A DNA stretch of 64,000 nt from Clostridiales bacterium (GTDB lineage: Bacteria; Bacillota; Limnochordia; Darwinibacteriales; B1SED10-159). The notes under the pieces were generated by a model. The model saw nothing but the letters and a program-made list of their open reading frames with translations. It was not told where the DNA came from and searched no databases. This document shows positions 1-64,000 of the stretch, one piece after another. The translations under genes were made by a program, and so were the position numbers. The stretch is from contig PWMW01000057.1 of assembly GCA_003559095.1 (NCBI GenBank), positions 6,538 through 70,537 of the forward strand, in the 5' to 3' direction. The stretch's first letter is position 1; each line of letters begins with the position of its first letter.

Positions 1-357
1 ACGGGATCGGATCTGCAGACTGGCGGTGAGTTCGCCGTAGAGCGGATGCTCAACCTTCACATCCAAGATCTCACCACCCATATCAACGATAAGGTACAAC
101 TCCCGCCGAATAGCTTCGGGATCGCTGTGATGCTTGGAGGCTATGGTTCTCTGGTAAAGCGGGGAGGCAGATTCCTGCAGCATATAACCCCGAGGTGTCG
201 CCATGATCTCAATGCCTGAAGCGCGGAGTATGGCAATATCAGCTACGATAACCTGCCGTGTAACATGCAGTTCGTCGCTGAGCTGAGCACCAGTCAGGGG
301 CTGCTGTGACTCCTCAAGAATTCGGATCAGTCGTTCGCGACGGGCTTGTCTGGACAT
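1..357 (-). CDS. niaR: NiaR-type niacin-responsive transcriptional repressor (HTH + 3H domain); 3' end lies outside the window
   Basis: Manual reverse translation from ATG (357..355) gives MSRQARRERLIRILEESQQPLTGAQLSDELHVTRQVIVADIAILRASGIEIMATPRGYMLQESASPLYQRTIASKHHSDPEAIRRELYLIVDMGGEILDVKVEHPLYGELTASLQIRSR. This is the HTH_11 plus 3H-domain pattern of NiaR/YrxA. The frame is open to the window edge. Confidence 0.75.
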   Translation of the reverse strand, partial: MSRQARRERLIRILEESQQPLTGAQLSDELHVTRQVIVADIAILRASGIEIMATPRGYMLQESASPLYQRTIASKHHSDPEAIRRELYLIVDMGGEILDVKVEHPLYGELTASLQIRSR

Positions 358-449
358 ACGACCCCTCCTACGTTAAGTGAGTATCTCAAAACTTAACCAA
401 AACCCAACGGGCCGGCAGAAGGAATCTGCCAGCAGAGAAGGGAAACAAA

Positions 450-469
450 GTGTATATACACATGTACAT
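450..469. promoter_or_regulatory. Candidate NiaR operator: adjacent perfect palindromes GTGTATATACAC and ATGTACAT
   Basis: Both palindromes lie in the 130-nt divergent region between niaR and the membrane-protein gene, immediately upstream of its AGGAGG RBS. The GTGT..ACAC core resembles reported NiaR boxes (from memory, not searched). Confidence 0.4.
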
Positions 470-487
470 ACAGGAGGCGTGATAACG

Positions 488-1012
488 ATGAAGCTTGGTG
501 TTAAAGAAATGCTCTATGGTGCTCTTCTTACTGGTTTTGCCATACTGATCCCCTTAGTATTCCGGGGTTGGCTGCAGATCTATATTCCGCCGTTCTCGGC
601 TACAGTGGGCAGCCATGTGCCGACGATGCTGGCCATGTTCATTAGTCCCTGGGTAGCCGTTTTGGTTGGCCTTGGGTCCACTCTCGGGTTTTTGGTTACG
701 CTGGGTCCGGTGATCGCTGCTCGAGCTTCCATTCACATACTTTTTGGCTTGGCAGGAGCGCTCCTCTTTCAGCGGGGCTTCAAACCCTGGCAGGTCCTGC
801 TGTTGACCGCTCCTATCCATGCGGCCGGCGAAAGTTTGGTGGTAATGCCCTTCGGTTTTGCTTTGTATCAAGCCTTGGTTGTGGTAGGCATTGGGACGCT
901 GCTGCACCACGCCCTAGATTCCGGTGTTTCTTTAGTTCTCTACGGAGCATTGGGCAAGGCCGGCATCCCTTTGGACAGTCTAGTGCGCCGGCCCGTCAGC
1001 CACAAATCCTAG
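488..1012 (+). CDS. Small polytopic membrane protein, putative niacin transporter (NiaX-like S component)
   Basis: Track ORF 377..1012, trimmed to ATG 488 behind AGGAGG. About 5 hydrophobic helices (MKLGVKEMLYGALLTGFAILIPLVF...). The call rests on divergent pairing with niaR and on size and topology only. Confidence 0.4.
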   Translation: MKLGVKEMLYGALLTGFAILIPLVFRGWLQIYIPPFSATVGSHVPTMLAMFISPWVAVLVGLGSTLGFLVTLGPVIAARASIHILFGLAGALLFQRGFKPWQVLLLTAPIHAAGESLVVMPFGFALYQALVVVGIGTLLHHALDSGVSLVLYGALGKAGIPLDSLVRRPVSHKS

Positions 1013-1044
1013 CAGCCGCTGCCGAAGGTTCGCGAACCCAGTAT

Positions 1045-2013
1045 TTAGGAGCGTTTTCGCAGAAGACAGCAGTAGAACCCTTCCATAACGGGCGTTGGCC
1101 ATATGCGCATGGTCTGTTTGAGTGCGCTGGGCCAGCGCTCTTCCTGCGTCTGCGTGAGACCGGCGGTGACTTTCAAGCCAGGCAGTCTTGCGGGCAGGAT
1201 TTCCACGTCGCTGCGGGCCTGCAGTATCGCTGCCACTACCGCTTCATTCTCGTTGGTGTTGATGGTGCAGGTGGAGTACACAAGATGACCGCCGGGCTTC
1301 AGGGCATCAAGGCCTGAGTGCAGCAGACGCTTCTGCAGTCGGGCCAACTTTTTTACCATGCGAACGTTCCAGCTGCGGTATGTTTTCGGGTCGTCCAGAC
1401 GAAAGCGTCCCTCGCCGCTACAGGGGGCATCCACCAACACGGCATCAAAGTAATCAGCGCTCATACGACCTACTTTGGTGCCGTCAACCGCCTGTGTTTC
1501 GACGATGATGACTCCCTGCCGTTTCACGTTATATTGCAGACGCTCCATGCGCAGCGTATCCACTTCCACGGCCAAGATTGAACCTTGATTGCGCATCATG
1601 GCCGCCATCTGTGTCGTTTTACTGCCCGGAGCGGCGCAGAGATCGAGAACGGCTTGACCCGCATGCAGCGGAAGCAGAAGCGGTGGCACCATACTGGACA
1701 AGCTCTGCAGGTAGATGCGTCCGTCACTATACTCCGGCAGTATCTGCAGCTTCTTGAGAACCGGTGCATCGAAAAGCAAAGCCTGAGGAAACCATGGAAG
1801 CCTCTGAAACTTCAATCCAGAACTGCGCAGGGTGTCCATCACGGGGTGAATGTCGCTGCGCAGTGAGTTCACCCGCAAACTGGATGGCAGCGGACGTGCG
1901 GCTCCCTGCAGAGCACCATCGGCAGCTTTGGCTGGAAATGCTGCATAAAGGTATTCAATATACTCTTTGGGTAGGCGCTTGCGGGCTTCGCCAATAGAAT
2001 ACACGACAGACAC
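1045..2013 (-). CDS. RsmB/RsmF (NOP2/Sun) family RNA m5C methyltransferase
   Basis: 322-aa ORF with SAM-MTase motifs DLCAAPGSKTTQ, DAPCSGEG and YSTCT. The start is GTG 2013 or the in-frame GTG 9 nt downstream. Confidence 0.8.
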   Translation of the reverse strand: MSVVYSIGEARKRLPKEYIEYLYAAFPAKAADGALQGAARPLPSSLRVNSLRSDIHPVMDTLRSSGLKFQRLPWFPQALLFDAPVLKKLQILPEYSDGRIYLQSLSSMVPPLLLPLHAGQAVLDLCAAPGSKTTQMAAMMRNQGSILAVEVDTLRMERLQYNVKRQGVIIVETQAVDGTKVGRMSADYFDAVLVDAPCSGEGRFRLDDPKTYRSWNVRMVKKLARLQKRLLHSGLDALKPGGHLVYSTCTINTNENEAVVAAILQARSDVEILPARLPGLKVTAGLTQTQEERWPSALKQTMRIWPTPVMEGFYCCLLRKRS

Positions 2014-2073
2014 GTCTCCTTTCGCCGCATGACTGTGATCCGCTATCGCGGCAAACTAAAACAGAACGTTTGT

Positions 2074-2102
2074 TTGCTTTCTGTTGAGCATAGATGTATA
2101 AT
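2074..2102 (+). promoter_or_regulatory. Sigma-A-like promoter TTGCTT-17-TATAAT
   Basis: The hexamers and 17-nt spacer were read directly. It would give a ~330-nt leader that contains repeat copy A before the 2438 gene. Confidence 0.45.
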
Positions 2103-2260
2103 TGACGATACCTGTCCTCAACGGGCCGCCGAGGATCAGCAGACTGATTGCTCATGGACGGCAGGATTTTCGTCTGCTTTGGTTAATGCATTAGGGAAAG
2201 AGGGAACCACGCCAAAGGCAGCACGCCCAATGCCCGCGGCGCAGAGGCATAATGCCCTAG

Positions 2261-2379
2261 AACGTGTTGGTAAACAACCCTGGCGAGCTCCTAACAAGCG
2301 ACGCGAAATCGCTGTAGCTGCGATTTCCCCGCGGTGTCTGGTCTGTGTTTGCGCGGAATTTCAGGGAAATCCACACGTT
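2261..2379 (+). repeat. Copy A of the ~119-nt TIR-bounded intergenic element
   Basis: aacgtgttggtaaacaaccctggcgagctcctaacaagcgacgcgaaatcgctgtagctgcgatttccccgcggtgtctggtctgtgtttgcgcggaatttcagggaaatccacacgtt. It aligns almost without gaps to copies at 3009, 15508 and 44251. Central hairpin GAAATCGC/GCGATTTC is at 2305..2327. Confidence 0.85.
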
Positions 2380-2437
2380 CTTAAGCACTCGGCGAACGAG
2401 ATTTTGCAGCACAACGTACTATCAAGGAGGCTCGGTT

Positions 2438-2989
2438 ATGTATTGGCAGGGAGCAGGCGCAGCCTTTACGCAGCAGACAGCCCGGGTGGCTGCCGACTAT
2501 TGGCAGACTCAGGAGCTGCCAGTGGTAGCAGCATCCAATACGGGAGACACAATCGAAGTATTATGTCAAGCCGGCATTCCAGCGGCAGCCATCGTCTGCG
2601 TGACCCACATGGTAGGCTTTCGAGAGCCAGGCCATGACGAAATGGCCGCGGAGACCAGAGATGCTCTAAAAGCCCAAGAGACCAAGGTTTTGACAACTAC
2701 GCATGCCTTGGCCGGCGTGGATCGAGCACTGCGCTTTCAGTTTCAAGGTATTTATCCTCCGGAGATTATTGCCCATTCCCTTCGTATGCTGGGGCAAGGC
2801 GTGAAGGTGTGCGTCGAGATTGGCATTATGGCCTTGGACGCGGGATTGATTCCTCACGGACAAAAGATCATTGCCATTGGGGGCAGCGGCCGCGGCGCCG
2901 ATACAGCGGTTGTCTTAACACCGGCCCATTCCAATGCCGTGTTTGAAACGATGATCCACGAAATTCTCTGCAAACCCGCTGATTGGTAG
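2438..2989 (+). CDS. Stand-alone pyruvate-kinase C-terminal (alpha/beta) domain-like protein
   Basis: Track ORF 2345..2989, trimmed to ATG 2438 behind AAGGAGG. VVAASNTGDT...IIAIGGSGRGADTAVVLTPAH resembles the PK_C-like family. Confidence 0.55.
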   Translation: MYWQGAGAAFTQQTARVAADYWQTQELPVVAASNTGDTIEVLCQAGIPAAAIVCVTHMVGFREPGHDEMAAETRDALKAQETKVLTTTHALAGVDRALRFQFQGIYPPEIIAHSLRMLGQGVKVCVEIGIMALDAGLIPHGQKIIAIGGSGRGADTAVVLTPAHSNAVFETMIHEILCKPADW

Positions 2990-3008
2990 TTGTCAACACG
3001 TTTCCAGA

Positions 3009-3128
3009 AACGTGTCGATAAAGAACCTTGGCGAGCTCATAACACGCGACGCGAAATCGCTGTAGTTGCGATTTCACTGAGGTGTCCGGTCTGTGGTTGA
3101 TCAGTATTCCGGGAAAGTCAACAAGCTT
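3009..3128 (+). repeat. Copy B of the ~119-nt element
   Basis: aacgtgtcgataaagaaccttggcgagctcataacacgcgacgcgaaatcgctgtagttgcgatttcactgaggtgtccggtctgtggttgatcagtattccgggaaagtcaacaagctt. It lies between convergent genes, and its 3' end overlaps the last codons and stop of mtnN. Confidence 0.85.
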
Positions 3129-3819
3129 CTAGCACGGCCTCAACGACCTGTGTCAGCCGGGGAATCACCGACTGAAGGAACGTTTCAAAGTTTTCCGGGG
3201 CACTGGCATCAGCCTTGTCGGAAATAACGCGAATAACGACGTACGGAATGGAGTTGAGGTGTGCAGTGTGAGCCACTGCTGCTCCTTCCATCTCAGCGCA
3301 CAGGGCCGCAAAGCTCTGACTGATTCGCTGTTTTGCCCCGGCGCCACTGATGAACTGATCGCCGCTGACAATCAATCCGGTGTGGACTTTGTCTGAACCA
3401 AAGATCTGCCGGGCAGCATTCTGAGTCAGCTGGACTAGATGCTGGTCTGCGGCAAAACGGCTAGTAGCCATGAAGGGTATCTCACCTACGGAAAATCCCA
3501 GTGCCGTGGTGTCAAAATCGTGATAGAGCGCGGCAGAGGAGATTGCGATGTCGCCAATATCTGCTATTGGGGCGATGGCGCCAGCCGCTCCAGAGTTGAT
3601 GATTCGTTCAGGCTTGTAGTGATCTGCCAAAATCTGAGTGCAAATGGCGGCATTGACTTTGCCAATGCCACAACGGACAAGAACGACCGCTTTTCCAGCC
3701 AGCGTCCCCTCGAAAAATGTCAGTCCTGCCTGACGATACTCCTTTTCGATCTGCATATGTTCCCGCAGCAGCACTACTTCCTCTTCCATGGCTCCTATGA
3801 CAGCAATTGGCCTTTCCAT
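3118..3819 (-). CDS. mtnN: 5'-methylthioadenosine/S-adenosylhomocysteine nucleosidase
   Basis: MERPIAVIGAMEEEV...GIGKVNAAICTQ...NSGAAGA...AEMEGAAVAH motifs. The track ORF extends to 3855, but the ATG at 3819 fits the family N-terminus. Confidence 0.85.
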   Translation of the reverse strand: MERPIAVIGAMEEEVVLLREHMQIEKEYRQAGLTFFEGTLAGKAVVLVRCGIGKVNAAICTQILADHYKPERIINSGAAGAIAPIADIGDIAISSAALYHDFDTTALGFSVGEIPFMATSRFAADQHLVQLTQNAARQIFGSDKVHTGLIVSGDQFISGAGAKQRISQSFAALCAEMEGAAVAHTAHLNSIPYVVIRVISDKADASAPENFETFLQSVIPRLTQVVEAVLEAC

Positions 3820-3904
3820 GGGGCACATCCTTTCCACCCAACGCCAATCCGGCATCTTCTGTGGTGTGTCTCAGCAACTATTGTACCACAAATAATGAAC
3901 GGAG

Positions 3905-5074
3905 TTGATGTCTGTGCGAATTCTTCATACATCAGATTGGCACCTGGGCAAAGCACTGGAAGGGCACAGTCGTCTGCCGGAACAGGAGCGGTTCTTAGAA
4001 GAGCTCGCTGCCATCGTCGAGGAGTGCGATGTGCATGGCGTCATCGTGGCCGGTGACGTCTATGACACGGTGAACCCGCCGGCTCGCGCCGAAGAGCTCT
4101 TCTACTGGGCCGTGGAGCGGTTGGCAGCCGGCGGTCGCAGGCCAGTGGTGGTTTTAGCAGGCAACCATGACAATCCAGAGCGTCTGACGGCTTCACAGCC
4201 CTTGGCGGAGTCTCAGGGAATCTTGCTGTTCGGTTTGCCCCAGGAGGCACCTCGTCCCCTGCGAATTCCCATTCCTATGGCAGACCATGATCTGTCCTTG
4301 GCTGTGCTGCCGTACCCATCGGAGCAGCGCCTCAATGTTCTGTTGAGTACGGTCATGGACGATGAACAACTACAGCAGGCCTACGCCGAAAAGGTAGCCG
4401 GCTTGTGGCGGCAGATGGACCAACAGTGGCATGATGGCTGTGTACGCATGGCCGCTTCGCACATCTACATGGCTGGTGGTGAGGAAACAGGCGTCGAACG
4501 TCCCATCCAGGTGGGAGGTGCCTATACCGTGCCAAGGACCGCCGTGCCTAATGGTGCCCAATACCTGGCCTTGGGGCATCTGCATCGTCCGCAGGACGTA
4601 CCCAACTGCCCTATCACCGCTCGTTACAGCGGATCGCCTTTATCCTATGGATTCGCCGAAGCACAGCAGACAAAATCGGTCACTATCGTCGATGCTGCAC
4701 CCACCAATCAGGTAGACGTGGAACACATCACTCTCACCAGCGGTAAGCCTTTGGTGCGCTGGCTGGCAGCCAATCCCGCCGAGCTCCGGGAATGGAGTAG
4801 CGCGCGGCGGGATCCCGATGCATGGGTGGATGTGGAAGTCAAGCTTACGGAAGCTCTGACACACAGTGAGCTCCAACAGATACGCCGCGCTCACCCGGGA
4901 ATTCTCCACATTCGACCCCTGTTTTCTGAGGTTCAAGCGCCAGACAGTCTATTAGCCTGGGACGAAATCAGCATGACGGATCATTTTGCCAGGTTCTATC
5001 TGCGGGAGAAGGGAGTCGAACCATCGCCAGAACTGCTGCGGTTGTTCGTGCAGTTAGTAGAAAGGTATGACTGA
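3905..5074 (+). CDS. sbcD: Exonuclease SbcCD, nuclease subunit D (Mre11-like)
   Basis: Calcineurin-type phosphoesterase motifs HTSDWHLG, AGDVYD, GNHD and GHLH in a 389-aa ORF. Confidence 0.85.
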   Translation: MMSVRILHTSDWHLGKALEGHSRLPEQERFLEELAAIVEECDVHGVIVAGDVYDTVNPPARAEELFYWAVERLAAGGRRPVVVLAGNHDNPERLTASQPLAESQGILLFGLPQEAPRPLRIPIPMADHDLSLAVLPYPSEQRLNVLLSTVMDDEQLQQAYAEKVAGLWRQMDQQWHDGCVRMAASHIYMAGGEETGVERPIQVGGAYTVPRTAVPNGAQYLALGHLHRPQDVPNCPITARYSGSPLSYGFAEAQQTKSVTIVDAAPTNQVDVEHITLTSGKPLVRWLAANPAELREWSSARRDPDAWVDVEVKLTEALTHSELQQIRRAHPGILHIRPLFSEVQAPDSLLAWDEISMTDHFARFYLREKGVEPSPELLRLFVQLVERYD

Positions 5075-5165
5075 AACAAGAATAATGGCATCATTTGGCA
5101 GGGTTTGGCGGGCCCGGTTGAGAATCAAGAGTAGATAAGGCCAACTCATACACTGTGAGGTAATC

Positions 5166-5915
5166 ATGACTGAAATGATTGACATATCGTTCCTTCTCAC
5201 CCAAGCCGTGAGTCTCACGTTCTTGTTTATTGTCCAGTTCAGCACGGGGCTCTTGGTTCTGCGCCATCGAGTCAAGGTGAACTACACTCGCAAGATAAAC
5301 CACTTTTTGCTGTTCGTTGTGCCGATCCTTCTGAACCGGGAATATGCGGTGGATCAGACAGTGGGTCTATTCGTTCTGGGCTCGTCATTGGCCGTTCTTA
5401 AGTTTGCTTTCTATGTAAAACCCATTCGCGATCGCGTGTTTGTAATACGTACCATGTTTTCGTCCTTTGATCGTCCAGAAGATCGCCCCAATACGCTGCT
5501 GTGGTTAGTGACGCAGACCGCTGCCGGGTATGCCGTCCTGCTGACTACTGGTTTGTTGTTATCTGAGTTCGGCCATATGGAGTTGATACTCATTCCATTG
5601 TTGATCTACGGGATTGGGGATGGTCTGGCCGAGCCCATCGGCGTTCGTTTTGGTCGTCACAAGTACAGCGTACCCAGTCTCTTCTCAAATAAGGACTATT
5701 ACCGAACGTTGGAGGGAAGCGCCTGCGTGTTCGTGACCTCAGTACTTGTGGTGGCTGCCCACTGCGGTCACTTTTCTCCGCTGCAGCTGGGCGTCGCCTT
5801 AGGGGTCGTTCCCGTGAGCATGACCTTGGCGGAAGCGCTCTCGCCGCATACCTGGGACTCCCCGTTGATGTTTCTCGTTGGTGGGCTGGCCATGTGGGGT
5901 ATTATGCTGCTTTGA
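5166..5915 (+). CDS. Polytopic membrane protein of the CTP-dependent polyprenol/phytol (dolichol) kinase-like family
   Basis: NYTRKINH and GIGDGLAEPIGVRFGRHKY...TLEGS motifs resemble the phytol/dolichol kinase and CdsA superfamily. Confidence 0.5.
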   Translation: MTEMIDISFLLTQAVSLTFLFIVQFSTGLLVLRHRVKVNYTRKINHFLLFVVPILLNREYAVDQTVGLFVLGSSLAVLKFAFYVKPIRDRVFVIRTMFSSFDRPEDRPNTLLWLVTQTAAGYAVLLTTGLLLSEFGHMELILIPLLIYGIGDGLAEPIGVRFGRHKYSVPSLFSNKDYYRTLEGSACVFVTSVLVVAAHCGHFSPLQLGVALGVVPVSMTLAEALSPHTWDSPLMFLVGGLAMWGIMLL

Positions 5916-6065
5916 ACGACGGTCAAACTTCAAGACCAGCGGTTCTGGGTGAGCGTAGGAATATCTGGGACCACCAACAGCGGTCGGAGCCCTTTCGAAG
6001 TCCTAACCCTGCCTGCAAAAGATTCGGCTGGCTGTTCTGTGCCTCTGTAAGGGAGGAATCATGGC

Positions 6066-7064
6066 ATGAGGAAAGCGTCATCTTTCACCTTATCTGTCTG
6101 GAAGCGAATCGCCATTGTGGCAGTGCTTTTGGTGCTGGCTGTTCTGACAACCATCGGTCCCCAGCCAGAAGAAGAAACGTCTGCCGCTGTTAGATTGGCA
6201 GCTGAGCACGATTTTAATGTACGCCCCGATGGACTGATGGCTCTGCAGGAGCTGTATGATTTCCAATTCGACACAGTATATGACATGGTCATCGGATTAA
6301 CCCACGAAGCACTGGGTGCATCGGACGTGGATGCGGCCTTGGGGTTTGCCACCGACGGCAAGATTAAACAGCTCGATCTGATTCGACTCCGTGACGATCG
6401 AGGGTTCTTTTCGGTGCACCATGCGGCCCCGGTAATCCGGGAAGAAGTGCTTGCAGCATACCCCGTCATCGCCGAGGCCGCAGGCTATGTCAGTGCTGCT
6501 TTGGACAACGATACCATGGTGCGGCTCAACTATCTCGTTGGTATCGAAGAACGGGAAAAATATGATGTGGCCAAGGAATGGCTTCAACAAGGGGAACTGC
6601 AGGCCGAATTGCAGGCACTTAAGCTTGACTCTGAAGGCGAAACATCCGTGCGTGTGGCGGCCAATCAGTTCACGGAGTACCAGATCCTGGGTAACATTCT
6701 GCTGATCATGCTGGAGACGTTGGGCATTCCCGTGGAGGACCACCTGCAGGCGCCACTGTTCACGCTGAGCAGAGACGGGGTCCTTGCGGGCGATTTGGAT
6801 ATCTATTGGGAATGCAGTGGTGCTGATTGGTATCATGTATATAGCGAAGAACACACTGAAGACCAACCCCGTGTAGATGGTTTGGAGGCTGTAAAGCAAG
6901 CCGCTGAGTACGATGCTGAACAGGGGCTTATCTGGTTGGAACCGGCACAGTTCGAGAACACGTTCGCGATCCTGATGCGCAAGGAACGCGCCGAGGAGTT
7001 AGGAATCGGCAGCATCAGCGATCTGGCCAACTGGGCCCGGGAATTGCAATCAGACACACGTTGA
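6066..7064 (+). CDS. Glycine-betaine/osmoprotectant-type (OpuAC family) substrate-binding protein, membrane-anchored, no cognate permease or ATPase nearby
   Basis: N-terminal hydrophobic anchor without a lipobox Cys. DDRGFFSVHHAAPVIREEVL and GFATDGKIKQLDL are typical of OpuAC-type SBPs. Confidence 0.55.
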   Translation: MRKASSFTLSVWKRIAIVAVLLVLAVLTTIGPQPEEETSAAVRLAAEHDFNVRPDGLMALQELYDFQFDTVYDMVIGLTHEALGASDVDAALGFATDGKIKQLDLIRLRDDRGFFSVHHAAPVIREEVLAAYPVIAEAAGYVSAALDNDTMVRLNYLVGIEEREKYDVAKEWLQQGELQAELQALKLDSEGETSVRVAANQFTEYQILGNILLIMLETLGIPVEDHLQAPLFTLSRDGVLAGDLDIYWECSGADWYHVYSEEHTEDQPRVDGLEAVKQAAEYDAEQGLIWLEPAQFENTFAILMRKERAEELGIGSISDLANWARELQSDTR

Positions 7065-7158
7065 CACCGTTTGGGTGCAATGCCCGATGTTCGTTGGAGC
7101 ATTTGCTGTGATGAAAGATGGGATACCCCTCGGATACTGTTTGGCAAAGGAGTCGACT

Positions 7159-8145
7159 ATGCAACTACAGCCATTGACTCGCAACTTCTTTTCCTCGTCA
7201 CCTCACAAAGAACGGCTCTGGCGGTGGGTTTGTCTTGGGATTACAGCAGTTCTAACGATTCTTCTGGTCCTTTTCTGGTATCCGCTGCGCAGCCCAGAAC
7301 TAACGTATCCCTATGTGGCCGTCGCCATTCGTCATGGCTATTTGACACCTTTGTTTCGCTTCATCACCATGCTGGGCAGCGAAGGGTTCTTTTTGGTGGC
7401 ATTGTCTGTGATCCATTGGTCGGTGCACAAAGGTTTGGGCTTTTGGGGCCTTATCCTGATGCCGTTGTCCATCTTGGTAACCAGTGAGATCCCGAAGGAT
7501 ATCACGCGTCTGCCGCGGCCGGATATTCGCGGGGTTGCTGTGCCGACGTATACCTTTCCCAGTGGGCATACATCCGGAGCCGTTAGTGTCTGGGGTTACG
7601 CTGCCATTGTTCTCAAAAACACGAAGTTTTGGATTTTGGCACTGGCGCTCATGCCCCTTGTAGGCCTGTCGCGCGTGGTTCTGGGATACCATTTTCCTGG
7701 GGATGTTGTCGGTGGCTTAGTGGCTGGTGTGCTATTCCTTGCCCTCTGCTTTTGGTTTGTTACAGTGCCGGGTCACAGTGAGTTGGTGCACGGCATTCCG
7801 TTTTGGCTGCAGGCAGTATTGGTCACTGGCATTCCGTTCGCAGCCTCTTTTCTGCCCGTAAAACTAGGTCCTGGGCTGTTGGGATACGTTGCCGGGGCAG
7901 CCCTAGGGCATCTATTCGAGCAGCGCTGTCTGGGCTTTCACACCGATGGTTCTAACCGTCAGCACGCGCTGCGGGGAGCATTAGGCTTGCCGCCGCTGGC
8001 CCTTTTTATTGTGGGATTGGCCTACATCGTTCCCGGCGCGTCCTGGTTGATCTTTCTCCGCTATGGATTGGCAACATTCTGGATCACCTATTGGGCTCCG
8101 CAGGTCTTTATCCGCTTGGGTTGGATGGAGCGGGTGGAGAGCTAG
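7159..8145 (+). CDS. PAP2-family membrane phosphatase (lipid phosphate / undecaprenyl-PP phosphatase-like)
   Basis: Canonical PAP2 motifs KDITRLPRP, PSGH and SRVVLGYHFPGDV. Start set to ATG 7159 behind AAGGAG. Confidence 0.8.
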   Translation: MQLQPLTRNFFSSSPHKERLWRWVCLGITAVLTILLVLFWYPLRSPELTYPYVAVAIRHGYLTPLFRFITMLGSEGFFLVALSVIHWSVHKGLGFWGLILMPLSILVTSEIPKDITRLPRPDIRGVAVPTYTFPSGHTSGAVSVWGYAAIVLKNTKFWILALALMPLVGLSRVVLGYHFPGDVVGGLVAGVLFLALCFWFVTVPGHSELVHGIPFWLQAVLVTGIPFAASFLPVKLGPGLLGYVAGAALGHLFEQRCLGFHTDGSNRQHALRGALGLPPLALFIVGLAYIVPGASWLIFLRYGLATFWITYWAPQVFIRLGWMERVES

Positions 8146-8349
8146 GTGTCCGCTCCAAAACCCTAGTGGAAGAGCATTCTTGGGAGTCGATGGTCGATGC
8201 AGAACCCAGCTAATGGGATTTCTCGATTCCTGTTTGGCGCTCCCATTCTATGTTCGAGGTGGCACCTGGACCACGTTATGGGCTGCCCATATCTGGTACT
8301 GTTACATGCAGCGTTTGGAGGGCATTTTCTGCAACTGGGAGGGATTTCG

Positions 8350-11300
8350 TTGAAACCTGTCTTTCTCGAGTTCTCAGGACTGAATAGTTATCAAGAGCCG
8401 CAGTCTATTGCCTTCGACTCCTTGGATGGGTCGGGGCTTTTTGGTATATTTGGGCCCACAGGCAGCGGCAAATCTACGGTTTTGGATGCCATCACCCTAG
8501 CCCTGTACGGGCGGGTAGAACGCTCAAGCCAACGGCGCGGCATTTTGAACCAAGACAGCGAAAAACTCATAGTCCGTCTGACCTTTGGCTTGGGTGATGC
8601 GCTCTACAAAGTGGAACGAAATTATGTCCGCAATCGCCAGGATCCCTGGGCTGTGCGTAACACCATCAGCCGACTGCTTCACGCCATCGACGATGCGTGG
8701 GAGGTCTTGGCGGACAAGGATGGAGACGTGAACCAGCAGATTCAAGAACTGCTGGGTCTTTCCCATGATGACTTCAGTCGTGCTGTGGTGCTGCCTCAGG
8801 GCAAGTTCGCTGAATTTCTCAGTCTGCGCGGCGCAGAGCGGCGTCAGATGTTGCAGCGTATTTTTTCACTGGAGAAGTACGGCGACGCCTTGAACGAAAC
8901 GGTCAAGGAGCTAGAGGGGGAGTTGGATTCCCAACTACGTGATGTCCAGACGCAACTGCAGACCATCGGCGATGCATCGCCGGCCGCAGTGAAGAAGGTG
9001 CAGGATGAGGTGGCTGCAGCCAAAGAGAACCTCAACCAACAAAAGGAAGCGGTTCAAGTCAAGGAAAAGGCCTACTTTGAGGCCAAGGAAGTTCGGGAGC
9101 TGCAGCGCAAGCTGGATGCGGCCCAGGCTGTCTGGAAGTCTGTGGAGAGTCAACGTCCAGACTTCGAAGAGTTGGAACAGCGGCTGCAGCAGGCGGAAGC
9201 AGCCGAACCCTATCGCAGCACATTGCTGGAGCACCGGAACACCAGCCAGCGGGTGACTGTACTGGAGAACGAAAGTGGGCAGCTTGCAGAAGGCTTGGAG
9301 GAAACCGTTAAAGCCTTGGATGCAGCAGCTGAACGTAAGCAGAAGGCGGAGCAGAAGCGGCAGGAAGCAATGCCTCAGCTTGTGGAACGCCGTGAATCAC
9401 TGCGTCAGGCTGTGGAGTGGGAAGAGGAGCTGGAGCGCCTGGCAGGGGCTGTGGAAACTGTCAATACGAAACATCGAGAGGCAGGCGCACAGGTAGAACA
9501 GCATGAACAAAATGTGCTCAAGTTGGAGACAACGTGCCAAGAAGCCAGAACGCAGCGGGATGCGCTGCGCCAGCGCCGTCAGGAACTTTGGCTGCCCGCA
9601 GCGAGGCGGCAGGAGCTGTCCCAGGCAGCGGCTGCTGCCAAACGCGTTCTCGAGTATCAGCAGACCGCAGATCAGTGGCGAAGTCGCGCTGCGACGCTGA
9701 CAGAAGAACGAGATTCTCTACAAGCGGCGAGAGATCGCGTCTCCCAGACTCGACAGGAGTTGGACGCAGAGCATCAACGCTTGCAGAGACTGCGCACAGA
9801 GTTGGATCAATCCCAAGTGGATGCGCAAAAGGGAGAAGCCCAACGAAGATGGGCAGCAGCCTTCCGGGAGCTGGTGCAGCGCGGCGAATCCATTCACAGC
9901 CGCGAGGATGAGCTGGCGCGCCGCCGCAGTCAAGCCGAAGCCAAATTGGCCGCCGCGGAGCGAGAGCAGCAGGATGCCGCTGTTGCTTGGCAGAGCTGTG
10001 TGCGCCAGTACCAAGAGGCTGATGCGCGTTGCCGAGAGCTTGAGCGACGGAACCGGGCCGCGGCCGTAGCCGCAGAGCTGCGGTCGGGAGAACCCTGCCC
10101 TGTCTGCGGTAGCGTCGATCACCCGGACCCGGCAGGGGAATCCGCTGACGATTGGACGTCCGCGGTCACGGAAGCAGACGAGAAGCGTGAGGCAGAACGC
10201 ACAGCCCATACCCAACTGCAGACGTTGGCTGAACGGCAGCGGCAGGCGCAATCCGACCTGGTCGCCATCGGTGATGAGCAAGCTGAGCTCAACGAGGTGC
10301 TGGAGAATTGGCGAGCTCAGCTGCCCGAAGCCCTGCGACTGCAATCCTTTGCTGATCTCAAGCGTTCGCTGGCTGCAGAAGAGCGCAGCTCTGAGCAATA
10401 TTTTCAAGCCCTGAAGACGTGGACGGAAGCTGATCAGGCGTGGCGTGCTGAATACAGTGCCTATGAGGCCCGGCGGCAGGACTTGGAAGAACGGACGACT
10501 GCGGTTACCGAAAAGTGGGGCACGCTAACGGCGCGTCTGCAGTCCGCCTGGGAGAGCCTTGAGTCTACCGAGATCTTGCATGCCAATGCTGTCCGGGAAC
10601 TACAGCAGTTTGCCACCGCAGAACCACAAGCGGTCTTGGAAGAGTATGATGCGTACTCGCGACAGCAGAATGAACTGGACGAAGTGGAACAGCAGCTGGC
10701 CTCCGTGGTGGACCAACTGGAAACCACCGAATCCACGTTAGCAACCACCATGGGTGAGCTGCAGACCAAACGCCAGGAAATGACTCATCTGGGTCAACAA
10801 AAGCAGCAGCTGAATGATGAAACCCAACAGCTGCAAGTGCGATTGCAACAGCGCACTGCCCCGTTTCCCACGGTGCAAGAGGCTTTGGAGGATGTGGTGG
10901 CAGAGATTCAACAGCTGGAGGCAGACGTGGAGACGGCCGCAAAAGAGCAGAACACCCTGCGGGAACAGCGAGAAGCTGCTGCAGGCGATCTGCGCGCTGT
11001 GGAGTCACAGCTGGAAATTTTCCGGGACCAAAGGCTCAGATTGGAGGCTGCCCTGGCCCAGGCTTGCACGGATCTCAACGTAGAAAATCCAGAGCAGTTG
11101 GCGGGAGCCTTAGTGGATGAGGCGGAGCGGAGACTGTGGCGGCAGCGGCTCAACGAATATCAACAGGAACGACATCATGCTGCCGAAGATATCCGCTCGC
11201 ACAGTGCTGAACTGGCCGGGCGCCGGGTTACTGCGGAGTCGTGGTCGGATCTTGAGGCGGAACTGCAGGAATCTCGTTCGCAGAGGGACAAAGCCTTAAG

Positions 11301-11907
11301 CAAACTGGGTGCGCTCGAGCAGGGGCTGCGGGACATCCAAGAGCGCAGTATCCAGTGGAAGGACGGCCAGGCTGCGGAACGGCGTCTGCAGAAGGAACGG
11401 GATACACTGCGAGAACTTCGCTCCGTACTGCGGGGAAACGCGTTCGTAGAGTACCTGGCTGAGCGCCAACTGCAGCTTACAGCACAGAATGCATCCCAGC
11501 ACCTAGGCCGACTGACCAAGTACCGATATGCGCTGGAGGTGGATGCCACCAGCGGCTTTGTCATGCGAGATGACGCCAACGGCGGACAGCGCAGACCTGT
11601 TCACAGTCTGTCAGGCGTCGAGACGTTCCTGACCAGCCTTGCCTTGGCCCTTGCCCTGTCAGGGCAAATTCAACTGCGAGGACGGTACCCGCTGGAGTTC
11701 TTTTTTCTTGATGAAGGATTTGGTTCATTGGATGAGGAGCTCTTGGAACTGGTGATCACTTCGCTGGAGCGGATGGATACGGGTAATATGTTGATCGGTG
11801 TCATCAGCCATGTTCCGGAGCTCAAGGAACGGATTGCCCAGAAGATCATGGTAAGTCCGGCGATCCCGGGCGGAGCCGGCAGTTCACTGCGCCTGCACAT
11901 GGGCTGA
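8350..11907 (+). CDS. sbcC: Exonuclease SbcCD, ATPase subunit C (Rad50-like)
   Basis: Walker A GPTGSGKST, long coiled coil, zinc hook CPVCGS, Walker B FFFLDEGFGSLD and H-loop ISHV. Start set to TTG 8350 behind GGGAGGG (track ORF starts at 8197). The signature motif reads LSGVE rather than LSGGE. Confidence 0.85.
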   Translation: MKPVFLEFSGLNSYQEPQSIAFDSLDGSGLFGIFGPTGSGKSTVLDAITLALYGRVERSSQRRGILNQDSEKLIVRLTFGLGDALYKVERNYVRNRQDPWAVRNTISRLLHAIDDAWEVLADKDGDVNQQIQELLGLSHDDFSRAVVLPQGKFAEFLSLRGAERRQMLQRIFSLEKYGDALNETVKELEGELDSQLRDVQTQLQTIGDASPAAVKKVQDEVAAAKENLNQQKEAVQVKEKAYFEAKEVRELQRKLDAAQAVWKSVESQRPDFEELEQRLQQAEAAEPYRSTLLEHRNTSQRVTVLENESGQLAEGLEETVKALDAAAERKQKAEQKRQEAMPQLVERRESLRQAVEWEEELERLAGAVETVNTKHREAGAQVEQHEQNVLKLETTCQEARTQRDALRQRRQELWLPAARRQELSQAAAAAKRVLEYQQTADQWRSRAATLTEERDSLQAARDRVSQTRQELDAEHQRLQRLRTELDQSQVDAQKGEAQRRWAAAFRELVQRGESIHSREDELARRRSQAEAKLAAAEREQQDAAVAWQSCVRQYQEADARCRELERRNRAAAVAAELRSGEPCPVCGSVDHPDPAGESADDWTSAVTEADEKREAERTAHTQLQTLAERQRQAQSDLVAIGDEQAELNEVLENWRAQLPEALRLQSFADLKRSLAAEERSSEQYFQALKTWTEADQAWRAEYSAYEARRQDLEERTTAVTEKWGTLTARLQSAWESLESTEILHANAVRELQQFATAEPQAVLEEYDAYSRQQNELDEVEQQLASVVDQLETTESTLATTMGELQTKRQEMTHLGQQKQQLNDETQQLQVRLQQRTAPFPTVQEALEDVVAEIQQLEADVETAAKEQNTLREQREAAAGDLRAVESQLEIFRDQRLRLEAALAQACTDLNVENPEQLAGALVDEAERRLWRQRLNEYQQERHHAAEDIRSHSAELAGRRVTAESWSDLEAELQESRSQRDKALSKLGALEQGLRDIQERSIQWKDGQAAERRLQKERDTLRELRSVLRGNAFVEYLAERQLQLTAQNASQHLGRLTKYRYALEVDATSGFVMRDDANGGQRRPVHSLSGVETFLTSLALALALSGQIQLRGRYPLEFFFLDEGFGSLDEELLELVITSLERMDTGNMLIGVISHVPELKERIAQKIMVSPAIPGGAGSSLRLHMG

Positions 11908-11998
11908 CTGGAGGGGATTGGTCACTTTTGTCGAATTAACCCAAGTATCATTTGCTAAAGGCAGGGTTTACTGCATTTGGAAAAGGAGATGTTGATTC

Positions 11999-13348
11999 AT
12001 GAAGCCCATCAGTTTTGATTATCGTCGAGCTCAAGACTTCATCAAGGAACATGAACTGGAATATTTGCAGCAGGATGTCCTCACGGCGCACAGCAAAGTC
12101 CACACTGGCACTGGTGCAGGTTCAGACTTTCTCGGGTGGGTCGATCTGCCCGTAAATTACGATAAAGAGGAATTTCAACGAATTGAACGAGCTGCGGCCA
12201 AGATACGTAAGGACAGCGACGTTCTGGTCGTTATTGGTATCGGCGGTTCGTATTTGGGGGCTAGGGCAGCCATCGAAACCTTGACCGATACGTTCTATGC
12301 TCAAAAAGGCCGTGAAGAACGGCAGGGACCGCAGATCATCTTTCTCGGACACCACATCAGCGGGACCTACACGGCGGATCTTCTGGACCACCTTGATGGG
12401 AAAGACGTCAGCGTTAATGTCATATCCAAATCTGGGACCACCACCGAACCCGCCATCGCCTTTCGTATATTGCGCCGCTGGATGGAAGAAAAATATGGGG
12501 TGGAGGCCAAGGACCGGATTTTTGTCACCACGGACGCTCAGCGAGGCGCCCTTAAGACGCTGGCCGATGAACAGGCCTATGAGACGTTCGTCATTCCTGA
12601 CGATGTGGGAGGCCGTTATTCGGTACTGACCGCCGTGGGACTGCTGCCTATCGCTGCGGCTGGTATTGCCATCAAGGAGATGATGGAAGGGGCCCAAGCC
12701 GCCAGGGAGTGGTACAGCAGCGATCGCTTAGCGGACAACGCAGCCTACCAATACGCTGTGGTGCGAAATCTTCTGTACCGTAAGGGCAAGTCCGTGGAGA
12801 TATTGGTGAACCATGAACCGCAGTTGCACTATTTTGCTGAATGGTGGAAGCAGCTGTTTGGCGAAAGTGAGGGTAAGGATAACAAGGGTCTTTATCCGGC
12901 GGCTGTTGACTTTTCGACCGATCTGCACTCTATGGGTCAGTTCATTCAAGAGGGCGCCCGTGTTCTTTTTGAGACGGTGCTTCAAGTGGAAGCGCCGCGG
13001 CGAGACGTGGTTATTGAACCCGATGAACAGAATTTGGATGGGTTGAATTTCATCGCCGAACGAACTATGGACTTTGTCAATAAACAGGCTTTTGCAGGGA
13101 CCGTGTTGGCCCACACTGATGGCGGTGTGCCCAACTTGGTTGTTACTGTTCCTCGTCTGGATCCTTTTTACTTTGGCGCCTTGGTGTATTTCTTCGAACT
13201 GGCCTGCGCCATCAGTGGTTATCTCTTAGGTGTCAATCCCTTTGATCAACCCGGTGTCGAGGCTTACAAGAAGAACATGTTTGCTCTGTTGGGTAAGCCG
13301 GGTTTTGAGGAACTGCGCGAACAACTGGAAAAGCGTTTACAGAAGTAG
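11999..13348 (+). CDS. pgi: Glucose-6-phosphate isomerase (Firmicutes-type, ~450 aa)
   Basis: [32 protein letters not shown] and [14 protein letters not shown] motifs. Confidence 0.9.
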
Positions 13349-13359
13349 GAGGTGCCGCT

Positions 13360-14307
13360 GTGCAGTTGTATCCAATGACCTTTGAACCGGTGTACCACGA
13401 GAAGCTTTGGGGAGGGCGAAGGTTGGAAACGCTGTTTCAACGAAAACTGCCTTCCGGTCGCATTGGCGAAAGTTGGGATGTGGCGGCCCATCCCAACGGT
13501 ATGAGCATCGTGAACAGGGGATCACTTCAGGGTAGCACCTTAGCACAGGTGGCTGCCGAATATCCCGATGAACTGTACGGAACGAGTGCACTGGTCCCTG
13601 AGCGCTTCCCGCTCTTGGTCAAGATCATCGACGCCCAACAGGCATTATCAGTGCAGGTGCATCCTGACGATGCCTACGGTCGGGAGCATGAGCAGGGAGA
13701 GTACGGCAAGACCGAGGCCTGGTATGTTCTGCATGCTGAACCGGGCGCGACCGTGGTCTATGGACTGCATCCTGATGTTACCAAGGAGTCCTTTCGCCGC
13801 CTCGTGGAATCTGGCCGCACAGAAGAGGGTCTGCGTGAAATTCCGGTGCAGGCCGGCGACATTCTGCACATCCCTGCGGGACTAGTCCACGCTCTCGGCG
13901 CTGGTGTTGTGGTGGCTGAAGTGCAGCAGAACTCGGATACGGTGTATCGGGTCTTTGATTGGAACAGGGTGGATGACTCCGGTCAACCCCGAGAACTCCA
14001 TGTGGACAAAGCCTTTGACGTTATTAACTTCACCATGCAGCCGCAGCCCCTTAAGAGCCTGCGCAACCCGGTGGTGGCCAATGAGCATTTCATTATGGAG
14101 ATCTACGACAACTTGGATGCAGCCACCGTCTCCGATGCGGATCGGTTCCACATTCTGATGTGTTTGTCAGGGAAAACCCATGTTGCTTGGCAGGACCATG
14201 ACCTGACGCTGCAGGCTGGTGACTCCTGTTTGGTGCCTGCTGCGTGTCAAGGATACGCTGTGCATTCCTATGGAAAGCTGCTGCGGGCGTACCAACCAAC
14301 GCCTTAA
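13360..14307 (+). CDS. manA: Class I mannose-6-phosphate isomerase
   Basis: KLWGG, ESWDV, LSVQVHPDD and GKTEAWYVL motifs. GTG start behind AGGAGG. Confidence 0.8.
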   Translation: MQLYPMTFEPVYHEKLWGGRRLETLFQRKLPSGRIGESWDVAAHPNGMSIVNRGSLQGSTLAQVAAEYPDELYGTSALVPERFPLLVKIIDAQQALSVQVHPDDAYGREHEQGEYGKTEAWYVLHAEPGATVVYGLHPDVTKESFRRLVESGRTEEGLREIPVQAGDILHIPAGLVHALGAGVVVAEVQQNSDTVYRVFDWNRVDDSGQPRELHVDKAFDVINFTMQPQPLKSLRNPVVANEHFIMEIYDNLDAATVSDADRFHILMCLSGKTHVAWQDHDLTLQAGDSCLVPAACQGYAVHSYGKLLRAYQPTP

Positions 14308-14477
14308 GGCAGCTGCCCCACGACGAAGAGAGTGTTTGGGCGCGTGGCAGTTGCCACCAGCGAACGGGTACACGTATATACCCATACAGGGTTCGGGTAA
14401 ATTTGCCCATGCCACTGGACTGTGAAAGATAACCATGTTATACTATCGCTAGGAACGAAGCACGGGAGGTGAATACT

Positions 14478-14774
14478 GTGTTGAATGTAACACCGAAGGC
14501 GCAAGAAAAGTTAGCAGCATACCTCCAACAGGAACAGGCCGAGGAAACAATGATTCGCCTTTTTATACGGGGTATGGGCTGAGGCGGGCCGAGTTTCGGC
14601 ATGTCTCTGGAAGAGACCAAGGAAGAGCATGATGCAATTGTGGAGACCAGTGGGTTTTCCTTTTTATTGGATCCTAGGGCCCAGGTCTATTTGGAGAACG
14701 GAACCATCGATTACCGGAAATCTATTTTTGGCGAAGGTTTTTCCATTACGTCTGCCATGGGAGGCAGTTGTTAA
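14478..14774 (+). CDS. HesB/IscA-like protein with in-frame TGA (14580..14582) at the active-site position; probable HesB-like selenoprotein
   Basis: Absent from the ORF track because the TGA splits it. Manual translation gives MLNVTPKAQEKLAAYLQQEQAEETMIRLFIRGMG-U-GGPSFGMSLEETKEEHDAIVETSGFSFLLDPRAQVYLENGTIDYRKSIFGEGFSITSAMGGSC. GGGAGG lies 8 nt upstream of the GTG, and there is a strong hairpin after the TAA. Confidence 0.65.
14603..14617 (+). promoter_or_regulatory. Candidate bacterial SECIS hairpin (GTCTCT-GGA-AGAGAC)
   Basis: A 6-bp stem with a G-first apical loop about 29 nt downstream of the UGA, within the usual bacterial SECIS spacing. A second small hairpin GCCGA-GUU-UCGGC lies at 14588..14600. 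Confidence 0.3.
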
Positions 14775-14790
14775 CGGAATTGTCCGCCAC

Positions 14791-14821
14791 GAAAGGACTC
14801 TTCCTGTGGAAGAGTCCTTTC
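14791..14821 (+). terminator. 14-bp perfect hairpin GAAAGGACTCTTCC-TGT-GGAAGAGTCCTTTC
   Basis: Lies directly after the HesB-like gene. The U-tail is short (it lies within the stem end). Confidence 0.55.
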
Positions 14822-14865
14822 TCACCTGCTGCCGCCATGGGTGAGGCGCAATTGGAGGAAGGATC

Positions 14866-15312
14866 ATGATGCTACAGTCTTGGATCGATCAATTGAAACG
14901 AAATGGGCATAAAGTGACAGCGCCGCGGCGAAAGCTTCTGCAGTACTTGGATGGGCGGGACGCACCGTTTACGGCCGAGGAGATCTATGGTGAACTGTCT
15001 GCAACGGGTGTTGGCCGCGCCACGGTATTTCGCACGTTGAAGCTTCTCCAGGATGTAGGCGTATTGGTTCGGGTTCACCTAGAACACGGGTGTCAGCATT
15101 ACCAAGCTGCGCCTGGGATACCCGGTGATACACACCACCATGATCGCATCATCTGTCGGGAATGCGGGGACATCGCGCTTTTGGACCAATGTCCCATGCG
15201 TTCCGATGTTTCCGACATTGCTCGCCGTTCAGGATTTCGTATCCAAGGTCATCATCTGGACCTATACGGTATCTGCAGCAGTTGCGAGGAACTGCCAACA
15301 AAGGATGACTAG
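14866..15312 (+). CDS. Fur-family metalloregulator, probably Zur by context
   Basis: Winged-helix segment TAPRRKLLQYL...RATVFRTLKLL, HHHD, and two CxxC pairs (CRECG, CSSC). It lies upstream of a zinc-type ABC importer. Confidence 0.75.
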   Translation: MMLQSWIDQLKRNGHKVTAPRRKLLQYLDGRDAPFTAEEIYGELSATGVGRATVFRTLKLLQDVGVLVRVHLEHGCQHYQAAPGIPGDTHHHDRIICRECGDIALLDQCPMRSDVSDIARRSGFRIQGHHLDLYGICSSCEELPTKDD

Positions 15313-15507
15313 CAGGCCTGCCTCGAACATGGGCGGTCCTTCCCCTTTTCATGTTTTATGGTGTCAGGTCACTGGCATGGACGTCTGTTGCATAGACGTC
15401 TTTCCACGGGCAACACTTACGGGTCTCCTCAGAGAAACGCCTGCTAAGCGGCATTTCGCTCGCGGTCGTAAACCACGTATTGCTGTCTATGACACAGGTC
15501 TGCTAGC

Positions 15508-15626
15508 AACGTGTTGACAAAGTACGCTGGCGAGCCCTTAACAGACGAAGCGAAATCGCTCTAGCTTCGATTTCACCGAGGTGTTCCCCCTGCGGTTGCT
15601 CGGACTTCCAGGACCATTGACACGTG
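15508..15626 (+). repeat. Copy C of the ~119-nt element
   Basis: aacgtgttgacaaagtacgctggcgagcccttaacagacgaagcgaaatcgctctagcttcgatttcaccgaggtgttccccctgcggttgctcggacttccaggaccattgacacgtg. It lies between the Fur-family gene and the poly-His gene. Confidence 0.85.
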
Positions 15627-15726
15627 CAGGGAAGGCATCGTTTTTCGATAGTTACCAAGGAACTTTGTTGGAAATCACAAAGTTCCTCTGGACACGGGCA
15701 CCAAATTGCTTTAGTATAGACATAAA

Positions 15727-15741
15727 TGATACCAAGTATCA
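15727..15741. promoter_or_regulatory. Fur-family 7-1-7 box TGATACC-A-AGTATCA
   Basis: An inverted repeat 5 nt upstream of the AGGAGG RBS of the poly-His gene, close to the TGATAAT-N-ATTATCA consensus. Confidence 0.5.
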
Positions 15742-15759
15742 ATACAGGAGGTTAGAACT

Positions 15760-17139
15760 ATGAAGCGTAACGTATTTGGAAGTTTGGTTTTGGTGCTGGT
15801 GCTTATCTTGGCGACGGCCATTGCTGGTGCACATTCAGATCACAGTGATGATGATCATGACCATCATCATGACCATCACGGACATCATCACACCCACGAC
15901 GATGTCTCTCACCGCTTGTTTGTTGTTTCCGAAACAGGAACACAGATGATCTTTTTGGATATCTTGGATCACCAGATCGTTGACCACGGACTCGTTGACT
16001 TCGGAGCAGCAACAACAGATGTGCTTGTGTCTGAAAACGGGCGTTATTTGGCGTTCTTGGTGCCCGACACCGATCAGGTTCAAGTATGGTCTAGTGGTCT
16101 GTTTTTGGAGGAGCACGGGGACCACTACGATGTAGTAGCTGTGCGCCCCGCATTATTTTGGGAACACCGTGTCGGTCGCGATTCGCAGCGGCTGCGCAGT
16201 CATGGTCCGGACTTCCTCATAGGCAACACGGACGATGGAACCGTGTCCCTGCTGCAAAGTGAAGACGGTATTCAGCTGGTGCTTCCTGGTGGAGGAGGTC
16301 CGGCTGATTTCGATGAGAACTCCGTCGCTCTGACCGATCCTCAGCTGGGTCTGCTTGACATCTTTACACGCCACCCATTGACGAAGCGAGCCACACTGCG
16401 CCTGCCTGCAGAACCACAGCAGGTGATCGTCAGCGGGAACCATGCATTCGTAAGCCTGCGCGATGGCTGGTATAAGCTGGATCTCACAGATCTTTCCGGC
16501 CACGTGCACGGAGAACTTTGGCAGGCAGCGCCAGCTGTAGTTTGGAGCCACCCGGATTCAGGTTGGATCTATGCACTGGTTGATAATGCAATCCATGGCT
16601 TTGACACGCACGCAGGGGCGGTCGAACTGTATCCTCTGGACCATTCTGGGGTACTGTCTGTGGACCAGGACAGCCACTATGCTGTGGCCATAGGAGACAG
16701 TGGTCTTGACCTTCACCTTGTGGACGTGGGTCACGGCGGCATCCACAGTGCAGACAGCACCGGGCTCGTGTTTGAACAGCCGATTTTGGCCGTGGCTTGG
16801 GCTGGTAGAGATATCGCGGCGGTAACCGATGATGGAGTACTTTGGTTGGTATCTCGCGACGGTCGAGTCCGTGATCGCTTCGAACTTCCATTCGTTGGTG
16901 ATAAAGTAGTGACAGCCTTCATCCCCGATCACGAGAAGCACCTGCACCCTCACGACCATGACCATCATCATGACCATGACCATCATCACGATCATGACCA
17001 TCATCACGATCATGACGAGCACCACCACGATCATGACGAGCACCACCACGATCATGACGGACATCATCACGATCATGACGAGCACCACCACGATGGCGAG
17101 CATGACGACGAACACCACGACCACAATCACAGCCATTAA
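15760..17139 (+). CDS. Secreted His/Asp-rich protein with predicted beta-propeller core; candidate AztD-like periplasmic zinc metallochaperone
   Basis: Signal peptide MKRNVFGSLVLVLVLILATAIAGA. N-terminal HSDHSDDDHDHHHDHHGHHHTHDD and a ~65-aa C-terminal H/D/E tail. The middle has repeated strand-turn segments. It lies directly upstream of the ZnuA-like SBP. Confidence 0.5.
   Translation: MKRNVFGSLVLVLVLILATAIAGAHSDHSDDDHDHHHDHHGHHHTHDDVSHRLFVVSETGTQMIFLDILDHQIVDHGLVDFGAATTDVLVSENGRYLAFLVPDTDQVQVWSSGLFLEEHGDHYDVVAVRPALFWEHRVGRDSQRLRSHGPDFLIGNTDDGTVSLLQSEDGIQLVLPGGGGPADFDENSVALTDPQLGLLDIFTRHPLTKRATLRLPAEPQQVIVSGNHAFVSLRDGWYKLDLTDLSGHVHGELWQAAPAVVWSHPDSGWIYALVDNAIHGFDTHAGAVELYPLDHSGVLSVDQDSHYAVAIGDSGLDLHLVDVGHGGIHSADSTGLVFEQPILAVAWAGRDIAAVTDDGVLWLVSRDGRVRDRFELPFVGDKVVTAFIPDHEKHLHPHDHDHHHDHDHHHDHDHHHDHDEHHHDHDEHHHDHDGHHHDHDEHHHDGEHDDEHHDHNHSH
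16945..17136 (+). repeat. Imperfect in-frame tandem repeat of CAY/GAY codons (unit about 21 nt, HHHDHDE)
   Basis: gagcaccaccacgatcatgac recurs three times with variants. It encodes the C-terminal His/Asp tail. Confidence 0.8.
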
Positions 17140-17144
17140 CTGAG

Positions 17145-17162
17145 GAGCCGCGCAAGCGGCTC
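17145..17162 (+). terminator. Short hairpin GAGCCGC-GCAA-GCGGCTC after the poly-His gene
   Basis: A 7-bp stem followed by TTGCTTCC. It is weak and could be an attenuator within the operon. Confidence 0.3.
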
Positions 17163-17224
17163 TTGCTTCCGTTGTTCGGCACGTACGAATGAACTCCGCC
17201 AAATTTTCTTGGGAGGTTTGATTT

Positions 17225-18136
17225 ATGTTCTTTAGCAAAGAAGGACGCATTGTCGTTTTGGGTTTGGTGGCGGCACTTTTGATAACCCTCTTGGTTCCGG
17301 CAGCTGCCACTGCCGCATCACTACGGGTGGTGGCGACGTTCTCTGTGATCGCTGACATGGCGGAGCAGGTGGGTGGCACCAAGGCTGAGGTCAGTTCCAT
17401 TGTTCCATTGGGCGGTGATCCCCACACCTGGGAACCCACACCTCGGGAAGCCCGCCATTTGGCCACGGCCGACGTTCTGCTCTATAATGGCTTGGGTCTC
17501 GAGCTGTGGGTGGACCGTCTTATTCGCAGTGCCGCCCGGCCGGACCTGCCGGTGATCGTGCTGTCTGAAGGCCTTGAGCCGATACCCGGCGCCTCGTTTG
17601 CCGCACATGTGCATGAAGAAGGCGATCCTCACTTCTGGTTGAATGTGCAGTACGGTATGCATTACGTGGAAAGGATTTTGGCTGCTTTCGTCCAGTTGGA
17701 TCCGGACAACGCGGCATATTATACTGCCAATGCCGAAAGGTATCTGCAGACATTGGCAGAATTAGATCAATGGATAGAGCAGGCTGTCCTGCAGATTCCT
17801 GAAGAGCGGCGCAAATTGGTCACGTATCATGATGCCTTCGGCTACTTGGCCCAACGCTATGGCTTTGAAATCAGCGGGTTCTTGGTTGTGAACCCGGATC
17901 GTGAACCAAGTTCCAGAGAAATGGCTAACATTGTGCGACAACTGGCTTCGCAGGAACGCCCGGTGATCTTTGTGGAACCACAGGTTAGCTCTGGTCACCG
18001 CTACGCCGAGGCTGTGGCCAGCGAGGTGGGCGGCAGCGTGGGACTTTTGTACAGTGACAGTCTCACCGAGGAGGTGCCGACGTACGTAGACATGATGCGT
18101 TGGAATGTGAATCAGTTATTGGAGGCTCTGCAATGA
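17225..18136 (+). CDS. Metal (Zn/Mn) ABC transporter substrate-binding protein, ZnuA/TroA cluster A-I
   Basis: LRVVATFSVIADM...GGDPHTWEPTP...HEEGDPHFW motifs. Confidence 0.85.
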   Translation: MFFSKEGRIVVLGLVAALLITLLVPAAATAASLRVVATFSVIADMAEQVGGTKAEVSSIVPLGGDPHTWEPTPREARHLATADVLLYNGLGLELWVDRLIRSAARPDLPVIVLSEGLEPIPGASFAAHVHEEGDPHFWLNVQYGMHYVERILAAFVQLDPDNAAYYTANAERYLQTLAELDQWIEQAVLQIPEERRKLVTYHDAFGYLAQRYGFEISGFLVVNPDREPSSREMANIVRQLASQERPVIFVEPQVSSGHRYAEAVASEVGGSVGLLYSDSLTEEVPTYVDMMRWNVNQLLEALQ

Positions 18137-18900
18137 GTGGGCAAACCGCAGGTTTGGCCGTCGAGGTCAAAGGCTTGACCGCGGCCTATGAACGTAAAGA
18201 AGTACTATCTGGTGTGAACTGGCAGGTGCCAAAGGGACACTTGGCCGCCATCATCGGGCCTAATGGCGGGGGTAAGTCTACGCTGCTCAAATCGTTGGTG
18301 GGCATGGTGCAGCCGCGAGTTGGTGAGGTGCGGCTCTTTGGTCGGCGGCCGAAGGATGCCAGGGGCGAGGTGGCGTATCTGCCGCAGTCAGAAGAGGTCG
18401 ACTGGAGCTTCCCGATCAGCGTCCTGCAGGTGGTCCTGCAGGGACGCACTGCCCATCACAGATGGTGGCAGCGCAATCATCTCCAGGATAGGGAAAAGGC
18501 CATGGAGTCATTGGGCAAAGTTAGAATGGCGGATTACGCGCACCGGCCTATCGGAGCCCTTTCGGGAGGGCAGAAGCAGCGAGTATTCATTGCACGGGCT
18601 CTAGCTCAGGACGCGGATTTGGTTATCATGGATGAACCCGGGACCGGTTTGGATTCCACGGCACAGCACGAACTGTTGGATCTTTTCGTGGAGATGAAAG
18701 CGGCCGGCCATACGGTTGTTATTACCACCCACGATCTCAACTGTTTGGCAGAGCACTTCGACTTGGTCTTGGGTCTTAACGGGATCGTCATGGTTGCAGG
18801 ACCACCGCGGGAAGTCTTGACAGGGGAAATCATCACGTCGCTATTTTCACGTCACTTTCCGGTTATCACACCTGAAGGGGGAGTGGCTATGCATGATTGA
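18133..18900 (+). CDS. Metal ABC transporter ATP-binding protein (ZnuC-like)
   Basis: GPNGGGKST, LSGGQKQR and LVIMDEPGTGLD motifs. The ATGA overlaps the SBP stop. Confidence 0.85.
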   Translation: MSGQTAGLAVEVKGLTAAYERKEVLSGVNWQVPKGHLAAIIGPNGGGKSTLLKSLVGMVQPRVGEVRLFGRRPKDARGEVAYLPQSEEVDWSFPISVLQVVLQGRTAHHRWWQRNHLQDREKAMESLGKVRMADYAHRPIGALSGGQKQRVFIARALAQDADLVIMDEPGTGLDSTAQHELLDLFVEMKAAGHTVVITTHDLNCLAEHFDLVLGLNGIVMVAGPPREVLTGEIITSLFSRHFPVITPEGGVAMHD

Positions 18901-19747
18901 TTTTTTCTTGGAGCCCTTTCAGTTCTCCTTTATGACGCGAGCGTTGGCTGGCACAGCGATGATTGCCCTTCTATCTGCCATGATTGGAACGTTCGTGGTG
19001 CTGAAAGGGTTGGCATTCATTGGGGATGCCATCGCCCATACCAGTTTTAGCGGGCTAGCCCTGGCACTGCTTGTGGGGATGAATCTTTATGTTGGTGCCT
19101 TGATCTTTGCTCTGCTGACTGCTTTTGGAGTTACGTTTCTTCAGCGCACGGCCAAAATGCGCAGTGACACGGCCTTGGCTATCATGTTCACTGGCGCGTT
19201 TTCCTTCGGGATCATTTTGCTGGCGGCCATGCCCAACTTTGCCGGGGACTTGACTGCTTTGTTACTGGGTTCGGTTCTGGGTATCCGCATGCAGGAGCTC
19301 TATTGGATCGCGGGCGCTGTTTTGGTGACAGCCGCCATCTTGGCCTTGGTATGGGACCATTTGGTCTACGTTTCCTTTGATCCTGTGGGCGCGGAGGCTG
19401 CGGGACTACCTGTAACAAAGATCCAATTACTGCTGCTCTCATTGATCGCCGGTGCCATTGTGGTATCGATTCAGGCTGTAGGTATGATTCTAGTGGTGGC
19501 ACTGCTCATAACCCCAGCGGCTACGGCGTCCATTTTTACCCGGCGTTTGGTGCCCATGATGATCGTGGCGGCGGGCTTTGGTTTGCTGGCCGTGTTCGTG
19601 GGTTTGCTGCTGTCCTACTATTTGTCAGCCCCACCTGGCGCCACGATTGTTCTTGTAGCCACTCTTGAGTTCGGCATTGCTCTGGCTGTGTCTGCTGGTG
19701 TGCGGCGTCTTTTGTGGCGAACGGCAATGGAGGTGAGGGAGACATGA
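18893..19747 (+). CDS. Metal ABC transporter permease (ZnuB-like)
   Basis: 284-aa polytopic ABC-3 family pattern, overlapping both neighbouring genes. Confidence 0.8.
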   Translation: MIDFFLEPFQFSFMTRALAGTAMIALLSAMIGTFVVLKGLAFIGDAIAHTSFSGLALALLVGMNLYVGALIFALLTAFGVTFLQRTAKMRSDTALAIMFTGAFSFGIILLAAMPNFAGDLTALLLGSVLGIRMQELYWIAGAVLVTAAILALVWDHLVYVSFDPVGAEAAGLPVTKIQLLLLSLIAGAIVVSIQAVGMILVVALLITPAATASIFTRRLVPMMIVAAGFGLLAVFVGLLLSYYLSAPPGATIVLVATLEFGIALAVSAGVRRLLWRTAMEVRET

Positions 19748-20298
19748 AGATCGGTCTAATTAGTGACACCCATGGCAGCCTCAAGGCTTGGAGGGCTGCG
19801 TTAGCAGGCCCGTTAGCGGGCAGCCACATGATATTGCATGCTGGCGATGTTTTGTACCATGGACCGCGCAATCCGCTGCCTGATGGGTATGCCGCCGGTG
19901 ACCTAGCCGAAGCTATGAACCAATGCTCAACACCCATTGCTGTCGCCCGGGGCAACTGTGATAGCGAAGTGGATGCAATGGTACTCAATGTACCGCTGCA
20001 GTCTCCTGTGGCCGTATGGCCCACAACCCAGGGGACCGTAGTGGTGGTTCATGGGCATCGTTACACCGAGGACGATCTGGTGGAGCTGGGACGGCGTACT
20101 AGGGCGGCCATCGTGGTCAGCGGCCATACACATATTCCCAGCGTGGTTCGGAAGGATGGACTGTGGCTGGTCAACCCTGGCAGCCCGTCACTACCCAAGG
20201 GCACCGACCCGGTTCCGTCCGCAGGATGGCTTGACGATGATGGGATTCGAGTCGTGGATCTTCACAGCGGGGAGCCGCTGTTTTGGGAAGGGTGGTAG
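19744..20298 (+). CDS. YfcE/MJ0936-type metallophosphoesterase
   Basis: ISDTHG, AGDVL, GNCD, HGH and GHTH motifs. The ATGA overlaps the permease stop. Confidence 0.75.
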   Translation: MKIGLISDTHGSLKAWRAALAGPLAGSHMILHAGDVLYHGPRNPLPDGYAAGDLAEAMNQCSTPIAVARGNCDSEVDAMVLNVPLQSPVAVWPTTQGTVVVVHGHRYTEDDLVELGRRTRAAIVVSGHTHIPSVVRKDGLWLVNPGSPSLPKGTDPVPSAGWLDDDGIRVVDLHSGEPLFWEGW

Positions 20299-20302
20299 AG
20301 CC

Positions 20303-21052
20303 ATGAACCAAAGATTTGATGGCAAGGTTGTGGTTGTGACTGGAGGAGGCCGTGGCATCGGCAGAGCCGTGGCCGCAGGGTTTCTCAAAGAAGGCGCCAC
20401 CGTCATTTTGGCTGAGCGCCAGCAGGAAACAGCCCTAGCCACCGCGGGGGAACTATCGATGTTGGGGCTGGTGCATGGCCGAGTGGTGGACATTGCTGAT
20501 GAAAGGCAGGTCTCAGAGCTGGCCGACTGGCTGCGCAGCGAGTTCGGAGCCATCCACGGCTTGATCAACAATGCTGGCTTCGGCATCTCGGGCTCCATTG
20601 ATACGTTGACCATGGAGCAATGGGATACCGTCATGAACACCAACCTGCGCGGAGCATTCTTAACCAGTCAGAGACTGACACCGCTTCTGGAAAAAGGGGC
20701 ACCGGCCAGTATCATACATATTGCCTCCACCCGCGCCGTTATGTCTGAACCGGACACATTCCCGTACTCCGCTTCCAAGGGCGGGTTGCGAGCACTTACC
20801 CACAGCATGGCAGTGAGCCTGGGGCCACGCGGCATCAGGGTCAACTCCATAAGTCCCGGTTGGATTCACACCGGCGAGCCAGAGATTCTGCGATCTATTG
20901 ATCACAGCCAGCACCCCGTGGGCCGCGTTGGAAACCCAGATGACATTGCTGAGGCATGCCTGTTCCTGGCTTCCGACAAGGCGGGCTTCATTACAGGTAC
21001 GGACTTGACTGTGGATGGCGGCATGACTGTCAAGATGATCTACGCCGATTAA
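20303..21052 (+). CDS. Short-chain dehydrogenase/reductase (SDR)
   Basis: TGGGRGIG, NNAG and YSASK motifs. The track ORF from 20051 is an upstream over-extension. Confidence 0.85.
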   Translation: MNQRFDGKVVVVTGGGRGIGRAVAAGFLKEGATVILAERQQETALATAGELSMLGLVHGRVVDIADERQVSELADWLRSEFGAIHGLINNAGFGISGSIDTLTMEQWDTVMNTNLRGAFLTSQRLTPLLEKGAPASIIHIASTRAVMSEPDTFPYSASKGGLRALTHSMAVSLGPRGIRVNSISPGWIHTGEPEILRSIDHSQHPVGRVGNPDDIAEACLFLASDKAGFITGTDLTVDGGMTVKMIYAD

Positions 21053-21138
21053 CGGCGTTGCCGAATAACAGCGTTGCCGATTGACTGCGTTTGCGTGCCC
21101 GTTGTCATCCCTGACTGCTGTTAGGCTGGCCAACGACT

Positions 21139-21158
21139 CTTCCCCGCGGGAAGTTTTT
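21139..21158 (+). terminator. Rho-independent terminator CTTCCC-CGC-GGGAAG + TTTTT
   Basis: The stem plus a T5 run lie downstream of the SDR gene. Confidence 0.55.
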
Positions 21159-21255
21159 GTCGCGTTATGGTCAGCTTCTTTGTGGTACAATGAAGAAAGA
21201 CTGAGCTTAGGCCTTGGTCAGCTGCCTTGTATTGGTGCGAAAGGATGGACATTGG

Positions 21256-22167
21256 ATGCTTCAGGGTAATGGCCTGGTGACACACGTGCGTCCCCAGGAA
21301 GATGGTTGGATGTTGAAGGAAATTATCTACGGTCGGCTTCGTTTGAGTCGGGGCCTGCTGCGGCGAATGCGTTCAGGTGGAGCGGTGTATCTGAATGGCC
21401 AGCCGGCGTATATTACACAGCGGGGGCAAACCGGTGATGAACTGGCTATCGAATTTGCTGACAGCCAGAGTGCTCTGGAGCCAGAACCCATCCCCTTGGA
21501 TATCGTTTATGAAGACAGCAGTGTGTTAGTGGTGAACAAGCCCGCCGGTTTGGCGGTTCATCCTACACGGACATATCCCGCCGGTACCTTAGCCAACGGC
21601 ATCGCAGCTCTCTGGAAGGAGCGCGGTTACAGACGAAGGGTACGGCTTCTCCACCGCCTCGATCGAGAGACATCCGGCCTGTTAATGGTAGCCAAAGAAC
21701 CATATGCCTACCAGCGGCTGTCATTGCAGTTTCAAGACGGAACCCTTAAGCGTCGGTACTTGGCCTTGGTAGCCGGCAGCCTCCAAGAACCGTCGGGCAC
21801 CATCTGTCAACCCATAGGACGGCAGTTGGGTGGCGGAGGCCATTCGCTGCGGCGCTCCGTGGCAACGGATGGTCGCGAAGCTGTTACGCACTACGAGCTG
21901 CTTCAGCGATATCAGGGTTGTTCATTGGTGCGATTGTCGCTGGAAACTGGTCGCACCCACCAAATTCGGGTGCACATGGCGTGGCTGGGTCATCCACTGC
22001 TCGGCGATGACATGTATGGAGGACCCACCCAATGGTTCAATAGACAGGCTCTGCACGCCTATGCCATGGAGTTTGTCCACCCCCGCTCGGGCCTCGTGGT
22101 GAAGCTGCGAGTACCGGTTCCGGCAGACATGAAACAGCTCCTCTTGGAAAGGAAGATCGCGCAGTGA
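21256..22167 (+). CDS. RluA/RluD-family pseudouridine synthase with N-terminal S4 domain
   Basis: HRLDRETSGLLMVAK and GRTHQIRVH motifs. Confidence 0.85.
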   Translation: MLQGNGLVTHVRPQEDGWMLKEIIYGRLRLSRGLLRRMRSGGAVYLNGQPAYITQRGQTGDELAIEFADSQSALEPEPIPLDIVYEDSSVLVVNKPAGLAVHPTRTYPAGTLANGIAALWKERGYRRRVRLLHRLDRETSGLLMVAKEPYAYQRLSLQFQDGTLKRRYLALVAGSLQEPSGTICQPIGRQLGGGGHSLRRSVATDGREAVTHYELLQRYQGCSLVRLSLETGRTHQIRVHMAWLGHPLLGDDMYGGPTQWFNRQALHAYAMEFVHPRSGLVVKLRVPVPADMKQLLLERKIAQ

Positions 22168-22589
22168 TAGTTACGCTCCCCATTCTCCAAAAAGGCCTGC
22201 AGAAAGGATTGCAGACCACGTTGGAATTGGCAAAAGTCATAATTCCCACGGCCATCGTTATCAAAATTTTGGAAGCCAGCGGAGCCTTGGATGTTCTGGC
22301 TGGCTGGTTCGCGCCCTTTATGGGCTGGCTGGGTTTGCCCGGCGAAGCAGCCTTGGTACTGTTTAGCGGTTATTTCATCAACCTATATGCTGCCATAGGC
22401 AGTATGACGGCCATGAATCTGCCGATGGAAGCCATGGTCATTTTGGCGGTCATGCTGGGCATATGTCATACCTTGATCATTGAGTTGGCCGTGAGCAAGA
22501 AAGCAGGCTGTCCAGTGTCGTACATTCTTCCTCTGCGCATGGGCTTGTCGCTTTTGGTGGGTGTGGTTTTGGGAGGCTTGATGGGATGA
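22164..22589 (+). CDS. Nucleoside-recognition (Gate) domain membrane protein
   Basis: LELAKVIIPTAIVIKILE...LGLPGEAALVLFSGYFINLYAAIG pattern, translationally coupled to the next gene. Confidence 0.55.
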   Translation: MIVTLPILQKGLQKGLQTTLELAKVIIPTAIVIKILEASGALDVLAGWFAPFMGWLGLPGEAALVLFSGYFINLYAAIGSMTAMNLPMEAMVILAVMLGICHTLIIELAVSKKAGCPVSYILPLRMGLSLLVGVVLGGLMG

Positions 22590-23077
22590 CCGAGATACTT
22601 TGGCAGGGTTTCATGAATGGACTGCAGGGTGTTTGGACATTGGCCCGGATTGTGATTCCCTTAATGGTAGTTCTGGAAATCTTCAAGGCCAATGCCTGGT
22701 TGGATCGGGCCAACGGGGTCATTGCTCCGCCATTTCGCAAGATTGGGCTCTCGCAAGAAGGTGCATTCCCCGTGTTGGTTGCCACTGTCTTTGGGCTCAC
22801 CTTTGGTTCGGGGGTCATCTTGGCCAATATCAGGGAAGGGCGCCTCAGTCAAGAGGAAATCCGCATCAGCGGCACGTTCATGGCGATCTGTCATTCTCTG
22901 ATTGAAGATACGCTGTTGTTCGCAGTACTGGGTGTACCCATCTGGATTCTTGTGATGCCCCGCCTCGTATTGGCTGTTCTGGCCAGTTACGTTGTTTTCA
23001 AGGGTACCCAGTTGTGGATTCAGTGGCGGCAGGGAAAATCAGGAAGAACAAAAAGATCCAGTAGTTTGTCGGCTTGA
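22586..23077 (+). CDS. Nucleoside-recognition (Gate) domain membrane protein, partner of the previous gene
   Basis: The same family pattern (ARIVIPLMVVLEIFK...), with a 4-nt overlap on the upstream gene. Confidence 0.55.
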   Translation: MTEILWQGFMNGLQGVWTLARIVIPLMVVLEIFKANAWLDRANGVIAPPFRKIGLSQEGAFPVLVATVFGLTFGSGVILANIREGRLSQEEIRISGTFMAICHSLIEDTLLFAVLGVPIWILVMPRLVLAVLASYVVFKGTQLWIQWRQGKSGRTKRSSSLSA

Positions 23078-23116
23078 GGGCATCGTAATGTTTCTCTGCT
23101 GCAGGGGGAATGGAGG

Positions 23117-23380
23117 ATGAGCGAACGGCACTTCGCCTACATACTGCGCTGCGCCGATGGGACCTACTATTGCGGCTATACCACGGATTTAGAGCGGCGA
23201 GTGCGGCAGCATAACCACGGCGATGCGTCGAAATATACGCGCTCGCGGCTGCCGGTGGAATTAGTATATTTTGAGGAGTATACTACGAAAAACGAAGCCA
23301 TGGCCCGGGAGTACACACTGAAAAAGCTGCCGCGTCGCAAAAAGGCCCAGCTAGGAAGTTTTCAGTGCTCATTTTCATGA
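23117..23380 (+). CDS. Small GIY-YIG (UPF0213) nuclease-domain protein
   Basis: FAYILRCADGTYYCGYTTDLERRVRQHN...KNEAMAREYTLKK. Confidence 0.8.
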   Translation: MSERHFAYILRCADGTYYCGYTTDLERRVRQHNHGDASKYTRSRLPVELVYFEEYTTKNEAMAREYTLKKLPRRKKAQLGSFQCSFS

Positions 23381-23494
23381 TGGAGCTGGGCAGGATCAAG
23401 GTCAAGTTTGTTAAGAATATAAAAAGGAATTGCCTGTTTTTGTCGAATTAAGAACTGTAACCTAACGGTCGGAAAACGAAACGGAGGGGATTTG

Positions 23495-24760
23495 ATGATC
23501 GCAGGCAATAACAATCATAACGAAACGGCGCTCGATGTGGCTCTGCAGCAGATGAACGAGGCAGCTGATTTGATCCATTTGGATCAATCCACGCGCAATC
23601 TGTTGAGTAAACCGAAGCGAGTTTTGTCCGTGGCCGTGCCCGTGCAAATGGATGATGGCAGTGTTCAGGTCTTCGATGGGTATCGAGTGCAGCACAACTT
23701 GGCCCGTGGACCAGCCAAGGGCGGAATACGCTTTCATCCGGAAGTAACCATGGATGAAGTTGTTGCGTTGGCCATGTGGATGACATGGAAATGTGCAGTT
23801 GTAGACATACCGTATGGGGGAGCCAAAGGCGGTATCGTTGTGGACCCAAAAAAACTGTCCATCGGCGAAATTGAGCGCATGACGCGTCGCTTTACCAGTG
23901 AAATCAGTATGATCATTGGGCCCGAAAAGGACATCCCGGCCCCCGATGTGAACACGAACCCTCAGGTAATGGCTTGGATCATGGACACATACAGTATGGA
24001 GATGGGATACTCCATTCCCGCGGTAGTTACTGGGAAGCCCATTGAAGTGGGCGGTTCTGTGGGTCGTGCCGATGCAACCAGTCGTGGTTGTGTATTTACC
24101 ATTATTGACTTAGCTGGCCGCATCGGCCTTGATCTGGAAGGTGCCACAGTGGCTGTCCAAGGTTATGGCAATGTGGGCTCCAATGCAGCCTTTATGCTGG
24201 AAGACTTAGGCTGCAAGGTGGTGGCCGTTAGTGACGTGGAAGGCGGCATTTACAATGAGAACGGCCTTAACACGAGGGCCGTGGCGGATACCGTCAGGGA
24301 GTCAGGGTCTGTGGTGAACTACCCTGATGCAGAGCATATCTCCAATGATGAGCTCTTGGTGCTTCCTGTGGATATTTTGGTGCCAGCGGCGCTGGAGAAC
24401 CAAATTACGGGGCGCAACGCCAAAAATGTCAGAGCCAAGGTTATCGCGGAGGGGGCCAATGGTCCTCTGACTCCAGAAGCTGATGCGATCCTGCGGGATA
24501 AGGGCTGCATTGTGATTCCGGATATTTTGGCCAACGCCGGTGGCGTAACTGTTTCCTACTTTGAGTGGGTTCAAGGTATTCAGGCGTTGTCTTGGACGGC
24601 AGAACAGGTGCAGCGAGAGCTGAAGCGTCGTATGACTACGGCCTTTGAAGCGGTGTACAGTTATGCGCAGGAGGAGAAACTAGACATGCGGACGGCAGCG
24701 TATGTCATTGCTCTGAAGCGGGTGGCGCAGGCCATCAAACTGCGAGGCGTGTATCCATAG
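23495..24760 (+). CDS. gdh: Glutamate dehydrogenase (Glu/Leu/Phe/Val dehydrogenase family)
   Basis: KGGIRFHP, IPYGGAKGG and GYGNVG motifs. ATG behind GGAGGGG. Confidence 0.9.
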   Translation: MIAGNNNHNETALDVALQQMNEAADLIHLDQSTRNLLSKPKRVLSVAVPVQMDDGSVQVFDGYRVQHNLARGPAKGGIRFHPEVTMDEVVALAMWMTWKCAVVDIPYGGAKGGIVVDPKKLSIGEIERMTRRFTSEISMIIGPEKDIPAPDVNTNPQVMAWIMDTYSMEMGYSIPAVVTGKPIEVGGSVGRADATSRGCVFTIIDLAGRIGLDLEGATVAVQGYGNVGSNAAFMLEDLGCKVVAVSDVEGGIYNENGLNTRAVADTVRESGSVVNYPDAEHISNDELLVLPVDILVPAALENQITGRNAKNVRAKVIAEGANGPLTPEADAILRDKGCIVIPDILANAGGVTVSYFEWVQGIQALSWTAEQVQRELKRRMTTAFEAVYSYAQEEKLDMRTAAYVIALKRVAQAIKLRGVYP

Positions 24761-24826
24761 GGACCGGAACGTATTTCCAATGAAAAAACAGCACGGCGCT
24801 GGTTGAACGAACCAGGTCAGCGAAAA

Positions 24827-24857
24827 AAGGCCCTCACCAATGAACGGTGAGGGCCTT
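24827..24857. terminator. Bidirectional terminator AAGGCCCTCACC-7nt-GGTGAGGGCCTT between convergent genes
   Basis: A 12-bp perfect stem flanked by an A6 run on the left and TTT on the right. Confidence 0.7.
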
Positions 24858-24884
24858 TGGCGTCTGGATGGAATCGTTCAGTGA

Positions 24885-26207
24885 TTAAAGGGGAAAGATG
24901 GCCACATCCTTGAGCTGCCAATATTGGTCTAGGGGCGTAAGCTGCAGGCGCACAAGATGGCGGTGTTGATCCGTAGTCAGTATCACGTGGAATCTGACGG
25001 AACCCGTCTCTGCATGGGTTACATCCTGAATTTGCGTCTGCAGGACATCACCTATGGATCTGACAAAGGCTGCCAGAGCTTGCCGTTGCTCATCATCGGC
25101 AAACGAACGATCCCACCACAAAGAGTCCTGGGTCCATGGGGTGGTCAGCAGCCGCTCTAGCCACAGCTCCAAACTTTCCAAGAGAACACCGGTGTCTTGG
25201 GATGGTGCTGGTGTAATCTGTAGTTCCGTGACATACCAGGTGGAATCAACCAACTGCCACCCTTTGGTCCAATACACCTCACGGCCGTCCCATTCAGCCT
25301 GGAACCGGCTTTCTGCTGTATTCTCGTCCAACTGCTGCCACTGCCAGTCAGCTGCAGCCTGCAGGTGCGAAAGGGCATCCTTGATCCGCTGCAGTTGTTG
25401 CGGCTCTCGCAGTACGTTGCTGAAATAGTTCTCCCAATCCTCCACCGAAGACTCTTGTTCCCACAGTTGCTGCAGGGAGAGGCTGCGTTCAGCAAACGGA
25501 ACGTCCAGGGGTTCGGGCTCTAGGGGGGCGGTGTCTTCGTCGGTGTCTAAAGGAGCCGCCGGAGGTTCATCGGTGTCCTGGTCCACTTCGGGAACTCCAT
25601 GGTCGGTACCGGGCGGCACTGGGGATGGGGTGTCAGTGGGTTCTGGAGGCGCAACAGCGGTCCCCGAAAACTCAATGACTGGGTAATCCTCAGTGACCGC
25701 ACGGCGAAATTTGCGAACCCCGGGACCGGCTGGAAGTTGCTCCCAGGTCCCCGTCAACTGACCGCTGCTGTCCGGTGCGAACTCCACGGTCAAGGTCTCC
25801 AGACTGAAAATGTTGGACATACGCGGGAACCAGAGGGAATCCTCCGCAAGGCGTCCTGATTCCAAAACGCCACTGGGAAGGATGCCTTCGTACGAAATCT
25901 CCAAGGGCTGCGGTGATTGCGGCTGCGAGCGCAGTGTCACCGTGAGGCGGGTGGCTGAGGGACGCCGATCAACTCCATAGCTGAGCATACCCGGAATCCA
26001 GATGGCCGTAACCTGGGCACCTGGAAAGAGAGAAAATTCCAGCGTCGAACTTTCTAGGGTTACCGTAAAGGCCGCAGTGACGCGCAAAAATTCCTGTTCC
26101 GGTTGGAAAAAAACATGGATTGCATCGGCCTCGACGGCGGAGGATACGGCGCTGGAAAAGTGCAGCAACAATAAAAAAATCATGGCAAGGATCTTCACGG
26201 AATTCAA
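24885..26207 (-). CDS. Secreted hypothetical protein (signal peptide, acidic Pro-rich linker, Trp-rich C-terminal domain)
   Basis: MNSVKILAMIFLLLLHFSSAVSSAVEA signal peptide and PPEPTDTPSPVPPGTDHGVPEVDQDTDEPPAAPLDTDEDTAPLEPEPLD linker. I recognise no family. Confidence 0.6.
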   Translation of the reverse strand: MNSVKILAMIFLLLLHFSSAVSSAVEADAIHVFFQPEQEFLRVTAAFTVTLESSTLEFSLFPGAQVTAIWIPGMLSYGVDRRPSATRLTVTLRSQPQSPQPLEISYEGILPSGVLESGRLAEDSLWFPRMSNIFSLETLTVEFAPDSSGQLTGTWEQLPAGPGVRKFRRAVTEDYPVIEFSGTAVAPPEPTDTPSPVPPGTDHGVPEVDQDTDEPPAAPLDTDEDTAPLEPEPLDVPFAERSLSLQQLWEQESSVEDWENYFSNVLREPQQLQRIKDALSHLQAAADWQWQQLDENTAESRFQAEWDGREVYWTKGWQLVDSTWYVTELQITPAPSQDTGVLLESLELWLERLLTTPWTQDSLWWDRSFADDEQRQALAAFVRSIGDVLQTQIQDVTHAETGSVRFHVILTTDQHRHLVRLQLTPLDQYWQLKDVAIFPL

Positions 26208-26331
26208 CCTCCCACTGCACTAATTCGCAGTTTCAGACAGCAATCCTTCTCAAAAGATGGATATTGGCTCTCGCGGCCCCGTATTGCCAAACATGCTCGG
26301 TCAGCGTAAACTGGTATTTGGGAGGGGTACT

Positions 26332-27087
26332 ATGAGAAAGCATTGGCTTTGGTTCGTGCGCGGGCTTCCGTTCGGTCTAGCCAACATCCTGCCCGGTATC
26401 AGTGGGGGCACTGTAGCCCTTGTGTTGGGGTATTACGATGAGGTAGTGGCTGCTGTCAAAGGGCTCCGCTTCGCGGCGCTGGTACCGTGGGTTTTGGGAA
26501 TTGGCGCCAGTATTTTGGGAGGCTCGTGGCTGATCCTCAGTCTTCTAGAGCGGCACACAACGTCTGTCTATGCCGTTATGTTGGGGTTCATTTTTGCATC
26601 GGCCGCATTGGTGGCTCGCCATAGTGACCTGCGGGAGCGGCGTCAGCTCTGGGCGTTTGTGGCATTGGGAGCGGCCGGTGCTTGGTTGTTCGCCGGCACT
26701 CGCTTAACGGCGCCGATGGCTGAACCGTCCATGATCAGCTTGTTTTTCGTGGGCGTGGCTGCCAGTTCGGCCATGATCGTTCCAGGCATCAGTGGTGCTG
26801 CCGTGTTCTTAATTTTCGGCTACTACCAGCCCATCCTAGAGGCGGTAACTCAGCTGGATTTTACCGTGCTGGTCCCAACGGGTGCAGGCGTGGTGGCAGG
26901 AGTTTTGCTATTGGCCCACATCATGAACTTTCTGCTCCGTCAGTGGCCGCATTTGACCTATGCGCTGCTAAGCGGGCTGATCCTGGGATCCACTCGGATG
27001 GTGTTGGTGGAGCCCACGGTTTGGCATGGCATTCTGTTTGCCGTGGGGTTCGCTGCTGCACTGCGTCTGGGTCCCGTTAAGCTTTAG
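26332..27087 (+). CDS. DUF368 membrane protein (family recently linked to undecaprenyl-phosphate recycling)
   Basis: GLANILPGISGGTVALVLGYYDE and a second PGISGAAVFLIFGYY repeat. ATG 26332 behind GGGAGGGG. Confidence 0.8.
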   Translation: MRKHWLWFVRGLPFGLANILPGISGGTVALVLGYYDEVVAAVKGLRFAALVPWVLGIGASILGGSWLILSLLERHTTSVYAVMLGFIFASAALVARHSDLRERRQLWAFVALGAAGAWLFAGTRLTAPMAEPSMISLFFVGVAASSAMIVPGISGAAVFLIFGYYQPILEAVTQLDFTVLVPTGAGVVAGVLLLAHIMNFLLRQWPHLTYALLSGLILGSTRMVLVEPTVWHGILFAVGFAAALRLGPVKL

Positions 27088-27521
27088 GCCTTCTCAGACA
27101 GCTCCAGAATCATGTCTTTGTGCGGAATCCCGGCATCCATATACTCGCCACTGGTTACGGAGAAGCCGAGGCGCTCATAAAACGGGATAGCATGGAGCTG
27201 CGCGCTGAGATAGGCCTGGGGAAGCTGCCGCTGCCGACATTCAGCGAGGATTGCCGTCAGCAGTGCTCGACCAACGCCCTGCCCCCGTCCTTCGGCCAGC
27301 ACCGCCATGCGCCCAATTTTCCCGCGGCCGGGCTGTTCCACCAGTCGGCCTGTACCCACCATACGTCCGTCCACAAACGCACCGAAATGGATGGCCGTCT
27401 CATCAAGGTGATCCTGTTCCTCTTCGAAGGGCACCTTTTGTTCATCAACAAACACTTGGATGCGAATGGCCATGGCTTGCGGAAACTCGGTGCCAGTTAG
27501 GGTGCGAACCGTTACATTCAT
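27084..27521 (-). CDS. GNAT-family N-acetyltransferase
   Basis: RGQGVGRALL acetyl-CoA motif. Start set to ATG 27521 behind GGAG; the track ORF up to 27716 is an over-extension. Confidence 0.8.
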   Translation of the reverse strand: MNVTVRTLTGTEFPQAMAIRIQVFVDEQKVPFEEEQDHLDETAIHFGAFVDGRMVGTGRLVEQPGRGKIGRMAVLAEGRGQGVGRALLTAILAECRQRQLPQAYLSAQLHAIPFYERLGFSVTSGEYMDAGIPHKDMILELSEKA

Positions 27522-27668
27522 GTTGAAGACTCCTTTGCAGACAACTTGGCCCTTCTGCATGGCAGGGGCCAGCTGGGCGCAAAACCTGCCGCCCTGCCAT
27601 TGTTTTCGCCATGGCATCCCGAGATTCCTGTCGCTGGATGTTCGCGGCAGCTGTCTCACCGGTGGGGT

Positions 27669-27697
27669 TTGACAGCTGCCAGAGATAGTGCTATGCT
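27669..27697 (+). promoter_or_regulatory. Sigma-A promoter TTGACA-17-TATGCT for tatA
   Basis: The hexamers were read directly. The -35 is overlapped by one arm of a 10-bp inverted repeat. Confidence 0.6.
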
Positions 27698-27736
27698 TCA
27701 CATATACGGTCAGCAAGCGCAGAAGGGGGAATTCTG

Positions 27737-27922
27737 ATGTTTGGCCGCTTAGGTCCCACGGAACTGATTCTGATCTTGGTGATTGTACTCGTGATCTTTG
27801 GTCCCGCGAAGCTTCCCGAAATTGGCAAGTCCATCGGTCGCAGTCTCCAGGAGTTTAAGAAGGCCACCACCGAACGGCCCGATGATTCACCAGATCCTGA
27901 TGAGCGCAAGGAAGATTCCTAG
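27737..27922 (+). CDS. tatA: Twin-arginine translocase subunit TatA/E
   Basis: [43 protein letters not shown]. No tatC is in the window. Confidence 0.9.
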
Positions 27923-28043
27923 CGCTGGCCGCTGCAATCCCGACCTAGCTGTTTCGGAGAAGCTGTTATCCAGTCGGTTCAACCCGGCGGATTTCGGGTC
28001 TGGTGGCACAAGTGCAAAGGAAATACGCTGTTAACCGCCCATG

Positions 28044-28069
28044 GGCTCGGAGAACTCCGGGCCTTTTTT
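28044..28069 (+). terminator. Rho-independent terminator GGCTCGGAG-AA-CTCCGGGCC + TTTTTT
   Basis: The stem with a T6 run lies about 120 nt after the tatA stop. Confidence 0.7.
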
Positions 28070-28071
28070 GT

Positions 28072-28100
28072 TTGTGTTTTTGCGGCAAAATTGCTATAAT
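28072..28100 (+). promoter_or_regulatory. Promoter TTGTGT-17-TATAAT for the aminotransferase-reductase fusion gene
   Basis: A perfect -10 and a TTG-type -35, read directly. Confidence 0.55.
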
Positions 28101-28107
28101 AAGGGTG

Positions 28108-28123
28108 TGCACAATTTTGTGCA
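28108..28123. promoter_or_regulatory. 7-2-7 palindromic operator TGCACAA-TT-TTGTGCA
   Basis: Perfect arms starting 8 nt after the -10 hexamer, the position expected for a repressor roadblock. Confidence 0.5.
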
Positions 28124-28143
28124 TACGACAGGAGGCGGGCAGC

Positions 28144-30780
28144 ATGCATTCATACACCAAATACGTTAACCCCTATTTGGGCAAACGACTAAGTGAGATC
28201 GGCATGGATAAGCGATTCGTCCGGGGCGACGGGTGCTATCTTTACGATGACCAAGGCCACAAGTATTTGGATTTCATCGCAGCCTATGGGGCGCTGCCTT
28301 TTGGCTATAATCATCCGCGTATTTGGGATGCTGTCCAACAGCTGCACAGCAATATGCACCCCAGTTTTGCCCAGCCTTCGCACTTGGAAGCCGCTGGCCA
28401 ACTGGCAGCAGCATTAGTGGCGGCAGCACCGCCAGGCATTCAGTATGCGACATTTGCCAATTCCGGTGCTGAAGCGGTGGAGGCCGCCATTAAGCTGTGT
28501 CGGGCCCGTACTGGGCGCCGCAGCATCGTCACTGCAACCAATAGTTTCCACGGCAAGACGTTAGGGGCCCTGTCCGCCACTGGAAATCGTGGATACCAGG
28601 ATGCGTTTTTTGCTCCTGTGGAAGGCTTTCGTCACATTCCCTTCGGTGATCTGGACGCACTGAAGACGATCTTGGAGGAGGACGCCGTCGGGACGGCCGC
28701 CATTATGCTCGAGCCTATCCAAGGTGAAGGCGGTATTGTTGAGCCGCCCCCGGGGTATCTAGCGGAAGTTCGCCGGCTGTGTACTGAATATGAGGTTCCT
28801 CTGATCCTCGACGAAATTCAAACGGGGCTGGGACGAACCGGCAGCCTTTTTGCGTGTGAACGGGAGCAGGTTGTGCCGGATGTTCTTGTGCTGGCTAAGG
28901 CCTTAAGCGGCGGCCTAGTGCCCATAGGAGTGACCTTGTGTACAGAAGACATGTATACGGAAGCCTTTGGCATGAAGCACTCTTCAACCTTTGGCGGCAA
29001 TGCCCTGGCAGCAACTGTGGGCTTGGAAGTTATGCAGATGCTGACCGAAGACAATGGTGCCATTCTGCGGCACGTGGAAGAACAGGGACAAGTGCTGAAG
29101 CGGGGCCTATTGGATATCCAGAACCGCTATCCCGAAGTGGTTCGGGGAGTTCGTGGTCGTGGTTTTATGTTAGGTATCGATTTTGGAACGGATAAGAATG
29201 TATATCCGCATAGTCTTTTGGGAGTCTTAGCTGAGCAGGAAATCCTGACGCCGATCGTTTCCAGCTACATGTTGAATGCGGAGCGACTGCGTGTGGCTCC
29301 CACATTGAATGGAGCTAGCGTAATTCGAGTGGAGCCACCGCTCACAGCTGGCCCTGCGGAGATTCAGCGGGCCCTGGAAGCTATTGAGGCTACGGCTTCG
29401 GTGTTGTCGGCAAAGAATACCGCCGGCCTGCTGGGCCATCTAGTGAACTGGGAACCCCCTGGTGAGCTGGAGTCCTTTGCTTACCAGCGGGGTGGAGAAG
29501 AAGTGAAGGCTGCACCCGGCATGAACCGATTTGCGTTTTTGATCCATCCCGTGGATTTGAGCAACTATACCGAATTTGATCGCAGTATGGAAGTGTTCGA
29601 TGAGGCCCAGCTGCGAGACCTCAGTCTGCGCTGGAATGATATGGTGGAACCGTTCGTCGTATCATCGACGGTAGTTACCGGCCAAGATGGCAGCCAGGCC
29701 TATGGTGAGTTCATCTGTGTGCCCCGCACCGCTCAGCAGTTGTTGGATATGTCCAAGGAACAGGCTGAACAGGAGATTCTGCAGGCCGTGGAACTGGCTG
29801 CATCACGGGGAGCCCAGTTGGTCGGCTTGGGTGCTTATACCTCTGTGGTTACCATGGGAGGACGTTCACTTCTGGGTAAGGCACCTATTCCGGTAACAAC
29901 CGGGAACAGCTATACCGTGTTGTCTGGTCTTGAGGCACTTATGTATGGGGCCGAACGACTGGGCGTGGATCTGCAGCAGGCTACGGCAGCGATTCTCGGA
30001 GCCGGCGGTGCCATTGGCAAGGCCTCGGCGTCCCTGCTGGGCGAAGAGGTGCAGCGGCTGATTCTGGTAGGTAATCCCGCCAGAGCCGAAAAGAGCCAAC
30101 ATCGCATGTTAAAAGTCGTCGCCGAGTTTATGCGCCGCTCGGTGCAGCGCTGCCAAGCAGGTTATCGTTTTGCTCCAGGAAGCGTGGCAGCGGCCGTGGT
30201 CCGTTGGTCCCAGGGTTTGGACACGGAAAGTTCCTTGGGGCCTTGGTTGGAAGCGGCCAAGCAGTTTGTGAGCGAGTCGGAGCAGATCCTTCTAACCGTC
30301 GATGCTGAACGGTATCTGCCCGAGTCCGATCTTATTCTGTCGGCCACCAGCAGTACCGAAGCGTTGATTCAGCCCCATATGTTAAAGTGGGGTGCCTTAG
30401 TCTGTGATATGTCACGGCCCGTGAATGTCAGTCGGGATGTACTGCAGCGCAGAGAAGACGTTCTGGTGATCGATGGTGGTGTTATCGAAGTGCCTGGACG
30501 ACCGGATCTAGGGTGGGACTTCGGTTTTGACAAAGGCTTAGCCTATGCCTGCATGTCCGAAACCATGATGCTGGCTTTGGCGGGTCGGTTTGAGAACGCC
30601 AGTATTGGCGCAGACCTTAACTTAGACCATCTGCAGCTGCTGCGGGATCTGGCTGTAACGTTCGGATTCCATTTGGCGGGCTTCCGAAGTTTTGACAAAC
30701 CCATCGCTGAGGGTGTGTGGGAGCGTGTCGTGGCGGCCCGGCGTAAGGAGTTGGTGGCCGAGGCAGCCCACGGCGGATGA
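28144..30780 (+). CDS. Bifunctional fusion: class-III (omega) aminotransferase (N-terminal, ~430 aa) + acyl-ACP reductase (AAR)-like NAD(P)H thioester reductase (C-terminal, ~410 aa)
   Basis: N-terminal motifs: LDFIAAYGALPFGYNHP, DEIQTGLGRTG and LAKALSGG (PLP Lys). The C-terminal part is collinear with cyanobacterial AAR as I recall it: FAFLIHP, LGAYTSVV, TTGNSYT, ILGAGGAIGKA, VIDGGVIE, and AYACMSETMML with the catalytic Cys retained. ATG 28144 behind AGGAGG. Confidence 0.75.
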   Translation: MHSYTKYVNPYLGKRLSEIGMDKRFVRGDGCYLYDDQGHKYLDFIAAYGALPFGYNHPRIWDAVQQLHSNMHPSFAQPSHLEAAGQLAAALVAAAPPGIQYATFANSGAEAVEAAIKLCRARTGRRSIVTATNSFHGKTLGALSATGNRGYQDAFFAPVEGFRHIPFGDLDALKTILEEDAVGTAAIMLEPIQGEGGIVEPPPGYLAEVRRLCTEYEVPLILDEIQTGLGRTGSLFACEREQVVPDVLVLAKALSGGLVPIGVTLCTEDMYTEAFGMKHSSTFGGNALAATVGLEVMQMLTEDNGAILRHVEEQGQVLKRGLLDIQNRYPEVVRGVRGRGFMLGIDFGTDKNVYPHSLLGVLAEQEILTPIVSSYMLNAERLRVAPTLNGASVIRVEPPLTAGPAEIQRALEAIEATASVLSAKNTAGLLGHLVNWEPPGELESFAYQRGGEEVKAAPGMNRFAFLIHPVDLSNYTEFDRSMEVFDEAQLRDLSLRWNDMVEPFVVSSTVVTGQDGSQAYGEFICVPRTAQQLLDMSKEQAEQEILQAVELAASRGAQLVGLGAYTSVVTMGGRSLLGKAPIPVTTGNSYTVLSGLEALMYGAERLGVDLQQATAAILGAGGAIGKASASLLGEEVQRLILVGNPARAEKSQHRMLKVVAEFMRRSVQRCQAGYRFAPGSVAAAVVRWSQGLDTESSLGPWLEAAKQFVSESEQILLTVDAERYLPESDLILSATSSTEALIQPHMLKWGALVCDMSRPVNVSRDVLQRREDVLVIDGGVIEVPGRPDLGWDFGFDKGLAYACMSETMMLALAGRFENASIGADLNLDHLQLLRDLAVTFGFHLAGFRSFDKPIAEGVWERVVAARRKELVAEAAHGG

Positions 30781-30844
30781 TGGGTCATCAGGTTTTATTT
30801 CCAAGAAGAATAGGTGTTTCCACTACCTAGTCCAATGTTTGTAA

Positions 30845-30885
30845 CGAAAACCACGTTCTCTGAAGCAAAGAGAGCGTGGTTTTCG
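30845..30885 (+). terminator. 17-bp hairpin CGAAAACCACGTTCTCT-7nt-AGAGAGCGTGGTTTTCG followed by CTATTTTG
   Basis: A long stem (one G-U pair) 65 nt after the fusion gene stop. Confidence 0.7.
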
Positions 30886-31034
30886 CTATTTTGCGCCGAA
30901 CTACTCGTTTTCCCTATGTAAAAAGAATCGCGAGGGAAATTATGGAAAACGAAGAGAGCTGGTCCGTTGGCGATAGTTGACATAACATCACCTGGTATGT
31001 GGAAGGAAATGGAAGCTACCGGCCTGTGCTGGAC

Positions 31035-31063
31035 TTGACGCATCTTGTATGTTTGTATACAAT
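31035..31063 (+). promoter_or_regulatory. Strong sigma-A promoter TTGACG-17-TACAAT for the citrate synthase-aconitase-IDH operon
   Basis: The hexamers and spacer were read directly. Confidence 0.65.
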
Positions 31064-31073
31064 TATACAAACA
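31050..31073. promoter_or_regulatory. GntR-type operator: TGTTTGTATA-CAAT-TATACAAACA containing the self-complementary TTGTATACAA
   Basis: A 10-bp perfect inverted repeat overlapping the -10. It has the GT-N-AC core typical of GntR-family sites, and a FadR-type GntR gene follows the operon. Confidence 0.55.
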
Positions 31074-31119
31074 AGGTTGTACCTGTAAGCGAGGCATGTT
31101 TGAGATTGGAGGAAGCAGG

Positions 31120-32493
31120 ATGTTTGAGTTCAGTCGCAAGACGAACCTATTGGAAAGAACGGAGTTTCGTTATCCTCTGCAGGATGTTGAGCAGCCGCAA
31201 TTGTTTCGGAACTTGTTCCCATATGATGAAGTGCCAAAGATTGCTTTCAACCGCCGGATGGTGCCCATGAATATGCCTGATGACATCTGGATTACGGACA
31301 CGACCTTTCGGGATGGCCAGCAGTCCCAAACACCGTGGGATGTGAAGCACATTGTTCATCTTTATGATCTGCTGCATCAGCTAGGTGGTCCCAATGGTCT
31401 CATTCGTCAAAGTGAGTTCTTTTTGTATAGCGCCAAGGATCGTGAGGCTGTGGAAAAGTGCCTTGAGCGGGGCTATCAGTTTCCGGAGGTTACCGGTTGG
31501 ATCCGCGCCAGTGCCAAGGATTTTCAGCTGGTCAAAGAAATGGGCCTCAAAGAAACGGGTATCCTGGTATCGTGTTCGGATTACCACATTTTCCACAAGT
31601 TGAACATGACCAGGAAGCAGGCCATAGAGCACTATCTCACGGTGGTGCGCCAATGTATAGAGACGGGCGTGAAACCGCGGTGTCATTTTGAGGATATCAC
31701 CAGAGCCGATATCTATGGCTTTGTGATTCCTTTTGCCATTCGTTTGATGGAACTGATGGCGGAGACGGGAGTTCCCGTTAAAATACGGGCCTGCGATACC
31801 ATGGGATACGGTGTAAGTTTTCCCGGAGTGGTGCTGCCGCGCAGCGTGCCGGGAATCATCTATGGGTTATTCCATCATGGTGGTGTTCCCAGCGAGTTGC
31901 TGGAATGGCACGGCCACAACGATTTCTACAAGGTTGTGAACAATGCGTCGGCGGCATGGCTTTACGGTGCATCGGGAGCGAACTGTTCCTTGTTGGGCAT
32001 TGGTGAGCGTACTGGCAACTGTCCTTTGGAAGCCATGGTCTTTGAATACGCCCAGTTCCGGGGAACCACTGATGGTATGGATACTACAGTGATCACAGAG
32101 ATCGCCCGCTACTTTGAAGAAGAGATGGGTTACTCCATTCCACCGCGAACGCCGTTTGTTGGGGAAGATTTCAATGTTACCAAGGCAGGGATTCATGCAG
32201 ATGGTCTGCTTAAGAATGAGGAGATCTACAATATTTTCGACACCAAGAAGATTCTTGGTCGTGAGCCTAGGGTCCACATATCCAGTACCAGCGGTGCTTC
32301 GGGGATCGCCCACTGGATTCGTACCCATTTCGAACTGCACGAGTCCGTGGATAAGAACCATCCAATCGTGAAGGCCGTCAAAGCTTGGGTGGACGACCAG
32401 TATGAGAGAGGCCGGGTTACGAATATCAGCGATGCGGAGATGACTCGCCAAACGCAGCAGGCCTTACATGATCATGGAAGGAGTGAGGCCTAA
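31120..32493 (+). CDS. Homocitrate/isopropylmalate-synthase-family enzyme, probable Re-face citrate synthase
   Basis: ITDTTFRDGQQS and HGHNDF motifs. It has the N-terminal extension FPYDEVPKIAFNRR and is followed directly by aconitase and IDH. Confidence 0.65.
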   Translation: MFEFSRKTNLLERTEFRYPLQDVEQPQLFRNLFPYDEVPKIAFNRRMVPMNMPDDIWITDTTFRDGQQSQTPWDVKHIVHLYDLLHQLGGPNGLIRQSEFFLYSAKDREAVEKCLERGYQFPEVTGWIRASAKDFQLVKEMGLKETGILVSCSDYHIFHKLNMTRKQAIEHYLTVVRQCIETGVKPRCHFEDITRADIYGFVIPFAIRLMELMAETGVPVKIRACDTMGYGVSFPGVVLPRSVPGIIYGLFHHGGVPSELLEWHGHNDFYKVVNNASAAWLYGASGANCSLLGIGERTGNCPLEAMVFEYAQFRGTTDGMDTTVITEIARYFEEEMGYSIPPRTPFVGEDFNVTKAGIHADGLLKNEEIYNIFDTKKILGREPRVHISSTSGASGIAHWIRTHFELHESVDKNHPIVKAVKAWVDDQYERGRVTNISDAEMTRQTQQALHDHGRSEA

Positions 32494-32494
32494 T

Positions 32495-34432
32495 ATGGGT
32501 CGCAGTATTGCACAGAAGATTCTCGAGGAGCATCTCGTCAATGGATCCATGGAGCCCGGTTCTGATCTGGCGATTCGGATTGATCAGACATTGACCCAGG
32601 ATTCCACGGGCACCATGGCGTACCTGCAGTTAGAGGCTATGGGCGTGGAGCAAGTGCAAACCGAATTCTCCATTGCCTATGTGGATCACAATATGCTGCA
32701 GCAGGGATTTGAGAATGCGGATGATCATAAGTACATTCAAACCGTCGCCAAGAAACATGGTGTTCACTTTTCCCGCCCGGGCAACGGCATCTGTCATCAA
32801 GTTCATCTTGAACGGTTTGCCAAGCCGGGAGGAACCCTGCTGGGCTCCGACTCACATACACCCACAGCGGGCGGCATCGGCATGATTGCCATTGGAGCTG
32901 GTGGCCTGGATGTGGCGGCTGCCATGGGAGGACAGCCGTATACCATTCCGGCACCTAAGGTCACCGCCGTGGAGTTAACGGGAGCGCTGCCGCCCTTCGC
33001 TACGGCTAAGGATGTCATTCTGGAAGTTCTCCGCCGTCTGACTGTCAAGGGCGGCGTTGGCCGCATTATGGAATACATTGGCGAGGGTGTGACGACCCTC
33101 TCAGTGCCAGAGCGAGCGACCATCACCAACATGGGGGCCGAACTTGGTGCTACCACATCCGTGTTCCCCAGTGATGCCAGAACCCGTCAGTTTTTGCAGG
33201 CTCAAGGAAGGGAAGCAGATTGGGTGGAACTGCTCCCTGATTCCAACGCACAGTACGCAGAGCATATTGTGGTGGACTTGAGCAGTATTGAGCCTTTAGC
33301 CGCCCAGCCACACAGCCCAGATGCAGTGGATTCCGTGGGGAACATCGGGGCTATCCAGGTGGATCAGGTGGCCATTGGCAGCTGCACCAACTCCAGCTAC
33401 CAAGATCTGATGCGGGTGGCAGCTATTTTGAAAGGTAAGACTGTTCATCCTGATGTCAGCTTGGTAATTTCACCCGGTTCCAAACAAGTCTTGTCCATGT
33501 TGGCCGCCAATGGCGCGCTGGCCGATCTGATTCAGGCCGGGGCGCGCATTCTCGAGGCAGGCTGCGGGCCTTGTATCGGCATGGGGCAGGCTCCAGCCAC
33601 CAACGCCATTTCGCTGCGGACATTCAACCGCAACTTCAAGGGCCGCTGCGGGACGGATAGTGCCGGTGTATACTTGGTCAGTCCTGAGACAGCGGCAGTC
33701 AGTGCCTTGGAAGGTGTCCTAACCGATCCTCGCCACTTAGGAGCAGCCATCGAGATCGCCGAACCTGAGCAGTTCCCTGCCCAGGATAATTTGGTGGTAC
33801 CCCCGGCCACTGCCGGTGAGGAGGTTGCCGTGGTGCGGGGTCCCAACATCAAAGAGTTCCCGCTCAATACGGCACTGCCGCAGCATTGGGAAGCGCCGAT
33901 ACTGCTGAAGGTGGGTGACAACGTTACTACCGATGATATCATGCCCTCCAATGCCAAACTGCTGCCGTTCCGATCCAACATTCCTTATTTGGCCGAGTTT
34001 TGCTTTTCACCTGTGGATTCTGGGTTCCCAGCCCGCGCCCAACAGGCTGGGGGTGGGTTCATTGTGGGCGGTGACAACTATGGCCAAGGCTCAAGTCGTG
34101 AGCATGCAGCGCTGGCTCCATTGTATCTCGGAGTTAAGGCAGTTATTGCCAAGAGTTTTGCCCGAATCCACCGAGCGAACTTGATCAACTCGGGGATCGT
34201 TCCGCTGGAGTTTGAGCAGCCGGATGATCATGAATGGCTCAAGGAGGGCGATGTTCTCCTCGTGGAATCTTTGGTGGAGGCCGTGCAGGGTGACGAGCCG
34301 ATTCCTGTAAAAGTTGTCAACCGCGAAGGGCAGTTCGCTGTTCGCTGCGCCTTATCTCCCCGCGAGCAGGAGATGATCCTGGCTGGGGGCCGCATCAATG
34401 TTATTCGTCAATCACAGAAGGGAGATGCATAA
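32495..34432 (+). CDS. Aconitate hydratase (monomeric ~645-aa clostridial/Aquifex type)
   Basis: GSDSHT, IGSCTNSS, GCGPCIG and NYGQGSSREHAA motifs. Confidence 0.85.
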   Translation: MGRSIAQKILEEHLVNGSMEPGSDLAIRIDQTLTQDSTGTMAYLQLEAMGVEQVQTEFSIAYVDHNMLQQGFENADDHKYIQTVAKKHGVHFSRPGNGICHQVHLERFAKPGGTLLGSDSHTPTAGGIGMIAIGAGGLDVAAAMGGQPYTIPAPKVTAVELTGALPPFATAKDVILEVLRRLTVKGGVGRIMEYIGEGVTTLSVPERATITNMGAELGATTSVFPSDARTRQFLQAQGREADWVELLPDSNAQYAEHIVVDLSSIEPLAAQPHSPDAVDSVGNIGAIQVDQVAIGSCTNSSYQDLMRVAAILKGKTVHPDVSLVISPGSKQVLSMLAANGALADLIQAGARILEAGCGPCIGMGQAPATNAISLRTFNRNFKGRCGTDSAGVYLVSPETAAVSALEGVLTDPRHLGAAIEIAEPEQFPAQDNLVVPPATAGEEVAVVRGPNIKEFPLNTALPQHWEAPILLKVGDNVTTDDIMPSNAKLLPFRSNIPYLAEFCFSPVDSGFPARAQQAGGGFIVGGDNYGQGSSREHAALAPLYLGVKAVIAKSFARIHRANLINSGIVPLEFEQPDDHEWLKEGDVLLVESLVEAVQGDEPIPVKVVNREGQFAVRCALSPREQEMILAGGRINVIRQSQKGDA

Positions 34433-35590
34433 ATGATGTATGAACAGGCAGCTGAGCATTTTGTGAAGCTCATAAAAAGTCAGCAGGAACGAATTGCGCA
34501 GATGAAACAAGAGCAGGATTTTCTGGATTATGACAGTCTTGATACCCTAATCATTGGTGTTGTAGGAGGAGACGGTATCGGACCAGCCATTACCCAGCAG
34601 GCACAGCGGGTACTTGAGTTCGTCTTGGCTGAGGATGTGAACGCGGGCAGGGTGGAGTTCCGGGTCATAGACGGTTTGACCATTGAGCGCCGAGCCGAAT
34701 TAGGTCAAGCCATTCCCGGCGATACCCTCGCGGAGATCAAAAAGTGTCATGTGATTCTAAAGGGACCCACGACGACGCCGCAGGCAGGAGACCCTTGGCC
34801 CAACATAGAAAGCGCCAATGTCGCCATGCGCAAGGCGTTTGACCTGTTCGCCAATGTGCGTCCGGTACGGGTTCCTGAAGATGGCATTGATTGGACTTTT
34901 TTCCGGGAGAATACCGAAGGCGCCTATGCCTTGGGCTCCAATGGAATCCATGTCGATGACGAACTGGCCTTTGATTTCACCGTGACAACCACGGAGGGGA
35001 CACGCCGCATTGTGCGGGCTGCCTTTGAGTATGCCAAGAAGAACGGCAAAACGAAGGTGACCGCTGTGACCAAGGCGAATGTCGTAAAAACCACTGACGG
35101 CAAGTTCTTGGACATCGCCAAGGATATTGCCCAGGAATATCCTGAGGTCGAACTGGATGATTGGTATATTGATATCATGACGGCCAAACTCATTGACACC
35201 AAGCGGCGGCAGCAGTTCCAGGTTCTGGTTCTGCCCAATCTTTATGGAGATATTCTGACTGATGAGGCCGCAGAGTTCCAAGGCGGTGTCGGCACCGCGG
35301 GCAGTGCCAATATTGGTAAACGCTACGCTATGTTCGAGGCCATCCATGGTTCGGCACCGCGGATGGTTAAGGAAGGGCGAGCCCAGTATGCCGATCCCTC
35401 CAGTATGATGCGGGCTGCTGTGCTGCTTCTGCAGCATATTGGCCGTGAAAGGGAAGCTGCCCGGTTGGCGCAAGCTCTAGATATCTGTTCCATCACCGAA
35501 CGGAAAATCGAAATGACTGGTCGCGATACCGGTGCGACTGGAGAAGAGTTCGCCGATTATGTCATGAAAACCACGGCGAAACTAGCGTAG
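34433..35590 (+). CDS. Isocitrate dehydrogenase (isocitrate/isopropylmalate dehydrogenase family)
   Basis: GDGIGPAI, FRENTEG, NLYGDILTDEAA and GSAPRM motifs. Confidence 0.8.
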   Translation: MMYEQAAEHFVKLIKSQQERIAQMKQEQDFLDYDSLDTLIIGVVGGDGIGPAITQQAQRVLEFVLAEDVNAGRVEFRVIDGLTIERRAELGQAIPGDTLAEIKKCHVILKGPTTTPQAGDPWPNIESANVAMRKAFDLFANVRPVRVPEDGIDWTFFRENTEGAYALGSNGIHVDDELAFDFTVTTTEGTRRIVRAAFEYAKKNGKTKVTAVTKANVVKTTDGKFLDIAKDIAQEYPEVELDDWYIDIMTAKLIDTKRRQQFQVLVLPNLYGDILTDEAAEFQGGVGTAGSANIGKRYAMFEAIHGSAPRMVKEGRAQYADPSSMMRAAVLLLQHIGREREAARLAQALDICSITERKIEMTGRDTGATGEEFADYVMKTTAKLA

Positions 35591-35708
35591 CGATGGCTTG
35601 GCCAAACGGAACGATGGCAACCGCCGCTGCGCAGTGAGTACACTCCAGCGCCAGTAGATCATGGGGACGGCATCGTATGGAAGAGACAGATGGGTGAGGA
35701 GGCAGGTC

Positions 35709-36383
35709 ATGGATGTGTTTGATACCCGCGGAGACAGAGAATCTTTTGGTCGGCACAATCTGGGAAGTCGTGTCTTCTACCGTCTGCGGGAAGATATTCT
35801 TAATGGCAAGTACGCGCCCGGTGAGGCCCTGCGGGAAGGGAAGATTTCGCAGGAGCTCGGCGTTAGCCGGACACCAGTGCGGGAGGCTATCCGACAATTG
35901 GAGTTGGAGGGACTCGTCTCACTGTACCCTCATCGGGGCGCTGTGGTTACGGGTATCAGCGAAAAGGATATCCGCGACATCTTTGCCATCCGTTCCCATC
36001 TTGAAGGCATGGCCGCGCTGTGGGCGGCTGAACATATGACCGATGACCAGTTCCAGGAACTGAAGGACGTCGTGGAACTGATGGACTTCTACACCGCCCG
36101 GCACAGCCTCAACAAACTGGTGGATTTGGACAGCCGATTTCATGAGATCATCTACGAGGCCTCGGATAGCAACCCCCTGCATCACGTGCTCTCGTCGTTT
36201 CATTACTTTGTGCAGCGGGCCCGCATGGCGTCGCTATCCACCCCAGGCCGGGCGGAGTTAGTGGTACAAGAACACCGGGCTATTCTGGACGCATTGGCTG
36301 CCGGCGACGGGCCCCGGGCTCAACAGTGCATCAACCAGCATGTGCGTAACGCAGCGGCCAATGTACACAAGGAAACTCCATAG
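35709..36383 (+). CDS. GntR-family regulator, FadR subfamily (FCD domain)
   Basis: LREGKISQELGVSRTPVREAIRQLELEGLV HTH with an all-helical C-terminal domain. ATG behind GAGGAGG. Confidence 0.85.
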   Translation: MDVFDTRGDRESFGRHNLGSRVFYRLREDILNGKYAPGEALREGKISQELGVSRTPVREAIRQLELEGLVSLYPHRGAVVTGISEKDIRDIFAIRSHLEGMAALWAAEHMTDDQFQELKDVVELMDFYTARHSLNKLVDLDSRFHEIIYEASDSNPLHHVLSSFHYFVQRARMASLSTPGRAELVVQEHRAILDALAAGDGPRAQQCINQHVRNAAANVHKETP

Positions 36384-36603
36384 AGTTGGCAGCTCCAGCT
36401 TTTTGATGATCTTCCGGGTGCAGCGAGGCCGTTCAGGCTGCGGGTGAGCCACAGCTGGTTACTTGGGCGGTCGATCTGCACATAGGGTAGGACCTCTTTG
36501 AAAAAGCGATGGGAACTTTTGCTTCCCGTTGCTTTTTTGCAGGATTCTCGAAAGACTTTCTTGTAATCTATAGCAAGGTATCAGAAAGGAATGATGATAG
36601 ATT

Positions 36604-37125
36604 ATGGATGCTCTGCAGGCCATATGTGAGCGGCGCTCAATTCGGGATTTTCTGCCCAAAACGCTGGAGCGCAGCACAGTGGAAGAGTTAGTGGAAGCGG
36701 CCAGTTTTGCCCCTTCGGCCCATAATGGGCAGCCGTGGGAGTTCATCTTCGTTGAGGACCGTGAAGTCTTGGATGCTCTCAATGAAGGTCGCAAATATAC
36801 CAGAATGCTGCTGCATGCCCCCGGTGCCTTTATCGTTTGTGCCAAGTTTCCGGAAAAACCGCGCCAGCCCAAGGGTGACGGCGTGGAATATTTCAGCATT
36901 CAAGACACTGCTGCTGCCATTCAGAACCTCCTCTTGGCGGCTCACGCCAAAGGCTTGGGAACGTGCTGGATCGGAGACTTTGATGAAGATGTGCTGCGGG
37001 AACTATTCAAAATTCCCCAGGGCTATGCTCCCGTGGCAGTGATCGCCGTGGGATATCCCAAGTACACGCCCAATGCCCGCCCCCGCCGTCCCGTCAAAGA
37101 AATCCTCCATTGGGGTACGTTCTAG
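36604..37125 (+). CDS. Nitroreductase-family flavoprotein
   Basis: RRSIRDF, APSAHNGQPW and GLGTCWIG motifs. Confidence 0.8.
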   Translation: MDALQAICERRSIRDFLPKTLERSTVEELVEAASFAPSAHNGQPWEFIFVEDREVLDALNEGRKYTRMLLHAPGAFIVCAKFPEKPRQPKGDGVEYFSIQDTAAAIQNLLLAAHAKGLGTCWIGDFDEDVLRELFKIPQGYAPVAVIAVGYPKYTPNARPRRPVKEILHWGTF

Positions 37126-37127
37126 CC

Positions 37128-37841
37128 ATGGTGAGCTTTGCGCCGATTCGCAGTGAACGAGTGTACGAAAAGGTCGTGCAGCAGGTGCAGACCCTGATGT
37201 TGGACGGGCAGTTGAAGCGGGGCGATCGTCTGCCGCCAGAACGGGATATGGTGGCGCAGCTGGGAATCAGCAGGGCCAGTCTGCGGGAAGCGTACAGTGC
37301 CTTGGAACTGGTGGGTCTTATCGAGACCCGTCCTCGGGAAGGAACGTTCATTAAAGAAGAAACTGGTCAAGGTATTCATCCCCTGTCACTGTTCTTTTTG
37401 GCCGAGGACAATTTCCATGACGACTTTCTCGAACTTCGCCGCCTCCTCGAGCTGCAGGTGGCCGCCTTGGCAGCGGAGAAGATGGATCCCGAGGCGGTAC
37501 AAGCCCTGCACCAATGCGTGGCGCGCATGGCTGCGGCCGTCGATGATACCATCAGCATCGAAGAGGACAAGGAATTTCACCGACTCTTGGCCAACGGCAG
37601 TGGTAATCGCATGTTAATGGCTTTGGTGCAGGCCATTGGCCATGTGGTGGACCACCACATCGAAGCCAATCGTATCCACTGGTTTCGCGAATCGGAACAG
37701 CGACAACAGCTCTTGGAGATCCATACCCGAATCGCTAATGCTGTGGATGCTGGGGAGTCCGGGCAAGCTCGTCGGTGGATGGAAGAACACTTTCAGTTAG
37801 TGGATCAGATGCGATCCCTGCAGGAGAATGTCGAGGTTTAG
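37128..37841 (+). CDS. GntR-family regulator, FadR subfamily, LldR/PdhR-like (lctA-like)
   Basis: PPERDMVAQLGISRASLREAYSALELVGLIETRPREGTFI. It lies immediately upstream of the etf/LDH genes. Confidence 0.8.
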   Translation: MVSFAPIRSERVYEKVVQQVQTLMLDGQLKRGDRLPPERDMVAQLGISRASLREAYSALELVGLIETRPREGTFIKEETGQGIHPLSLFFLAEDNFHDDFLELRRLLELQVAALAAEKMDPEAVQALHQCVARMAAAVDDTISIEEDKEFHRLLANGSGNRMLMALVQAIGHVVDHHIEANRIHWFRESEQRQQLLEIHTRIANAVDAGESGQARRWMEEHFQLVDQMRSLQENVEV

Positions 37842-37877
37842 TGGGACGGGTGCTGAACCGGTTTTTTTGCAGGTCCT

Positions 37878-37888
37878 TGGTCTGACCA
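37878..37888. promoter_or_regulatory. FadR/LldR-type operator TGGTCTGACCA
   Basis: A perfect TGGT-N3-ACCA palindrome 25 nt upstream of the etfB start. Confidence 0.6.
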
Positions 37889-37912
37889 TAAGTCCAAGAA
37901 GGGGGACTGCGT

Positions 37913-38734
37913 GTGCATATAGTGGTGTGTATCAAACAAGTGCCTGAGAGTCGCGACGTGGAAATGGACCCTGTAACCGGTTCGCTGCTGCGGGAAGGTG
38001 CGGCATCGGTAATGAACCCGTTCGATCTCTATGGACTGGAGGCGGCATTGGCCCTCAAAGAGCGGTATGGCGGTCAGGTAACGGTAATTACCATGGGTCC
38101 TCCCCAAGCGGAAGAAGTGATCCGTGAAGCTTACATGATGGGAGCCGATCGTGGCATCATGCTCTCAGACCGGGCCTTTGCCGGTGCCGATACCCTGGCC
38201 ACGGCGTACACATTGGCGCAGGGTATTGCCCGCATCGAGTCTGTGGATCTGATCATCTGCGGGCTGCAGACCACGGACGGCGATACGGCTCAGGTGGGCC
38301 CCGGGATGGCGGAATTTCTGGATCTTCCTCATGAGTCTGCTGTGGCAGCCATTCGCGGTGTTGATGAGGCAGGGTTGTGGGTGCAGCGAGATATGGGCAG
38401 TACTATCATGGAGCTGTCGCTGCAGCTGCCCTGCCTGATCACAGTCACAAAGACGGTGAATCAACCGCGGCTGTTGTCCTTTCGCAGAAAATTAGCTACC
38501 AAGGACTGGCCTGTCGAAATCTGGGGTCGGAGCCATATTGCTGCCGAAACAGGCGGATACTTCGGTCTGGACATGTCGCCAACACAAGTGGAGCGCATGT
38601 TCCCTCCGGAGTCCCACAGTCACCATGAGCGTTGGGAAGGCAGTGCTGAAGAGCTTTCGCAGCGCCTGCAGCAGTGGCTGATGGATGAGAAATTCATCGA
38701 ACAGGAGGTGGAGCCATGGGCATCAAAGTCATAG
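37913..38734 (+). CDS. etfB: Electron transfer flavoprotein beta subunit (LctB-like)
   Basis: MHIVVCIKQVPE...NPFDLYGLEAAL pattern. GTG start. Confidence 0.85.
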   Translation: MHIVVCIKQVPESRDVEMDPVTGSLLREGAASVMNPFDLYGLEAALALKERYGGQVTVITMGPPQAEEVIREAYMMGADRGIMLSDRAFAGADTLATAYTLAQGIARIESVDLIICGLQTTDGDTAQVGPGMAEFLDLPHESAVAAIRGVDEAGLWVQRDMGSTIMELSLQLPCLITVTKTVNQPRLLSFRRKLATKDWPVEIWGRSHIAAETGGYFGLDMSPTQVERMFPPESHSHHERWEGSAEELSQRLQQWLMDEKFIEQEVEPWASKS

Positions 38735-39915
38735 AGGAACGCTGTACCGGCTGTGGGCTCTGTCTCGAAGTGTGCCCCTTCGCCGCCATGGAACTGCGCG
38801 ACGGCGTGGTGACCATCAATGAAGCTTGCCGGGTCTGCCGTCTCTGTTTGAAGGCCTGTCCCGAGAGTGCTTTGGAACTGCGAGAAAGTTCTGGACCGAG
38901 CCTAGATCGTGATGCCTTTCAAGGTGTGATGGTGGTGGGTGAACAGCAACAGCAGCATCTGCACCCAGTGACCTTTGAGCTTATGGGCAAAGGCCGGGAA
39001 CTGGCGGATCAGTTGGGGCAGCAGCTCCATGTGGTTTTGATTGGACAGGATCTGACGTCCCATGGTGAACGGCTTTTGGAGTTTGGCGCTGATCGCGTCT
39101 GGCTGGCCGACGCGCCCGAACTGCAGCATTTTCTTGTGGAACCCTATGCCAATGCCGTTGCAGAGGCAGTGCATCGGGTCCAACCAAACATCCTGCTGCT
39201 GGCTGCCACCAATGCCGGCCGTTCTCTAGCACCGCGCTTGGCCGTTCGTCTGCGGACGGGCCTGACGGCCGACTGCACGTACCTGCATGTGAAAGACAAC
39301 GGTGATTTGGTCCAGATCCGTCCAGCCTTTGGCGGTAACGTCATGGCGCAGATTGTCACTCCCAAACACCGTCCACAGATGGCTACGGTCCGCTACAAAA
39401 TGATGGAACCAGCGCGGCCGCAGCGGCGTCCTGGTGCTTCTGTGGAACCCATCCCTCTGCACAGTGATCAACTGCGCTCGGGAGTTACGATCCACTCTGT
39501 GAAAACTCGTAAGGAGCAGCCAAGCATCAGCGAAGCGGAAGTGGTCATAGCTGTGGGTCGGGGGCTCAAGGCCCAAAAAGATCTGCAGTTGGCCTCTGAC
39601 CTAGCGGAACTTTTGGGCGGGCAGGTGGGTGTGACAAGACCGCTGGTGGAGATGGGCTGGGCCGACCACAACCAACAGATCGGACTGAGCGGTCGCAGCA
39701 TTCGACCTAAACTGCTAATCTGCTTTGGGATCTCCGGTGCCGTTCAGTTTAACGCTGGAGCCGCATCCGCCGACTGGATCGTAGCCATTAATGAAGACCC
39801 CGATGCCGCTGTGTTTCAGATTGCCCATTATGGTTTGGTGGGCGATCTTTATGAGATCGTACCCCGCCTAATTCATGGATTGCGAGAACGGAGGGCTCAG
39901 CATGCCGTATTCTAA
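38716..39915 (+). CDS. etfA: Electron transfer flavoprotein alpha subunit with N-terminal 2x[4Fe-4S] ferredoxin domain (LctC-like)
   Basis: CTGCGLCLEVCP and CRVCRLCLKACP are followed by the ETF-alpha FAD domain (GISGAVQF). Confidence 0.85.
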   Translation: MGIKVIEERCTGCGLCLEVCPFAAMELRDGVVTINEACRVCRLCLKACPESALELRESSGPSLDRDAFQGVMVVGEQQQQHLHPVTFELMGKGRELADQLGQQLHVVLIGQDLTSHGERLLEFGADRVWLADAPELQHFLVEPYANAVAEAVHRVQPNILLLAATNAGRSLAPRLAVRLRTGLTADCTYLHVKDNGDLVQIRPAFGGNVMAQIVTPKHRPQMATVRYKMMEPARPQRRPGASVEPIPLHSDQLRSGVTIHSVKTRKEQPSISEAEVVIAVGRGLKAQKDLQLASDLAELLGGQVGVTRPLVEMGWADHNQQIGLSGRSIRPKLLICFGISGAVQFNAGAASADWIVAINEDPDAAVFQIAHYGLVGDLYEIVPRLIHGLRERRAQHAVF

Positions 39916-41308
39916 GTTGACAGAAAGCCATTTGAATGAACTGCGCGGTTTGGTGGGAGAACATTGTATGCTGCTGGGTCCGCAGATCACCGAGGACTAT
40001 CAGCGAGATGAACTGGCCGAAGAACTGTTTTGCCCAGAAGCCGTGGTGATCCCGGAGTCCACGGAACAGGTATCGCAGCTTCTGCAGTGGGCGTCAACCC
40101 ACGGTGTTCCCGTCACAACCCGGGGTTCTGGTACAGGTCTGTGTGGGGGATCCGTGGCGGTGGTTGGGGGTATTGTTTTGTCCACAGCCCGCTTGAACAA
40201 GATCCTAGAGGTCGATGAGCAGAACCTAATGGCTGTGGTGCAGCCGGGTGTGCTGTTGATGGAGTTCCAAAAGCACGTTGAGGATCTGGGTCTGTTCTAC
40301 CCGCCCGACCCAGGGGAAAAAACCGCAACGCTGGGTGGTAATGTCAGTACCAACGCCGGCGGCATGCGGGCTGTCAAATATGGGGTAACCCGCGATTACG
40401 TCATCGGCCTTGAGGCGGTTCTGGCTGACGGCACTATTATCGAAACTGGCGGCAAGGTAGTGAAAAATAGCTCTGGCTACAGTCTCAATCACCTGCTGGT
40501 CGGTGCTGAAGGCACTCTGGCCGTGATCACCAAGATCACCCTAAAGCTGCTTCCCAAACCAGAGAAGCAGATCAGTCTTCTGGTCCCGTTCCCATCGTTA
40601 ACGGCCGCCATTGAGACGGTGCCCAAAATCCTGGCTGCAAAGATCATTCCCACGGCCATTGAGTTCCTGCAGCGAGAAGTTTTGGAGGCTGCCGAGAAGT
40701 ATCTGGGGCGACGTTTTCCGGATTCCTCAGCGCCGGCGTATCTTCTGCTAACCTTCTATGGTCAAAATGTGGTAGAATTAGAAGGTGTTTACGAGAAGAC
40801 GGCCCATGTCTGTCTGGAAGCTGGGGCCGTAGATGTTCTTATTGCCAACAGCCCCGACCGGCAGGAAACCCTCTGGCAGACCCGAGGTGCCTTCCTGGAA
40901 GCGTTGAAGGCCATGAGTGCTTTGGAAGAAGTGGATGTGGTGGTTCCGCCCAGTGCGATCGCGGAGTTTGTTCAGTTCACCAAAGAACTGGAAAAGGAAC
41001 TTGATGTCCGCATTCTCAGTTTCGGTCATGCCGGTGATGGCAACCTTCACGTGTATATTTTGCAGGATGATCTTACAAAAGACGAGTGGCGCCGACGGGC
41101 CCACCAAGCCATGGACGCCATGTACGCCCGAGCGCGAACACTGCGGGGTCAGGTGTCTGGGGAGCACGGAATTGGGTACGCCAAAAGCCCTTATCTCCAG
41201 AACTCATTAGGCTCGATCCAAATGCAGCTTATGCGTGGAATCAAGCAGACCTTTGATCCCAAGGGAATACTCAATCCTGGGAAAATCTGGCGCGAAAACG
41301 TCAATTAA
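39902..41308 (+). CDS. FAD-linked oxidase (GlcD family), probable Etf-dependent lactate dehydrogenase (LctD-like)
   Basis: TRGSGTGLCGG FAD-binding motif and C-terminal GEHGIGYAK. It overlaps the etfA end by 14 nt. Confidence 0.75.
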   Translation: MPYSKLTESHLNELRGLVGEHCMLLGPQITEDYQRDELAEELFCPEAVVIPESTEQVSQLLQWASTHGVPVTTRGSGTGLCGGSVAVVGGIVLSTARLNKILEVDEQNLMAVVQPGVLLMEFQKHVEDLGLFYPPDPGEKTATLGGNVSTNAGGMRAVKYGVTRDYVIGLEAVLADGTIIETGGKVVKNSSGYSLNHLLVGAEGTLAVITKITLKLLPKPEKQISLLVPFPSLTAAIETVPKILAAKIIPTAIEFLQREVLEAAEKYLGRRFPDSSAPAYLLLTFYGQNVVELEGVYEKTAHVCLEAGAVDVLIANSPDRQETLWQTRGAFLEALKAMSALEEVDVVVPPSAIAEFVQFTKELEKELDVRILSFGHAGDGNLHVYILQDDLTKDEWRRRAHQAMDAMYARARTLRGQVSGEHGIGYAKSPYLQNSLGSIQMQLMRGIKQTFDPKGILNPGKIWRENVN

Positions 41309-41468
41309 GTGTCCCGGTTAGACAGCGCCACAAGACACAACGAAGGCAGCCAATCTGCAATGGAGACCTCCCGCATTGTCGGCCTTCTTCTCCCGCTGAC
41401 CTTGACGGTGTTCGGAGTTCTCATTTCCCATGTTAAACATTTAGAATGCTAAATTTGGAGGAGTTCAC

Positions 41469-42734
41469 GTGGAACCACTAGCTCTTGCAGGCGGTCCGAA
41501 AGTCCGCCAGACGCCTTGGGTTTCGGAGTTCCAGGGCGTAGAAGATATCGGACAGGAAGAAAAAGATCGCATTCTCGGGGTGTTGGACAAAAAGCGAATC
41601 TTTCGGTATCTAGCCCGTGGGTACGAAGAATCGGAGGCGTACCAACTGGAGCAGGAGTACAAGGAACTTACAGGGTGCCGTTATGCGTTAGCCATGAACA
41701 GCGGAACCTCTGCCTTGATCAGTGCTTTGATAGGTCTTGGTGTGGGGCCTGGTGATGAGGTGATCGTGCCCGCATTCGCCTGGATAGCCACTGTGTCGGC
41801 AGTGCTGGAAGTGAACGCCGTGCCGGTTCTCTGCGAGATGGACGCGTCTTTGACGTTGGATCCCGCCGATCTGGAGCGCAAGCTTACGCCTCGGACCAAG
41901 GCAGTCATCGCTGTACACATGCGCGGCATCTCCTGTGATATGGACCCTATTTTGGAGATAGCCCGACGCCATGACATCGTAGTTCTCGAGGACACGGCAC
42001 AGGCCAATGGCGGTACATACAAAGGCCGAGCCCTGGGCTCTTTGGGAGCAGCGGGCTGCTTCAGCCTGCAGCAGTACAAAATTGTCACTTCCGGTGAAGG
42101 CGGTATTATGGTCACCGATGATGAGATTGTTTGGCAGCGGGCCGCCCTTTATCACGATTGCGGCCGCAACCCGTTCCATTTTCATGAACTTAAGGTACCT
42201 ACATTCGCTGGGCAGAACTATCGGATTACAGAGCTGCAGGCGGCGCTTTGTCTTGGCCAAATGGAACGAATGCAGCAAATCATTACCAACATGCGAACGC
42301 AAAAACAACAGATCGTTCAAGGATTGTCCGGTATCCCGGGTATCGGTATGAGTTCCGTGTTCGGTACCGAGCGGGACTTAGGCGTCAGTGCAGTATTCAT
42401 GCTGCCGGATGCGCAGACTGCGGTGCAGTTCCGGGAGGCTCTGGAGGCGGAGGGAATTCCCTGTGGGGTGGTTTACAGCCCAGGGCAGCAGAATCTGCAC
42501 ATTTATCCCTTCTGGGATTTTCTGATGGACAAACGTGATGCTTGGGGTAAGGGGCATCCATGGAGCAGTGGGATGTACGCCGGTGACGTCCAATACAGCC
42601 GCGATATGTGCCCGCAGACTTTGGATCTGTTGGGACGGTCCATCCAAATTCGTCTGAACCAGTATGTCCGCCAGCAGGATACAGAGGATCTGGTGACAGC
42701 TGTCGCGAAGGTGGCTGATCATATCTTAAAGTGA
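41469..42734 (+). CDS. DegT/DnrJ/EryC1/StrS-family PLP aminotransferase
   Basis: ALAMNSGTSAL, GDEVIVPAFAW and SLQQYKIVTSGEGG (Lys) motifs. GTG start. Confidence 0.8.
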   Translation: MEPLALAGGPKVRQTPWVSEFQGVEDIGQEEKDRILGVLDKKRIFRYLARGYEESEAYQLEQEYKELTGCRYALAMNSGTSALISALIGLGVGPGDEVIVPAFAWIATVSAVLEVNAVPVLCEMDASLTLDPADLERKLTPRTKAVIAVHMRGISCDMDPILEIARRHDIVVLEDTAQANGGTYKGRALGSLGAAGCFSLQQYKIVTSGEGGIMVTDDEIVWQRAALYHDCGRNPFHFHELKVPTFAGQNYRITELQAALCLGQMERMQQIITNMRTQKQQIVQGLSGIPGIGMSSVFGTERDLGVSAVFMLPDAQTAVQFREALEAEGIPCGVVYSPGQQNLHIYPFWDFLMDKRDAWGKGHPWSSGMYAGDVQYSRDMCPQTLDLLGRSIQIRLNQYVRQQDTEDLVTAVAKVADHILK

Positions 42735-42748
42735 AAAGGAAGGCGTTC

Positions 42749-44101
42749 ATGGAACAGTTGCGGCAGCCCCGGACAAAGACGGGCTTGAGTAAAGAATTGA
42801 TTCGTTTGGCCAGTCCAATGATCTTGGCCAACTTAGCCTACACGCTTCTGGGTGCGGCAGATACGTTTTTCCTAGGACGCGTTAGTACGGTGGCTTTGGG
42901 TGCAGTGGGTTTAGCCAGTATGATGTTCTTGACATTCTCCCTGTTGATGCGGGGTACCATCAATGGCGCTACGACCTTTGTTTCGCGTATGTATGGTGCT
43001 GGCAACAAACCGCAGGCCGGTAAGCACTTCCAGTCGTTTTTGATCTTGTCGTTGGTGATCACGCCCCTGATCTTGTTCCTGCCAACGTTGTTCCGCCTGT
43101 ACTTCGACGCTCTGCGTCCGGACCCCGCCGTGGCGGAGCAGGCACTGCTCTACGTTTCCATTCGTCTTTGGGAAATTCCCTTTTCCTTGTTGGTCACGGC
43201 TTGCATTGGGTTTTTGGTGGGCATTGGCAACAGCCGTACTCCAATGATCCTGTCGTGGATGGCCGTGATTATCAACATCGGTGCTAACTATGTATTGATT
43301 TTTGGTCATTTTGGATTTCCTGCCATGGGCATTGCCGGAGCTGCGTGGGGAACCGTGTTTGCCGTGGCTGTCCAAGCGGCGGCAGCCATCTTCATTGTGT
43401 TCCGACGCTATGGGGAGGAGTATGATCTGGGCTCATGGCAGATGCCACGTCTCCAGACCCTCTGGATCATCGGGAAAGTGGGTCTGCCCATGGGTGTGAC
43501 AGAGTCGATGGAGTTAGCAGCTTTTTCGACGTTCTTCGCTCTCATATCACGCCTGGGTACGGCGGAATTGGCTGCCAGCCAGATTGCCAACCAAGTGGCA
43601 GCTATTGCTTTTATGCCGGGATTTGCCCTCAGCGCGGCTACGGGTTCTTTGGTCGGCCGTTTCATGGGAGCGAACAAGCTCCACCTCTCGCAATCGGTGG
43701 GCTACCGCGGCGCTATCATGGGTGCTGGAGCCATGGGCTTTTTGGGTGTGATGTTCTGGGTGTTTTCGGCCCAGGTCGGCCGCATCTTCACAACGGATCC
43801 CCAGGTGATTGAACTGACCCGCGTCATTATGCGGATGATGGCATTTTATCAGGCGTTTGATGGCTTTAATATCGTGTTTCGCGGTGCCCTTAACGGCGCC
43901 GGGGATACTAGGTTCACGATGGCCATTACTACCATCGGTTCTTGGGCGGTGTTCATACCCAGCGTGTATCTACTGGCCTTTGGGCTTGGTGTGGGTTTGG
44001 TCGGTGCTTGGCTGGGGGCGATATTCTACATTCTCAGCATTGGTCTTGTGTTCTTTGGTCGTTTCTGGCGGGGAAGTTGGAAGACAATCCAGCTCACATA
44101 G
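42749..44101 (+). CDS. MATE-family efflux transporter
   Basis: 12-TM pattern with LGRVSTVALGAVGLA and the second-half repeat. ATG 42749 behind AAGGAAGG (the track starts at GTG 42731). Confidence 0.8.
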   Translation: MEQLRQPRTKTGLSKELIRLASPMILANLAYTLLGAADTFFLGRVSTVALGAVGLASMMFLTFSLLMRGTINGATTFVSRMYGAGNKPQAGKHFQSFLILSLVITPLILFLPTLFRLYFDALRPDPAVAEQALLYVSIRLWEIPFSLLVTACIGFLVGIGNSRTPMILSWMAVIINIGANYVLIFGHFGFPAMGIAGAAWGTVFAVAVQAAAAIFIVFRRYGEEYDLGSWQMPRLQTLWIIGKVGLPMGVTESMELAAFSTFFALISRLGTAELAASQIANQVAAIAFMPGFALSAATGSLVGRFMGANKLHLSQSVGYRGAIMGAGAMGFLGVMFWVFSAQVGRIFTTDPQVIELTRVIMRMMAFYQAFDGFNIVFRGALNGAGDTRFTMAITTIGSWAVFIPSVYLLAFGLGVGLVGAWLGAIFYILSIGLVFFGRFWRGSWKTIQLT

Positions 44102-44250
44102 GTGTGTCGATACACGCAAAGGGATGATTTCGCCGACCGCTCCGTAACCGGAGGGAAGCCGGTCCCTTTTGGCCTAGCGATGACTCATGGGGCCCCTGGG
44201 AGACGGCGAGTGGTTCTGCGGAGGAGGCGGCAGTGGTCATTGAGTCCAGA

Positions 44251-44369
44251 AACGTGTTGATTAAGTACCCTGGCGAGCTCTTAACAAGAGACGCGAAATC
44301 GCTTTAGCTGCGATTTCACCGAGGCTTTTGGCCTGTGTTCGCTCGAATTTCCGGGAAGATCAAAACGTT
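44251..44369 (+). repeat. Copy D of the ~119-nt element
   Basis: aacgtgttgattaagtaccctggcgagctcttaacaagagacgcgaaatcgctttagctgcgatttcaccgaggcttttggcctgtgttcgctcgaatttccgggaagatcaaaacgtt. Confidence 0.85.
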
Positions 44370-44399
44370 CCTAGGATGAGACATTTTTGTACGGGTTGG

Positions 44400-44431
44400 C
44401 CAGGGCCTGCAGCCGTTGCTGCAGGCCCTGG
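44400..44431. other. 14-bp perfect GC-rich hairpin CCAGGGCCTGCAGC-CGTT-GCTGCAGGCCCTGG
   Basis: Read directly, 30 nt downstream of copy D. No clear U-tract on either strand. Confidence 0.6.
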
Positions 44432-44785
44432 TGCGTTTGCCCATGGATCTCTTGGTAAGCCAAACCCAAGCCAAGTTCAACCGATGGTCCTGAACTGTCG
44501 CTGGATCTGCAACAGTCGGCGTACTTACAGGCCGTCATCGGGACCAAGCCCGGGCGTCTCTTGGGGGCCTTGGCCGCGATCATCGGAAGAATCGGCCCAA
44601 CCAGCGGCTTGCAGTAGGAATTAGCGAGCCAATCTCGAAGAAGTACACGAAACGATGAGCAGATAAACATGCTGGTGCCGTTGGATTTCGCTGTGGCCCG
44701 AACATGACCGTTGCCGACGTTTCCTCGGTGGCACTACTGCGGTTCCGGACAATCCAATATTCTGACGAAAAAGGAGTCCTCTTTC

Positions 44786-46390
44786 ATGCAATTTGATGCC
44801 AATTTTTACCCGTATCCGTCCCGACGCACAGTGGTGTACGGCCGTCGCGGCATGGTGGCAGCCTCACAGCCATTGGCTGCTCAAGCTGGACTGAGCATCC
44901 TGCAAAAAGGTGGCAACGCCGTAGACGCAGCGGTGGCCGCCGCCGCCGCCCTGCCCGTTGTGGAACCAACCTCCAATGGCATTGGTGGTGATCTTTTCGC
45001 CATTGTGTGCAAGGATGGTGAACTTCATGGGCTGAACTCCAGTGGGTCTGCACCCGCCCGTTTGACCCCGGAACTGGTGCGGCGCAGTGGTCACCCGGAA
45101 ATGCCCAGCCACGGTTGGCTGCCAGTCACTGTCCCAGGTATCCCCGGGGGCTGGGCAGCATTGTCCGCGCGTTTCGGAGCATTGTCGTTGGCTGATTGTG
45201 TGGAACCGGCGGCCCTTTATGCCGAACACGGTCATGCTGTGGCTCCTGTCGTCAGCTATTATTGGCGGACGGCGGCCAAACGTTACGGGGAACTCTTTGA
45301 GGGTTCAGAGTTTGCGCCCTGGTTCGATACCTTCGCTCCGCAGGGAACAGGGCCACAGCCCGGAGAAGTGTGGACGTGTGCTTCCATGGCCGAAACTCTG
45401 CGCAGCATTGGAAGCAGCAAGGGCCACAGTCTGTACCGCGGCCAGTTAGCCCAGAAGATCGCGGCTTTCGCCGCCGCCACCGGTGGTATCATTGCCGAGG
45501 AGGATCTAGCTGCTTTTGAGCCCCAGTGGGTTGAGCCGTTATCCGTCGCTTACCGGGGCTATACGGTCTGGGAACTGCCCCCCAACGGCCAGGGGTTGGT
45601 AGCCTTGCTGGCGCTGGGGATCCTTGACGGAATGGATTACACGCCTGACAATGTTCAGTGGACCCACCAGATGATCGAGGCCGTCAAACTGGCCTTCGCT
45701 GACGGCAAAGCATGGATTACTGATCCGCAGGAGATGACTGTCACTACAGAACAGCTATTGGCAGCGGATTATCTGGCGGAGCGCCGAGCATTGATCGGAG
45801 AGCGGGCTGCAACGCGTACTCCAGGGGACGTCAATCCCGGGGGAACCGTATACTTAGCAACAGCTGACAACCAAGGCAACATGGTTTCGCTTATTCAAAG
45901 TAACTACATGGGCTTTGGCTCTGGGATTGTTGTTCCCGGAACAGGGATTGCTCTGCAGAATCGGGCGCATACGTTTAGCCTGGATCCCAAGGATGCTAAT
46001 TACCTGCGCCCCGGTCGACGCACGTACCACACCATCATTCCTGGTTTCCTCACCAAGGATGGCAAGCCCATGGGTCCTTTTGGTGTCATGGGTGGTTTCA
46101 TGCAGCCGCAGGGCCATGTACAGGTCCTCTCCCGCACCTTGGATGAACAACTGAACCCGCAGGCCGCCTTGGACGCACCTCGCTTTTACTGGGAAGACGG
46201 CTGCTCCGTTCAGGTGGAACGTGCCATGCCGGCCCACGTTATCGAAGGGCTCCAAACCCGAGGACACCAACTGACGGTGGCCAACGAGGCGGGCTTGTTC
46301 GGCCGGGGCCAAATCATCTGGAGTATGCCTCAGGGTGTTCTAGCTGGTGGAACGGAAGCCCGAGCCGACGGAACCGTGGCGGTATGGTAG
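44786..46390 (+). CDS. ggt: Gamma-glutamyltransferase
   Basis: NAVDAAVAAAAALPVVEPTSNGIGGD, GGTVYLATAD (Thr nucleophile) and GVMGG motifs. ATG behind AAGGAG. Confidence 0.85.
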   Translation: MQFDANFYPYPSRRTVVYGRRGMVAASQPLAAQAGLSILQKGGNAVDAAVAAAAALPVVEPTSNGIGGDLFAIVCKDGELHGLNSSGSAPARLTPELVRRSGHPEMPSHGWLPVTVPGIPGGWAALSARFGALSLADCVEPAALYAEHGHAVAPVVSYYWRTAAKRYGELFEGSEFAPWFDTFAPQGTGPQPGEVWTCASMAETLRSIGSSKGHSLYRGQLAQKIAAFAAATGGIIAEEDLAAFEPQWVEPLSVAYRGYTVWELPPNGQGLVALLALGILDGMDYTPDNVQWTHQMIEAVKLAFADGKAWITDPQEMTVTTEQLLAADYLAERRALIGERAATRTPGDVNPGGTVYLATADNQGNMVSLIQSNYMGFGSGIVVPGTGIALQNRAHTFSLDPKDANYLRPGRRTYHTIIPGFLTKDGKPMGPFGVMGGFMQPQGHVQVLSRTLDEQLNPQAALDAPRFYWEDGCSVQVERAMPAHVIEGLQTRGHQLTVANEAGLFGRGQIIWSMPQGVLAGGTEARADGTVAVW

Positions 46391-47463
46391 AGCAGCTTCC
46401 GACCATTGCGCAGTGGGGGATAGGTATAGGAGCACTGCCCACCGGACCCATGAACTCCATCACCGATGTTCAGGGGGTGACTGTGGGGCACGTAACGTTG
46501 GCTGTGGATCATGTCCAAACGGGTGTAACCGCCATCAAGCCGCATTCTGGCAACCTGTTCCGTGATAAAGTGCCAGCTGCCGTCCACGTGATCAATGGGT
46601 TTGGCAAGTCCGTGGGTCTGGTGCAGGTAGCTGAACTGGGAGTTCTCGAGACCCCGATTCTCTTGACCAATACCTTCAGTGTGGCTGCGGCCACGGAAGG
46701 CCTCCTGGACTACACATTGGCGCAGTCACCCGAAATCGGTATCTCGACGGGTACCATCAATCCAGTGGTCTGTGAATGCAATGATTCCTACCTCAACGAC
46801 ATTCGCGGTCGCCATGTGACAAGGACGCATGCTGTGGAAGCTTTGCATGATTGCTCGCAGGAGGTGATCCAAGGCTCTGTTGGCGCAGGGCGTGGCATGT
46901 CATGCTTTGGTTGGAAGGGCGGCATTGGGTCCAGTTCACGCTATGTGCAGATTGAGAGCAACGCGTATACATTGGGGGCCCTAGTGCTGTCTAATTTCGG
47001 TGATCCTGCTTGGCTTTGCTTGGATGGCCAGCCCCTTTCTGCATTGGCGCCCCAGGGGAACGCAGCAAGCTCTGAAGATAAAGGCTCGGTGATCGTGGTC
47101 TTGGCCACCGATATGCCGTGCAGCTCGCGGCAGTTAGGCAGGTTGGCCAAACGAGCCGTAGTGGGTTTGGCACGGACAGGATCCTATATCGGTCACGGCA
47201 GTGGCGATATTGTAGTGGCATTTAGTACAGCACAGACAATCCCCCACACACCTCGTGGTGTGGCAGAACCGTACCTGTCTGTCCATGAAGAACACCTAGC
47301 GCACGGATTTCCAGCGGTTGCTTGGGCCGTTGAAGAAGCTGTCTGGAATTCCTTAGCCTGCGCCCGGTCGGTCGTGGGCCGGGCTGGACACGTCCGTCAT
47401 GGGATCAGTGGAATGCGTGACGAGATACTGAGGAGGCGAGCCCGTGGACATTCAACCCTATGA
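46384..47463 (+). CDS. P1/DmpA-family (S58) aminopeptidase
   Basis: NSITDVQGVTVGH, TGVTAI and VINGFGK...ETPILLTNT pattern. It overlaps ggt by 7 nt. Confidence 0.7.
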   Translation: MVEQLPTIAQWGIGIGALPTGPMNSITDVQGVTVGHVTLAVDHVQTGVTAIKPHSGNLFRDKVPAAVHVINGFGKSVGLVQVAELGVLETPILLTNTFSVAAATEGLLDYTLAQSPEIGISTGTINPVVCECNDSYLNDIRGRHVTRTHAVEALHDCSQEVIQGSVGAGRGMSCFGWKGGIGSSSRYVQIESNAYTLGALVLSNFGDPAWLCLDGQPLSALAPQGNAASSEDKGSVIVVLATDMPCSSRQLGRLAKRAVVGLARTGSYIGHGSGDIVVAFSTAQTIPHTPRGVAEPYLSVHEEHLAHGFPAVAWAVEEAVWNSLACARSVVGRAGHVRHGISGMRDEILRRRARGHSTL

Positions 47464-48169
47464 GGTGTTGAGTCGGTTCTACGATGAACACTGGGCCGGT
47501 TTTGACACGCAGTATGTGGAGTTTCTCAATGCCATCATGGAGCAATCTGGTATGACTGGTGTGGACATCTTGGATTTGGGATGCGGTACCGGCACGTTGG
47601 CTGTGGCGCTCGGCCAGTTAGGTCATGGCGTCCACGGTGTGGATCGGTCCGCTGCTATGATCGCTAAGGCGCAGGACAAGGCCAAACATTTGGAATCTGT
47701 GAAGTTCAGCGTCGGGGACATGGAGACCTTCGTGGCGCCGGATCGCTACTCGCTGGTCATCTGTGTTTTCGATGCCCTAAATTATCTTTTGGATGAGGAT
47801 TCGCTAAAGGGTATGTTCCGCTGCGTGGCCCATGCTCTGCGGAAAGACGGGCTCTTCGTATTTGATTTCAACACCCACCGGATGTATCTGGGTCATCGCG
47901 GCCAAGACATCCAGCGGGAGGTAAACAACGTTAAGTTTGTGCAAACATTGACCTATGATGAAGAAAAACGCCTGGCTACGACGATTTTCGACTTCGGTAG
48001 TAAGAAGGAAATCCATTATCAAAGAGCGTATATGTTAAAGGAAATCCAGGGAGCATTGTCCCAGGTGGGACTTGGGATCGTGGACGTCTTTTCGGATTTG
48101 GACGGAACCTTGTATCGTCCGGAAATGACACGCCGAGTGTATGTTACAGCGGCTCACGTTCTCCCGTAG
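47444..48169 (+). CDS. Class I SAM-dependent methyltransferase
   Basis: ILDLGCGTG motif. Confidence 0.75.
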   Translation: MDIQPYEVLSRFYDEHWAGFDTQYVEFLNAIMEQSGMTGVDILDLGCGTGTLAVALGQLGHGVHGVDRSAAMIAKAQDKAKHLESVKFSVGDMETFVAPDRYSLVICVFDALNYLLDEDSLKGMFRCVAHALRKDGLFVFDFNTHRMYLGHRGQDIQREVNNVKFVQTLTYDEEKRLATTIFDFGSKKEIHYQRAYMLKEIQGALSQVGLGIVDVFSDLDGTLYRPEMTRRVYVTAAHVLP

Positions 48170-48192
48170 GAACATAAGGAGGGTAACGGATT

Positions 48193-49044
48193 GTGAAGAT
48201 GAACAAGGCACTCTTGGTGGTGCTCCTACCTGTGGTTGCTTGGTCGATTTATCTGTTCCGCATGCCGGCAGTAACGCTGCTGTTCGCCAGTATCTTAGGA
48301 GCTGTGCTTGCGGAACTGGCTCTGCAAACAGCACTGCGCCGTCCCGTCAAAATTACGGATCTCAGTGCACTGGTCACAGGTGTGCTCCTCGCGCTGACGT
48401 TGTCACCCAGTGTTCCGTGGTATGCTGCCGCGGCCGGAGCTGCTGTGGGTGTTTTGGCAGGGAAGGAACTGGCGGGCGGGTACATGAAGAATACATTCAA
48501 CCCGGCTTTGTTCGGCCGTTTATTCATTATTGCGGCGTTCCCCGGCTCGATGTCACCATGGCTGGCACCATATGATCTTGTAACCACGGCAACACCCTTG
48601 GGACTGATGCGCAGCGAAGGTCTGCTGACGCCCTATTCGCAGTTGTTTTTAGGAACCACGGCCGGCAGTCTGGGCGAAACTTCGGTTCTGCTGATTGGCC
48701 TTGGCGTTGCCTACCTGATCTATCGGAGGTTTGTGAACTGGCGGATCCCCGTCGCCATCTTGGCGACCGTGTTCGTCCTGACATTGGCTTTCGGGCAGGA
48801 TCCTGTATTCCACCTTTTCAGCGGCAGCCTCGTCTTGGGGGCCTGCTTTATGGCCACAGACCCAGCTACATCCCCAAGATTTAATAAGGGTCGCTGGATC
48901 TTCGGTATCGGAATCGGTGTAATCGTGGTGGCCTTTCGTCTATGGGGATGGCTTCCCGAGGGAGTCACATTCGCGATCCTCGGCATGAACGCCGTGGTTC
49001 CGCTGCTTAATGATCTGACAAAGCGCAAAGCGAAAGCAGCATAA
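48193..49044 (+). CDS. RnfD/NqrB-family membrane protein, stand-alone
   Basis: NTFNPALFGR, GSLGETSVLLIGLG, FMATDPATSP and EGVTFAILGMN motifs. No other rnf or nqr genes are in the window. Confidence 0.65.
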   Translation: MKMNKALLVVLLPVVAWSIYLFRMPAVTLLFASILGAVLAELALQTALRRPVKITDLSALVTGVLLALTLSPSVPWYAAAAGAAVGVLAGKELAGGYMKNTFNPALFGRLFIIAAFPGSMSPWLAPYDLVTTATPLGLMRSEGLLTPYSQLFLGTTAGSLGETSVLLIGLGVAYLIYRRFVNWRIPVAILATVFVLTLAFGQDPVFHLFSGSLVLGACFMATDPATSPRFNKGRWIFGIGIGVIVVAFRLWGWLPEGVTFAILGMNAVVPLLNDLTKRKAKAA

Positions 49045-49059
49045 AGGAGGCTGTTAGGT

Positions 49060-49566
49060 ATGGCTGAACGGACAACACGAGTGGAAGGTGCAGTAAAGGA
49101 GCTAGCTGGCAGTGAGTTGAAGGTTGGACAGGCCGCCCCTGACTTTGCTCTGCGGGATCGGGACATGAACACGAAGACCTTGGCTGACTTCGGAAACAAA
49201 GTAAAGCTGATCAGTGTTGTGCCATCGTTGGATACAGACATCTGTGACCAACAAACCCGCCGCTTCAACGAAGAAGCAGGAAAGCATCCGGGAGTGGTTG
49301 TGATTACGGTCAGTGTGGATCTGCCCACGGCGCAGCAGCGTTGGTGCGGCGCCGCAGGACTGCGCAATGTAATCACCTTGTCTGACCATTTTGACGTGTC
49401 ATTCGGTCGTGACTATGGTGTTCTCATGCCGGAATTGCGTTTGTTGTCACGGGCTGTGTTTTTGCTGAAACCCGATAACACTGTGGCGTACACGCAGTAT
49501 GTACCCGAAGTGGCCAGCCATCCGGACTATGGCGAGGTTCTCAAGGTCTTGGCAGGCCTCCGGTAA
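49060..49566 (+). CDS. tpx: Thiol peroxidase (atypical 2-Cys peroxiredoxin)
   Basis: APDFAL...SVVPSLDTDICDQQTRRFNEEA...WCGA. Confidence 0.85.
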   Translation: MAERTTRVEGAVKELAGSELKVGQAAPDFALRDRDMNTKTLADFGNKVKLISVVPSLDTDICDQQTRRFNEEAGKHPGVVVITVSVDLPTAQQRWCGAAGLRNVITLSDHFDVSFGRDYGVLMPELRLLSRAVFLLKPDNTVAYTQYVPEVASHPDYGEVLKVLAGLR

Positions 49567-49597
49567 CGAGAACTGCAGACGCGAAAGGAAGCGGCGC

Positions 49598-50434
49598 ATG
49601 GAATTTGTTAAATACCACGGATTAGGGAATGATTTTGTTTTTGTCGAGGACTATGAGAACACGTTAGTTGGGCAAGGATCCGTATTGGCTCCGCAGATAT
49701 GCCAGCGCAACTTTGGCATAGGGGCCGATGGTCTTGTGTTTATCACAAAACCGACGGATGTCTACACCATGCGAATATTCAATGCCGATGGCAGCGAAGC
49801 CGAAATGTGCGGCAATGCCATCCGCTGTATAGCCAAGCATCTCTGGGACCAAGGTCTTGTGCAGGGGTCAGCGCTGGATGTGGGAACGCTCGAAGGAACC
49901 AAACACATTGTGCGCAGGGGAGATGACTACGCCGTGAACATGGGGCAGCCGCAGTGGCTGGCTGCGCAGATTCCAATGGAGGTAGCGACAGCGGAGGCTA
50001 TTCAGACCCCGGTGAAGTTGGGCGACGAAGAGTTTGCGGTGACCGCAGTCTCCATGGGCAACCCACACGCGGTGGTATTCGTCGACGATATTGACCACAT
50101 TCCCTTCACTGTTTGGGGTCCGGCCTTGGAGCGACATCCAGTATTCCCGGCCAAAAGTAATATTGAGTTCGTAGAGGTGTTGGATCGGGAAACGCTGCGT
50201 GTCAAGGTATGGGAACGGGGAGTCGGTCCAACCCTCGCCTGCGGTACCGGTGCCTGCGCCTCTGCTGCCGCTGCAGCTCGTCTTGGCTTCACCGAGCGGC
50301 AGGTAAAGGTGCATTTGCCGGGGGGGACGCTGCAGATCCAGTGGCACAGCGACAACCATCTCTGGATGATTGGACCAGCTCAGCGTGTGTTTAGTGGACG
50401 CTGGGAGCTAGAGCAGCAGCATACGAATCTGTAA
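49598..50434 (+). CDS. dapF: Diaminopimelate epimerase
   Basis: YHGLGNDF, NADGSEAEMCGN and ACGTGACA motifs. Confidence 0.9.
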   Translation: MEFVKYHGLGNDFVFVEDYENTLVGQGSVLAPQICQRNFGIGADGLVFITKPTDVYTMRIFNADGSEAEMCGNAIRCIAKHLWDQGLVQGSALDVGTLEGTKHIVRRGDDYAVNMGQPQWLAAQIPMEVATAEAIQTPVKLGDEEFAVTAVSMGNPHAVVFVDDIDHIPFTVWGPALERHPVFPAKSNIEFVEVLDRETLRVKVWERGVGPTLACGTGACASAAAAARLGFTERQVKVHLPGGTLQIQWHSDNHLWMIGPAQRVFSGRWELEQQHTNL

Positions 50435-50446
50435 GGGGTGATCGGA

Positions 50447-51616
50447 ATGAAGAAGGCCAAACGTCTTGAACAACTGGCTCCCTATTTGTTCGCACAATTG
50501 GAGGAGAAGATCGAGCAGGCGAAAAAGAACGGTACCGACGTAATCAATCTGGGAATCGGTGACCCTGATCAGCCGACACCGCAGCACATCATTGCAGAGA
50601 TGCGCCAACAAGTGGAAGAGACGGCTAATCACCAATACCCGTCATCCAAGGGTATGGAATCGTTTCGCGTTACGGTGGCTCAGTGGTATCAGGAGCGCTA
50701 TGGCGTCGGTTTGGATCCGCAGCAGGAAGTGGCATCTTTGATTGGTTCCAAGGAAGGTATTGGACATTTGGCATTTTGCTACTTGGACCCCGGCGACATT
50801 GCGCTGATTCCAGATCCAGGGTATCCTGTCTATCAGGGCGGCACAGCCTTGGCCGGTGGCGAACCCCACTACATGCCCCTGCGAGCGGAGAATAACTTCT
50901 TGCCGGATCTGACAGCCATCCCGACGAAGGTGGCAAAACAAGCCAAGTTGATGTTCTTGAACTACCCGAACAACCCCACCGGTGCGGTGGCCACAGCAGG
51001 GTTTTTCCAGGACGTGGTGCAGTTTGCCAAGGAGTATGACATTTTGGTAGCACATGACGCTGCCTATATCGAGGTTGGATTCGACAGCTATCGTCCTTTG
51101 AGTTTTCTCCAAGTACCAGGAGCTAAAGACATTGGAATTGAGTTCGGGTCCGTATCGAAGTCGCACAACATGACTGGATGGCGTATAGGTTGGGTAGCAG
51201 GACTGGCCGACGCCGTTGGAGCGCTGGTGACTCTGAAAAGTAACTTGGATTCCGGCGCATTTGCTGCTGTGCAGTTTGCTGCCATTCGGGCTCTGCGGGA
51301 TCCACAAGATGCTCTCGAGGCGCAGATCGACCTGTATCGTCAGCGGCGGGACCTTATGATCAGTACCTTGAACGCAATGGGCTGGAATCTAAAGGCTCCG
51401 GAGGCATCAATCTATATCTGGGCGCCTACGCCGCCCGGAATGGACTCGCGGACATTTGCTGAGCATGTATTCACAGAGACCGGTGTGGTTATAACGCCTG
51501 GTATTGGCTATGGTCAGGAAGGCGATGGATATTTTCGGATCTCCTTGACTGTCGAGACCGAGCGCCTGCGGGAGGCTGCGGAGCGTCTGCGACAGTGCGG
51601 TATTCGTTACTCATGA
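50447..51616 (+). CDS. dapL: LL-diaminopimelate aminotransferase (class I/II aminotransferase)
   Basis: [20 protein letters not shown] and [14 protein letters not shown] (PLP Lys) motifs. It is adjacent to dapF. Confidence 0.65.
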
Positions 51617-51678
51617 TCATGTATCCCTGCGGGAAACTGCAGGGATATTGTTCCGTTAAGCACTGCGCGTATGTTATC

Positions 51679-52167
51679 ATGGAAAGAGGGGAGATGACGA
51701 CATTGCAGAAGGTGTTTCTCATCAGTTCCGGTCAAGGGCGATGTCCTTCCGACGTGGGCCCGTGGGCAGCGGAGGTTGGGAAACCACCGGCCACCGTCAT
51801 GAACTACCTCAAGGACAGCGGCTGCACAGCCGTCTTGACAGCGGCAGACCAGGTGTCCCCCCGCTGGAATCCAGATGTGTGTTGGTCAGGGACGCGCCTC
51901 GTACACTATGATCAAGGGCAGGCATGTTCTTGGCAGAATGCCGCGTCCTTCGCTGGCTGGCTTAAAGACAATCCCGACGAGCATCCGGTCATTATGGCGG
52001 ACCAGGCGTCTCTCCACGGTCTCGTAGTGGATGCCCTGGGCATCAAACCTGCCTTTGGCGGGAGATTCGCGTTGGACGATCGACGGATAACGGTACTGCA
52101 GTTTGCTAATGGTCGCTTCTTCCTTGAAACCCTAAATTTCGCTCCAGGAGGTTCCAGCTGTGAATAA
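51679..52167 (+). CDS. Hypothetical protein, weakly histidine-phosphatase-like without the RHG catalytic motif
   Basis: FLISSGQG occupies the place of the RHG motif, and the C-terminal ITVLQFANGRFFLETLNF resembles PGAM-family ends. The start could be ATG 51679 or 51694. Confidence 0.4.
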   Translation: MERGEMTTLQKVFLISSGQGRCPSDVGPWAAEVGKPPATVMNYLKDSGCTAVLTAADQVSPRWNPDVCWSGTRLVHYDQGQACSWQNAASFAGWLKDNPDEHPVIMADQASLHGLVVDALGIKPAFGGRFALDDRRITVLQFANGRFFLETLNFAPGGSSCE

Positions 52168-53176
52168 ACAAATCCTGATAACCGGTGCCACCTCGGGCTT
52201 GGGGCGAGCATTTGTCCGTCGAGTATGGAGCGCTCATCCTGATGCCTCCATTACTTTACTGTCCTGGAAAGACGAAAAGACACTGTATGATGCCCTAAGG
52301 GCGGAGTTAGAAGCGGAGTTTGACCTCTGGGATGGTCAGTTGACAATCCACGCCGGCGACGTGGGCGACAGCGTGTTGGGGCTTAAGGAAACTTTGTATG
52401 AAGAACTGCGCCAGCAAGTGACTCACGTGGTCCACCTAGCTGAAGCATCGCGCCAAGTTATGGACAAGGAAACCTTGATTCAGACCAATGTGATGGGCAG
52501 TGAAAATGTGGCGTATTTTGCCAGCCAAGCTCCCCAGCTGGTGTTGTATCTGCACTTCAGTGATATTGGTGTCGCGGGCAGCGAAGCCGCAGCCTTTGCT
52601 GAGACTGAGTTCGCCCATGAGCGTAGTTTCCGGAGTCTTTATGAACGCTCGCAGTATGAAGCCGAAGAATCCGTAAGAACACTGCAGCATAAGATGCCTC
52701 TGTGTGTGCTGCGCATGGGCCACGTTCTTGGGGAACGACGGCTTCAGCGCTGGCTGCAGGAGGCCCGCTGGGCTGCGAAATTGCCGGGGAGTCCCGGATT
52801 GGGTGATGACACACCGCTGCATATCGTTGATCCTGATGCTGCCGCCCGGGCCATCGTCGATCTTCTTGACGAGGAGGCGGCGGGCAAGACCTATCATTTG
52901 ATCAACCAAAGGCCCCTTGCAGCGCAAGGACTGTTCGCAAACCTGATGAAGTTGGCTGCAGGTAGAGATCCCGGGAGCTCGTGGCCGTTGGGTCGTTGGA
53001 ACGTAACGGCGTTGCTGCCGTTGGTGGGCGGTGGTGCTGCCCTCAGCCCTGGGGAGCGCAGTGCCTTTTACCAGGGTCCCGCTGTTGCGGCCGCGTCCGC
53101 CGAGGTGTGGCCTGGTGGCGCAGATGATCCCGGTGAACTGCTGCGTCGCCGTGCGGAGCAGTGGAAATTGCTGTGA
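52160..53176 (+). CDS. Thioester-reductase-domain / NAD-dependent epimerase-like protein (NAD_binding_4 type)
   Basis: ITGATSGLG Rossmann motif plus GDVGDSVLGL...VTHVVHLAE...NVMGSENV, typical of terminal thioester reductases. Confidence 0.6.
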   Translation: MNKQILITGATSGLGRAFVRRVWSAHPDASITLLSWKDEKTLYDALRAELEAEFDLWDGQLTIHAGDVGDSVLGLKETLYEELRQQVTHVVHLAEASRQVMDKETLIQTNVMGSENVAYFASQAPQLVLYLHFSDIGVAGSEAAAFAETEFAHERSFRSLYERSQYEAEESVRTLQHKMPLCVLRMGHVLGERRLQRWLQEARWAAKLPGSPGLGDDTPLHIVDPDAAARAIVDLLDEEAAGKTYHLINQRPLAAQGLFANLMKLAAGRDPGSSWPLGRWNVTALLPLVGGGAALSPGERSAFYQGPAVAAASAEVWPGGADDPGELLRRRAEQWKLL

Positions 53177-53286
53177 GGGGACAGGCTCCAATGATGGCCA
53201 TGATGGCGGTGGGTAATGCGTGCTTGGATATGGTGGTCCGATCAACCAAATCGACGGAAATGTGAGGATGGCCATGGGAAACGAAT

Positions 53287-53315
53287 TTGCTTTCGGCGGT
53301 GGTTCCATGTACAAT
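53287..53315 (+). promoter_or_regulatory. Promoter TTGCTT-17-TACAAT ahead of a ~210-nt leader for the decarboxylase operon
   Basis: The hexamers were read directly. Confidence 0.5.
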
Positions 53316-53533
53316 AGGGGAGTATGAGTTTCTGGACTGGAACCATTTATTGTTCGATGCAATAAAAGCCCGGGAACCGTCACATACGCGGCAGCGCCGC
53401 GAAGAACCGTCTGGCTGTGCCCGTGGACGGCCCGGCGGGATATTCACACTGATCGACTGCGACCGCGGGGACTTTGCAGTACGTGACGCGGCCGCAGGAT
53501 GTTACGGAGGATAACAAGGAAGGTGAAACCGAG

Positions 53534-53770
53534 ATGAATGTCTGGGCAATTACGGCGGTGGGAATTGGCATGGTCTTTGCCATTCTAGTCATTTTGTCGG
53601 AGGTGCTGCTGTGGGTGGGCAGGTTCCTAGGGCCCAAGCCCAAGACCGCGGCGCCCGAGCAAGCCAGCGATACCAGCAGCGATACGGATCTGACCGATGC
53701 CGCCGCCATAGTCGGTATCATGCGGACTATGGGTCACGAGGGAAACATCAATATCAAAAGAATTGACTAA
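53534..53770 (+). CDS. oadG: Oxaloacetate decarboxylase gamma chain (OadG family)
   Basis: [21 protein letters not shown] single TM helix plus an Ala/Pro/Ser-rich tail. Confidence 0.7.
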
Positions 53771-53786
53771 AGGAGAGAGAAGATTC

Positions 53787-54137
53787 ATGCCGAAATTCAG
53801 GGTGAAAATCGATGGTCGCAGTTATGAAGTGGAGGTCGAATCATTGGATGGGCAGGCTTCATCCAAGGGTGCCTCAAGCTCTAGTTCGACCAAGTCTACA
53901 GAACCGAAGGCCAGTGGTGTTCCTGCGGGCAAGCAGGTGAAGGCCCCCCTAGCAGGAACTATCCTCAGTGTCTTTGTGTCTAAGGGTGACACGGTGAAAA
54001 AAGGCCAGGTTCTTTTAACACTGGAAGCCTTGAAACTGGAGAACGAAATTACCGCACCTCAAGATGGAAAGATTGACTTTGTCGTAGCAGAGGGTACATC
54101 TGTGGACATTGGCCAGGCTCTTGCGGTCATCAACTAG
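53787..54137 (+). CDS. Stand-alone biotin carboxyl carrier (biotinyl domain) protein
   Basis: VKAPLAGTI...[19 protein letters not shown]. The biotinyl-Lys motif is ALKL instead of AMKM. Confidence 0.75.
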
Positions 54138-54149
54138 GGGGTTTTATCC

Positions 54150-55256
54150 ATGTGGCAGTTAATATGGGACAGCATGGGATTCACCTCCCTGAATTTCGGT
54201 AGTCTTGTGATGCTGGCTGTCAGTGTTCTGCTTTTGTTTTTGGGCATTTTTCGCAAATATGAGCCGCTCTTGCTGATTCCCATTGGATTTGGAATGGCTT
54301 TGGCGAATCTGCCGTTATCTCCAGTCATGGACGACGGTGGACTCTTGAATATTATCTACGAAGGCGTTCGCATCGGTCTTTACCCGCCGCTGATCTTTTT
54401 GGGTGTGGGTGCCATGACGGATTTTGGGCCACTCATTGCGAACCCACGCAGTATGCTCTTGGGAGCAGCAGCCCAGGTGGGTATTTTCTTGACCTTCTTA
54501 GGCGCGGCAGCCCTGCAGTTCAGCCTGCCTGAGAGTGCATCCATTGCCAGCATTGGCGGGGCCGATGGTCCAACGGCCATCTTCATTACGTCACAATTAG
54601 CGCCGCACTTGCTGGCACCGATTGCCATCTCGGCCTACGCCTATATGGCCTTGGTTCCGATGATCCAACCACCGGTTGCCCTTGCCCTGACCAGCAAAAA
54701 GGAGCGGGGTATCGTCATGGGTCAACTGCGAGAAGTTACCAGGCTGGAGCGACTTCTTTTTCCGGTCTTGGTCACAGCCTTTGTCGGCTTGATTGTTCCC
54801 AGCTCGATTCCCTTGGTCGGAGCTTTGATGTTCGGTAATCTTCTGCGCGAGTCCGGGGTGACCGTGCGGCTGTCAAAAACGGCTCAAAACGAAATGACGA
54901 ACATCGTCACGATCTTTTTGGGGTTAGCCGTCGGAGCCACAGCGCAGGCTGCCACATTCTTGACGTGGCAGACCATCATGATTTTGGCATTGGGAATCGT
55001 GGCGTTCACTTTGGGTACTGCTTCAGGGGTGCTCTTTGGCAAGCTGGCTTGCGCGCTGTCCAAAGGCAAGATTAACCCCTTGATTGGGGCGGCCGGTGTA
55101 TCGGCTGTACCCATGGCTGCTCGTGTCGTGCAAAAACTTGGTCAGAATGAAAACCCGGATAATTTCCTGCTGATGCATGCTATGGGACCGAATGTGGCTG
55201 GTGTTATTGGGTCTGCCGTGGCTGCCGGGATTTTCCTGTCACTTTTAGGAGGTTAA
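54150..55256 (+). CDS. oadB: Na+-translocating decarboxylase beta subunit (OadB/GcdB/MmdB)
   Basis: [24 protein letters not shown] and [16 protein letters not shown] motifs. Confidence 0.85.
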
Positions 55257-55259
55257 ATA

Positions 55260-56606
55260 ATGGAACGCAAACTTGTGGGTATCACCGACACCATCTTTCG
55301 CGATGCCCATCAGTCCTTATTGGCAACACGACTGCAAACAAAAGATATGGTGGAAATCACCGAGATTATGGATTCCGTTGGCTACCATTCCCTGGAAGTC
55401 TGGGGCGGGGCTACCTTTGACAGCTGCATGCGCTATCTAGAAGAAGATCCTTGGGAACGTCTGCGTACGCTGCGGAAGCGCATGCCCAATACCAAATTAC
55501 AGATGCTTCTACGCGGGCAGAATCTCCTCGGCTATCGGCAGTACCCCGATGACGTAGTCGACGAGTTTGTAGCCAAATCCATTGAAAACGGCATTGACAT
55601 CATTCGCAGTTTTGATGCCCTTAACGATACTCGCAATCTCGAACGGGCTGTGGCTGCCACCAAGAAATACGGTGGACACGCTCAGGGCACCATCGTCTAC
55701 ACCGTCAGCCCGGTACACACCATTGAGACATTTGTCAAAGTGGCGAAGCAGCTGCGGGAGATTGGCTCGGATTCCGTGGCCATCAAGGACATGGCGGGGC
55801 TTCTGACCCCGCATATGGCGCAGCAATTGGTGACGCAGTTGAAGGCGGAACTGGATATCCCGGTGCATCTGCATACACACTATACCAGCGGCATGGCCTC
55901 TATGACGTATTGGGCGGGGATCGAGGCTGGAGTGGATGTGGTGGATACAGCCCTCTCGCCATTGTCCATGGGAACTTCGCAGCCGCCCACAGAGTCTTTG
56001 GTAGCGGCTTTGGCCGAAACAAATAGACCCACTGAGCTGGATCTGGAACTGTTGGCCAAAGCATCAAGGATCTTCCGCAAAGTTCTGGAAGGTTATAAAA
56101 AGCCGACGGTTCATGTGGATACCACCGTCTTAACAAGCCAAATCCCCGGCGGCATGCTTTCCAATCTGCACTCGCAGTTAGAGTCGCAGAAGATGGGTGA
56201 CCGGTACCCCGAGATCGTTGAAGAGGTTCCGCGGGTTCGCAAGGATATGGGATATCCGCCCTTGGTGACACCCATGAGTCAGATAGTTGGTGTCCAAGCA
56301 CTCTTTAACGTGATCACCGGCCAGAGGTATGCGGTCAAGTCCAAGGAAATTAAGGAATATGTGGCTGGTAATTACGGCCGGCCGCCGGTCCCCATCGACG
56401 AGGATGTCCGCTCCATGTTGGTGGATGAAGGCGAGGTCCTAGAGGGGCGACCCGCTGATTACCTCGAACCTGTTCTGGATAAATTCCGCGCAGAGATCAA
56501 AGACATGATGATCCAAGAAGAGGATGTTCTAAGCTACGCTCTGTTCCCGGAAGTGGCCAAACGCTTCTTCAAGATTCGCCAGGAAAAGCAGGGTGCCGCC
56601 CGTTAA
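55260..56606 (+). CDS. oadA: Oxaloacetate decarboxylase alpha / 5S-type carboxyltransferase without a fused biotin domain
   Basis: ITDTIFRDAHQSLLATR, AIKDMAGLL and HLHTHYTSG motifs. 448 aa, and it ends before any biotinyl domain. Confidence 0.8.
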   Translation: MERKLVGITDTIFRDAHQSLLATRLQTKDMVEITEIMDSVGYHSLEVWGGATFDSCMRYLEEDPWERLRTLRKRMPNTKLQMLLRGQNLLGYRQYPDDVVDEFVAKSIENGIDIIRSFDALNDTRNLERAVAATKKYGGHAQGTIVYTVSPVHTIETFVKVAKQLREIGSDSVAIKDMAGLLTPHMAQQLVTQLKAELDIPVHLHTHYTSGMASMTYWAGIEAGVDVVDTALSPLSMGTSQPPTESLVAALAETNRPTELDLELLAKASRIFRKVLEGYKKPTVHVDTTVLTSQIPGGMLSNLHSQLESQKMGDRYPEIVEEVPRVRKDMGYPPLVTPMSQIVGVQALFNVITGQRYAVKSKEIKEYVAGNYGRPPVPIDEDVRSMLVDEGEVLEGRPADYLEPVLDKFRAEIKDMMIQEEDVLSYALFPEVAKRFFKIRQEKQGAAR

Positions 56607-57217
56607 GTTAGGCGGCACACGGCGACTCCCAGCCAGTAGCGGGTATCGGTTTGAGGTAGTTCAATGACTGTATCCCGTTGATGGTACATCGTAACCGAGG
56701 GGAAGACCTCGAGAAGCTCGGAAAACTCTGCAGGGGTGTACTGCCAGACATGGTAGGGGTCTCCGCAGGGTTTTCCTCTACCCCTACCGAAGGGCGTTGA
56801 GATGATGATCTGGGCGCTGGGTCGGGCTAGGCTCTTCAGGACCTGCAGGAAGCGCTGGGCATCGGCAAAATGTTCAATGGTTTCAAAGGATACGATGGTG
56901 TCAAATGTACCGAAGATTTGGGGCAGTGTGACATCCAGAGCATTGCCTTGATAAAATCGAACATTGTCCTGTGCGTAGTGCCAGCGCGCATAATTGACCG
57001 CTTCCCAGGAGGCGTCAATGCCAATGATCTCTGCAATGGACCCTTTGGGGGCTGTTTCCAGCAGCAGCTGCGGACCGTAGCCAGCGCCGGATGCTATATC
57101 CAAGACCCTAGCTCCACAGAATTTCGCCGCAAACCGGTAGCGGGCGATGTGTTCCTGCAGCATGCCATTGTTGGGGTTCATCTGTTTGGGAATAACACGT
57201 TCACCAGTATATTCCAT
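56603..57217 (-). CDS. Class I SAM-dependent methyltransferase (type 11)
   Basis: VLDIASGAGYG motif. It is convergent with oadA, overlapping by 4 nt. Confidence 0.75.
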   Translation of the reverse strand: MEYTGERVIPKQMNPNNGMLQEHIARYRFAAKFCGARVLDIASGAGYGPQLLLETAPKGSIAEIIGIDASWEAVNYARWHYAQDNVRFYQGNALDVTLPQIFGTFDTIVSFETIEHFADAQRFLQVLKSLARPSAQIIISTPFGRGRGKPCGDPYHVWQYTPAEFSELLEVFPSVTMYHQRDTVIELPQTDTRYWLGVAVCRLT

Positions 57218-57287
57218 GACTGCATCACCACAGTTAGTCTAACACACATCATCAGGCTTCACAACGGCCAGCGGAGGAGGATGAATC

Positions 57288-58013
57288 ATGAAAGTCATAG
57301 CGCATCGCGGTTACTCCAGTCAAGCACCAGAGAACACCATGGCAGCCTTTGGCAAGGCATTGGATGTTGGGAATACCCATTGGGAACTTGATGTTCAGAT
57401 GACGAAGGATGGCGAGGTTGTGGTCATCCACGACGAAACCGTAGACAGGACCAGTGATGGCGAAGGACTGGTGAAGGACTTGACCTTGGACCAACTAAGG
57501 CAATTGGACTTTGGTTCTTGGTTTGATGAAGCCTTCACTGCTGAACGAATTCCACTGCTTTCCGACGTCCTCCAGACAGCGTCCGAGCACGATGTTTGGC
57601 TGAACATAGAGCTGAAAACAGGCATTGTTCAGTACCCAGAGATCGAACAGCGGGTCATCGACTTGATACATCAGTACGATATGGGGCAGCAGGTGGCTAT
57701 CTCATCGTTCAATCACTACTCATTGAAAAAAGTAAAGGAAATTTGTCCTGCCATGCCCATCGGTCTTTTGTACATGGCGGGTTTGTATGAGCCCTGGCAC
57801 TATGCGGCGCGCCTGGGCGCTGAAGCCCTGCATCCGCTGTACAGGAGCATCGTTCCGGAAATCGTTGCCGGGGCCAAGGCCGCGGGCATTGCCTTGCGCC
57901 CGTTCACCGTCGATGAACCGGCGTTAATCCAACGGATGATTGCTGCGGGTGTGGATGGGATTATCACAAATTACCCAGAACGCGCTGCCGGTTTGCTGGC
58001 GGCCAAGCCTTAA
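57288..58013 (+). CDS. Glycerophosphodiester phosphodiesterase
   Basis: IAHRGYSSQAPENT and ELDVQMTKDGEVVVIHD motifs. Confidence 0.85.
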   Translation: MKVIAHRGYSSQAPENTMAAFGKALDVGNTHWELDVQMTKDGEVVVIHDETVDRTSDGEGLVKDLTLDQLRQLDFGSWFDEAFTAERIPLLSDVLQTASEHDVWLNIELKTGIVQYPEIEQRVIDLIHQYDMGQQVAISSFNHYSLKKVKEICPAMPIGLLYMAGLYEPWHYAARLGAEALHPLYRSIVPEIVAGAKAAGIALRPFTVDEPALIQRMIAAGVDGIITNYPERAAGLLAAKP

Positions 58014-58026
58014 GGGGTGGTACTCG

Positions 58027-59013
58027 GTGCCAAGGCGTATCATAATCGACTGTGATCCTGGAATTGACGATGCTCTGGCCCTTCTGTACGCAGCGCGTTC
58101 ACCGGAGAGCCAGTTGGACGGTGTTACTGTTGTTGCAGGTAATACCACGCTCCCACAGGCGGTGAGCAATGCTCTGCGTGTGTTGGACTTGGCTGAAGGT
58201 CGGCATGTGCCCGTGTATGCGGGCGCCTCCGAGCCCTTGGAACGGAGGCTGCAGCCCTCAGCCCGCATTCATGGCGAGGACGGACTGGGTGACTGCGGTT
58301 GGCCCGAGAGTTCCAGGGAGTCGCAGACGGAACGGGCTGCCCAGTTCTTGAATCATCACGGACAGAAGTTCGGTCATGAAACGACGTTAATCTGTTTGGG
58401 TCCGCTGACCAATATTGCACAAGCTATCCGCAGCGACCCAGAAAGCATGAGCCGTTACCAGCGGCTCGTTATCATGGGCGGAGCCTACCGCGTGGGGGGC
58501 AATGCCTCTCCCGTGGCGGAGCACAATTTCTGGACCGATCCAGAAGCTGCGCAAGCTGTCTTGGAGTGGCGAGGCACATCGATCCGACTCGTTGGCCTCG
58601 ACATTGTTCGGACCGTGTTGCTGACTCCAAATCATCGTGAATTGCTGCGGCAGATGAACACCAAGCTTACCCATTGGATCTGCAGCAGTACGCGTTATTT
58701 CCTCAATGCCCATTGGCAGGTGGACCGCGTATTGGGATGTTACTTGGCGGACCCTTTGGCGGTAGCAGCGGCTCTGCGGCCTGAATGGTTCGACGTCCAG
58801 ACGTATCCGGCCTCCGTGGCCGTGGATGGGCTGAACCGTGGGCAACTGCTGCTCGATGAGTATGCACAGTCCCCGAGGCAGGTGCCAGCTGGCATTGAGT
58901 GGTGTGTTGAGGTGAACCGGCGGGAGTTCATGGAAGACTTTTTGGCCTGCCTCGGTCCAGCGCAGTGGACATCAAAACAGGTCCGGCGCTGTCTCATAGG
59001 GTGTTCGGAATAG
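58027..59013 (+). CDS. Nucleoside hydrolase (IUNH family)
   Basis: IIIDCDPGIDDALAL and AEHNFWTDPEAA motifs. GTG 58027 behind AAGGGGTGG. Confidence 0.8.
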   Translation: MPRRIIIDCDPGIDDALALLYAARSPESQLDGVTVVAGNTTLPQAVSNALRVLDLAEGRHVPVYAGASEPLERRLQPSARIHGEDGLGDCGWPESSRESQTERAAQFLNHHGQKFGHETTLICLGPLTNIAQAIRSDPESMSRYQRLVIMGGAYRVGGNASPVAEHNFWTDPEAAQAVLEWRGTSIRLVGLDIVRTVLLTPNHRELLRQMNTKLTHWICSSTRYFLNAHWQVDRVLGCYLADPLAVAAALRPEWFDVQTYPASVAVDGLNRGQLLLDEYAQSPRQVPAGIEWCVEVNRREFMEDFLACLGPAQWTSKQVRRCLIGCSE

Positions 59014-59017
59014 AAAG

Positions 59018-59044
59018 CAGCCCGTACCGATTCGGTACGGGCTG
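59018..59044. terminator. Bidirectional hairpin CAGCCCGTACCG-ATT-CGGTACGGGCTG between convergent genes
   Basis: A 12-bp perfect stem. Confidence 0.65.
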
Positions 59045-59054
59045 TTCTGCAAAT

Positions 59055-60428
59055 TTACATGAGATGTCCCAGCAGAATGGAGGCTATGGTGAAGTAGATG
59101 AATAATCCACTGAGGTCTTTGATGGTCGTAATAATGGGGTCGGCACCCGCGGCCTGGTCCAATCCCATCTTCGTCAAGGTGTAGGGGACCACAAACCCAA
59201 CCACGGTGGCCAATGTAACGGTGAAGAAGAGCGACATGGTTACGACCAGACCCAACTCCAGCATGCCCTGCCAAAACCAAGCGAAAAGGCCGCCGCTGAC
59301 ACCAAGTAAGACGCCAATGGACATACCCACCCGGGTTTCGCGCCACAGCTGTGTCAAAAACTGGTCCATGTTGATATGACCCAAGATCAATCCGCGGGTG
59401 AAGATCGTGGAAGACTGAGTGCCGACGTTACCGCCCATATCCATAATGACGGGGATAAAGAAAGCAAGAATGACAACAGTTTCCAGGGCTTCTTCGAAGA
59501 CGCCAATCAGTCCGCCGGCGGCCAAACCGCCGACCAAGGTAATGATCAGGTAAGGAAGCCGGGCCCGCAGGACCACGGGAATGGCTCCTTTGACCAAGTC
59601 GTAGCTGCGAGTGGACTCACGGCTTTGAATGTCTCCCAAACCGGCCTTGGCGTAGATGTCCTCAGTGGCTTCTTCCTGGAGGATATCCATGGCGTCGTCC
59701 ACTGTGATAATCCCGACCAACCGGTTTTCTTTGTCCACAACGGGCAGGGCCAACAGATCATGTTCTTGGATCTTGAGGGCGGCCACTTCCTGGTCTTCGT
59801 CGGTCTGACTGCTGACAATATCCACTTCCATCAGATCGCCGATGACGGCATCATCTTCGGCCAAAACCAAATCCTTGAGGGATACAACACCCCGCAGGTT
59901 CCGGGTATTATCGGTGACGTAGCAGTAATAAATTGTCTCGCGTTCTGGGCTGACCCGGCGGATCTTGGCCAAAGCTTCCCGCACGGTCATGTTCTCCCGC
60001 AGCGAAACGTATTCCGGGGTCATAATACGCCCGGCAGTGTCTGGTTTGTAGCCCATCAGCAATCCCACGGCCTGCCGGTCTTCCGAGGACAGCCGGCTCA
60101 GGAGGCGCTTGGCCACTTTGGCTGGCAGCTCGTCTAGAAGTTCCACTTGGTCGTCGGGATCCAGGCTGCTGATGAGTTCCAGGGCTCTTTCCTCTTGGAA
60201 GCTGCTGAGCAGTGTTTGCTTCTCTTCGACGTTGAGCTGTTCGAAAACTTCCATGGCCAGATCCTTGGGTAGGAGTCGAAAGACAGGCCCCTGCTCAGCT
60301 AGGGGCAGCACCCGGATCAGTTGGGCTACATAAACATGGTTCTCGTCTCGGAGAGCTCGTTTAACAGCTTCGAGGTTCTTCTGTTCCAGATCTTCACGGA
60401 TTTGTGCATACAGTTTTTCAAAGCTCAT
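59055..60428 (-). CDS. mgtE: Magnesium transporter MgtE
   Basis: N-domain, tandem CBS domains and the C-terminal PVIMDMGGNVGTQSST motif. Confidence 0.9.
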   Translation of the reverse strand: MSFEKLYAQIREDLEQKNLEAVKRALRDENHVYVAQLIRVLPLAEQGPVFRLLPKDLAMEVFEQLNVEEKQTLLSSFQEERALELISSLDPDDQVELLDELPAKVAKRLLSRLSSEDRQAVGLLMGYKPDTAGRIMTPEYVSLRENMTVREALAKIRRVSPERETIYYCYVTDNTRNLRGVVSLKDLVLAEDDAVIGDLMEVDIVSSQTDEDQEVAALKIQEHDLLALPVVDKENRLVGIITVDDAMDILQEEATEDIYAKAGLGDIQSRESTRSYDLVKGAIPVVLRARLPYLIITLVGGLAAGGLIGVFEEALETVVILAFFIPVIMDMGGNVGTQSSTIFTRGLILGHINMDQFLTQLWRETRVGMSIGVLLGVSGGLFAWFWQGMLELGLVVTMSLFFTVTLATVVGFVVPYTLTKMGLDQAAGADPIITTIKDLSGLFIYFTIASILLGHLM

Positions 60429-60733
60429 CGGTTCATCCTCCCGTGAGCTATGCCACAGGTCGAAACAAACGTCGTGGTACGTAGAACGGTGCCTTGGTTC
60501 TGCGTATCCAAATGTGTGCCTTGGCCCAAAATGACCGCGAGCCTGCTTCGGGTCTCTGCTGCAGGGTATCTACGGTGAGAGGGCCTCTCTATGGGCGAAG
60601 AAGCACGTGACCGCTCCGAATGCTACCATTGACGATTGCTTCAGACAGCGGGATAGCTGAAATTGACCTTGCATTCCTTGACAACACCAACATCGCGGAA
60701 CACCGTCCACGTGACTTCACCTCCAGTTATAAA

Positions 60734-60940
60734 ATGAACCCCTTCTCAACAGGAGAAGGGGTTCATTGTAACACAACAAAGAACGCCTCCCTTGTTGAGC
60801 TTTAGCACTATAGGGTTAGAGTTTAGCTCGGCTACATTAGATCATACCTTAATCCGATAAGACCTGTTCACCCATTGGCGTCTCTCGACATTTTTGGGCA
60901 GCAGCTCATCCCCTATAGGAGCCTCACCTAACGAAGAGGT
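60734..60940 (-). promoter_or_regulatory. M-box (ykoK) Mg2+ riboswitch with intrinsic terminator
   Basis: The minus strand reads CUUCGUUAGGUGAGGCUCCUAUAGGGGAUGAGCUGCUGCCCAAAAAUGUCGAGAGACGCCAAUGGGUGAACAG...AAGGUAUGAUCUAAUGUAGCCGAGCUAAACUCUAACCCUAUAGUGCUAAAGCUCAAC, nearly collinear with the B. subtilis mgtE M-box. It is followed by the hairpin AUGAACCCCUUCUC-loop-GAGAAGGGGUUCAU + UUUAU (60734..60766). Confidence 0.9.
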
Positions 60941-60951
60941 TATCCATACAT

Positions 60952-60980
60952 ATGATAACAAACAACAAAGGCTTTGTCAA
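60952..60980 (-). promoter_or_regulatory. Promoter TTGACA-17-TATCAT driving the M-box leader
   Basis: Read on the minus strand. It ends about 10 nt before the M-box 5' end. Confidence 0.65.
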
Positions 60981-60982
60981 AG

Positions 60983-61012
60983 AAAACCAGCGAGCCGCGG
61001 CTCGCTGGTTTT
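60983..61012 (-). terminator. Terminator AAAACCAGCGAGCC-GC-GGCTCGCTGGTTTT after the peptide SBP gene
   Basis: A 13-14-bp stem with a U-run on the minus strand, 13 nt after the SBP stop. Confidence 0.7.
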
Positions 61013-61024
61013 GGGAGATGTTGT

Positions 61025-62551
61025 CTAGCGTTCGATGTCAATCAGGTGAGCGTCAACCCAGTTTTGAGCGGTGTAGGGATGCAGAGCCCAACCGGTCACG
61101 TACGGGTATTTGGCTGCGGTTTCCACTGTGTAGAAGATAAAGGCATACGGAACTTCTTCAGCCACAATGGCCTGAACTTCCCGGTAAATATCGATAGACT
61201 CCTGCGAATCGCCCGGAACGGTTGGTCCGAGATTCGTCAGTTCATCTACACGAGCGTTGGAGTAGTAGGTGTAGTTGGCACTGCCTTCGGTGTTGAACTG
61301 ACGGATGCTGGCTCGGTCTGGATCCAGCTGGCCGCCCCAACCCATGATAAACATGTCATAGTCTTCGGTCTGCTGAATGCGGCTGAGGAATGCGCCCCAT
61401 TCTTCAATGCTGATGTCCACCTGAATACCCATTTCATTTAGGAGATAGCCAAGCACCTCGGCGACTTGGCCGCGAATGGCAGTCTCTTCGTTGGTATGCA
61501 GGCGCAGACTCAGCGGGTTGTCAGGACCATATCCAGCTTCAGCCAGCAACTCCATGGCCCGCTCTGGATTGTAGTCATAGCGCTTTGCATCTTCATTGTA
61601 CCAGGGCAATGAAGGGATGACCTGCGTGTGTCCAGGAATACCCAAGCCGTAGAGCAATTGATCGACAATGGCGTTACGATCAATCAGGTACGAGATAGCC
61701 TGACGGACACGGACATCGCTGAGAGCTTCATTGCGAGTGTTGAAGCCCATATACGTGTAGCCAGGCGACGGAGCCACGATGGTGTCGATGCTTGGGTCTT
61801 CCTCAAGGCGAGCAAACTCCATCTGCGGCGGTGCAGTGACGATATCAGCTTCGCCAGCTTCAAAGGCCAGTAGTTTCGTAGTTTGCTCCGGAATGGGCCG
61901 GAACACGATGGTGTCGATGTTCGGTGTGCCACCCCGGTACTGCTCGAAGGCAGTCATCTCAAAACGGTCGTCACGGATCCAGCGGCTGAACTCATAAGGG
62001 CCGGTTCCGATGGGGCTTTGGCGGAACTGCGCACCGCGCTCTTGATACACGTCGGCTGGTACGATGGGCAGGCGTGCCATGTTGTTAATCAAGAAGCCGT
62101 TGACGTTGGCCAAATGGAACTCAATGCGGTAGTCATTGATCACTTCGATCTCGGCAATGTCCACATAGAGCGAACGGTTCTGCGCAGCCACTTCGGGATC
62201 GAGGATTGTCTCAAAGGTGAATTTCACATCGTCAGCAGTGAACTCCCGGCCGTGATGGAACAAAACACCTTCCCGCAGGTCAAACCAAAGGGTAAGACCA
62301 TCTTCGGTGTAGCCCCAATCCGTGGCCAGACGGCCTTCCAGGACCATATCGTGATTGAACACAACCAAAGACTCCATCATGGCATTGATCCGTTCAAACG
62401 ACGGCACGTCTGTCTCAATGATCGGATCCAGACCAGGTGCCTCGCCTCCAACGGCGACGGTGAGTGTTTTGCCGAATACGGCGCCTGCACTCAAGGAACC
62501 AATGAGGGCTGCTGCCAAGACAAGGACCATCAATTTCTGCCAACTTCGCAT
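61025..62551 (-). CDS. ABC transporter substrate-binding protein, family 5 (peptide/nickel, OppA/DppA-like), orphan
   Basis: Signal sequence MRSWQKLMVLVLAAALIGSLSAGA and family-5 SBP patterns (LVVFNHDMVLEGRLATDW, FHHGREFTADDV). No permease or ATPase is adjacent. Confidence 0.8.
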   Translation of the reverse strand: MRSWQKLMVLVLAAALIGSLSAGAVFGKTLTVAVGGEAPGLDPIIETDVPSFERINAMMESLVVFNHDMVLEGRLATDWGYTEDGLTLWFDLREGVLFHHGREFTADDVKFTFETILDPEVAAQNRSLYVDIAEIEVINDYRIEFHLANVNGFLINNMARLPIVPADVYQERGAQFRQSPIGTGPYEFSRWIRDDRFEMTAFEQYRGGTPNIDTIVFRPIPEQTTKLLAFEAGEADIVTAPPQMEFARLEEDPSIDTIVAPSPGYTYMGFNTRNEALSDVRVRQAISYLIDRNAIVDQLLYGLGIPGHTQVIPSLPWYNEDAKRYDYNPERAMELLAEAGYGPDNPLSLRLHTNEETAIRGQVAEVLGYLLNEMGIQVDISIEEWGAFLSRIQQTEDYDMFIMGWGGQLDPDRASIRQFNTEGSANYTYYSNARVDELTNLGPTVPGDSQESIDIYREVQAIVAEEVPYAFIFYTVETAAKYPYVTGWALHPYTAQNWVDAHLIDIER

Positions 62552-62670
62552 CAAATCTTCCTCTCTGCTGTGGTTTTGCCCCAATGTTAAAACGGGGCAT
62601 GCTATGGTTAAGTATAGGTAACGGATTCGGGTCTGTCAATCCTTCGCAGGGCGAACATTGCGCAAAACGA

Positions 62671-62693
62671 GCCATTTGCCTAGGGCAAATGGC
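62671..62693 (-). terminator. Hairpin GCCATTTGCC-TAG-GGCAAATGGC downstream of the M42 peptidase gene
   Basis: A 10-bp perfect stem. The minus strand continues UCGUUUUGCG. Confidence 0.55.
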
Positions 62694-62817
62694 CGTTAAC
62701 GCTTTTTCCGATTGAATTCCTCGGATTTGAGAAGGAATCCATGGATTTTTCTGCCGCTGGGGCCGCTGCAGAGGACCGACGCTCAGCGTGCGGCTCACTA
62801 CCGTTCAGAGATCAACG

Positions 62818-63816
62818 TCACATAAGTTCAGCCAGGGTGTCTTCACAGATAGCAACCACCAAATCGACACAGGCTTGAACGTCTCCTTGATCCACCATTT
62901 CGCTGACACTATGAACATAGCGGCAGGGGATGGAGATGGTGCCCGATGGAACGCCAGACCGAGTTAGGTGCATGGCCCCAGCGTCTGTGCCACCGCGTTC
63001 GAGAACTTCGTATTGATACGGAATGTTTTTTTCTTGAGCTAGACGGGTCATCAGTGCTTTCACTTTGGGGTGGGTAACCAGCGATGAGTCTTTGATCTTG
63101 ATCGCGGCACCGGCACCGAGGCTCACTTCCATGCGGGGCGCTTCCGGCGAATCACCCGTTAGCGTCACATCAAGGGCTACACCTAAGTCCGGGTTGATAT
63201 CGTAGGCACTGGTGCGAGCTCCCCGAATGCCCACTTCCTCTTGGGCCGTGAAAACGAAGTAAAGGTCATTGGGGGTATCATTCACTCGTTTCAGCGCCTC
63301 AACCAGAACGGCACAGCCGATCCGGTCATCCATACTCTTGGCGATAAGACGCTGCCCCAAGTCAGTGAACTCCCTGTGCATAATCCCGAAATCACCAATG
63401 TTCACCTTGGCTTCGGCAGCGGCCTTGTCGTTGGCGCCAATATCTATGAACAGCTTATCCAACGAGATGTCCTTAGCTTCGCCTTTTTCCCGTCCAATGA
63501 CCCCGATAGTCCCGTTGGCGAAGCGGACGCGATTGCCCAGGAGCGAAAATGGGTTGAGACCACCGACGTTGAGGAACCGCAGAAACCCTTTGTCATCAAT
63601 GTGCGTAACGACGACGCCGATTTCGTCGGCGTGGCCGGCGAACATGATGCGCTTGCCGCCGCCAGTTCCCTTTTTAACAGCTATGAGATTGCCCAGGGCA
63701 TCCACCCGCATTTCGTCGGCATGGTCGCCAACCATTGTCTTGATTAGGTCAATGACTTCGGTTTCATAACCCGACGGCCCAAAGGCTTCGACTAACGCCT
63801 TGATCGTATCTTTCAT
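62818..63816 (-). CDS. M42-family metallopeptidase (glutamyl aminopeptidase / YsdC-FrvX type)
   Basis: LVEAFGPSGYE, AHADEIG, TAQEEVGIRGA and IPCRYVHS motifs. Confidence 0.85.
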   Translation of the reverse strand: MKDTIKALVEAFGPSGYETEVIDLIKTMVGDHADEMRVDALGNLIAVKKGTGGGKRIMFAGHADEIGVVVTHIDDKGFLRFLNVGGLNPFSLLGNRVRFANGTIGVIGREKGEAKDISLDKLFIDIGANDKAAAEAKVNIGDFGIMHREFTDLGQRLIAKSMDDRIGCAVLVEALKRVNDTPNDLYFVFTAQEEVGIRGARTSAYDINPDLGVALDVTLTGDSPEAPRMEVSLGAGAAIKIKDSSLVTHPKVKALMTRLAQEKNIPYQYEVLERGGTDAGAMHLTRSGVPSGTISIPCRYVHSVSEMVDQGDVQACVDLVVAICEDTLAELM

Positions 63817-63819
63817 AAC

Positions 63820-64000
63820 TTACAATACCTCGCTTTCTGGTAATCGTTGGAGAAAAGCTCGCATGATCTTCAGTGCACCGTCGTAATCCTGCTGGCTCAG
63901 CACCGACACCGGAGAGTGGATATAACGGCACGGCAGCGCCAATACGGCCGTAGGTACGCCGGCTCGGGTCAAAGATATGGCTCCAGCATCGGTTCCGCCG
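63820..64000 (-). CDS. Second M42-family peptidase, C-terminal part only (5' end outside the window)
   Basis: Manual reverse translation gives GGTDAGAISLTRAGVPTAVLALPCRYIHSPVSVLSQQDYDGALKIMRAFLQRLPESEVL-stop. Confidence 0.7.
   Translation of the reverse strand, partial: GGTDAGAISLTRAGVPTAVLALPCRYIHSPVSVLSQQDYDGALKIMRAFLQRLPESEVL

Follow-up and report, generated by a model that had tools for sequence, protein, structure and literature searches.

Among described small mobile elements, MITEPsy1 of Pseudomonas syringae pv. phaseolicola is 100 nt long, has repeats that start with GGAAGGTC, duplicates 4 nt of CTAG/YTAA, and is derived from an IS5-family IS (PMC3189936). Its ends read GGAAGGTCTGAAAAAGCC, its parent IS is ISPsy2, and its mobility has been trapped experimentally (PMC3189936). 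Within the IS5 group, ISKpn26 has the ends GGAAGGTGCGAACAAG / GGAAAGTGCGAATAAG and a 4-bp duplication (PMC10569121), and the target duplication of IS5 has been reported as CTAG (PMC10379815). A preference of IS630 for TA within 5'-CTAG-3', with duplication of the TA, is given in a passage of PMC2170065 that cites Tenzen and Ohtsubo (1991).

The repeats analyzed here, designated family A, are represented by four copies (c1, c2, c3, and c4) in a 64-kb stretch of DNA, hereafter called the window. MITEPsy1 is the closest described relative in kind: like it, family A is ~100 to 120 nt long, non-coding, and dispersed, with a GGAAGGT-like repeat start and a CTAG/YTAA insertion site. Unlike MITEPsy1, family A shows no homology past the first ~8 repeat bases, belongs to a host in the Bacillota rather than the Pseudomonadota, contains a conserved central hairpin that is common to its sister families, and is known here from sequence alone. 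With IS5 and ISKpn26, family A may share GGAAGGTGCGAA-type ends and a 4-bp target duplication of the YTAR/CTAG/TTAA type, the ends being alike at 7 of the first 8 positions and divergent afterwards, whereas those elements are ~1.2 kb long and autonomous, with a DDE transposase, and family A is 121 nt and gene-less.

Other elements resemble family A in size or form. Tc1/IS630 elements typically have CAGT-type termini, and in contrast to those of IS630, ISY100, and Tc1-mariner elements, the ends of family A are not of this type and look more IS5-like. MITEs of the RUP type in Streptococcus pneumoniae are ~107 nt and carry terminal repeats. Correia elements of Neisseria and ERIC elements of enterobacteria are palindromic intergenic MITEs of ~100 to 160 nt with a rod fold and a TA duplication, which are often co-transcribed with their neighbors and in some cases provide a promoter, a terminator, or a processing site; family A is comparable to them in size and rod fold, with no sequence relation. 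REP and REPIN sequences are short hairpins that occur between genes in high numbers, each beside a conserved tetranucleotide. A REPIN consists of a single ~25-nt palindrome doubled in inverted orientation and lacks both separate terminal repeats and a target duplication. Family A differs from REPINs in having CTAG on both sides, and no RAYT was seen.

Family A copies in the window and their genomic context

The original prediction had placed four ~119-nt repeats of one orientation in the window, aligning almost without gaps, and both statements were borne out. A profile of the four copies recovered each of them at E = 5e-36 to 6e-38 in the 64-kb window (nhmmer), with no fifth copy below E = 0.05, and an independent repeat finder grouped these four into one family of 130 nt (2255-2384, 3003-3132, 15502-15631, and 44245-44374). 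The copies, ~121 nt each and all on the + strand (Table 1), align with a single 1-nt gap and 70+ invariant columns, at a pairwise identity of 73 to 81%. The list of conserved blocks stood in part, with GGTCTGTG and TTCCGGGAA each exact in only two copies. As predicted, no coding frame is present: six-frame translation revealed no frame open across all copies. Considering that 47 of the 55 window ORFs of at least 110 aa are also on the + strand, the four + copies say little in favor of an orientation rule (chance 1/8).

Table 1 Positions of family A and family B features in the window
Feature	Position	Strand	Details
Family A copy c1	2257..2384	+	element 2261-2380; left CTAG 2257-2260, right TTAA 2381-2384
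c1 central hairpin arms	2305-2312, 2320-2327	+	
Solo A-type terminal repeat	2992..3007	+	GTCAACACGTTTC then CCAG; repeat itself 2992-3004
Family A copy c2	3004..3132	+	element 3008-3128; left CCAG 3004-3007, right CTAG 3129-3132
c2 hairpin arms	3053-3060, 3068-3075	+	
Solo B-type terminal repeat	15309..15320	+	CTAGCAGGCCTG; overlapping the Fur-family stop codon
Family B element	15385-15506	-	E 4.6e-34; hairpin GAAATGCC-N8-GGCGTTTC; far end degenerate
Family A copy c3	15503..15631	+	element 15507-15627; left CTAG 15503-15506, right degenerate (AGGG)
c3 hairpin arms	15552-15559, 15567-15574	+	7 bp paired
Family A copy c4	44246..44374	+	element 44250-44370; left CCAG 44246-44249, right CTAG 44371-44374
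c4 hairpin arms	44295-44302, 44310-44317	+	

The genes that flank the four copies have nothing in common. Copy c1 sits between RsmB/F and the PK_C-domain gene (2438-2989, +), which are divergent. It is 58 nt upstream of the PK_C-domain gene, and a TTGCTT-17-TATAAT promoter-like site (2074-2102) precedes it. Copy c2 occupies the spacer between PK_C (+) and PNP (-), which converge; PNP belongs to the purine-nucleoside-phosphorylase family. Copy c3 has a Fur/Zur-like gene on one side and a His-rich gene followed by znuABC on the other, and c4 lies between MatE (42731-44101) and gamma-glutamyltranspeptidase (44711-46390). The proposal that all copies are intergenic does not wholly hold for c2, as the PNP stop codon TGA (3118-3120) and the last three PNP codons are inside its right repeat.

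Three further features of the window had escaped the original prediction, namely, a family B element at 15385-15506 (-), a solo A-type repeat at 2992-3004, and a solo B-type repeat at 15309-15320. The solo A-type repeat begins 2 nt past the PK_C stop and faces the left repeat of c2, forming a right-repeat/CCAG/left-repeat junction. The body of c2 is bracketed by a 15-nt direct repeat, the left one of which is 12/13 identical to the family end, and we read this left repeat as the solo end of a deleted neighbor. Removal of c2 together with one direct repeat restores exactly the geometry seen in the relatives.

Terminal repeats, fold, and central hairpin

Terminal inverted repeats of 13 to 16 nt, (CTAG)RAACGTGTTGAT...ATCAACACGTTY, are present in all 17 complete copies of family A, including those retrieved outside the window, and the consensus of the young copies in the related metagenome-assembled genome (MAG) described below reads CTAG-A-AACGTGTTGATAAAGTGCCCTGGCGAGCTCATAACAAGAGACTCGAAATCGCTTTAGCAGCGATTTCACCGAGGTGTTCGGCATGAGTTTGCTCGGGATACCGGGAAAATCAACACGTT-C-CTAG. 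Imperfect inverted ends and a central 8-bp hairpin had been predicted for the window copies, and both were found, as AACGTGTTGA...TCAACACGTT and GAAATCGC-N7-GCGATTTC, respectively, with only 7 bp paired in c3. Either strand of the element folds as a long rod (z = -6.0 and -7.8), a shape that is typical for MITEs.

The central hairpin (GAAA-NNNN-loop-NNNN-TTTC) followed by CCGAG is common to family A and its sister families B and C, even though the ends of B differ. Across 21 distinct sequences from the three families, 96.4% of hairpin cells are paired, double changes occur at three of the eight pairs (UA/CG, CG/GC, and GC/CG), and the covariation score was reached by none of 500 shuffles and collapsed in slid controls. 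Of the six non-Watson-Crick cells of the transition type, five are G-U pairs on the + strand, and two compensatory changes were observed among the window copies in the CCGAG/CTCGG helix. Covariation had been proposed for checking in both the hairpin and its flanks; it was detected in the former, whereas the alignment of 17 family A copies revealed almost none outside the hairpin, there being too little variation within the family. Some copies have lost the hairpin (retrieved locus L028, 192-311) or have chimeric mismatched arms (L014).

Sister families B and C

Family B elements are ~122 nt long with the ends CTAGCAGRCCTGTT and symmetric flanks, and 12 copies were present in the retrieved loci; many of the A copies have one beside them. 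The only B copy in the window shares the CTAG at 15503-15506 with c3. Family C combines the ends of A, reading (CTAG)GAAGGTGTTG, with a different interior, and A/C chimeras exist whose junction falls in the hairpin loop. Degenerate B remnants had been suspected by eye upstream of c1 (2100-2255), a suspicion that the profile did not support even in a small search space.

CTAG flanks and shared junctions

Tetranucleotides CTAG or CCAG had been described as abutting each end of each window copy, which is correct for all four left ends and, on the right, for c2 and c4 only, c1 having TTAA(G) and c3 CAGG. Among the 17 copies with both ends, flank pairs were CTAG/CTAG in six, CTTG/CTTG in one (L018), different by one base in seven, and degenerate in three; thus, 7/17 pairs are identical, and the consensus is CTAG on either side. 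CTAG occurs on the left flank in 13/17 copies and on the right in 8/17, a difference that is not significant, and the variants seen are CTTG, CTGG, CCAG, CTAA, and TTAA. As the window contains 82 CTAG sites against 243 expected, a three-fold depletion, the presence of CTAG at element borders is far from chance, and the matched CTTG/CTTG pair argues for a real target duplication. Since the CTAG target is palindromic, a 2-bp (TA) and a 4-bp duplication look the same; read as C-TA-[G...C]-TA-G, the flanks fit an IS630-type TA duplication equally well. CTGG or CCAG makes up 7 of the 12 single-base flank variants, and it may be speculated that short-patch repair of T:G to C:G at CTAG sites would leave such a pattern.

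In 10 of 10 cases, elements that abut (A|B, B|B, C|B, and A/C|C) share exactly one tetranucleotide. Such sharing would follow if each insertion restored CTAG at its borders and new copies were directed there, and would be unexpected were CTAG merely part of each element.

Distribution and age of family A

A scan of 185,579 species genomes with the relaxed pattern TGGCGAGCNCNTAACN{7,9}CGAAATCG yielded 18 loci, all in one MAG, "Limnochordia bacterium CSSed165cm_473" (GCA_007132255.1) from Cock Soda Lake, indicating that family A is lineage-restricted. This MAG is related to the window genome (80, 73, and 71% identity of the PK_C, RsmF, and PNP proteins, respectively) and contains at least 18 family A copies, full or partial (nhmmer), of which six are cut by a contig end or lie within about 40 nt of one. 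The expectation of a larger dispersed family agrees with the at least 18 further copies in the sole related genome that carries the element. The MAG copies have a mean identity of 94.6% and are ~79% identical to the window copies; the family is old and decayed in the window genome and has undergone a recent burst in the related MAG. Among 22 copies considered for orientation relative to the downstream gene, about nine were in the same direction and about eight in the opposite one.

The related MAG was reached through a protein-database search with the translated element, in which the mostly open minus-strand frame B led to two spurious ORFs, P0124 and P0125, the latter sitting on a family A copy in GCA_007132255.1; the other mostly open frame (A) returned nothing. 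No match to the strict hairpin pattern GCGAAATCGCTNTAGNTNCGATTTC was obtained in genome contigs or metagenome contigs, the pattern being too narrow because the MAG copies differ in the loop. A 5' pattern gave three matches in metagenomes, all of them chance matches in high-GC coding DNA, and none in viral sequences. Likewise, a plasmid collection contained no match to the A or B consensus, and a literature string search for the terminal repeat returned unrelated primers only.

Within the species of the window genome, two 99%-identical strains, retrieved via the Fur-family gene, both carry the family B element together with c3, with two SNPs, and no presence/absence polymorphism was seen at this locus between them; no further strains were found via the MatE gene. 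The window copies are thus fixed, and the case for mobility rests on interspecies comparison and on the structure of the copies.

Empty site and a recurrently occupied intergenic region

Syntenic contigs of relatives, retrieved via the PK_C protein (80% and 72% identity), come from soda-lake sediment MAGs, and no family A copy was found in their syntenic loci of 13 to 20 kb. The PK_C-PNP spacer, 128 nt in the window (solo end plus c2), is 3 nt in loci L006 and L007 and 19 nt in L008-L011, so the site of c2 is empty in these relatives, at inter-species distance. The RsmF/PK_C intergenic region carries an element in three lineages, with different family members: A (+) in the window, a divergent B-like element (+) in L006 (E 5.9e-15), and a B-like element (-) in L008 (E 1.8e-8). 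Turnover at a CTAG landing pad would account for this threefold occupancy. The arrangement of PK_C between c1 and c2 does not represent an attC/integron cassette, as the gene occupies the same position in relatives that have no elements there, and no GTTRRRY core is present at the ends.

Search for a transposase and possible IS parentage

In line with the original prediction, none of the 55 window ORFs of at least 110 aa has a transposase domain, and neither a Y1 transposase nor TnpB was detected in the window. The full-length IS with the same termini whose search had been proposed was not found in the window or in ~250 kb of retrieved loci, the latter containing no A or B repeat pair more than 130 nt apart. 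A Tn5-like transposase in L006 lacks A/B-type ends.

With the G of the flanking CTAG included, family A has the right end GGAACGTGTTGAT. IS5-group repeats are of the type GGAAGGTG..., and when this right end and the C end (CTAG)GAAGGTGTTG are set beside the ISKpn26 end GGAAGGTGCGAACAAG and the MITEPsy1 end GGAAGGTCTGAAAAAGCC, 7 of the first 8 positions match. This likeness spans only about 8 positions and could be due to chance. We favor an IS5 parentage of family A at roughly even confidence and place IS630 second, as a rather unlikely parent.

Proposed origin of family A and alternative readings

Taken together, family A is very probably a non-autonomous DNA transposon (MITE) that targets CTAG. 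The suggestion that the repeats are MITE-like, with a degenerate 4-bp duplication of the YTAR type, is supported by the at least 18 further copies in the related MAG, the CTAG consensus flanks, the empty site, the mixed orientation, and the precedent of MITEPsy1. A DDE transposase encoded elsewhere in the genome, most likely of the IS5 family and less likely of the IS630 family, would bind both repeats, excise or copy the element, and integrate it at CTAG, a rare palindrome. Insertion would duplicate either CTAG (4 bp, IS5-like) or its central TA (IS630-like) and would leave CTAG at both borders. Because CTAG is three-fold depleted, each insertion would amount to two fresh neutral CTAG sites, and later A, B, and C insertions would therefore land at element borders, building head-to-tail clusters that share one CTAG and later decay into solo repeats and flank variants. 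The analysis demonstrates the structure of the copies, their repeats and flanks, their distribution and clustering, one orthologous site that is empty, and the lack of a coding or RNA-family signal; a transposase, how long the duplication is, and what the hairpin might do are inferred. Several observations count against the MITE reading, namely, that neither the window nor the retrieved loci yielded an autonomous element or a transposase with matching ends, that the two strains compared show no polymorphism, that only 7/17 flank pairs are identical, and that a hot-spot or turnover argument is needed for the RsmF/PK_C region filled in three lineages.

In addition, the hairpin covaries across families with different ends, which plain cut-and-paste transposition of a MITE does not require. 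The central hairpin could itself be a functional module, an RNA or single-strand DNA structure serving mobilization or host use, although we regard this as improbable. If it were so, these would be CTAG-homing elements whose spread needs more than recognition of the terminal repeats, and the continued occupation of one intergenic region across lineages would likewise be accounted for by CTAG landing pads that the elements make themselves. The covariation may reflect selection on an RNA, on single-strand DNA, or on a dimeric protein site, and it may also reflect template-switch correction of quasi-palindromes, with no selection needed. In DNA quasi-palindromes, compensatory change is possible through template-switch repair without selection.

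A second alternative, compatible with the MITE reading, is that a domesticated MITE is kept as an antisense terminator, protein-binding site, or mRNA-stability element, and we consider it very unlikely. It would fit the retention of hairpin and ends in window copies that are nonetheless old, the occupation of one intergenic region in three lineages, and the PNP stop codon supplied by c2. The minus-strand hairpin of c4 with its tail GTCTCTTGTT also meets a loose terminator pattern, as does the family B hairpin on its own strand; however, the match is marginal and missing in c1, c2, and c3. Moreover, the flanking genes belong to no common class, orientation is mixed in the MAG, and in some copies the hairpin is lost (L028 192-311) or has chimeric mismatched arms (L014).

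Even less probable is a multi-copy structured sRNA or cis-regulatory RNA, with TTGAYA...YATAAC promoter-like signals of its own or as part of a UTR. The functional fold of such an RNA would consist of the hairpin and the CCGAG/CTCGG helix, with the inverted ends pairing into a stem that closes it. The hairpin statistics (96.4% paired across A, B, and C, compensatory changes at 3/8 pairs, 0/500 shuffles), the G-U cells (5/6 of the transition type on the + strand), the compensatory changes in the CCGAG/CTCGG helix, the strong fold, and the location of c1 in the likely 5' UTR and c2 in the likely 3' UTR of PK_C are all in favor of such an RNA. The promoter or small-RNA reading, which the original prediction had left open, is nevertheless not supported. 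No promoter-like site inside any copy passed the scan. The -10-like hexamer (C/T)ATAAC lacks the final T, and no + strand terminator was detected. Rfam gave no match at the gathering threshold over the copies and none at E <= 10 for 2200-3200, nor did the B and C elements of the MAG loci match at E <= 1, and the only Rfam match at the gathering threshold in the whole window was a far-away M-box. Furthermore, the mixed orientation relative to neighbors argues against a leader or cis-regulatory RNA, the neighboring genes are functionally unrelated, and the 17-copy A alignment is nearly without covariation beyond the hairpin, whose compensatory changes can arise in a quasi-palindrome without selection. 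CTAG flanks, shared junctions, solo ends, A/C chimeras, and breaks at contig ends are, by contrast, transposon traits.

The least probable alternative is that family A moves as single-strand DNA in the manner of REP/REPIN or IS200/IS605 elements, with an HUH (Y1) transposase that would recognize the hairpin and cleave beside CTAG. The conserved and covarying central hairpin, the more fixed left CTAG (13/17) relative to the more variable right one (8/17), and the position of all four window copies on the strand of 47/55 ORFs would agree with it. Against it stand true terminal inverted repeats, a CTAG consensus on both sides, one central hairpin instead of two subterminal ones, and a window with no Y1 transposase or TnpB. 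Nor does flank asymmetry point to IS200/IS605 or IS91, since left and right flanks do not differ significantly and family B flanks are symmetric; four of four copies in one orientation has a chance of 1/8.

Implications for Limnochordia genomes

Family A is a real, well-delimited, unnamed MITE family of a well-known element kind, with no match in Rfam or the plasmid collection, and the original statement that no existing family clearly matches holds for both. Together with B and C, it makes three previously undescribed MITE families from an uncultured Limnochordia lineage of soda-lake sediments, a finding of modest importance. For annotation, such ~120-nt conserved intergenic blocks should not be mistaken for riboswitches or sRNA genes; moreover, the families account for assembly breaks at repeats in Limnochordia genomes and flag spurious short ORFs called on the elements. 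One copy (c2) rewrote the end of a nucleoside phosphorylase reading frame, final codons and stop included, and local expression effects are possible for the copies in the likely PK_C UTRs and between the Zur-like regulator and the zinc-uptake operon, judging from their positions. Family A also offers a natural example of CTAG-targeted insertion that makes self-renewing landing pads in a CTAG-depleted genome.

Family B and its relation to families A and C

The repeat list of the original prediction, which stood for the copies of family A (the ~121-nt CTAG-flanked MITE), lacked a second, MITE-like family, designated B and represented in the window at 15385-15506 and 15309-15320 (Table). The CTAG at the junction of the B element and A copy c3 is common to both elements. 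Twelve B copies occurred in loci of the related MAG, Limnochordia bacterium CSSed165cm_473 (GCA_007132255.1), and the copy at L028 192-311 had lost its hairpin by an exact deletion of the loop and one arm (junction CGAAACGCC/GTTTCTCCGAG), the pattern expected of slippage across a palindrome. Family C shared the terminal repeats of family A but differed in its interior, and its hairpin was compensated (GAGAAATCCCT/AGGGATTTCTC). The L014 copies were A/C chimeras with mismatched hairpin arms because the A/C junction falls within the loop. Across the whole window, CTAG was three-fold depleted (82 observed, 243 expected), and single-base variants of CTAG flanking A and B copies were mostly CTGG or CCAG.

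Table. Positions of the repeat elements and of the zinc transporter locus
Feature	Position	Strand	Remarks
Solo A-type terminal repeat + CCAG	window 2992-3007		opposite left repeat of A copy c2
Fur-family regulator, 459-aa protein, ZnuA/ZnuC/ZnuB transporter	window 14866-19747		genes in this order
Solo B-type end	window 15309-15320		overlaps stop of Fur-family gene
Family B element, MITE-like	window 15385-15506	-	ends CTAGCAGRCCTGTT; abuts c3
Divergent B-like element	L006 8121-8245	+	RsmF/PK_C intergenic region
Divergent B-like element	L008 9732-9856, also L009-L011	-	RsmF/PK_C intergenic region
Family C or A/C chimera loci	L014 1294-1546; L018 1768-1896; L012 1062-1192

Elements at gene borders

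A direct repeat of 15 nt is made up of the solo A-type repeat with its CCAG (2993-3007) and the right end of c2 (3118-3132). The PNP-family gene takes its stop codon and final three codons from the right terminal repeat of c2, and its C terminus reads LEAC* in the window versus VEQA* and IRRF* in relatives, at equal length. Two more distant lineages had divergent B-like elements between RsmF and PK_C, where c1 lies in the window, and the orientations of these elements were opposite (+ in L006, - in L008); the 51-aa ORF called at this element in L006/L007 is probably spurious. On the contig of the relative, a 755-aa Tn5-like (IS4-family) transposase gene (L006 3383-5650, -), with a DruA-like match at the N terminus, lies 2.4 kb from the syntenic block, and no A- or B-type ends were found near it.

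Elsewhere in the window, an M-box (Mg2+) riboswitch (60780-60942, -; 133 bits, E 1e-29) directly precedes an MgtE transporter gene (59055-60428, -), an ordinary, expected pairing, and the minority strand carries an ORF of 440 aa (24885-26207, -) that had no match in Pfam or NCBIfam.

Putative regulatory contexts

Downstream of the Fur-family regulator, the 459-aa protein carries long His/Asp-rich repeats (9-nt periodicity, 16908-17123) and had no match in Pfam or NCBIfam. Since this protein and ZnuA/ZnuC/ZnuB come next, the regulator is probably Zur, and a perfect 11-bp inverted repeat (AGGAACTTTGT-N8-ACAAAGTTCCT, 15658-15687), just upstream of a promoter-like site, may be its operator.

A promoter-like TTGCTT-17-TATAAT (2074-2102) lies 5' of A copy c1 and is kept in the relative with 80% identical PK_C (L006 ~8075-8105), as is the block CTTTGGTTAATGCATTAGGGAAAGA at 2177-2201 (CTCTTGGTTAATCCTTAAAGAAAGA in L006). 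Judging from this conserved upstream sequence, the 5' leader of PK_C thus appears to be long and to include c1.

Follow-up and report, generated by a model that had tools for sequence, protein, structure and literature searches.

In the current study, we find that positions 14478-14774 of the analysed stretch of DNA (64 kb in full, hereafter the window) very probably hold one intact gene for a 98-residue protein of the HesB/IscA fold, in which the in-frame UGA at 14580-14582 would be decoded as selenocysteine (U35, in the sequence GUGGP). An earlier inspection of the same sequence had proposed a probable selenoprotein at this locus, and the comparative evidence gathered here speaks for that proposal: the UGA recurs in 21 genes from two phyla, a homolog with Cys at the same position exists, selection is purifying, the genetic code is standard, the RNA downstream of the UGA has SECIS geometry, and the protein has the UxGP motif.

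Gene structure and expression signals

The frame comprises 98 codons followed by TAA, starts with GTG and contains a sole internal TGA. Its translation on the plus strand reads VLNVTPKAQEKLAAYLQQEQAEETMIRLFIRGMG, a stop, GGPSFGMSLEE...GFSITSAMGGSC and the final stop, so that the context of the internal TGA is ...IRGMG, stop, GGPSFGMSLEE.... In a mechanical ORF listing this frame appears as two pieces, of 37 aa (14469-14582) and 57 aa (14601-14774), and the split of a 98-codon frame by the TGA at 14580..14582, as first reported, is indeed present in the DNA. The homologs in a Natronincola MAG (L013) and in L005 start with ATG at the position that aligns with the GTG at 14478.

The GGGAGG ribosome-binding site and the strong downstream hairpin that had been described for this gene were both recovered (Table 1). 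The hairpin has a folding energy of -23.4 kcal/mol (z = -5.34), with none of 200 shuffles being as stable, and stands between the HesB gene and the Fur-family gene that follows it. With a promoter-like site, a ribosome-binding site and a strong terminator hairpin of its own, the HesB gene looks monocistronic. A metatranscriptome contig (X10) is 100% identical to positions 14445-14609, thus spanning the start codon and the TGA, and starts directly after the -10 box; as support of this kind consists of assembled contigs, which possibly contain DNA, it is weak evidence for transcription.

An inverted repeat, GATAACcatGTTATA (14428-14442), overlaps the promoter-like site and its -10 box, and is identical in the nearest relative (L012) and absent from L003. 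It was considered as a Fur box and rejected, being shared only with this nearest relative and unenriched in the window (4 hits vs 1.67 expected).

Table 1. Positions of the features of the HesB gene and of the genes downstream of it in the window, with the basis of each assignment
Feature	Position	Strand	Basis
Promoter-like site TGGACT-17 nt-TATACT, TG-extended -10 box	14416..14444	+	Consensus scan match only
Shine-Dalgarno GGGAGG	14464..14469	+	Read from sequence; 8 nt 5' of GTG 14478
Predicted HesB-like selenoprotein CDS, full-length	14478..14774	+	Translation, PF01521 and TIGR00049 matches, homologs, pN << pS
In-frame UGA, predicted Sec codon, residue 35, motif G-U-G-G-P	14580..14582	+	Same column in 21/21 genes
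Hairpin H1, GCCGA-GUU-UCGGC, over Pro-Ser-Phe-Gly codons	14588..14600	+	Fold -7.0 kcal/mol
Hairpin H2, GUCUCU-GGA-AGAGAC, predicted SECIS apical stem-loop	14603..14617	+	Fold -6.1 kcal/mol; alignment
Terminator-like hairpin, 14-bp stem, 3-nt loop, then UC-rich tail	14791..14821	+	Folding vs shuffles
Fur-family regulator gene	14866..15312	+	Context
His-rich secreted protein, 459 aa, His/Asp-rich tails	15760-17139		Context
ZnuA/ABC/ABC-3 transporter genes	17225-19747		Context

Conservation of the UGA codon and selection on its two sides

The UGA codon was surveyed by a database protein search and then by a scan of GTDB representative genomes. Among the homologs from the protein search, four independent lineages (58-87% identity) have TGA at this codon in their DNA, with both flanks conserved. 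The genome scan added L012, a soda-lake sediment MAG of the Limnochordia that is identical to L001, and the Natronincola MAG, which also has TGA. Within the Bacillota, TGA was found at the same codon in five further lineages (L012/L001, L003, L005, L008 and L013), and the genes of this clade (n = 5 besides the window) encode proteins with 55-87% identity to the window protein. The scan also returned 16 MAGs of Syntrophales/Deltaproteobacteria, 15 of them with TGA and one (L022) with TGT, encoding Cys. Taken over the two phyla, TGA occupies one alignment column in 21/21 Sec genes (the window gene and 20 other independent genes), and L022 provides the Cys partner of a Sec/Cys homolog pair.

The substitution pattern (Nei-Gojobori, vs five relatives) gave a pN of 0.09-0.27 and a pS of 0.61-0.92 downstream of the TGA (pN/pS 0.12-0.33), and upstream of it pN was likewise far below pS, with similar values. 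Since the downstream values resemble the upstream ones, we conclude that the segment after the TGA is translated, and, judged from these substitutions, the gene is under purifying selection on both sides of the UGA. A strain variant from a lake-water metagenome (X3, the same as L009) keeps the TGA and has four changes in the ORF, three of them synonymous and one conservative (T24S).

These results bear on the possibility that the locus is a fossil, in a lineage that has lost Sec decoding and in which the TGA truncates the protein after 34 residues. Losses of HesB-like selenoproteins are documented (PMC1794560), and Sec machinery was not found in the window: neither selA, selB and selD nor tRNA-Sec was detected in the 64 kb (no tRNA by ARAGORN; NCBIfam and Pfam searches on about 40 ORFs), a result that carries little weight at this length. 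ARAGORN also detected no tRNA-Sec in 28 further loci, finding only a tRNA-Arg, and a second selenoprotein gene was not evident in the 64 kb, where the TGA-interrupted frames in intergenic gaps proved to be noise. Against a fossil stand the five further Bacillota lineages, in which the TGA, the frame and the sequence after it have all been preserved, the low downstream pN/pS, the SECIS-forming codons without synonymous change (see below), and the strain variant with synonymous or conservative changes only. Such retention across this divergence is not expected of a dead gene, and we consider a pseudogene very unlikely. The original prediction had named a truncated pseudogene with no conservation past the TGA as one finding that would overturn it; the sequence past the TGA is conserved.

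A SECIS-like hairpin downstream of the UGA

Two small hairpins, H1 and H2, follow the UGA, at the positions and in the order in which they had been pointed out previously. According to the published bacterial SECIS model (bSECISearch), an apical loop of 3-9 nt sits on an upper stem of 4-16 bp (PMC13188914, Fig. 2A), the loop has a G at position 1 or 2 that is usually followed by G or U, the distance from the UGA to the apical loop is 16-37 nt, and the MFE is -7.5 kcal/mol or lower (PMC13188914). H2 agrees with this model in loop size, stem length, G position and spacing in 21/21 Sec genes. In the window, a 6-bp stem closes the 3-nt loop GGA; most relatives have the 5-nt loop UGGAU on a stem of 5-6 bp. 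Over the 21 genes the loop has the form (U)GGA(W), measures 3-5 nt on an upper stem of 5-7 bp, and lies 25-26 nt from the UGA. In the window the spacing is 26 nt and the loop begins with G, in agreement with the G-first loop at SECIS-compatible spacing of the original prediction. The loop of H1 is only 10 nt from the UGA, outside the spacing of the model.

In terms of stability, H2 alone is borderline against the published threshold of -7.5 kcal/mol: its energy in the window is -6.1 kcal/mol, and the relatives range from -6.1 to -7.9 kcal/mol. H1 and H2 together amount to -13.1 kcal/mol in the window, and with H2 enforced the region folds at -8.0 to -14.7 kcal/mol across the 21 genes. The unconstrained MFE fold contains H2 in 15/21 genes; that of the window (-17.1 kcal/mol) has a competing helix that uses part of H2, which we counted against the Sec reading. 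This extended helix, between GAGGCG (from the UGA) and UGUCUC, was rejected as the element, as it is missing from the consensus and impossible in those Syntrophales genes in which the UGA is followed by UCN. Rfam placed no SECIS or other family on the region, even at E <= 10, and gave only hairpin artefacts on the terminator.

The constraint on this RNA became visible when the 21 Sec genes were put into a codon-threaded alignment. Codons 43-46, which form H2, show no synonymous variation, and they are alone in this among the runs of degenerate codons: Ser43 is TCT and Leu44 is CTG in 21/21 genes, residue 45 is encoded by GAT in 17/17 genes with Asp and by GAA in the four with Glu, and Glu46 is GAG in 21/21. 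Elsewhere, 2-5 codons, mostly 3-5, occur in each column of Ser, Leu, Gly or Pro. The sole synonymous change in the core, CTG to CTA, turns the first loop G into A and occurs in the Cys homolog L022; this loss of the loop G in a Cys form, which needs no SECIS, is suggestive, although a single case.

The RNAalifold consensus includes H2 as 5 bp with the loop UGGAW, with a U-G/U-A alternation at one pair that comes from Ala/Thr codons, and retains a 3-bp core of H1 family-wide, the innermost pair of which covaries (CG 10, UG 4, GC 3, GU 1, broken 3). In the named structure, 97% of the cells pair, with 100% for H2 in the 21 sequences, compared with 25-49% in slid controls. H2 is too invariant for compensatory changes, and the structure therefore rests on sequence invariance and not on covariation; the conserved S-L-[DE]-E peptide could be a partial source of this invariance. 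H1 probably has an accessory role or reflects the coding constraint of CCN...GGN. While the bSECIS model is one long bulged stem, the element of the window is a short hairpin that comes after a second small hairpin. The nearly invariant core AUGUCUCUGGAWGAG, found across Bacillota and Syntrophales, may, as a tentative suggestion, represent a family-specific SelB recognition module that has spread with the gene by horizontal transfer.

Protein fold and family models

For the searches with protein models, U35 was replaced either by C or by X. With C, the Pfam model PF01521 matched residues 2-92 with 50.9 bits (cut-off 26.3), and TIGR00049, the generic model of A-type carriers, scored 65.9 bits against a cut-off of 58.8; with X, the latter score was 58.8, exactly at the cut-off. 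The solved structures 2APN and 1NWB align over residues 3-92, and E. coli IscA (1S98, 1R94) aligns more weakly. In the alignment with 2APN and 1NWB, the first ligand Cys of these A-type carriers is matched by the UGA-encoded residue 35, in agreement with its placement in the original prediction.

Canonical A-type carriers have three ligand cysteines, in the arrangement C-X(n)-C-G-C. In the window protein the CGC is reduced to one terminal Cys, so that the only ligand candidates are U35 and C98, and the homolog L008 is without any C-terminal Cys. The 'textbook HesB/IscA fold' that had been claimed thus stands as regards the fold, given the PF01521 and TIGR00049 matches, but the word textbook is too strong for a protein that lacks the C-terminal Cys-Gly-Cys. 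The window protein resembles IscA, SufA and ErpA in the fold and in the position of ligand 1, and differs from them in having Sec instead of Cys at that position; its gene, furthermore, has no isc, suf or nif neighbours and is located between PGI-PMI and a Fur/ZnuABC block.

The two Sec-specific models gave scores below their cut-offs. NF038090 (IscA_HesB_Se) scored 63.4 bits with C and 57.1 bits with X (cut-off 85), and TIGR01911 (HesB_rel_seleno) scored 51.1 and 49.0 bits, respectively (cut-off 66.35). All other members of the Bacillota clade that were tested (n = 4) were likewise below the cut-off on both models, and a relative from the Syntrophales (L019) passed NF038090 with 115.1 bits against 85. 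The window protein is thus like the NF038090 and TIGR01911 families in fold, Sec position and overall length, and differs in scoring under both cut-offs. Annotation by these models would consequently not flag the proteins of this clade as selenoproteins.

Relationship to the known HesB-like selenoproteins

HesB-like proteins are an established selenoprotein family with bacterial and archaeal members (PMC1794560, PMC13188914, PMC11097638). Zhang, Romero, Salinas and Gladyshev listed 11 members in 2006, from Syntrophus, Syntrophobacter, Desulfovibrio, Geobacter, Desulfuromonas, Alkaliphilus, Desulfitobacterium, Clostridium, Bacillus sp. and Symbiobacterium (PMC1794560). A 2026 review gives UxGP as the motif of the family and TIGR01911 as its model (PMC13188914), and a HesB-like member has been labelled with 75Se in Methanococcus maripaludis, its function there being described as unclear (PMC11097638).

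The window protein has 25-37% identity to the 11 published members (2006 supplement), and its U35 aligns with the U of all of them, with GUxGP and L-[DE]-E in common. The alignment with HesB-like Sec and Cys homologs that had been suggested as a check therefore came out as expected, with L022 as the Cys form. The likeness extends to the small HesB/IscA fold of about 95-105 aa, to Sec at the first conserved Cys in G-U-x-G-P, to L-[DE]-E 9-11 residues further on, to a SECIS-like hairpin just downstream, to the existence of Cys homologs, and to members being found in Clostridia-type Firmicutes and Deltaproteobacteria. The window protein differs from the 11 published members in belonging to a clade of its own, which it shares with MAGs from soda and salt lakes (Limnochordia-like and Natronincola). 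A rough NJ tree groups it with L012, L003, L005, L008 and the Natronincola MAG, and this group adjoins the member from Alkaliphilus metalliredigens. The C-terminus differs as well, with one Cys in the window protein and none in L008, compared with the Cys-rich tails of deltaproteobacterial members.

Judged from alignment and tree, the window protein is a new branch of a known selenoprotein family that is uncaptured by the models, and not a new kind of selenoprotein. The assignment to the family of TIGR01911 made in the original prediction holds for the UxGP motif and for the alignment with the published members; it does not hold for the model itself, below the cut-off of which the protein scores as part of a separate clade.

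Database records and the reading of the UGA

The database protein search gave five matches, three of which are 57-aa fragments and two of which (P0002 and P0004) have a W at the TGA position. Both of the latter fail re-translation under table 11; they are artefacts that arose when genes on short contigs were called with code 4. Overall, the public records found for the clade are 57-aa C-terminal fragments, a 48-aa N-terminal fragment, or code-4 read-throughs with W, which is consistent with the scores of the clade below both Sec-specific NCBIfam cut-offs. The expectation that standard annotation would overlook the gene is borne out by these records.

The two entries with W, taken at face value, would fit a recoding of the UGA other than by selenocysteine, in which it is read as Trp, Cys or Gly through hairpin-stimulated read-through or an alternative code, and the conserved downstream hairpin could in principle stimulate read-through. 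However, TGA terminates 16 of the 52 other mapped genes of the window, so that the genetic code is standard and TGA is not reassigned, and an alternative code is ruled out by this stop-codon usage. Besides, the position is that of a ligand Cys of the fold, with Cys in the only homolog that lacks TGA; the protein aligns with a selenoprotein family that has experimental support and has the UxGP motif in common with it; and the hairpin fits SECIS geometry. We therefore regard insertion of another amino acid as highly improbable. The least probable reading is that of two small products, a 34-residue peptide up to the TGA and a separately initiated 57-residue protein from the ATG at 14601, as called by gene finders. 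This ATG is kept in all homologs, is preceded by GAGG 16 nt 5' of it and opens a 57-aa ORF like those found in databases. Yet each half covers PF01521 only in part, and the HMM match is continuous over residues 2-92 through the TGA. The N-terminal 34 codons are in frame, conserved and under purifying selection. Moreover, the family has a conserved Met at this ATG, in the G-M-S-L peptide, with the last base of the codon opening the SECIS stem (14603), and a spacing of 16 nt would be poor for a Shine-Dalgarno sequence. Decoding of the UGA as selenocysteine within one full-length protein is the reading that we retain.

Genomic context

DNA of the window was found in metagenomes from salt lakes, soda lakes and alkali sediment, and the nearest named relative in the scan of GTDB representatives is the Limnochordia MAG. 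The gene order in the window is PGI, PMI, HesB(Sec), Fur-family regulator, secreted protein, ZnuA, ABC ATPase and ABC-3 permease. The order of Fur, secreted protein and Znu genes after the HesB gene is the same in L001/L012 and is absent in the Natronincola MAG, where PGI, PMI and HesB(Sec) are followed by a DUF1540 gene and a pseudouridine synthase gene and the Fur/Znu block is missing. L012 has two inserted genes between PMI and HesB, one for a ferritin-like cargo protein and one for an encapsulin. In several of the Syntrophales loci examined (L019, L020, L024-L026 and L028), the gene has cysteine desulfurase or ferredoxin on one side and CutA1, an ArsP-type permease with an HMA domain, or both on the other. 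A recurring theme of these neighbourhoods is the handling of metals or Fe-S. Since a promoter-like site and a terminator of its own accompany the window gene, and no single neighbour is conserved across the clades, the context points to no particular function.

Proposed decoding mechanism and function

While gene integrity, UGA conservation, RNA-level constraint and family relationship are shown by the present analysis, SelB-dependent decoding and the biochemical role are inferred. As in the established pathway of bacteria, the arrival of the ribosome at the UGA would be accompanied by binding of SelB, loaded with GTP and Sec-tRNA(Sec), to the hairpin at 14603-14617 of the mRNA, the G-rich apical loop of the hairpin being 25-26 nt past this codon. 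SelB would then deliver Sec in competition with release factor 2. In the folded protein, the selenol is predicted to stand where an A-type carrier has its first thiol ligand to the cluster or metal.

With the C-terminal CGC reduced to one Cys, and to none in L008, a canonical three-Cys cluster site is unlikely. We speculate that the product is probably a dimeric carrier centred on Sec, for Fe/Fe-S or another metal or with a redox role, and not a canonical three-Cys scaffold. A further proposal is that the haloalkaliphilic Bacillota clade is functionally distinct, with a selenol-based metal or redox carrier that is tied to metal homeostasis and has Sec as its only invariant ligand. This would fit the neighbouring genes, i.e., the Fur-family regulator and the Zn-type ABC uptake system in the window, the encapsulin and ferritin-like cargo in L012, and CutA1 and the HMA-domain permease in the Syntrophales, and we put it forward as a tentative and rather doubtful suggestion.

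Implications

The current understanding of selenoproteins is unchanged by these results, and their value is in the correction of annotation. All public records that we found for the clade are wrong, and adding its sequences to NF038090 or TIGR01911, or building a third model, would mend the annotation of these genes in the genomes of Natronincola and of Limnochordia-like bacteria. A testable hypothesis on the recognition of SECIS by SelB comes from the invariant SECIS core and the natural Cys form, in which the loop G is mutated. Finally, the gene implies that Bacillota of soda and salt lakes would decode Sec, and in this way would widen the known range of this selenoprotein family.

Gene order around HesB(Sec)

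The order PGI, type I PMI and HesB(Sec), the predicted HesB-like selenoprotein gene, is common to the window and to L013, a locus of a Natronincola MAG, with a pseudouridine synthase gene further 3' of HesB(Sec) in both. This order is shared between a Limnochordia-like organism, on the one hand, and a member of the Clostridia, on the other. In L013, HesB may be co-transcribed with PMI, because its start lies only 37 nt past the PMI gene. The Limnochordia MAG locus L001/L012 carries, as an insertion between PMI and HesB(Sec), genes for a double-ferritin-domain protein and a Linocin_M18 encapsulin, a pair that is absent from the window.

A recurring gene block surrounds HesB(Sec) in several loci of Syntrophales relatives (L019, L020, L024, L025, L026 and L028; about 4400-7900 in each); Pfam was used to check it in L019, L024 and L025. 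On the 5' side of HesB(Sec) lies a gene for a class-V aminotransferase (cysteine desulfurase-like) or for a 4Fe-4S ferredoxin, while CutA1 (L019, L025) and/or an ArsP_1 permease (L019, L024) is encoded 3'; the permease is ~420 aa long, with an HMA domain at its C-terminal end.

Features of the window and of a related locus
Feature	Locus	Position	Strand	Remarks
PGI, type I PMI, HesB(Sec)	window	11999-14774		
PGI, type I PMI, HesB(Sec)	L013	3644-6294		
Double-ferritin-domain protein and encapsulin	L001/L012	2510-4323		325 aa and 279 aa
Palindromic element TACCC-N11-GGGTA	window	14379-14399		followed by A/T run; ~80-100 nt upstream of HesB start
Inverted repeat GATAACcatGTTATA	window	14428-14442		overlaps -10 box
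His/Asp-rich protein gene	window	15760-17139	+	459 aa
MgtE magnesium transporter gene	window	59055-60428	-	M-box directly 5'
M-box (magnesium) riboswitch	window	60780-60942	-	133 bits

Public records of relatives

The Sec codon is read as Trp in the public protein records P0002 (L005-L007) and P0004 (L008) of two relatives, for which genetic code 4 was evidently used in gene calling on short contigs. Records P0001, P0003 and P0005 are fragments of 57 aa each, and L001 additionally holds a spurious 48-aa gene call ending at the TGA.

Sequence elements and metal-related genes

The palindromic element, a candidate operator or small hairpin, also occurs 5' of the HesB homolog in L012 and in the Bacillota locus L003. 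The upstream gene in L012 is not that of the window, yet the element is kept, so that it accompanies HesB from locus to locus. The inverted repeat, which resembles a Fur-family operator, is unchanged in L012, missing from L003 and not enriched in the window (4 matches with up to two mismatches vs 1.67 expected).

Elsewhere in the window, the pairing of M-box and MgtE is an ordinary, well-known arrangement. The 459-aa protein, for which Pfam and NCBIfam searches gave no match, begins like a signal peptide, contains a stretch rich in His and Asp (HSDHSDDDHDHHHDHHGHHH) and has a long tail (HDHDHHH...) at its C-terminus. Its gene is flanked by a Fur-family gene on one side and by ZnuA/ABC/ABC-3 on the other, and L001 has a 432-aa counterpart at the equivalent position. 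The protein appears to serve a Zur-type uptake operon as a periplasmic chaperone for metal (zinc?).

Follow-up and report, generated by a model that had tools for sequence, protein, structure and literature searches.

Does the gene at 28144..30780 (+) encode a single enzyme that converts an activated acid into a primary amine, and is an enzyme of this design new? The sequence-only reading of the window (the whole 64-kb stretch of DNA that was analysed) had described a class-III aminotransferase fused to a domain resembling cyanobacterial acyl-ACP reductase (AAR), with no characterised natural counterpart. The coding sequence is an intact 878-aa open reading frame, open to its end at 30780, for a TamH-like fusion of a transaminase (TA) and a thioester reductase (TR). 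The ATG at 28144 is backed by a ribosome-binding site read from the sequence, AGGAGG at 28130..28135 (+), 8 nt 5' of the start codon; in family alignments every member opens with M-H-P/S-Y at the residue encoded from this ATG. The four motifs quoted earlier, DEIQTGLGRTG, LAKALSGG (with Lys252), GAGGAIG (residues 619-625) and AYACMSETMML (with Cys803), are all found where they had been placed. Homology to experimentally studied enzymes supports the domain assignment and the catalytic residues, as well as the proposed two-step logic of thioester to aldehyde by the reductase and aldehyde to amine by the transaminase.

The class-III pyridoxal phosphate (PLP) aminotransferase domain occupies aa 1 to about 430 (28144..29433, +; Lys252 codon 28897-28899). 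A profile search matches Pfam Aminotran_3 (PF00202) over aa 26-416 with an E-value of 9.9e-91, and Lys252 is invariant in an alignment of 65 family members, as are Asp223 and Gln226 of the DEIQTG motif. Its best structural matches are the transaminase domain of PigE (4PPM, 40% identity) and the putrescine aminotransferase YgjG (4UOX, 36-37%). The closest free-standing aminotransferase is the catabolic putrescine aminotransferase. The domain falls short of the putrescine aminotransferase cut-offs (323 versus 612 bits and 284 versus 659 bits for NF008570 / TIGR03372). Given this closeness to both PigE and putrescine aminotransferase, the substrates may be polar or bifunctional instead of plain fatty chains. 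A linker at aa about 431-460 (29434..29523, +) follows. It is variable, being poorly conserved in the columns of alignment A1, and it forms the block of lowest pLDDT (64) in a full-length model that is otherwise confident, domain packing included (pLDDT 89.5, pTM 0.83).

The AAR-type thioester reductase domain (aa about 461-878; 29524..30777, +) is assigned from sequence matches, fold and invariant residues. [quoted passage not shown] A fold search with the full-length model returned aminotransferases only, so the reductase domain was also modelled on its own. In the resulting AlphaFold model (pLDDT 92.7), whose best Foldseek match is the AAR structure 6JZU (E 4.8e-21, TM 0.82 on the target), the two-domain AAR fold is predicted with the Cys placed at the domain junction. 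The domain carries the nucleotide loop G619xxGxxG625 (29998-30018, +) and the catalytic Cys803 (codon 30550-30552): Gly619, Gly622, Gly625 and Cys803 are invariant in 65 homologs with 52-62% identity to the window protein, as are many of the residues around them. The domain scores well below the long-chain AAR equivalog cut-off of TIGR04058 (72.3 versus 449.7 bits).

A three-helix insertion (aa about 645-711; 30076..30276, +) separates the nucleotide loop from the catalytic Cys, with helices predicted at high confidence for residues 645-671, 681-688 and 698-711. Neither AAR nor PigE aligns a counterpart to it. The insertion does align to TamH and is seen in other TA-fused reductases. It is reflected in the spacing from the G-loop to the Cys, which is 184 residues here and about 127-141 in most free-standing reductases; for TA-fused reductases the median is about 180.

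This design has already been characterised. In PtTamH, from the tambjamine YP1 pathway of Pseudoalteromonas tunicata, a class-III transaminase at the N-terminus is joined to an AAR-type thioester reductase at the C-terminus (Richardson et al. 2022, ACS Catal, PMC9594044). BLASTP aligns it to the window protein in a single HSP (aa 135-844 with TamH 207-922, 29% identity, E 2e-73) that crosses both the linker and the helical insertion, pairing LAKAL with LAKSL, GAGGAIG with GAAGNIG and YACMSETM with YACCGETM; the TamH sequence came from the supplement of PMC9594044 as machine-read text about 5 residues short. The two enzymes share the order of class-III PLP transaminase, linker and AAR-type thioester reductase, the catalytic Lys, the GxxGxxG loop and the Cys, and a helical insertion of ~50 residues, with loop-to-Cys spacings of 184 here and 180 in TamH. 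They differ in an additional segment of ~85 residues within the TamH transaminase domain and in setting, as TamH belongs to a pigment cluster of a marine gammaproteobacterium and is encoded with its loader TamA, whereas the window gene stands alone among housekeeping genes in a soda-lake Bacillota lineage. The host was sampled from soda-lake sediments. The claim of an architecture without a characterised natural counterpart thus fails, because PtTamH, characterised in 2022, is collinear and PigE has the reverse order; prior characterisation under another name was the very outcome that the sequence-only reading had said would overturn it. The enzyme is a new member of an already characterised design.

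Four other systems help to place the protein. PigE, from the MAP branch of prodigiosin synthesis in Serratia, carries out thioester reduction followed by transamination of the aldehyde (Couturier et al. 2021, PMC8341465). It likewise combines both domain families and this chemistry in one polypeptide and is the best database match for each half of the window protein. On the other hand, PigE places the reductase first and the transaminase second, its reductase has no helical insertion, and its product, made from a keto-thioester, cyclises to a dihydropyrrole. The PigE equivalog NF053554 is missed at 563 bits versus 850, with the match broken into three stretches of permuted domain order. AAR itself (TIGR04058; PDB 6JZQ/6JZU/6JZY) shares fold, nucleotide loop and catalytic Cys context, and its ping-pong acyl-enzyme mechanism is expected to be identical. 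However, AAR is free-standing, about 340 aa long, without the insertion and only 22% identical, and it passes its aldehyde to an aldehyde-deformylating oxygenase rather than a transaminase.

A structural relationship also extends to TAD, the putative terminal amidation domain of the carmabin/vatiamide NRPS-PKS (PDB 9E4S; bioRxiv 10.1101/2024.10.28.620694). This domain belongs to the AAR superfamily, has an invariant Cys beside NAD, uses a carrier-protein thioester and is tied to nitrogen incorporation; among the structural matches to the reductase-domain model it ranks second (E 4e-18, 16-17% identity). TAD differs in lying at the C-terminus of NRPS modules with no fused aminotransferase and in a proposed product that is an amide rather than an amine. 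Neither the neighbours nor the window search places the window gene in an NRPS context, and the relationship is structural only. Finally, TabE and TabA of Streptomyces tambjamine BE-18591 (bioRxiv 10.1101/2025.08.11.669332) also convert acyl-ACP to aldehyde to fatty amine, but as two proteins, with a reductase of the aldehyde-dehydrogenase/LuxC type that is unrelated to AAR.

The architecture is widespread. An aminotransferase lies directly upstream of the reductase domain in 84 of the 150 best representatives of 50%-identity clusters, and relatives of the reductase domain with 38-51% identity carry adenylation-ACP-TA-TR, ACP-TA-TR and TA-TR-adenylation architectures. Fusion of relatives to this loading machinery argues for a carrier-bound acyl substrate and for the reductive direction. 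The published residue numbering of TamH did not single it out from these 150 proteins. What is modestly new is the clade: stand-alone proteins of ~870 aa conserved in Limnochordia, Symbiobacterium and "Ca. Darwinibacter"-type Bacillota. Its homolog in Symbiobacterium thermophilum, a cultivable species, is 55% identical to the window protein (AP006840.1, about 863,273-865,900).

Genomic context offers few clues to the substrate. The neighbours comprise tatA (27737-27922, Pfam TatA_B_E, in the upstream unit), a GNAT gene, a DUF368 protein, glutamate dehydrogenase, and homocitrate-synthase-like, aconitase and isocitrate-DH-like genes. No ferritin-like protein that might act as an aldehyde-deformylating oxygenase of an alkane pathway is annotated among them. 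No tambjamine or prodiginine pigment cluster was found among them. Searching the 64-kb window by tblastn with adenylation and ACP domains gave no adenylation or ACP gene below E 0.5, and none adjoins the gene at the related loci L001, L003, L005, L007, L008 and L010. Nor does any conserved operon partner name a substrate across the 11 related loci compared; the patterns used for the genome-wide locus scan derived from the aminotransferase domain and retrieved mostly ordinary aminotransferases, leaving 8 useful loci out of 80. Limnochordia-type loci share synteny only, with ZnuABC, a pseudouridine synthase, Gate-domain proteins, a secreted hypothetical protein and DUF368. Symbiobacterium-type loci have two extra upstream genes, one of about 175 aa with a helix-turn-helix and one of about 306 aa without a family match, both missing from the window.

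Given the evidence of homology and architecture, the gene product is probably a bifunctional TamH-type enzyme that converts a carrier-bound acyl thioester through an aldehyde to a primary amine. By analogy with the mechanisms of AAR, TamH and PigE, the acyl group would move from a phosphopantetheine thioester onto Cys803 of the AAR-type domain. The acyl-enzyme would then be reduced with NAD(P)H to release an aldehyde, which the N-terminal aminotransferase (Lys252) would convert to the primary amine, with an amino acid such as glutamate or alanine giving the amino group. Most likely an acyl carrier protein supplies the acyl group, possibly that of the housekeeping fatty-acid synthase because no dedicated loader is encoded nearby. 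With no loader gene in the window or adjoining the related loci, the identity of the donor is a guess. PtTamH together with the adenylation-ACP protein TamA converts fatty acids to fatty amines, for example C12 acid to C12 amine (PMC9594044; bioRxiv 10.1101/2025.08.11.669332). Moreover, TamH refuses acyl-CoA, its reductase is active on the cognate acyl-ACP, and its substrates are C7-C14 fatty chains (PMC9594044). At 29% identity to TamH and outside any tambjamine or prodiginine cluster, neither the chain length nor the product of TamH can be transferred to the window enzyme.

The same chemistry may act on a thioester whose acyl group is functionalised, whether keto-acyl (the PigE case), amino-acyl or dicarboxyl-acyl. 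The product would be a diamine, a derivative of an amino acid, or an amino-ketone cyclising to an imine. The resemblance of the aminotransferase domain to those of PigE and YgjG points this way, as do the natural substrate of PigE, which is a keto-thioester (PMC8341465), and the absence of a fatty-acid-specific loader nearby. A distant TA-TR fusion in Metabacillus is consistent with it as well; its apparent operon also contains an amine oxidase, a DUF3419 protein, a Glu/Leu/Phe/Val-type dehydrogenase and an MFS transporter, a setting that suggests small-molecule rather than lipid metabolism. Nevertheless, a functionalised substrate is unlikely: the fatty-chain enzyme TamH is the only characterised one with this domain order and insertion, many relatives carry a fused adenylation domain of the fatty-acyl-AMP-ligase-like kind (DIP2-like AMP-domain matches), and the window indicates no specific polar substrate.

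Running the enzyme in reverse is another strategy. An amine, such as a polyamine, would be oxidised via the aldehyde to a CoA or ACP thioester with NAD(P)+, conserving thioester energy in an anaerobe. Thioester-forming aldehyde oxidation is chemically feasible, as is generally known from acylating aldehyde dehydrogenases, and the lack of a dedicated loader and the kinship with a catabolic putrescine aminotransferase would fit this direction. Both here and in L010, a glutamate dehydrogenase gene is found 3.4 kb upstream, and the Metabacillus fusion is followed by its Glu/Leu/Phe/Val-type dehydrogenase. The upstream glutamate dehydrogenase, however, is a separate unit several genes off and is missing at that position in L007 and L003. 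Furthermore, all characterised members of the AAR/TamH/PigE group run reductively, and the adenylation-ACP fusions of close relatives make sense only for flux from thioester to amine, which makes a catabolic role quite improbable.

Could the protein be an aminotransferase only, its reductase domain a degenerate or structural appendage? Purified PigE and PtTamH show little or no in vitro reductase activity on simple thioester or CoA substrates (PMC8341465, PMC9594044), and the reductase domain scores under the curated AAR cut-off. Yet the TamH reductase is active once given its cognate acyl-ACP, the AAR fold is modelled here with very high confidence, and the 65 homologs show no variation at Cys803, in the nucleotide loop or at many of the residues around them, so that loss of the reductase function is very improbable. 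A fused analogue of glutamyl-tRNA reductase (GluTR) and glutamate-1-semialdehyde aminomutase, making 5-aminolevulinate, is rejected: AAR and GluTR do share fold and mechanism, GluTR channels the aldehyde it makes to a PLP enzyme of the class-III fold (PMC8341465), and the NAD-binding part weakly matches hemA (E 0.0011) and a GluTR structure (E 0.045), but these matches are marginal and extend no further than the Rossmann part (GluTR structures reach only TM 0.25-0.28), the aminotransferase best matches PigE, putrescine and acetylornithine transaminases with no HemL among the top 25 models, and close relatives are fused to ACP with no link to tRNA.

The gene for this probable TamH-type amine-forming enzyme appears to be individually regulated. 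Upstream, an intrinsic-terminator-like hairpin with a T-run (28043..28074, +) ends the tatA unit; the hairpin itself, at 28043-28064, has a 9-bp stem with 6 G-C pairs and the tail TTTTTTGTTTG. The promoter is read as an extended -10 element, TGcTATAAT (28092..28100, +), since TG at 28092-28093 precedes TATAAT at 28095-28100; the -35 element, TTGTGT at 28072-28077, is weak. TGnTATAAT is conserved at an equal distance 5' of the orthologs in L010, L007 and L003. Overlapping the expected transcription start is a predicted conserved operator of 20 bp, TGTGCACA-ATTT-TGTGCATA (28106..28125, +), present as a single copy in the window. Its core is a perfect 7-2-7 palindrome at 28108-28123. The site also occurs 5' of the orthologs in L010, L007 and L008, and in L003 with a 3-nt spacer. 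This promoter and operator are present as first described, and they are conserved at orthologous loci whose encoded proteins are 50-75% identical.

Downstream of the gene, a hairpin with a 17-bp stem (30845..30885, +) is a candidate terminator. Hairpins thus flank the gene on both sides, although calling the downstream one a strong terminator was somewhat generous, because its tail, CTATTTTGCG, is T-poor. An Rfam search of the leader and downstream spacer gave no match. Metatranscriptome contigs span 28114-30784, the first beginning at 28114 and the last stopping at 30784, with neither flank covered and zero coverage at 30914-31615. These contigs fit a monocistronic gene, as originally proposed, that is transcribed in situ as a unit. 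Transcription of the gene alone would start from the extended -10 promoter and would probably be repressed via the operator lying over the transcription start. The transcript would be expected to begin near 28107 and to end shortly past 30885. Comparison of the site with the operators of Rex, CRP/FNR and FadR/FabR and with GntR-type GT-N-AC cores gave no convincing match. The two GntR/FCD genes of the window are unsupported as its regulator and have no counterparts in the related loci.

These findings leave the understanding of the chemistry unchanged. They place the window enzyme in a TA-TR module that is widespread and whose fusions with adenylation and ACP domains are complete single-protein 'acid to amine' synthases. 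Making a primary amine from an activated carboxylic acid within one polypeptide is of practical interest for biocatalysis, the reason that TamH and TamA were published. The clade supplies versions that are compact and stand alone, from thermophilic and haloalkaliphilic Bacillota. Should these take generic acyl-ACP or acyl-CoA, they may prove more robust than TamH or wider in scope. A copy that is inherited vertically, regulated individually and actively transcribed, found throughout a deep-branching class and outside pigment clusters, implies an amine-containing metabolite in these organisms. It is conceivable, if on balance doubtful, that the stand-alone TamH-like enzyme of Limnochordia, Symbiobacterium and related deep-branching Bacillota draws on housekeeping acyl-ACP to make a fatty amine or a precursor of an amino-lipid or polyamine-like compound as part of core rather than secondary metabolism, under a dedicated and conserved repressor-operator pair. 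If true, this would be a primary-metabolic alkylamine pathway without a described bacterial counterpart.

The gene at 28144..30780 (forward strand) is an intact open reading frame of 878 codons. An AGGAGG lies at 28130-28135, 5′ of ATG 28144, and M-H-P/S-Y opens 64 of 64 aligned homologs at the position of this ATG. The longest open frame in the same reading begins with GTG at 28003, but this start is rejected because reading from there would cross a terminator and the promoter. The N-terminal half matches Pfam Aminotran_3 (aa 26-416, E 9.9e-91). Searched separately, the C-terminal 446 residues match cyanobacterial acyl-ACP reductase (AAR; 6JZQ, E 2.7e-15; TIGR04058, E 4.4e-20). The AlphaFold model of this domain (pLDDT 92.7, pTM 0.91) has AAR 6JZU as its top structural match (E 4.8e-21, TM 0.82 on target), followed by the carmabin 'TAD' domain, with all further matches at TM ≤0.38; confidence is high for the full-length model as well (pLDDT 89.5, pTM 0.83). 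The motifs quoted in the sequence-only reading are all found, namely DEIQTGLGRTG, LAKALSGG (Lys252), GAGGAIG (619-625), and AYACMSETMML (Cys803), and K252, D223, Q226, G619, G622, G625, and C803 are invariant across 65 family members with 52-62% identity to the window protein. The proposed fusion of a transaminase (TA) to an AAR-like thioester reductase (TR) is therefore real, borne out by Pfam, NCBIfam, and PDB matches, predicted fold, and invariant residues. Both halves look catalytically competent, judging by sequence and modelled structure.

The leading NCBIfam and PDB matches are to PigE of the prodigiosin pathway, whose two halves align in permuted order. In PigE, the aldehyde that the N-terminal AAR-like domain (Cys296) makes from a thioester is aminated by the C-terminal transaminase (Couturier et al. 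2021, PMC8341465). Richardson et al. 2022 (PMC9594044) characterised PtTamH of the tambjamine pathway, which runs from an N-terminal class-III transaminase through a ~50-residue linker to a C-terminal thioester reductase of AAR type (G707xxGxxG713, Cys887). One-pot reactions with TamA, an adenylation-ACP protein, yield fatty amines from fatty acids; acyl-CoA is not a substrate of PtTamH. Aligned with the PtTamH sequence from the supplement of that paper, the window protein gives a collinear HSP (window aa 135-844, TamH 207-922; 29% identity, E 2e-73) and a second HSP at aa 16-117. The alignment spans the linker and pairs LAKAL with LAKSL, GAGGAIG with GAAGNIG, and YACMSETM with YACCGETM. PtTamH has a ~85-residue additional segment within its transaminase domain. 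PtTamH is the kind of enzyme that had been proposed for the window protein, with matching domain order. The accompanying view that the architecture was uncharacterised is wrong, because it is already represented by TamH (2022) and PigE (2021) and sequence databases contain many such fusions.

From nucleotide loop to catalytic Cys, the window reductase is ~55-60 residues longer than AAR and PigE, and the model folds this insertion into three confidently predicted helices (645-671, 681-688, and 698-711). Among representatives in which both motifs could be located, loop-to-Cys spacing is 127-141 residues in 34 of the 50 free-standing reductases scored, whereas TA-fused forms have a median of ~180; the window protein has 184 and TamH, from published numbering, 180. 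This long spacing assigns the window reductase, by sequence, to the TamH type and not the PigE/AAR type. The insertion might possibly contact the transaminase domain or dock an ACP.

An exhaustive HMMER search of cluster representatives with the reductase domain yields 2804 matches at E ≤ 1e-3 and 556 at E ≤ 1e-30. Among the best 150 of the 2804, with examples confirmed by Pfam, 65 are reductase alone (some being fragments), 57 are TA-TR, 10 are TA-TR-adenylation, another 10 are adenylation-ACP-TA-TR, 6 are ACP-TA-TR, and adenylation-TA-TR and TR-adenylation occur once each. The larger fusions in effect unite TamA and TamH in one polypeptide. Such adenylation and ACP fusions of relatives argue strongly that the reductase subfamily would take carrier-bound acyl groups and hand aldehydes to the neighbouring transaminase. 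Other TA-TR fusions are found in Chromobacterium, Metabacillus, Planctomycetota, and Streptomyces. Metagenomic megafusions take four forms among P0129 (1604 aa), P0151 (999 aa), P0123 (1406 aa), and P0145 (2624 aa): adenylation-ACP-TA-TR, ACP-TA-TR, TA-TR-adenylation, and a longer chain of adenylation, class-I/II aminotransferase, adenylation, ACP, TA, and TR domains. The first of these is, by its predicted domains, a 'carboxylic acid to amine' synthase complete in one polypeptide. Metabacillus rhizosphaerae (NZ_CP147403.1; L019 8268-16875) has a remote TA-TR fusion, 34% identical, within what looks like an operon that also encodes a flavin amine oxidase, DUF3419, a Glu/Leu/Phe/Val-type dehydrogenase, an MFS transporter, and a TetR regulator; this candidate small-molecule amine pathway deserves separate study.

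A TamH-like mechanism is best supported, on the basis of domain identities, residue conservation, fold, TamH collinearity, and the adenylation/ACP fusions of relatives. Cys803 would accept the acyl group of a phosphopantetheinyl thioester, hydride transfer, presumably from NAD(P)H, would free the aldehyde, and PLP-dependent amination at Lys252 by a presumed amino donor would give the primary amine. The thioester to aldehyde to amine chemistry of the sequence-only reading is plausible, in that domains, residues, and TamH collinearity agree with it, although we infer catalysis itself, along with cofactor, amino donor, substrate, and channelling in the fusion. No adenylation enzyme or ACP gene is encoded within the 64 kb window, and the simplest guess for the acyl donor, by analogy with cyanobacterial AAR, is the housekeeping acyl-ACP pool. 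Less probably, the substrate would be functionalised rather than fatty, given that the transaminase domain is nearer to those of PigE and putrescine aminotransferase. Less probable still is a catabolic direction, from amine to thioester. An analogue of GluTR-GSAM has as its one support a marginal match of the C-terminal 446 residues to glutamyl-tRNA reductase. A dead reductase domain is at odds with its invariant catalytic residues.

The close family of the fusion (52-62% identity, all 860-890 aa, annotated solely as 'aminotransferase class III') occurs in Limnochordia, 'Candidatus Darwinibacter', unclassified Bacillota MAGs, and Symbiobacterium thermophilum. The nearest genome match is L010, a soda-lake sediment MAG (75% identity across the 291 residues present at a contig end), and sequencing runs containing window sequence are soda-lake, alkali-sediment, and salt-lake metagenomes. 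Upstream neighbours are a pseudouridine synthase, Gate-domain proteins, glutamate dehydrogenase, a secreted hypothetical (-), a DUF368 protein, GNAT (-), and tatA. Downstream come homocitrate/citramalate-synthase-like, aconitase-family, and isocitrate/isopropylmalate-dehydrogenase-family genes, one after another, and then two GntR/FCD regulators and a nitroreductase (31045-35590, +; 35661-36383; 37110-37841). Synteny around the fusion is common to the window, L010, and the related loci L007 and L003, which indicates that the gene has been inherited vertically at one chromosomal location and does not belong to a mobile biosynthetic cluster. Across clades, the related loci compared have no consistently co-oriented partner gene.

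Several neighbours merit description. The secreted-type protein (24885-26207, -; 440 aa) has a signal-peptide-like N-terminus, an acidic, proline-rich middle, and no Pfam or NCBIfam match; L010, L007, and L003 keep it at the corresponding syntenic position. The DUF368/VCA0040-like membrane protein gene (26257-27087, +; Pfam 'undecaprenyl phosphate translocase-like') is directly 5′ of the fusion in L007; a minus-strand GNAT intervenes in L010, and GNAT and tatA intervene in the window. Symbiobacterium-type loci have two co-oriented conserved genes 5′ of the fusion (L001 8508-9977; L005 8475-9972), encoding ~175 aa with a helix-turn-helix and ~306 aa without a family match; these have no homologs in the window or Limnochordia-type loci and may be an alternative regulatory or functional module. 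A row of EtfB, EtfA (with an N-terminal ferredoxin domain), and FAD-linked oxidase genes (37913-41308, +) resembles the gene sets with which anaerobes encode electron-bifurcating lactate or glycolate dehydrogenase.

Upstream of the fusion, the tatA unit terminates in a hairpin with a T-run (28043-28074). The -10 element, TATAAT at 28095-28100, is extended by a preceding TG, which explains the weak -35. Six bases 3′ of TATAAT is an operator, TGTGCACA-ATTT-TGTGCATA (28106-28125), present as a single copy in the window and containing the 7-2-7 palindrome noted previously. Orthologs are preceded in L010 (9963-9982) and L007 (9960-9979) by TGcTATAAT and then TGTGCACA-AAAA-TGTGTACA, in L003 (9961-9979) by TGgTATAAT and then TGTGCACA-AAG-TGTGCTCA, and in the related locus L008 (9962-9981) by TGTGCACA-TTAA-TGTGCACA after a less canonical -10 (GATAAAAT). 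The 20-bp consensus, TGTGCACA-N4-TGTGYAYA (N3 in L003), lies directly 3′ of the -10, and extended TGnTATAAT is found in all operator-bearing loci except L008. This non-coding sequence overlaps the expected transcription start and is retained ahead of orthologs that share just 50-75% identity with the window protein, which points to a genuine site for a putative repressor. The operator is absent from the Symbiobacterium-type loci compared, which have their two extra upstream genes instead.

RNA contigs assembled from run X2, a soda-lake sediment metatranscriptome, tile 28114-30784 at depth 7-13.5, contig depth being a crude measure. None fall in the flanks (27404-28105 and 30914-31615), which DNA runs cover evenly. 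This pattern fits a monocistronic mRNA starting right after the -10 element, with a candidate 3′ end at the 30845-30885 hairpin. The individual promoter, palindromic operator, flanking terminators, and single-gene unit of the sequence-only reading hold up, with added support from orthologous-locus conservation and the RNA contigs. Across 26000-33000 in the same run, the fusion has ~7-13x assembled depth versus 0-5x for its neighbours, which suggests that in situ it ranks with the better-expressed genes of the region. No known RNA element turns up in an Rfam search of leader and spacer. A 12-nt inverted repeat (30905-30916 and 30941-30952) lies 5′ of the homocitrate/citramalate-synthase-like gene.

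The remaining interest is a class-wide, stand-alone, individually regulated TamH-like clade in deep-branching Bacillota, which may have some biocatalytic value and hints at an amine metabolite in these organisms.
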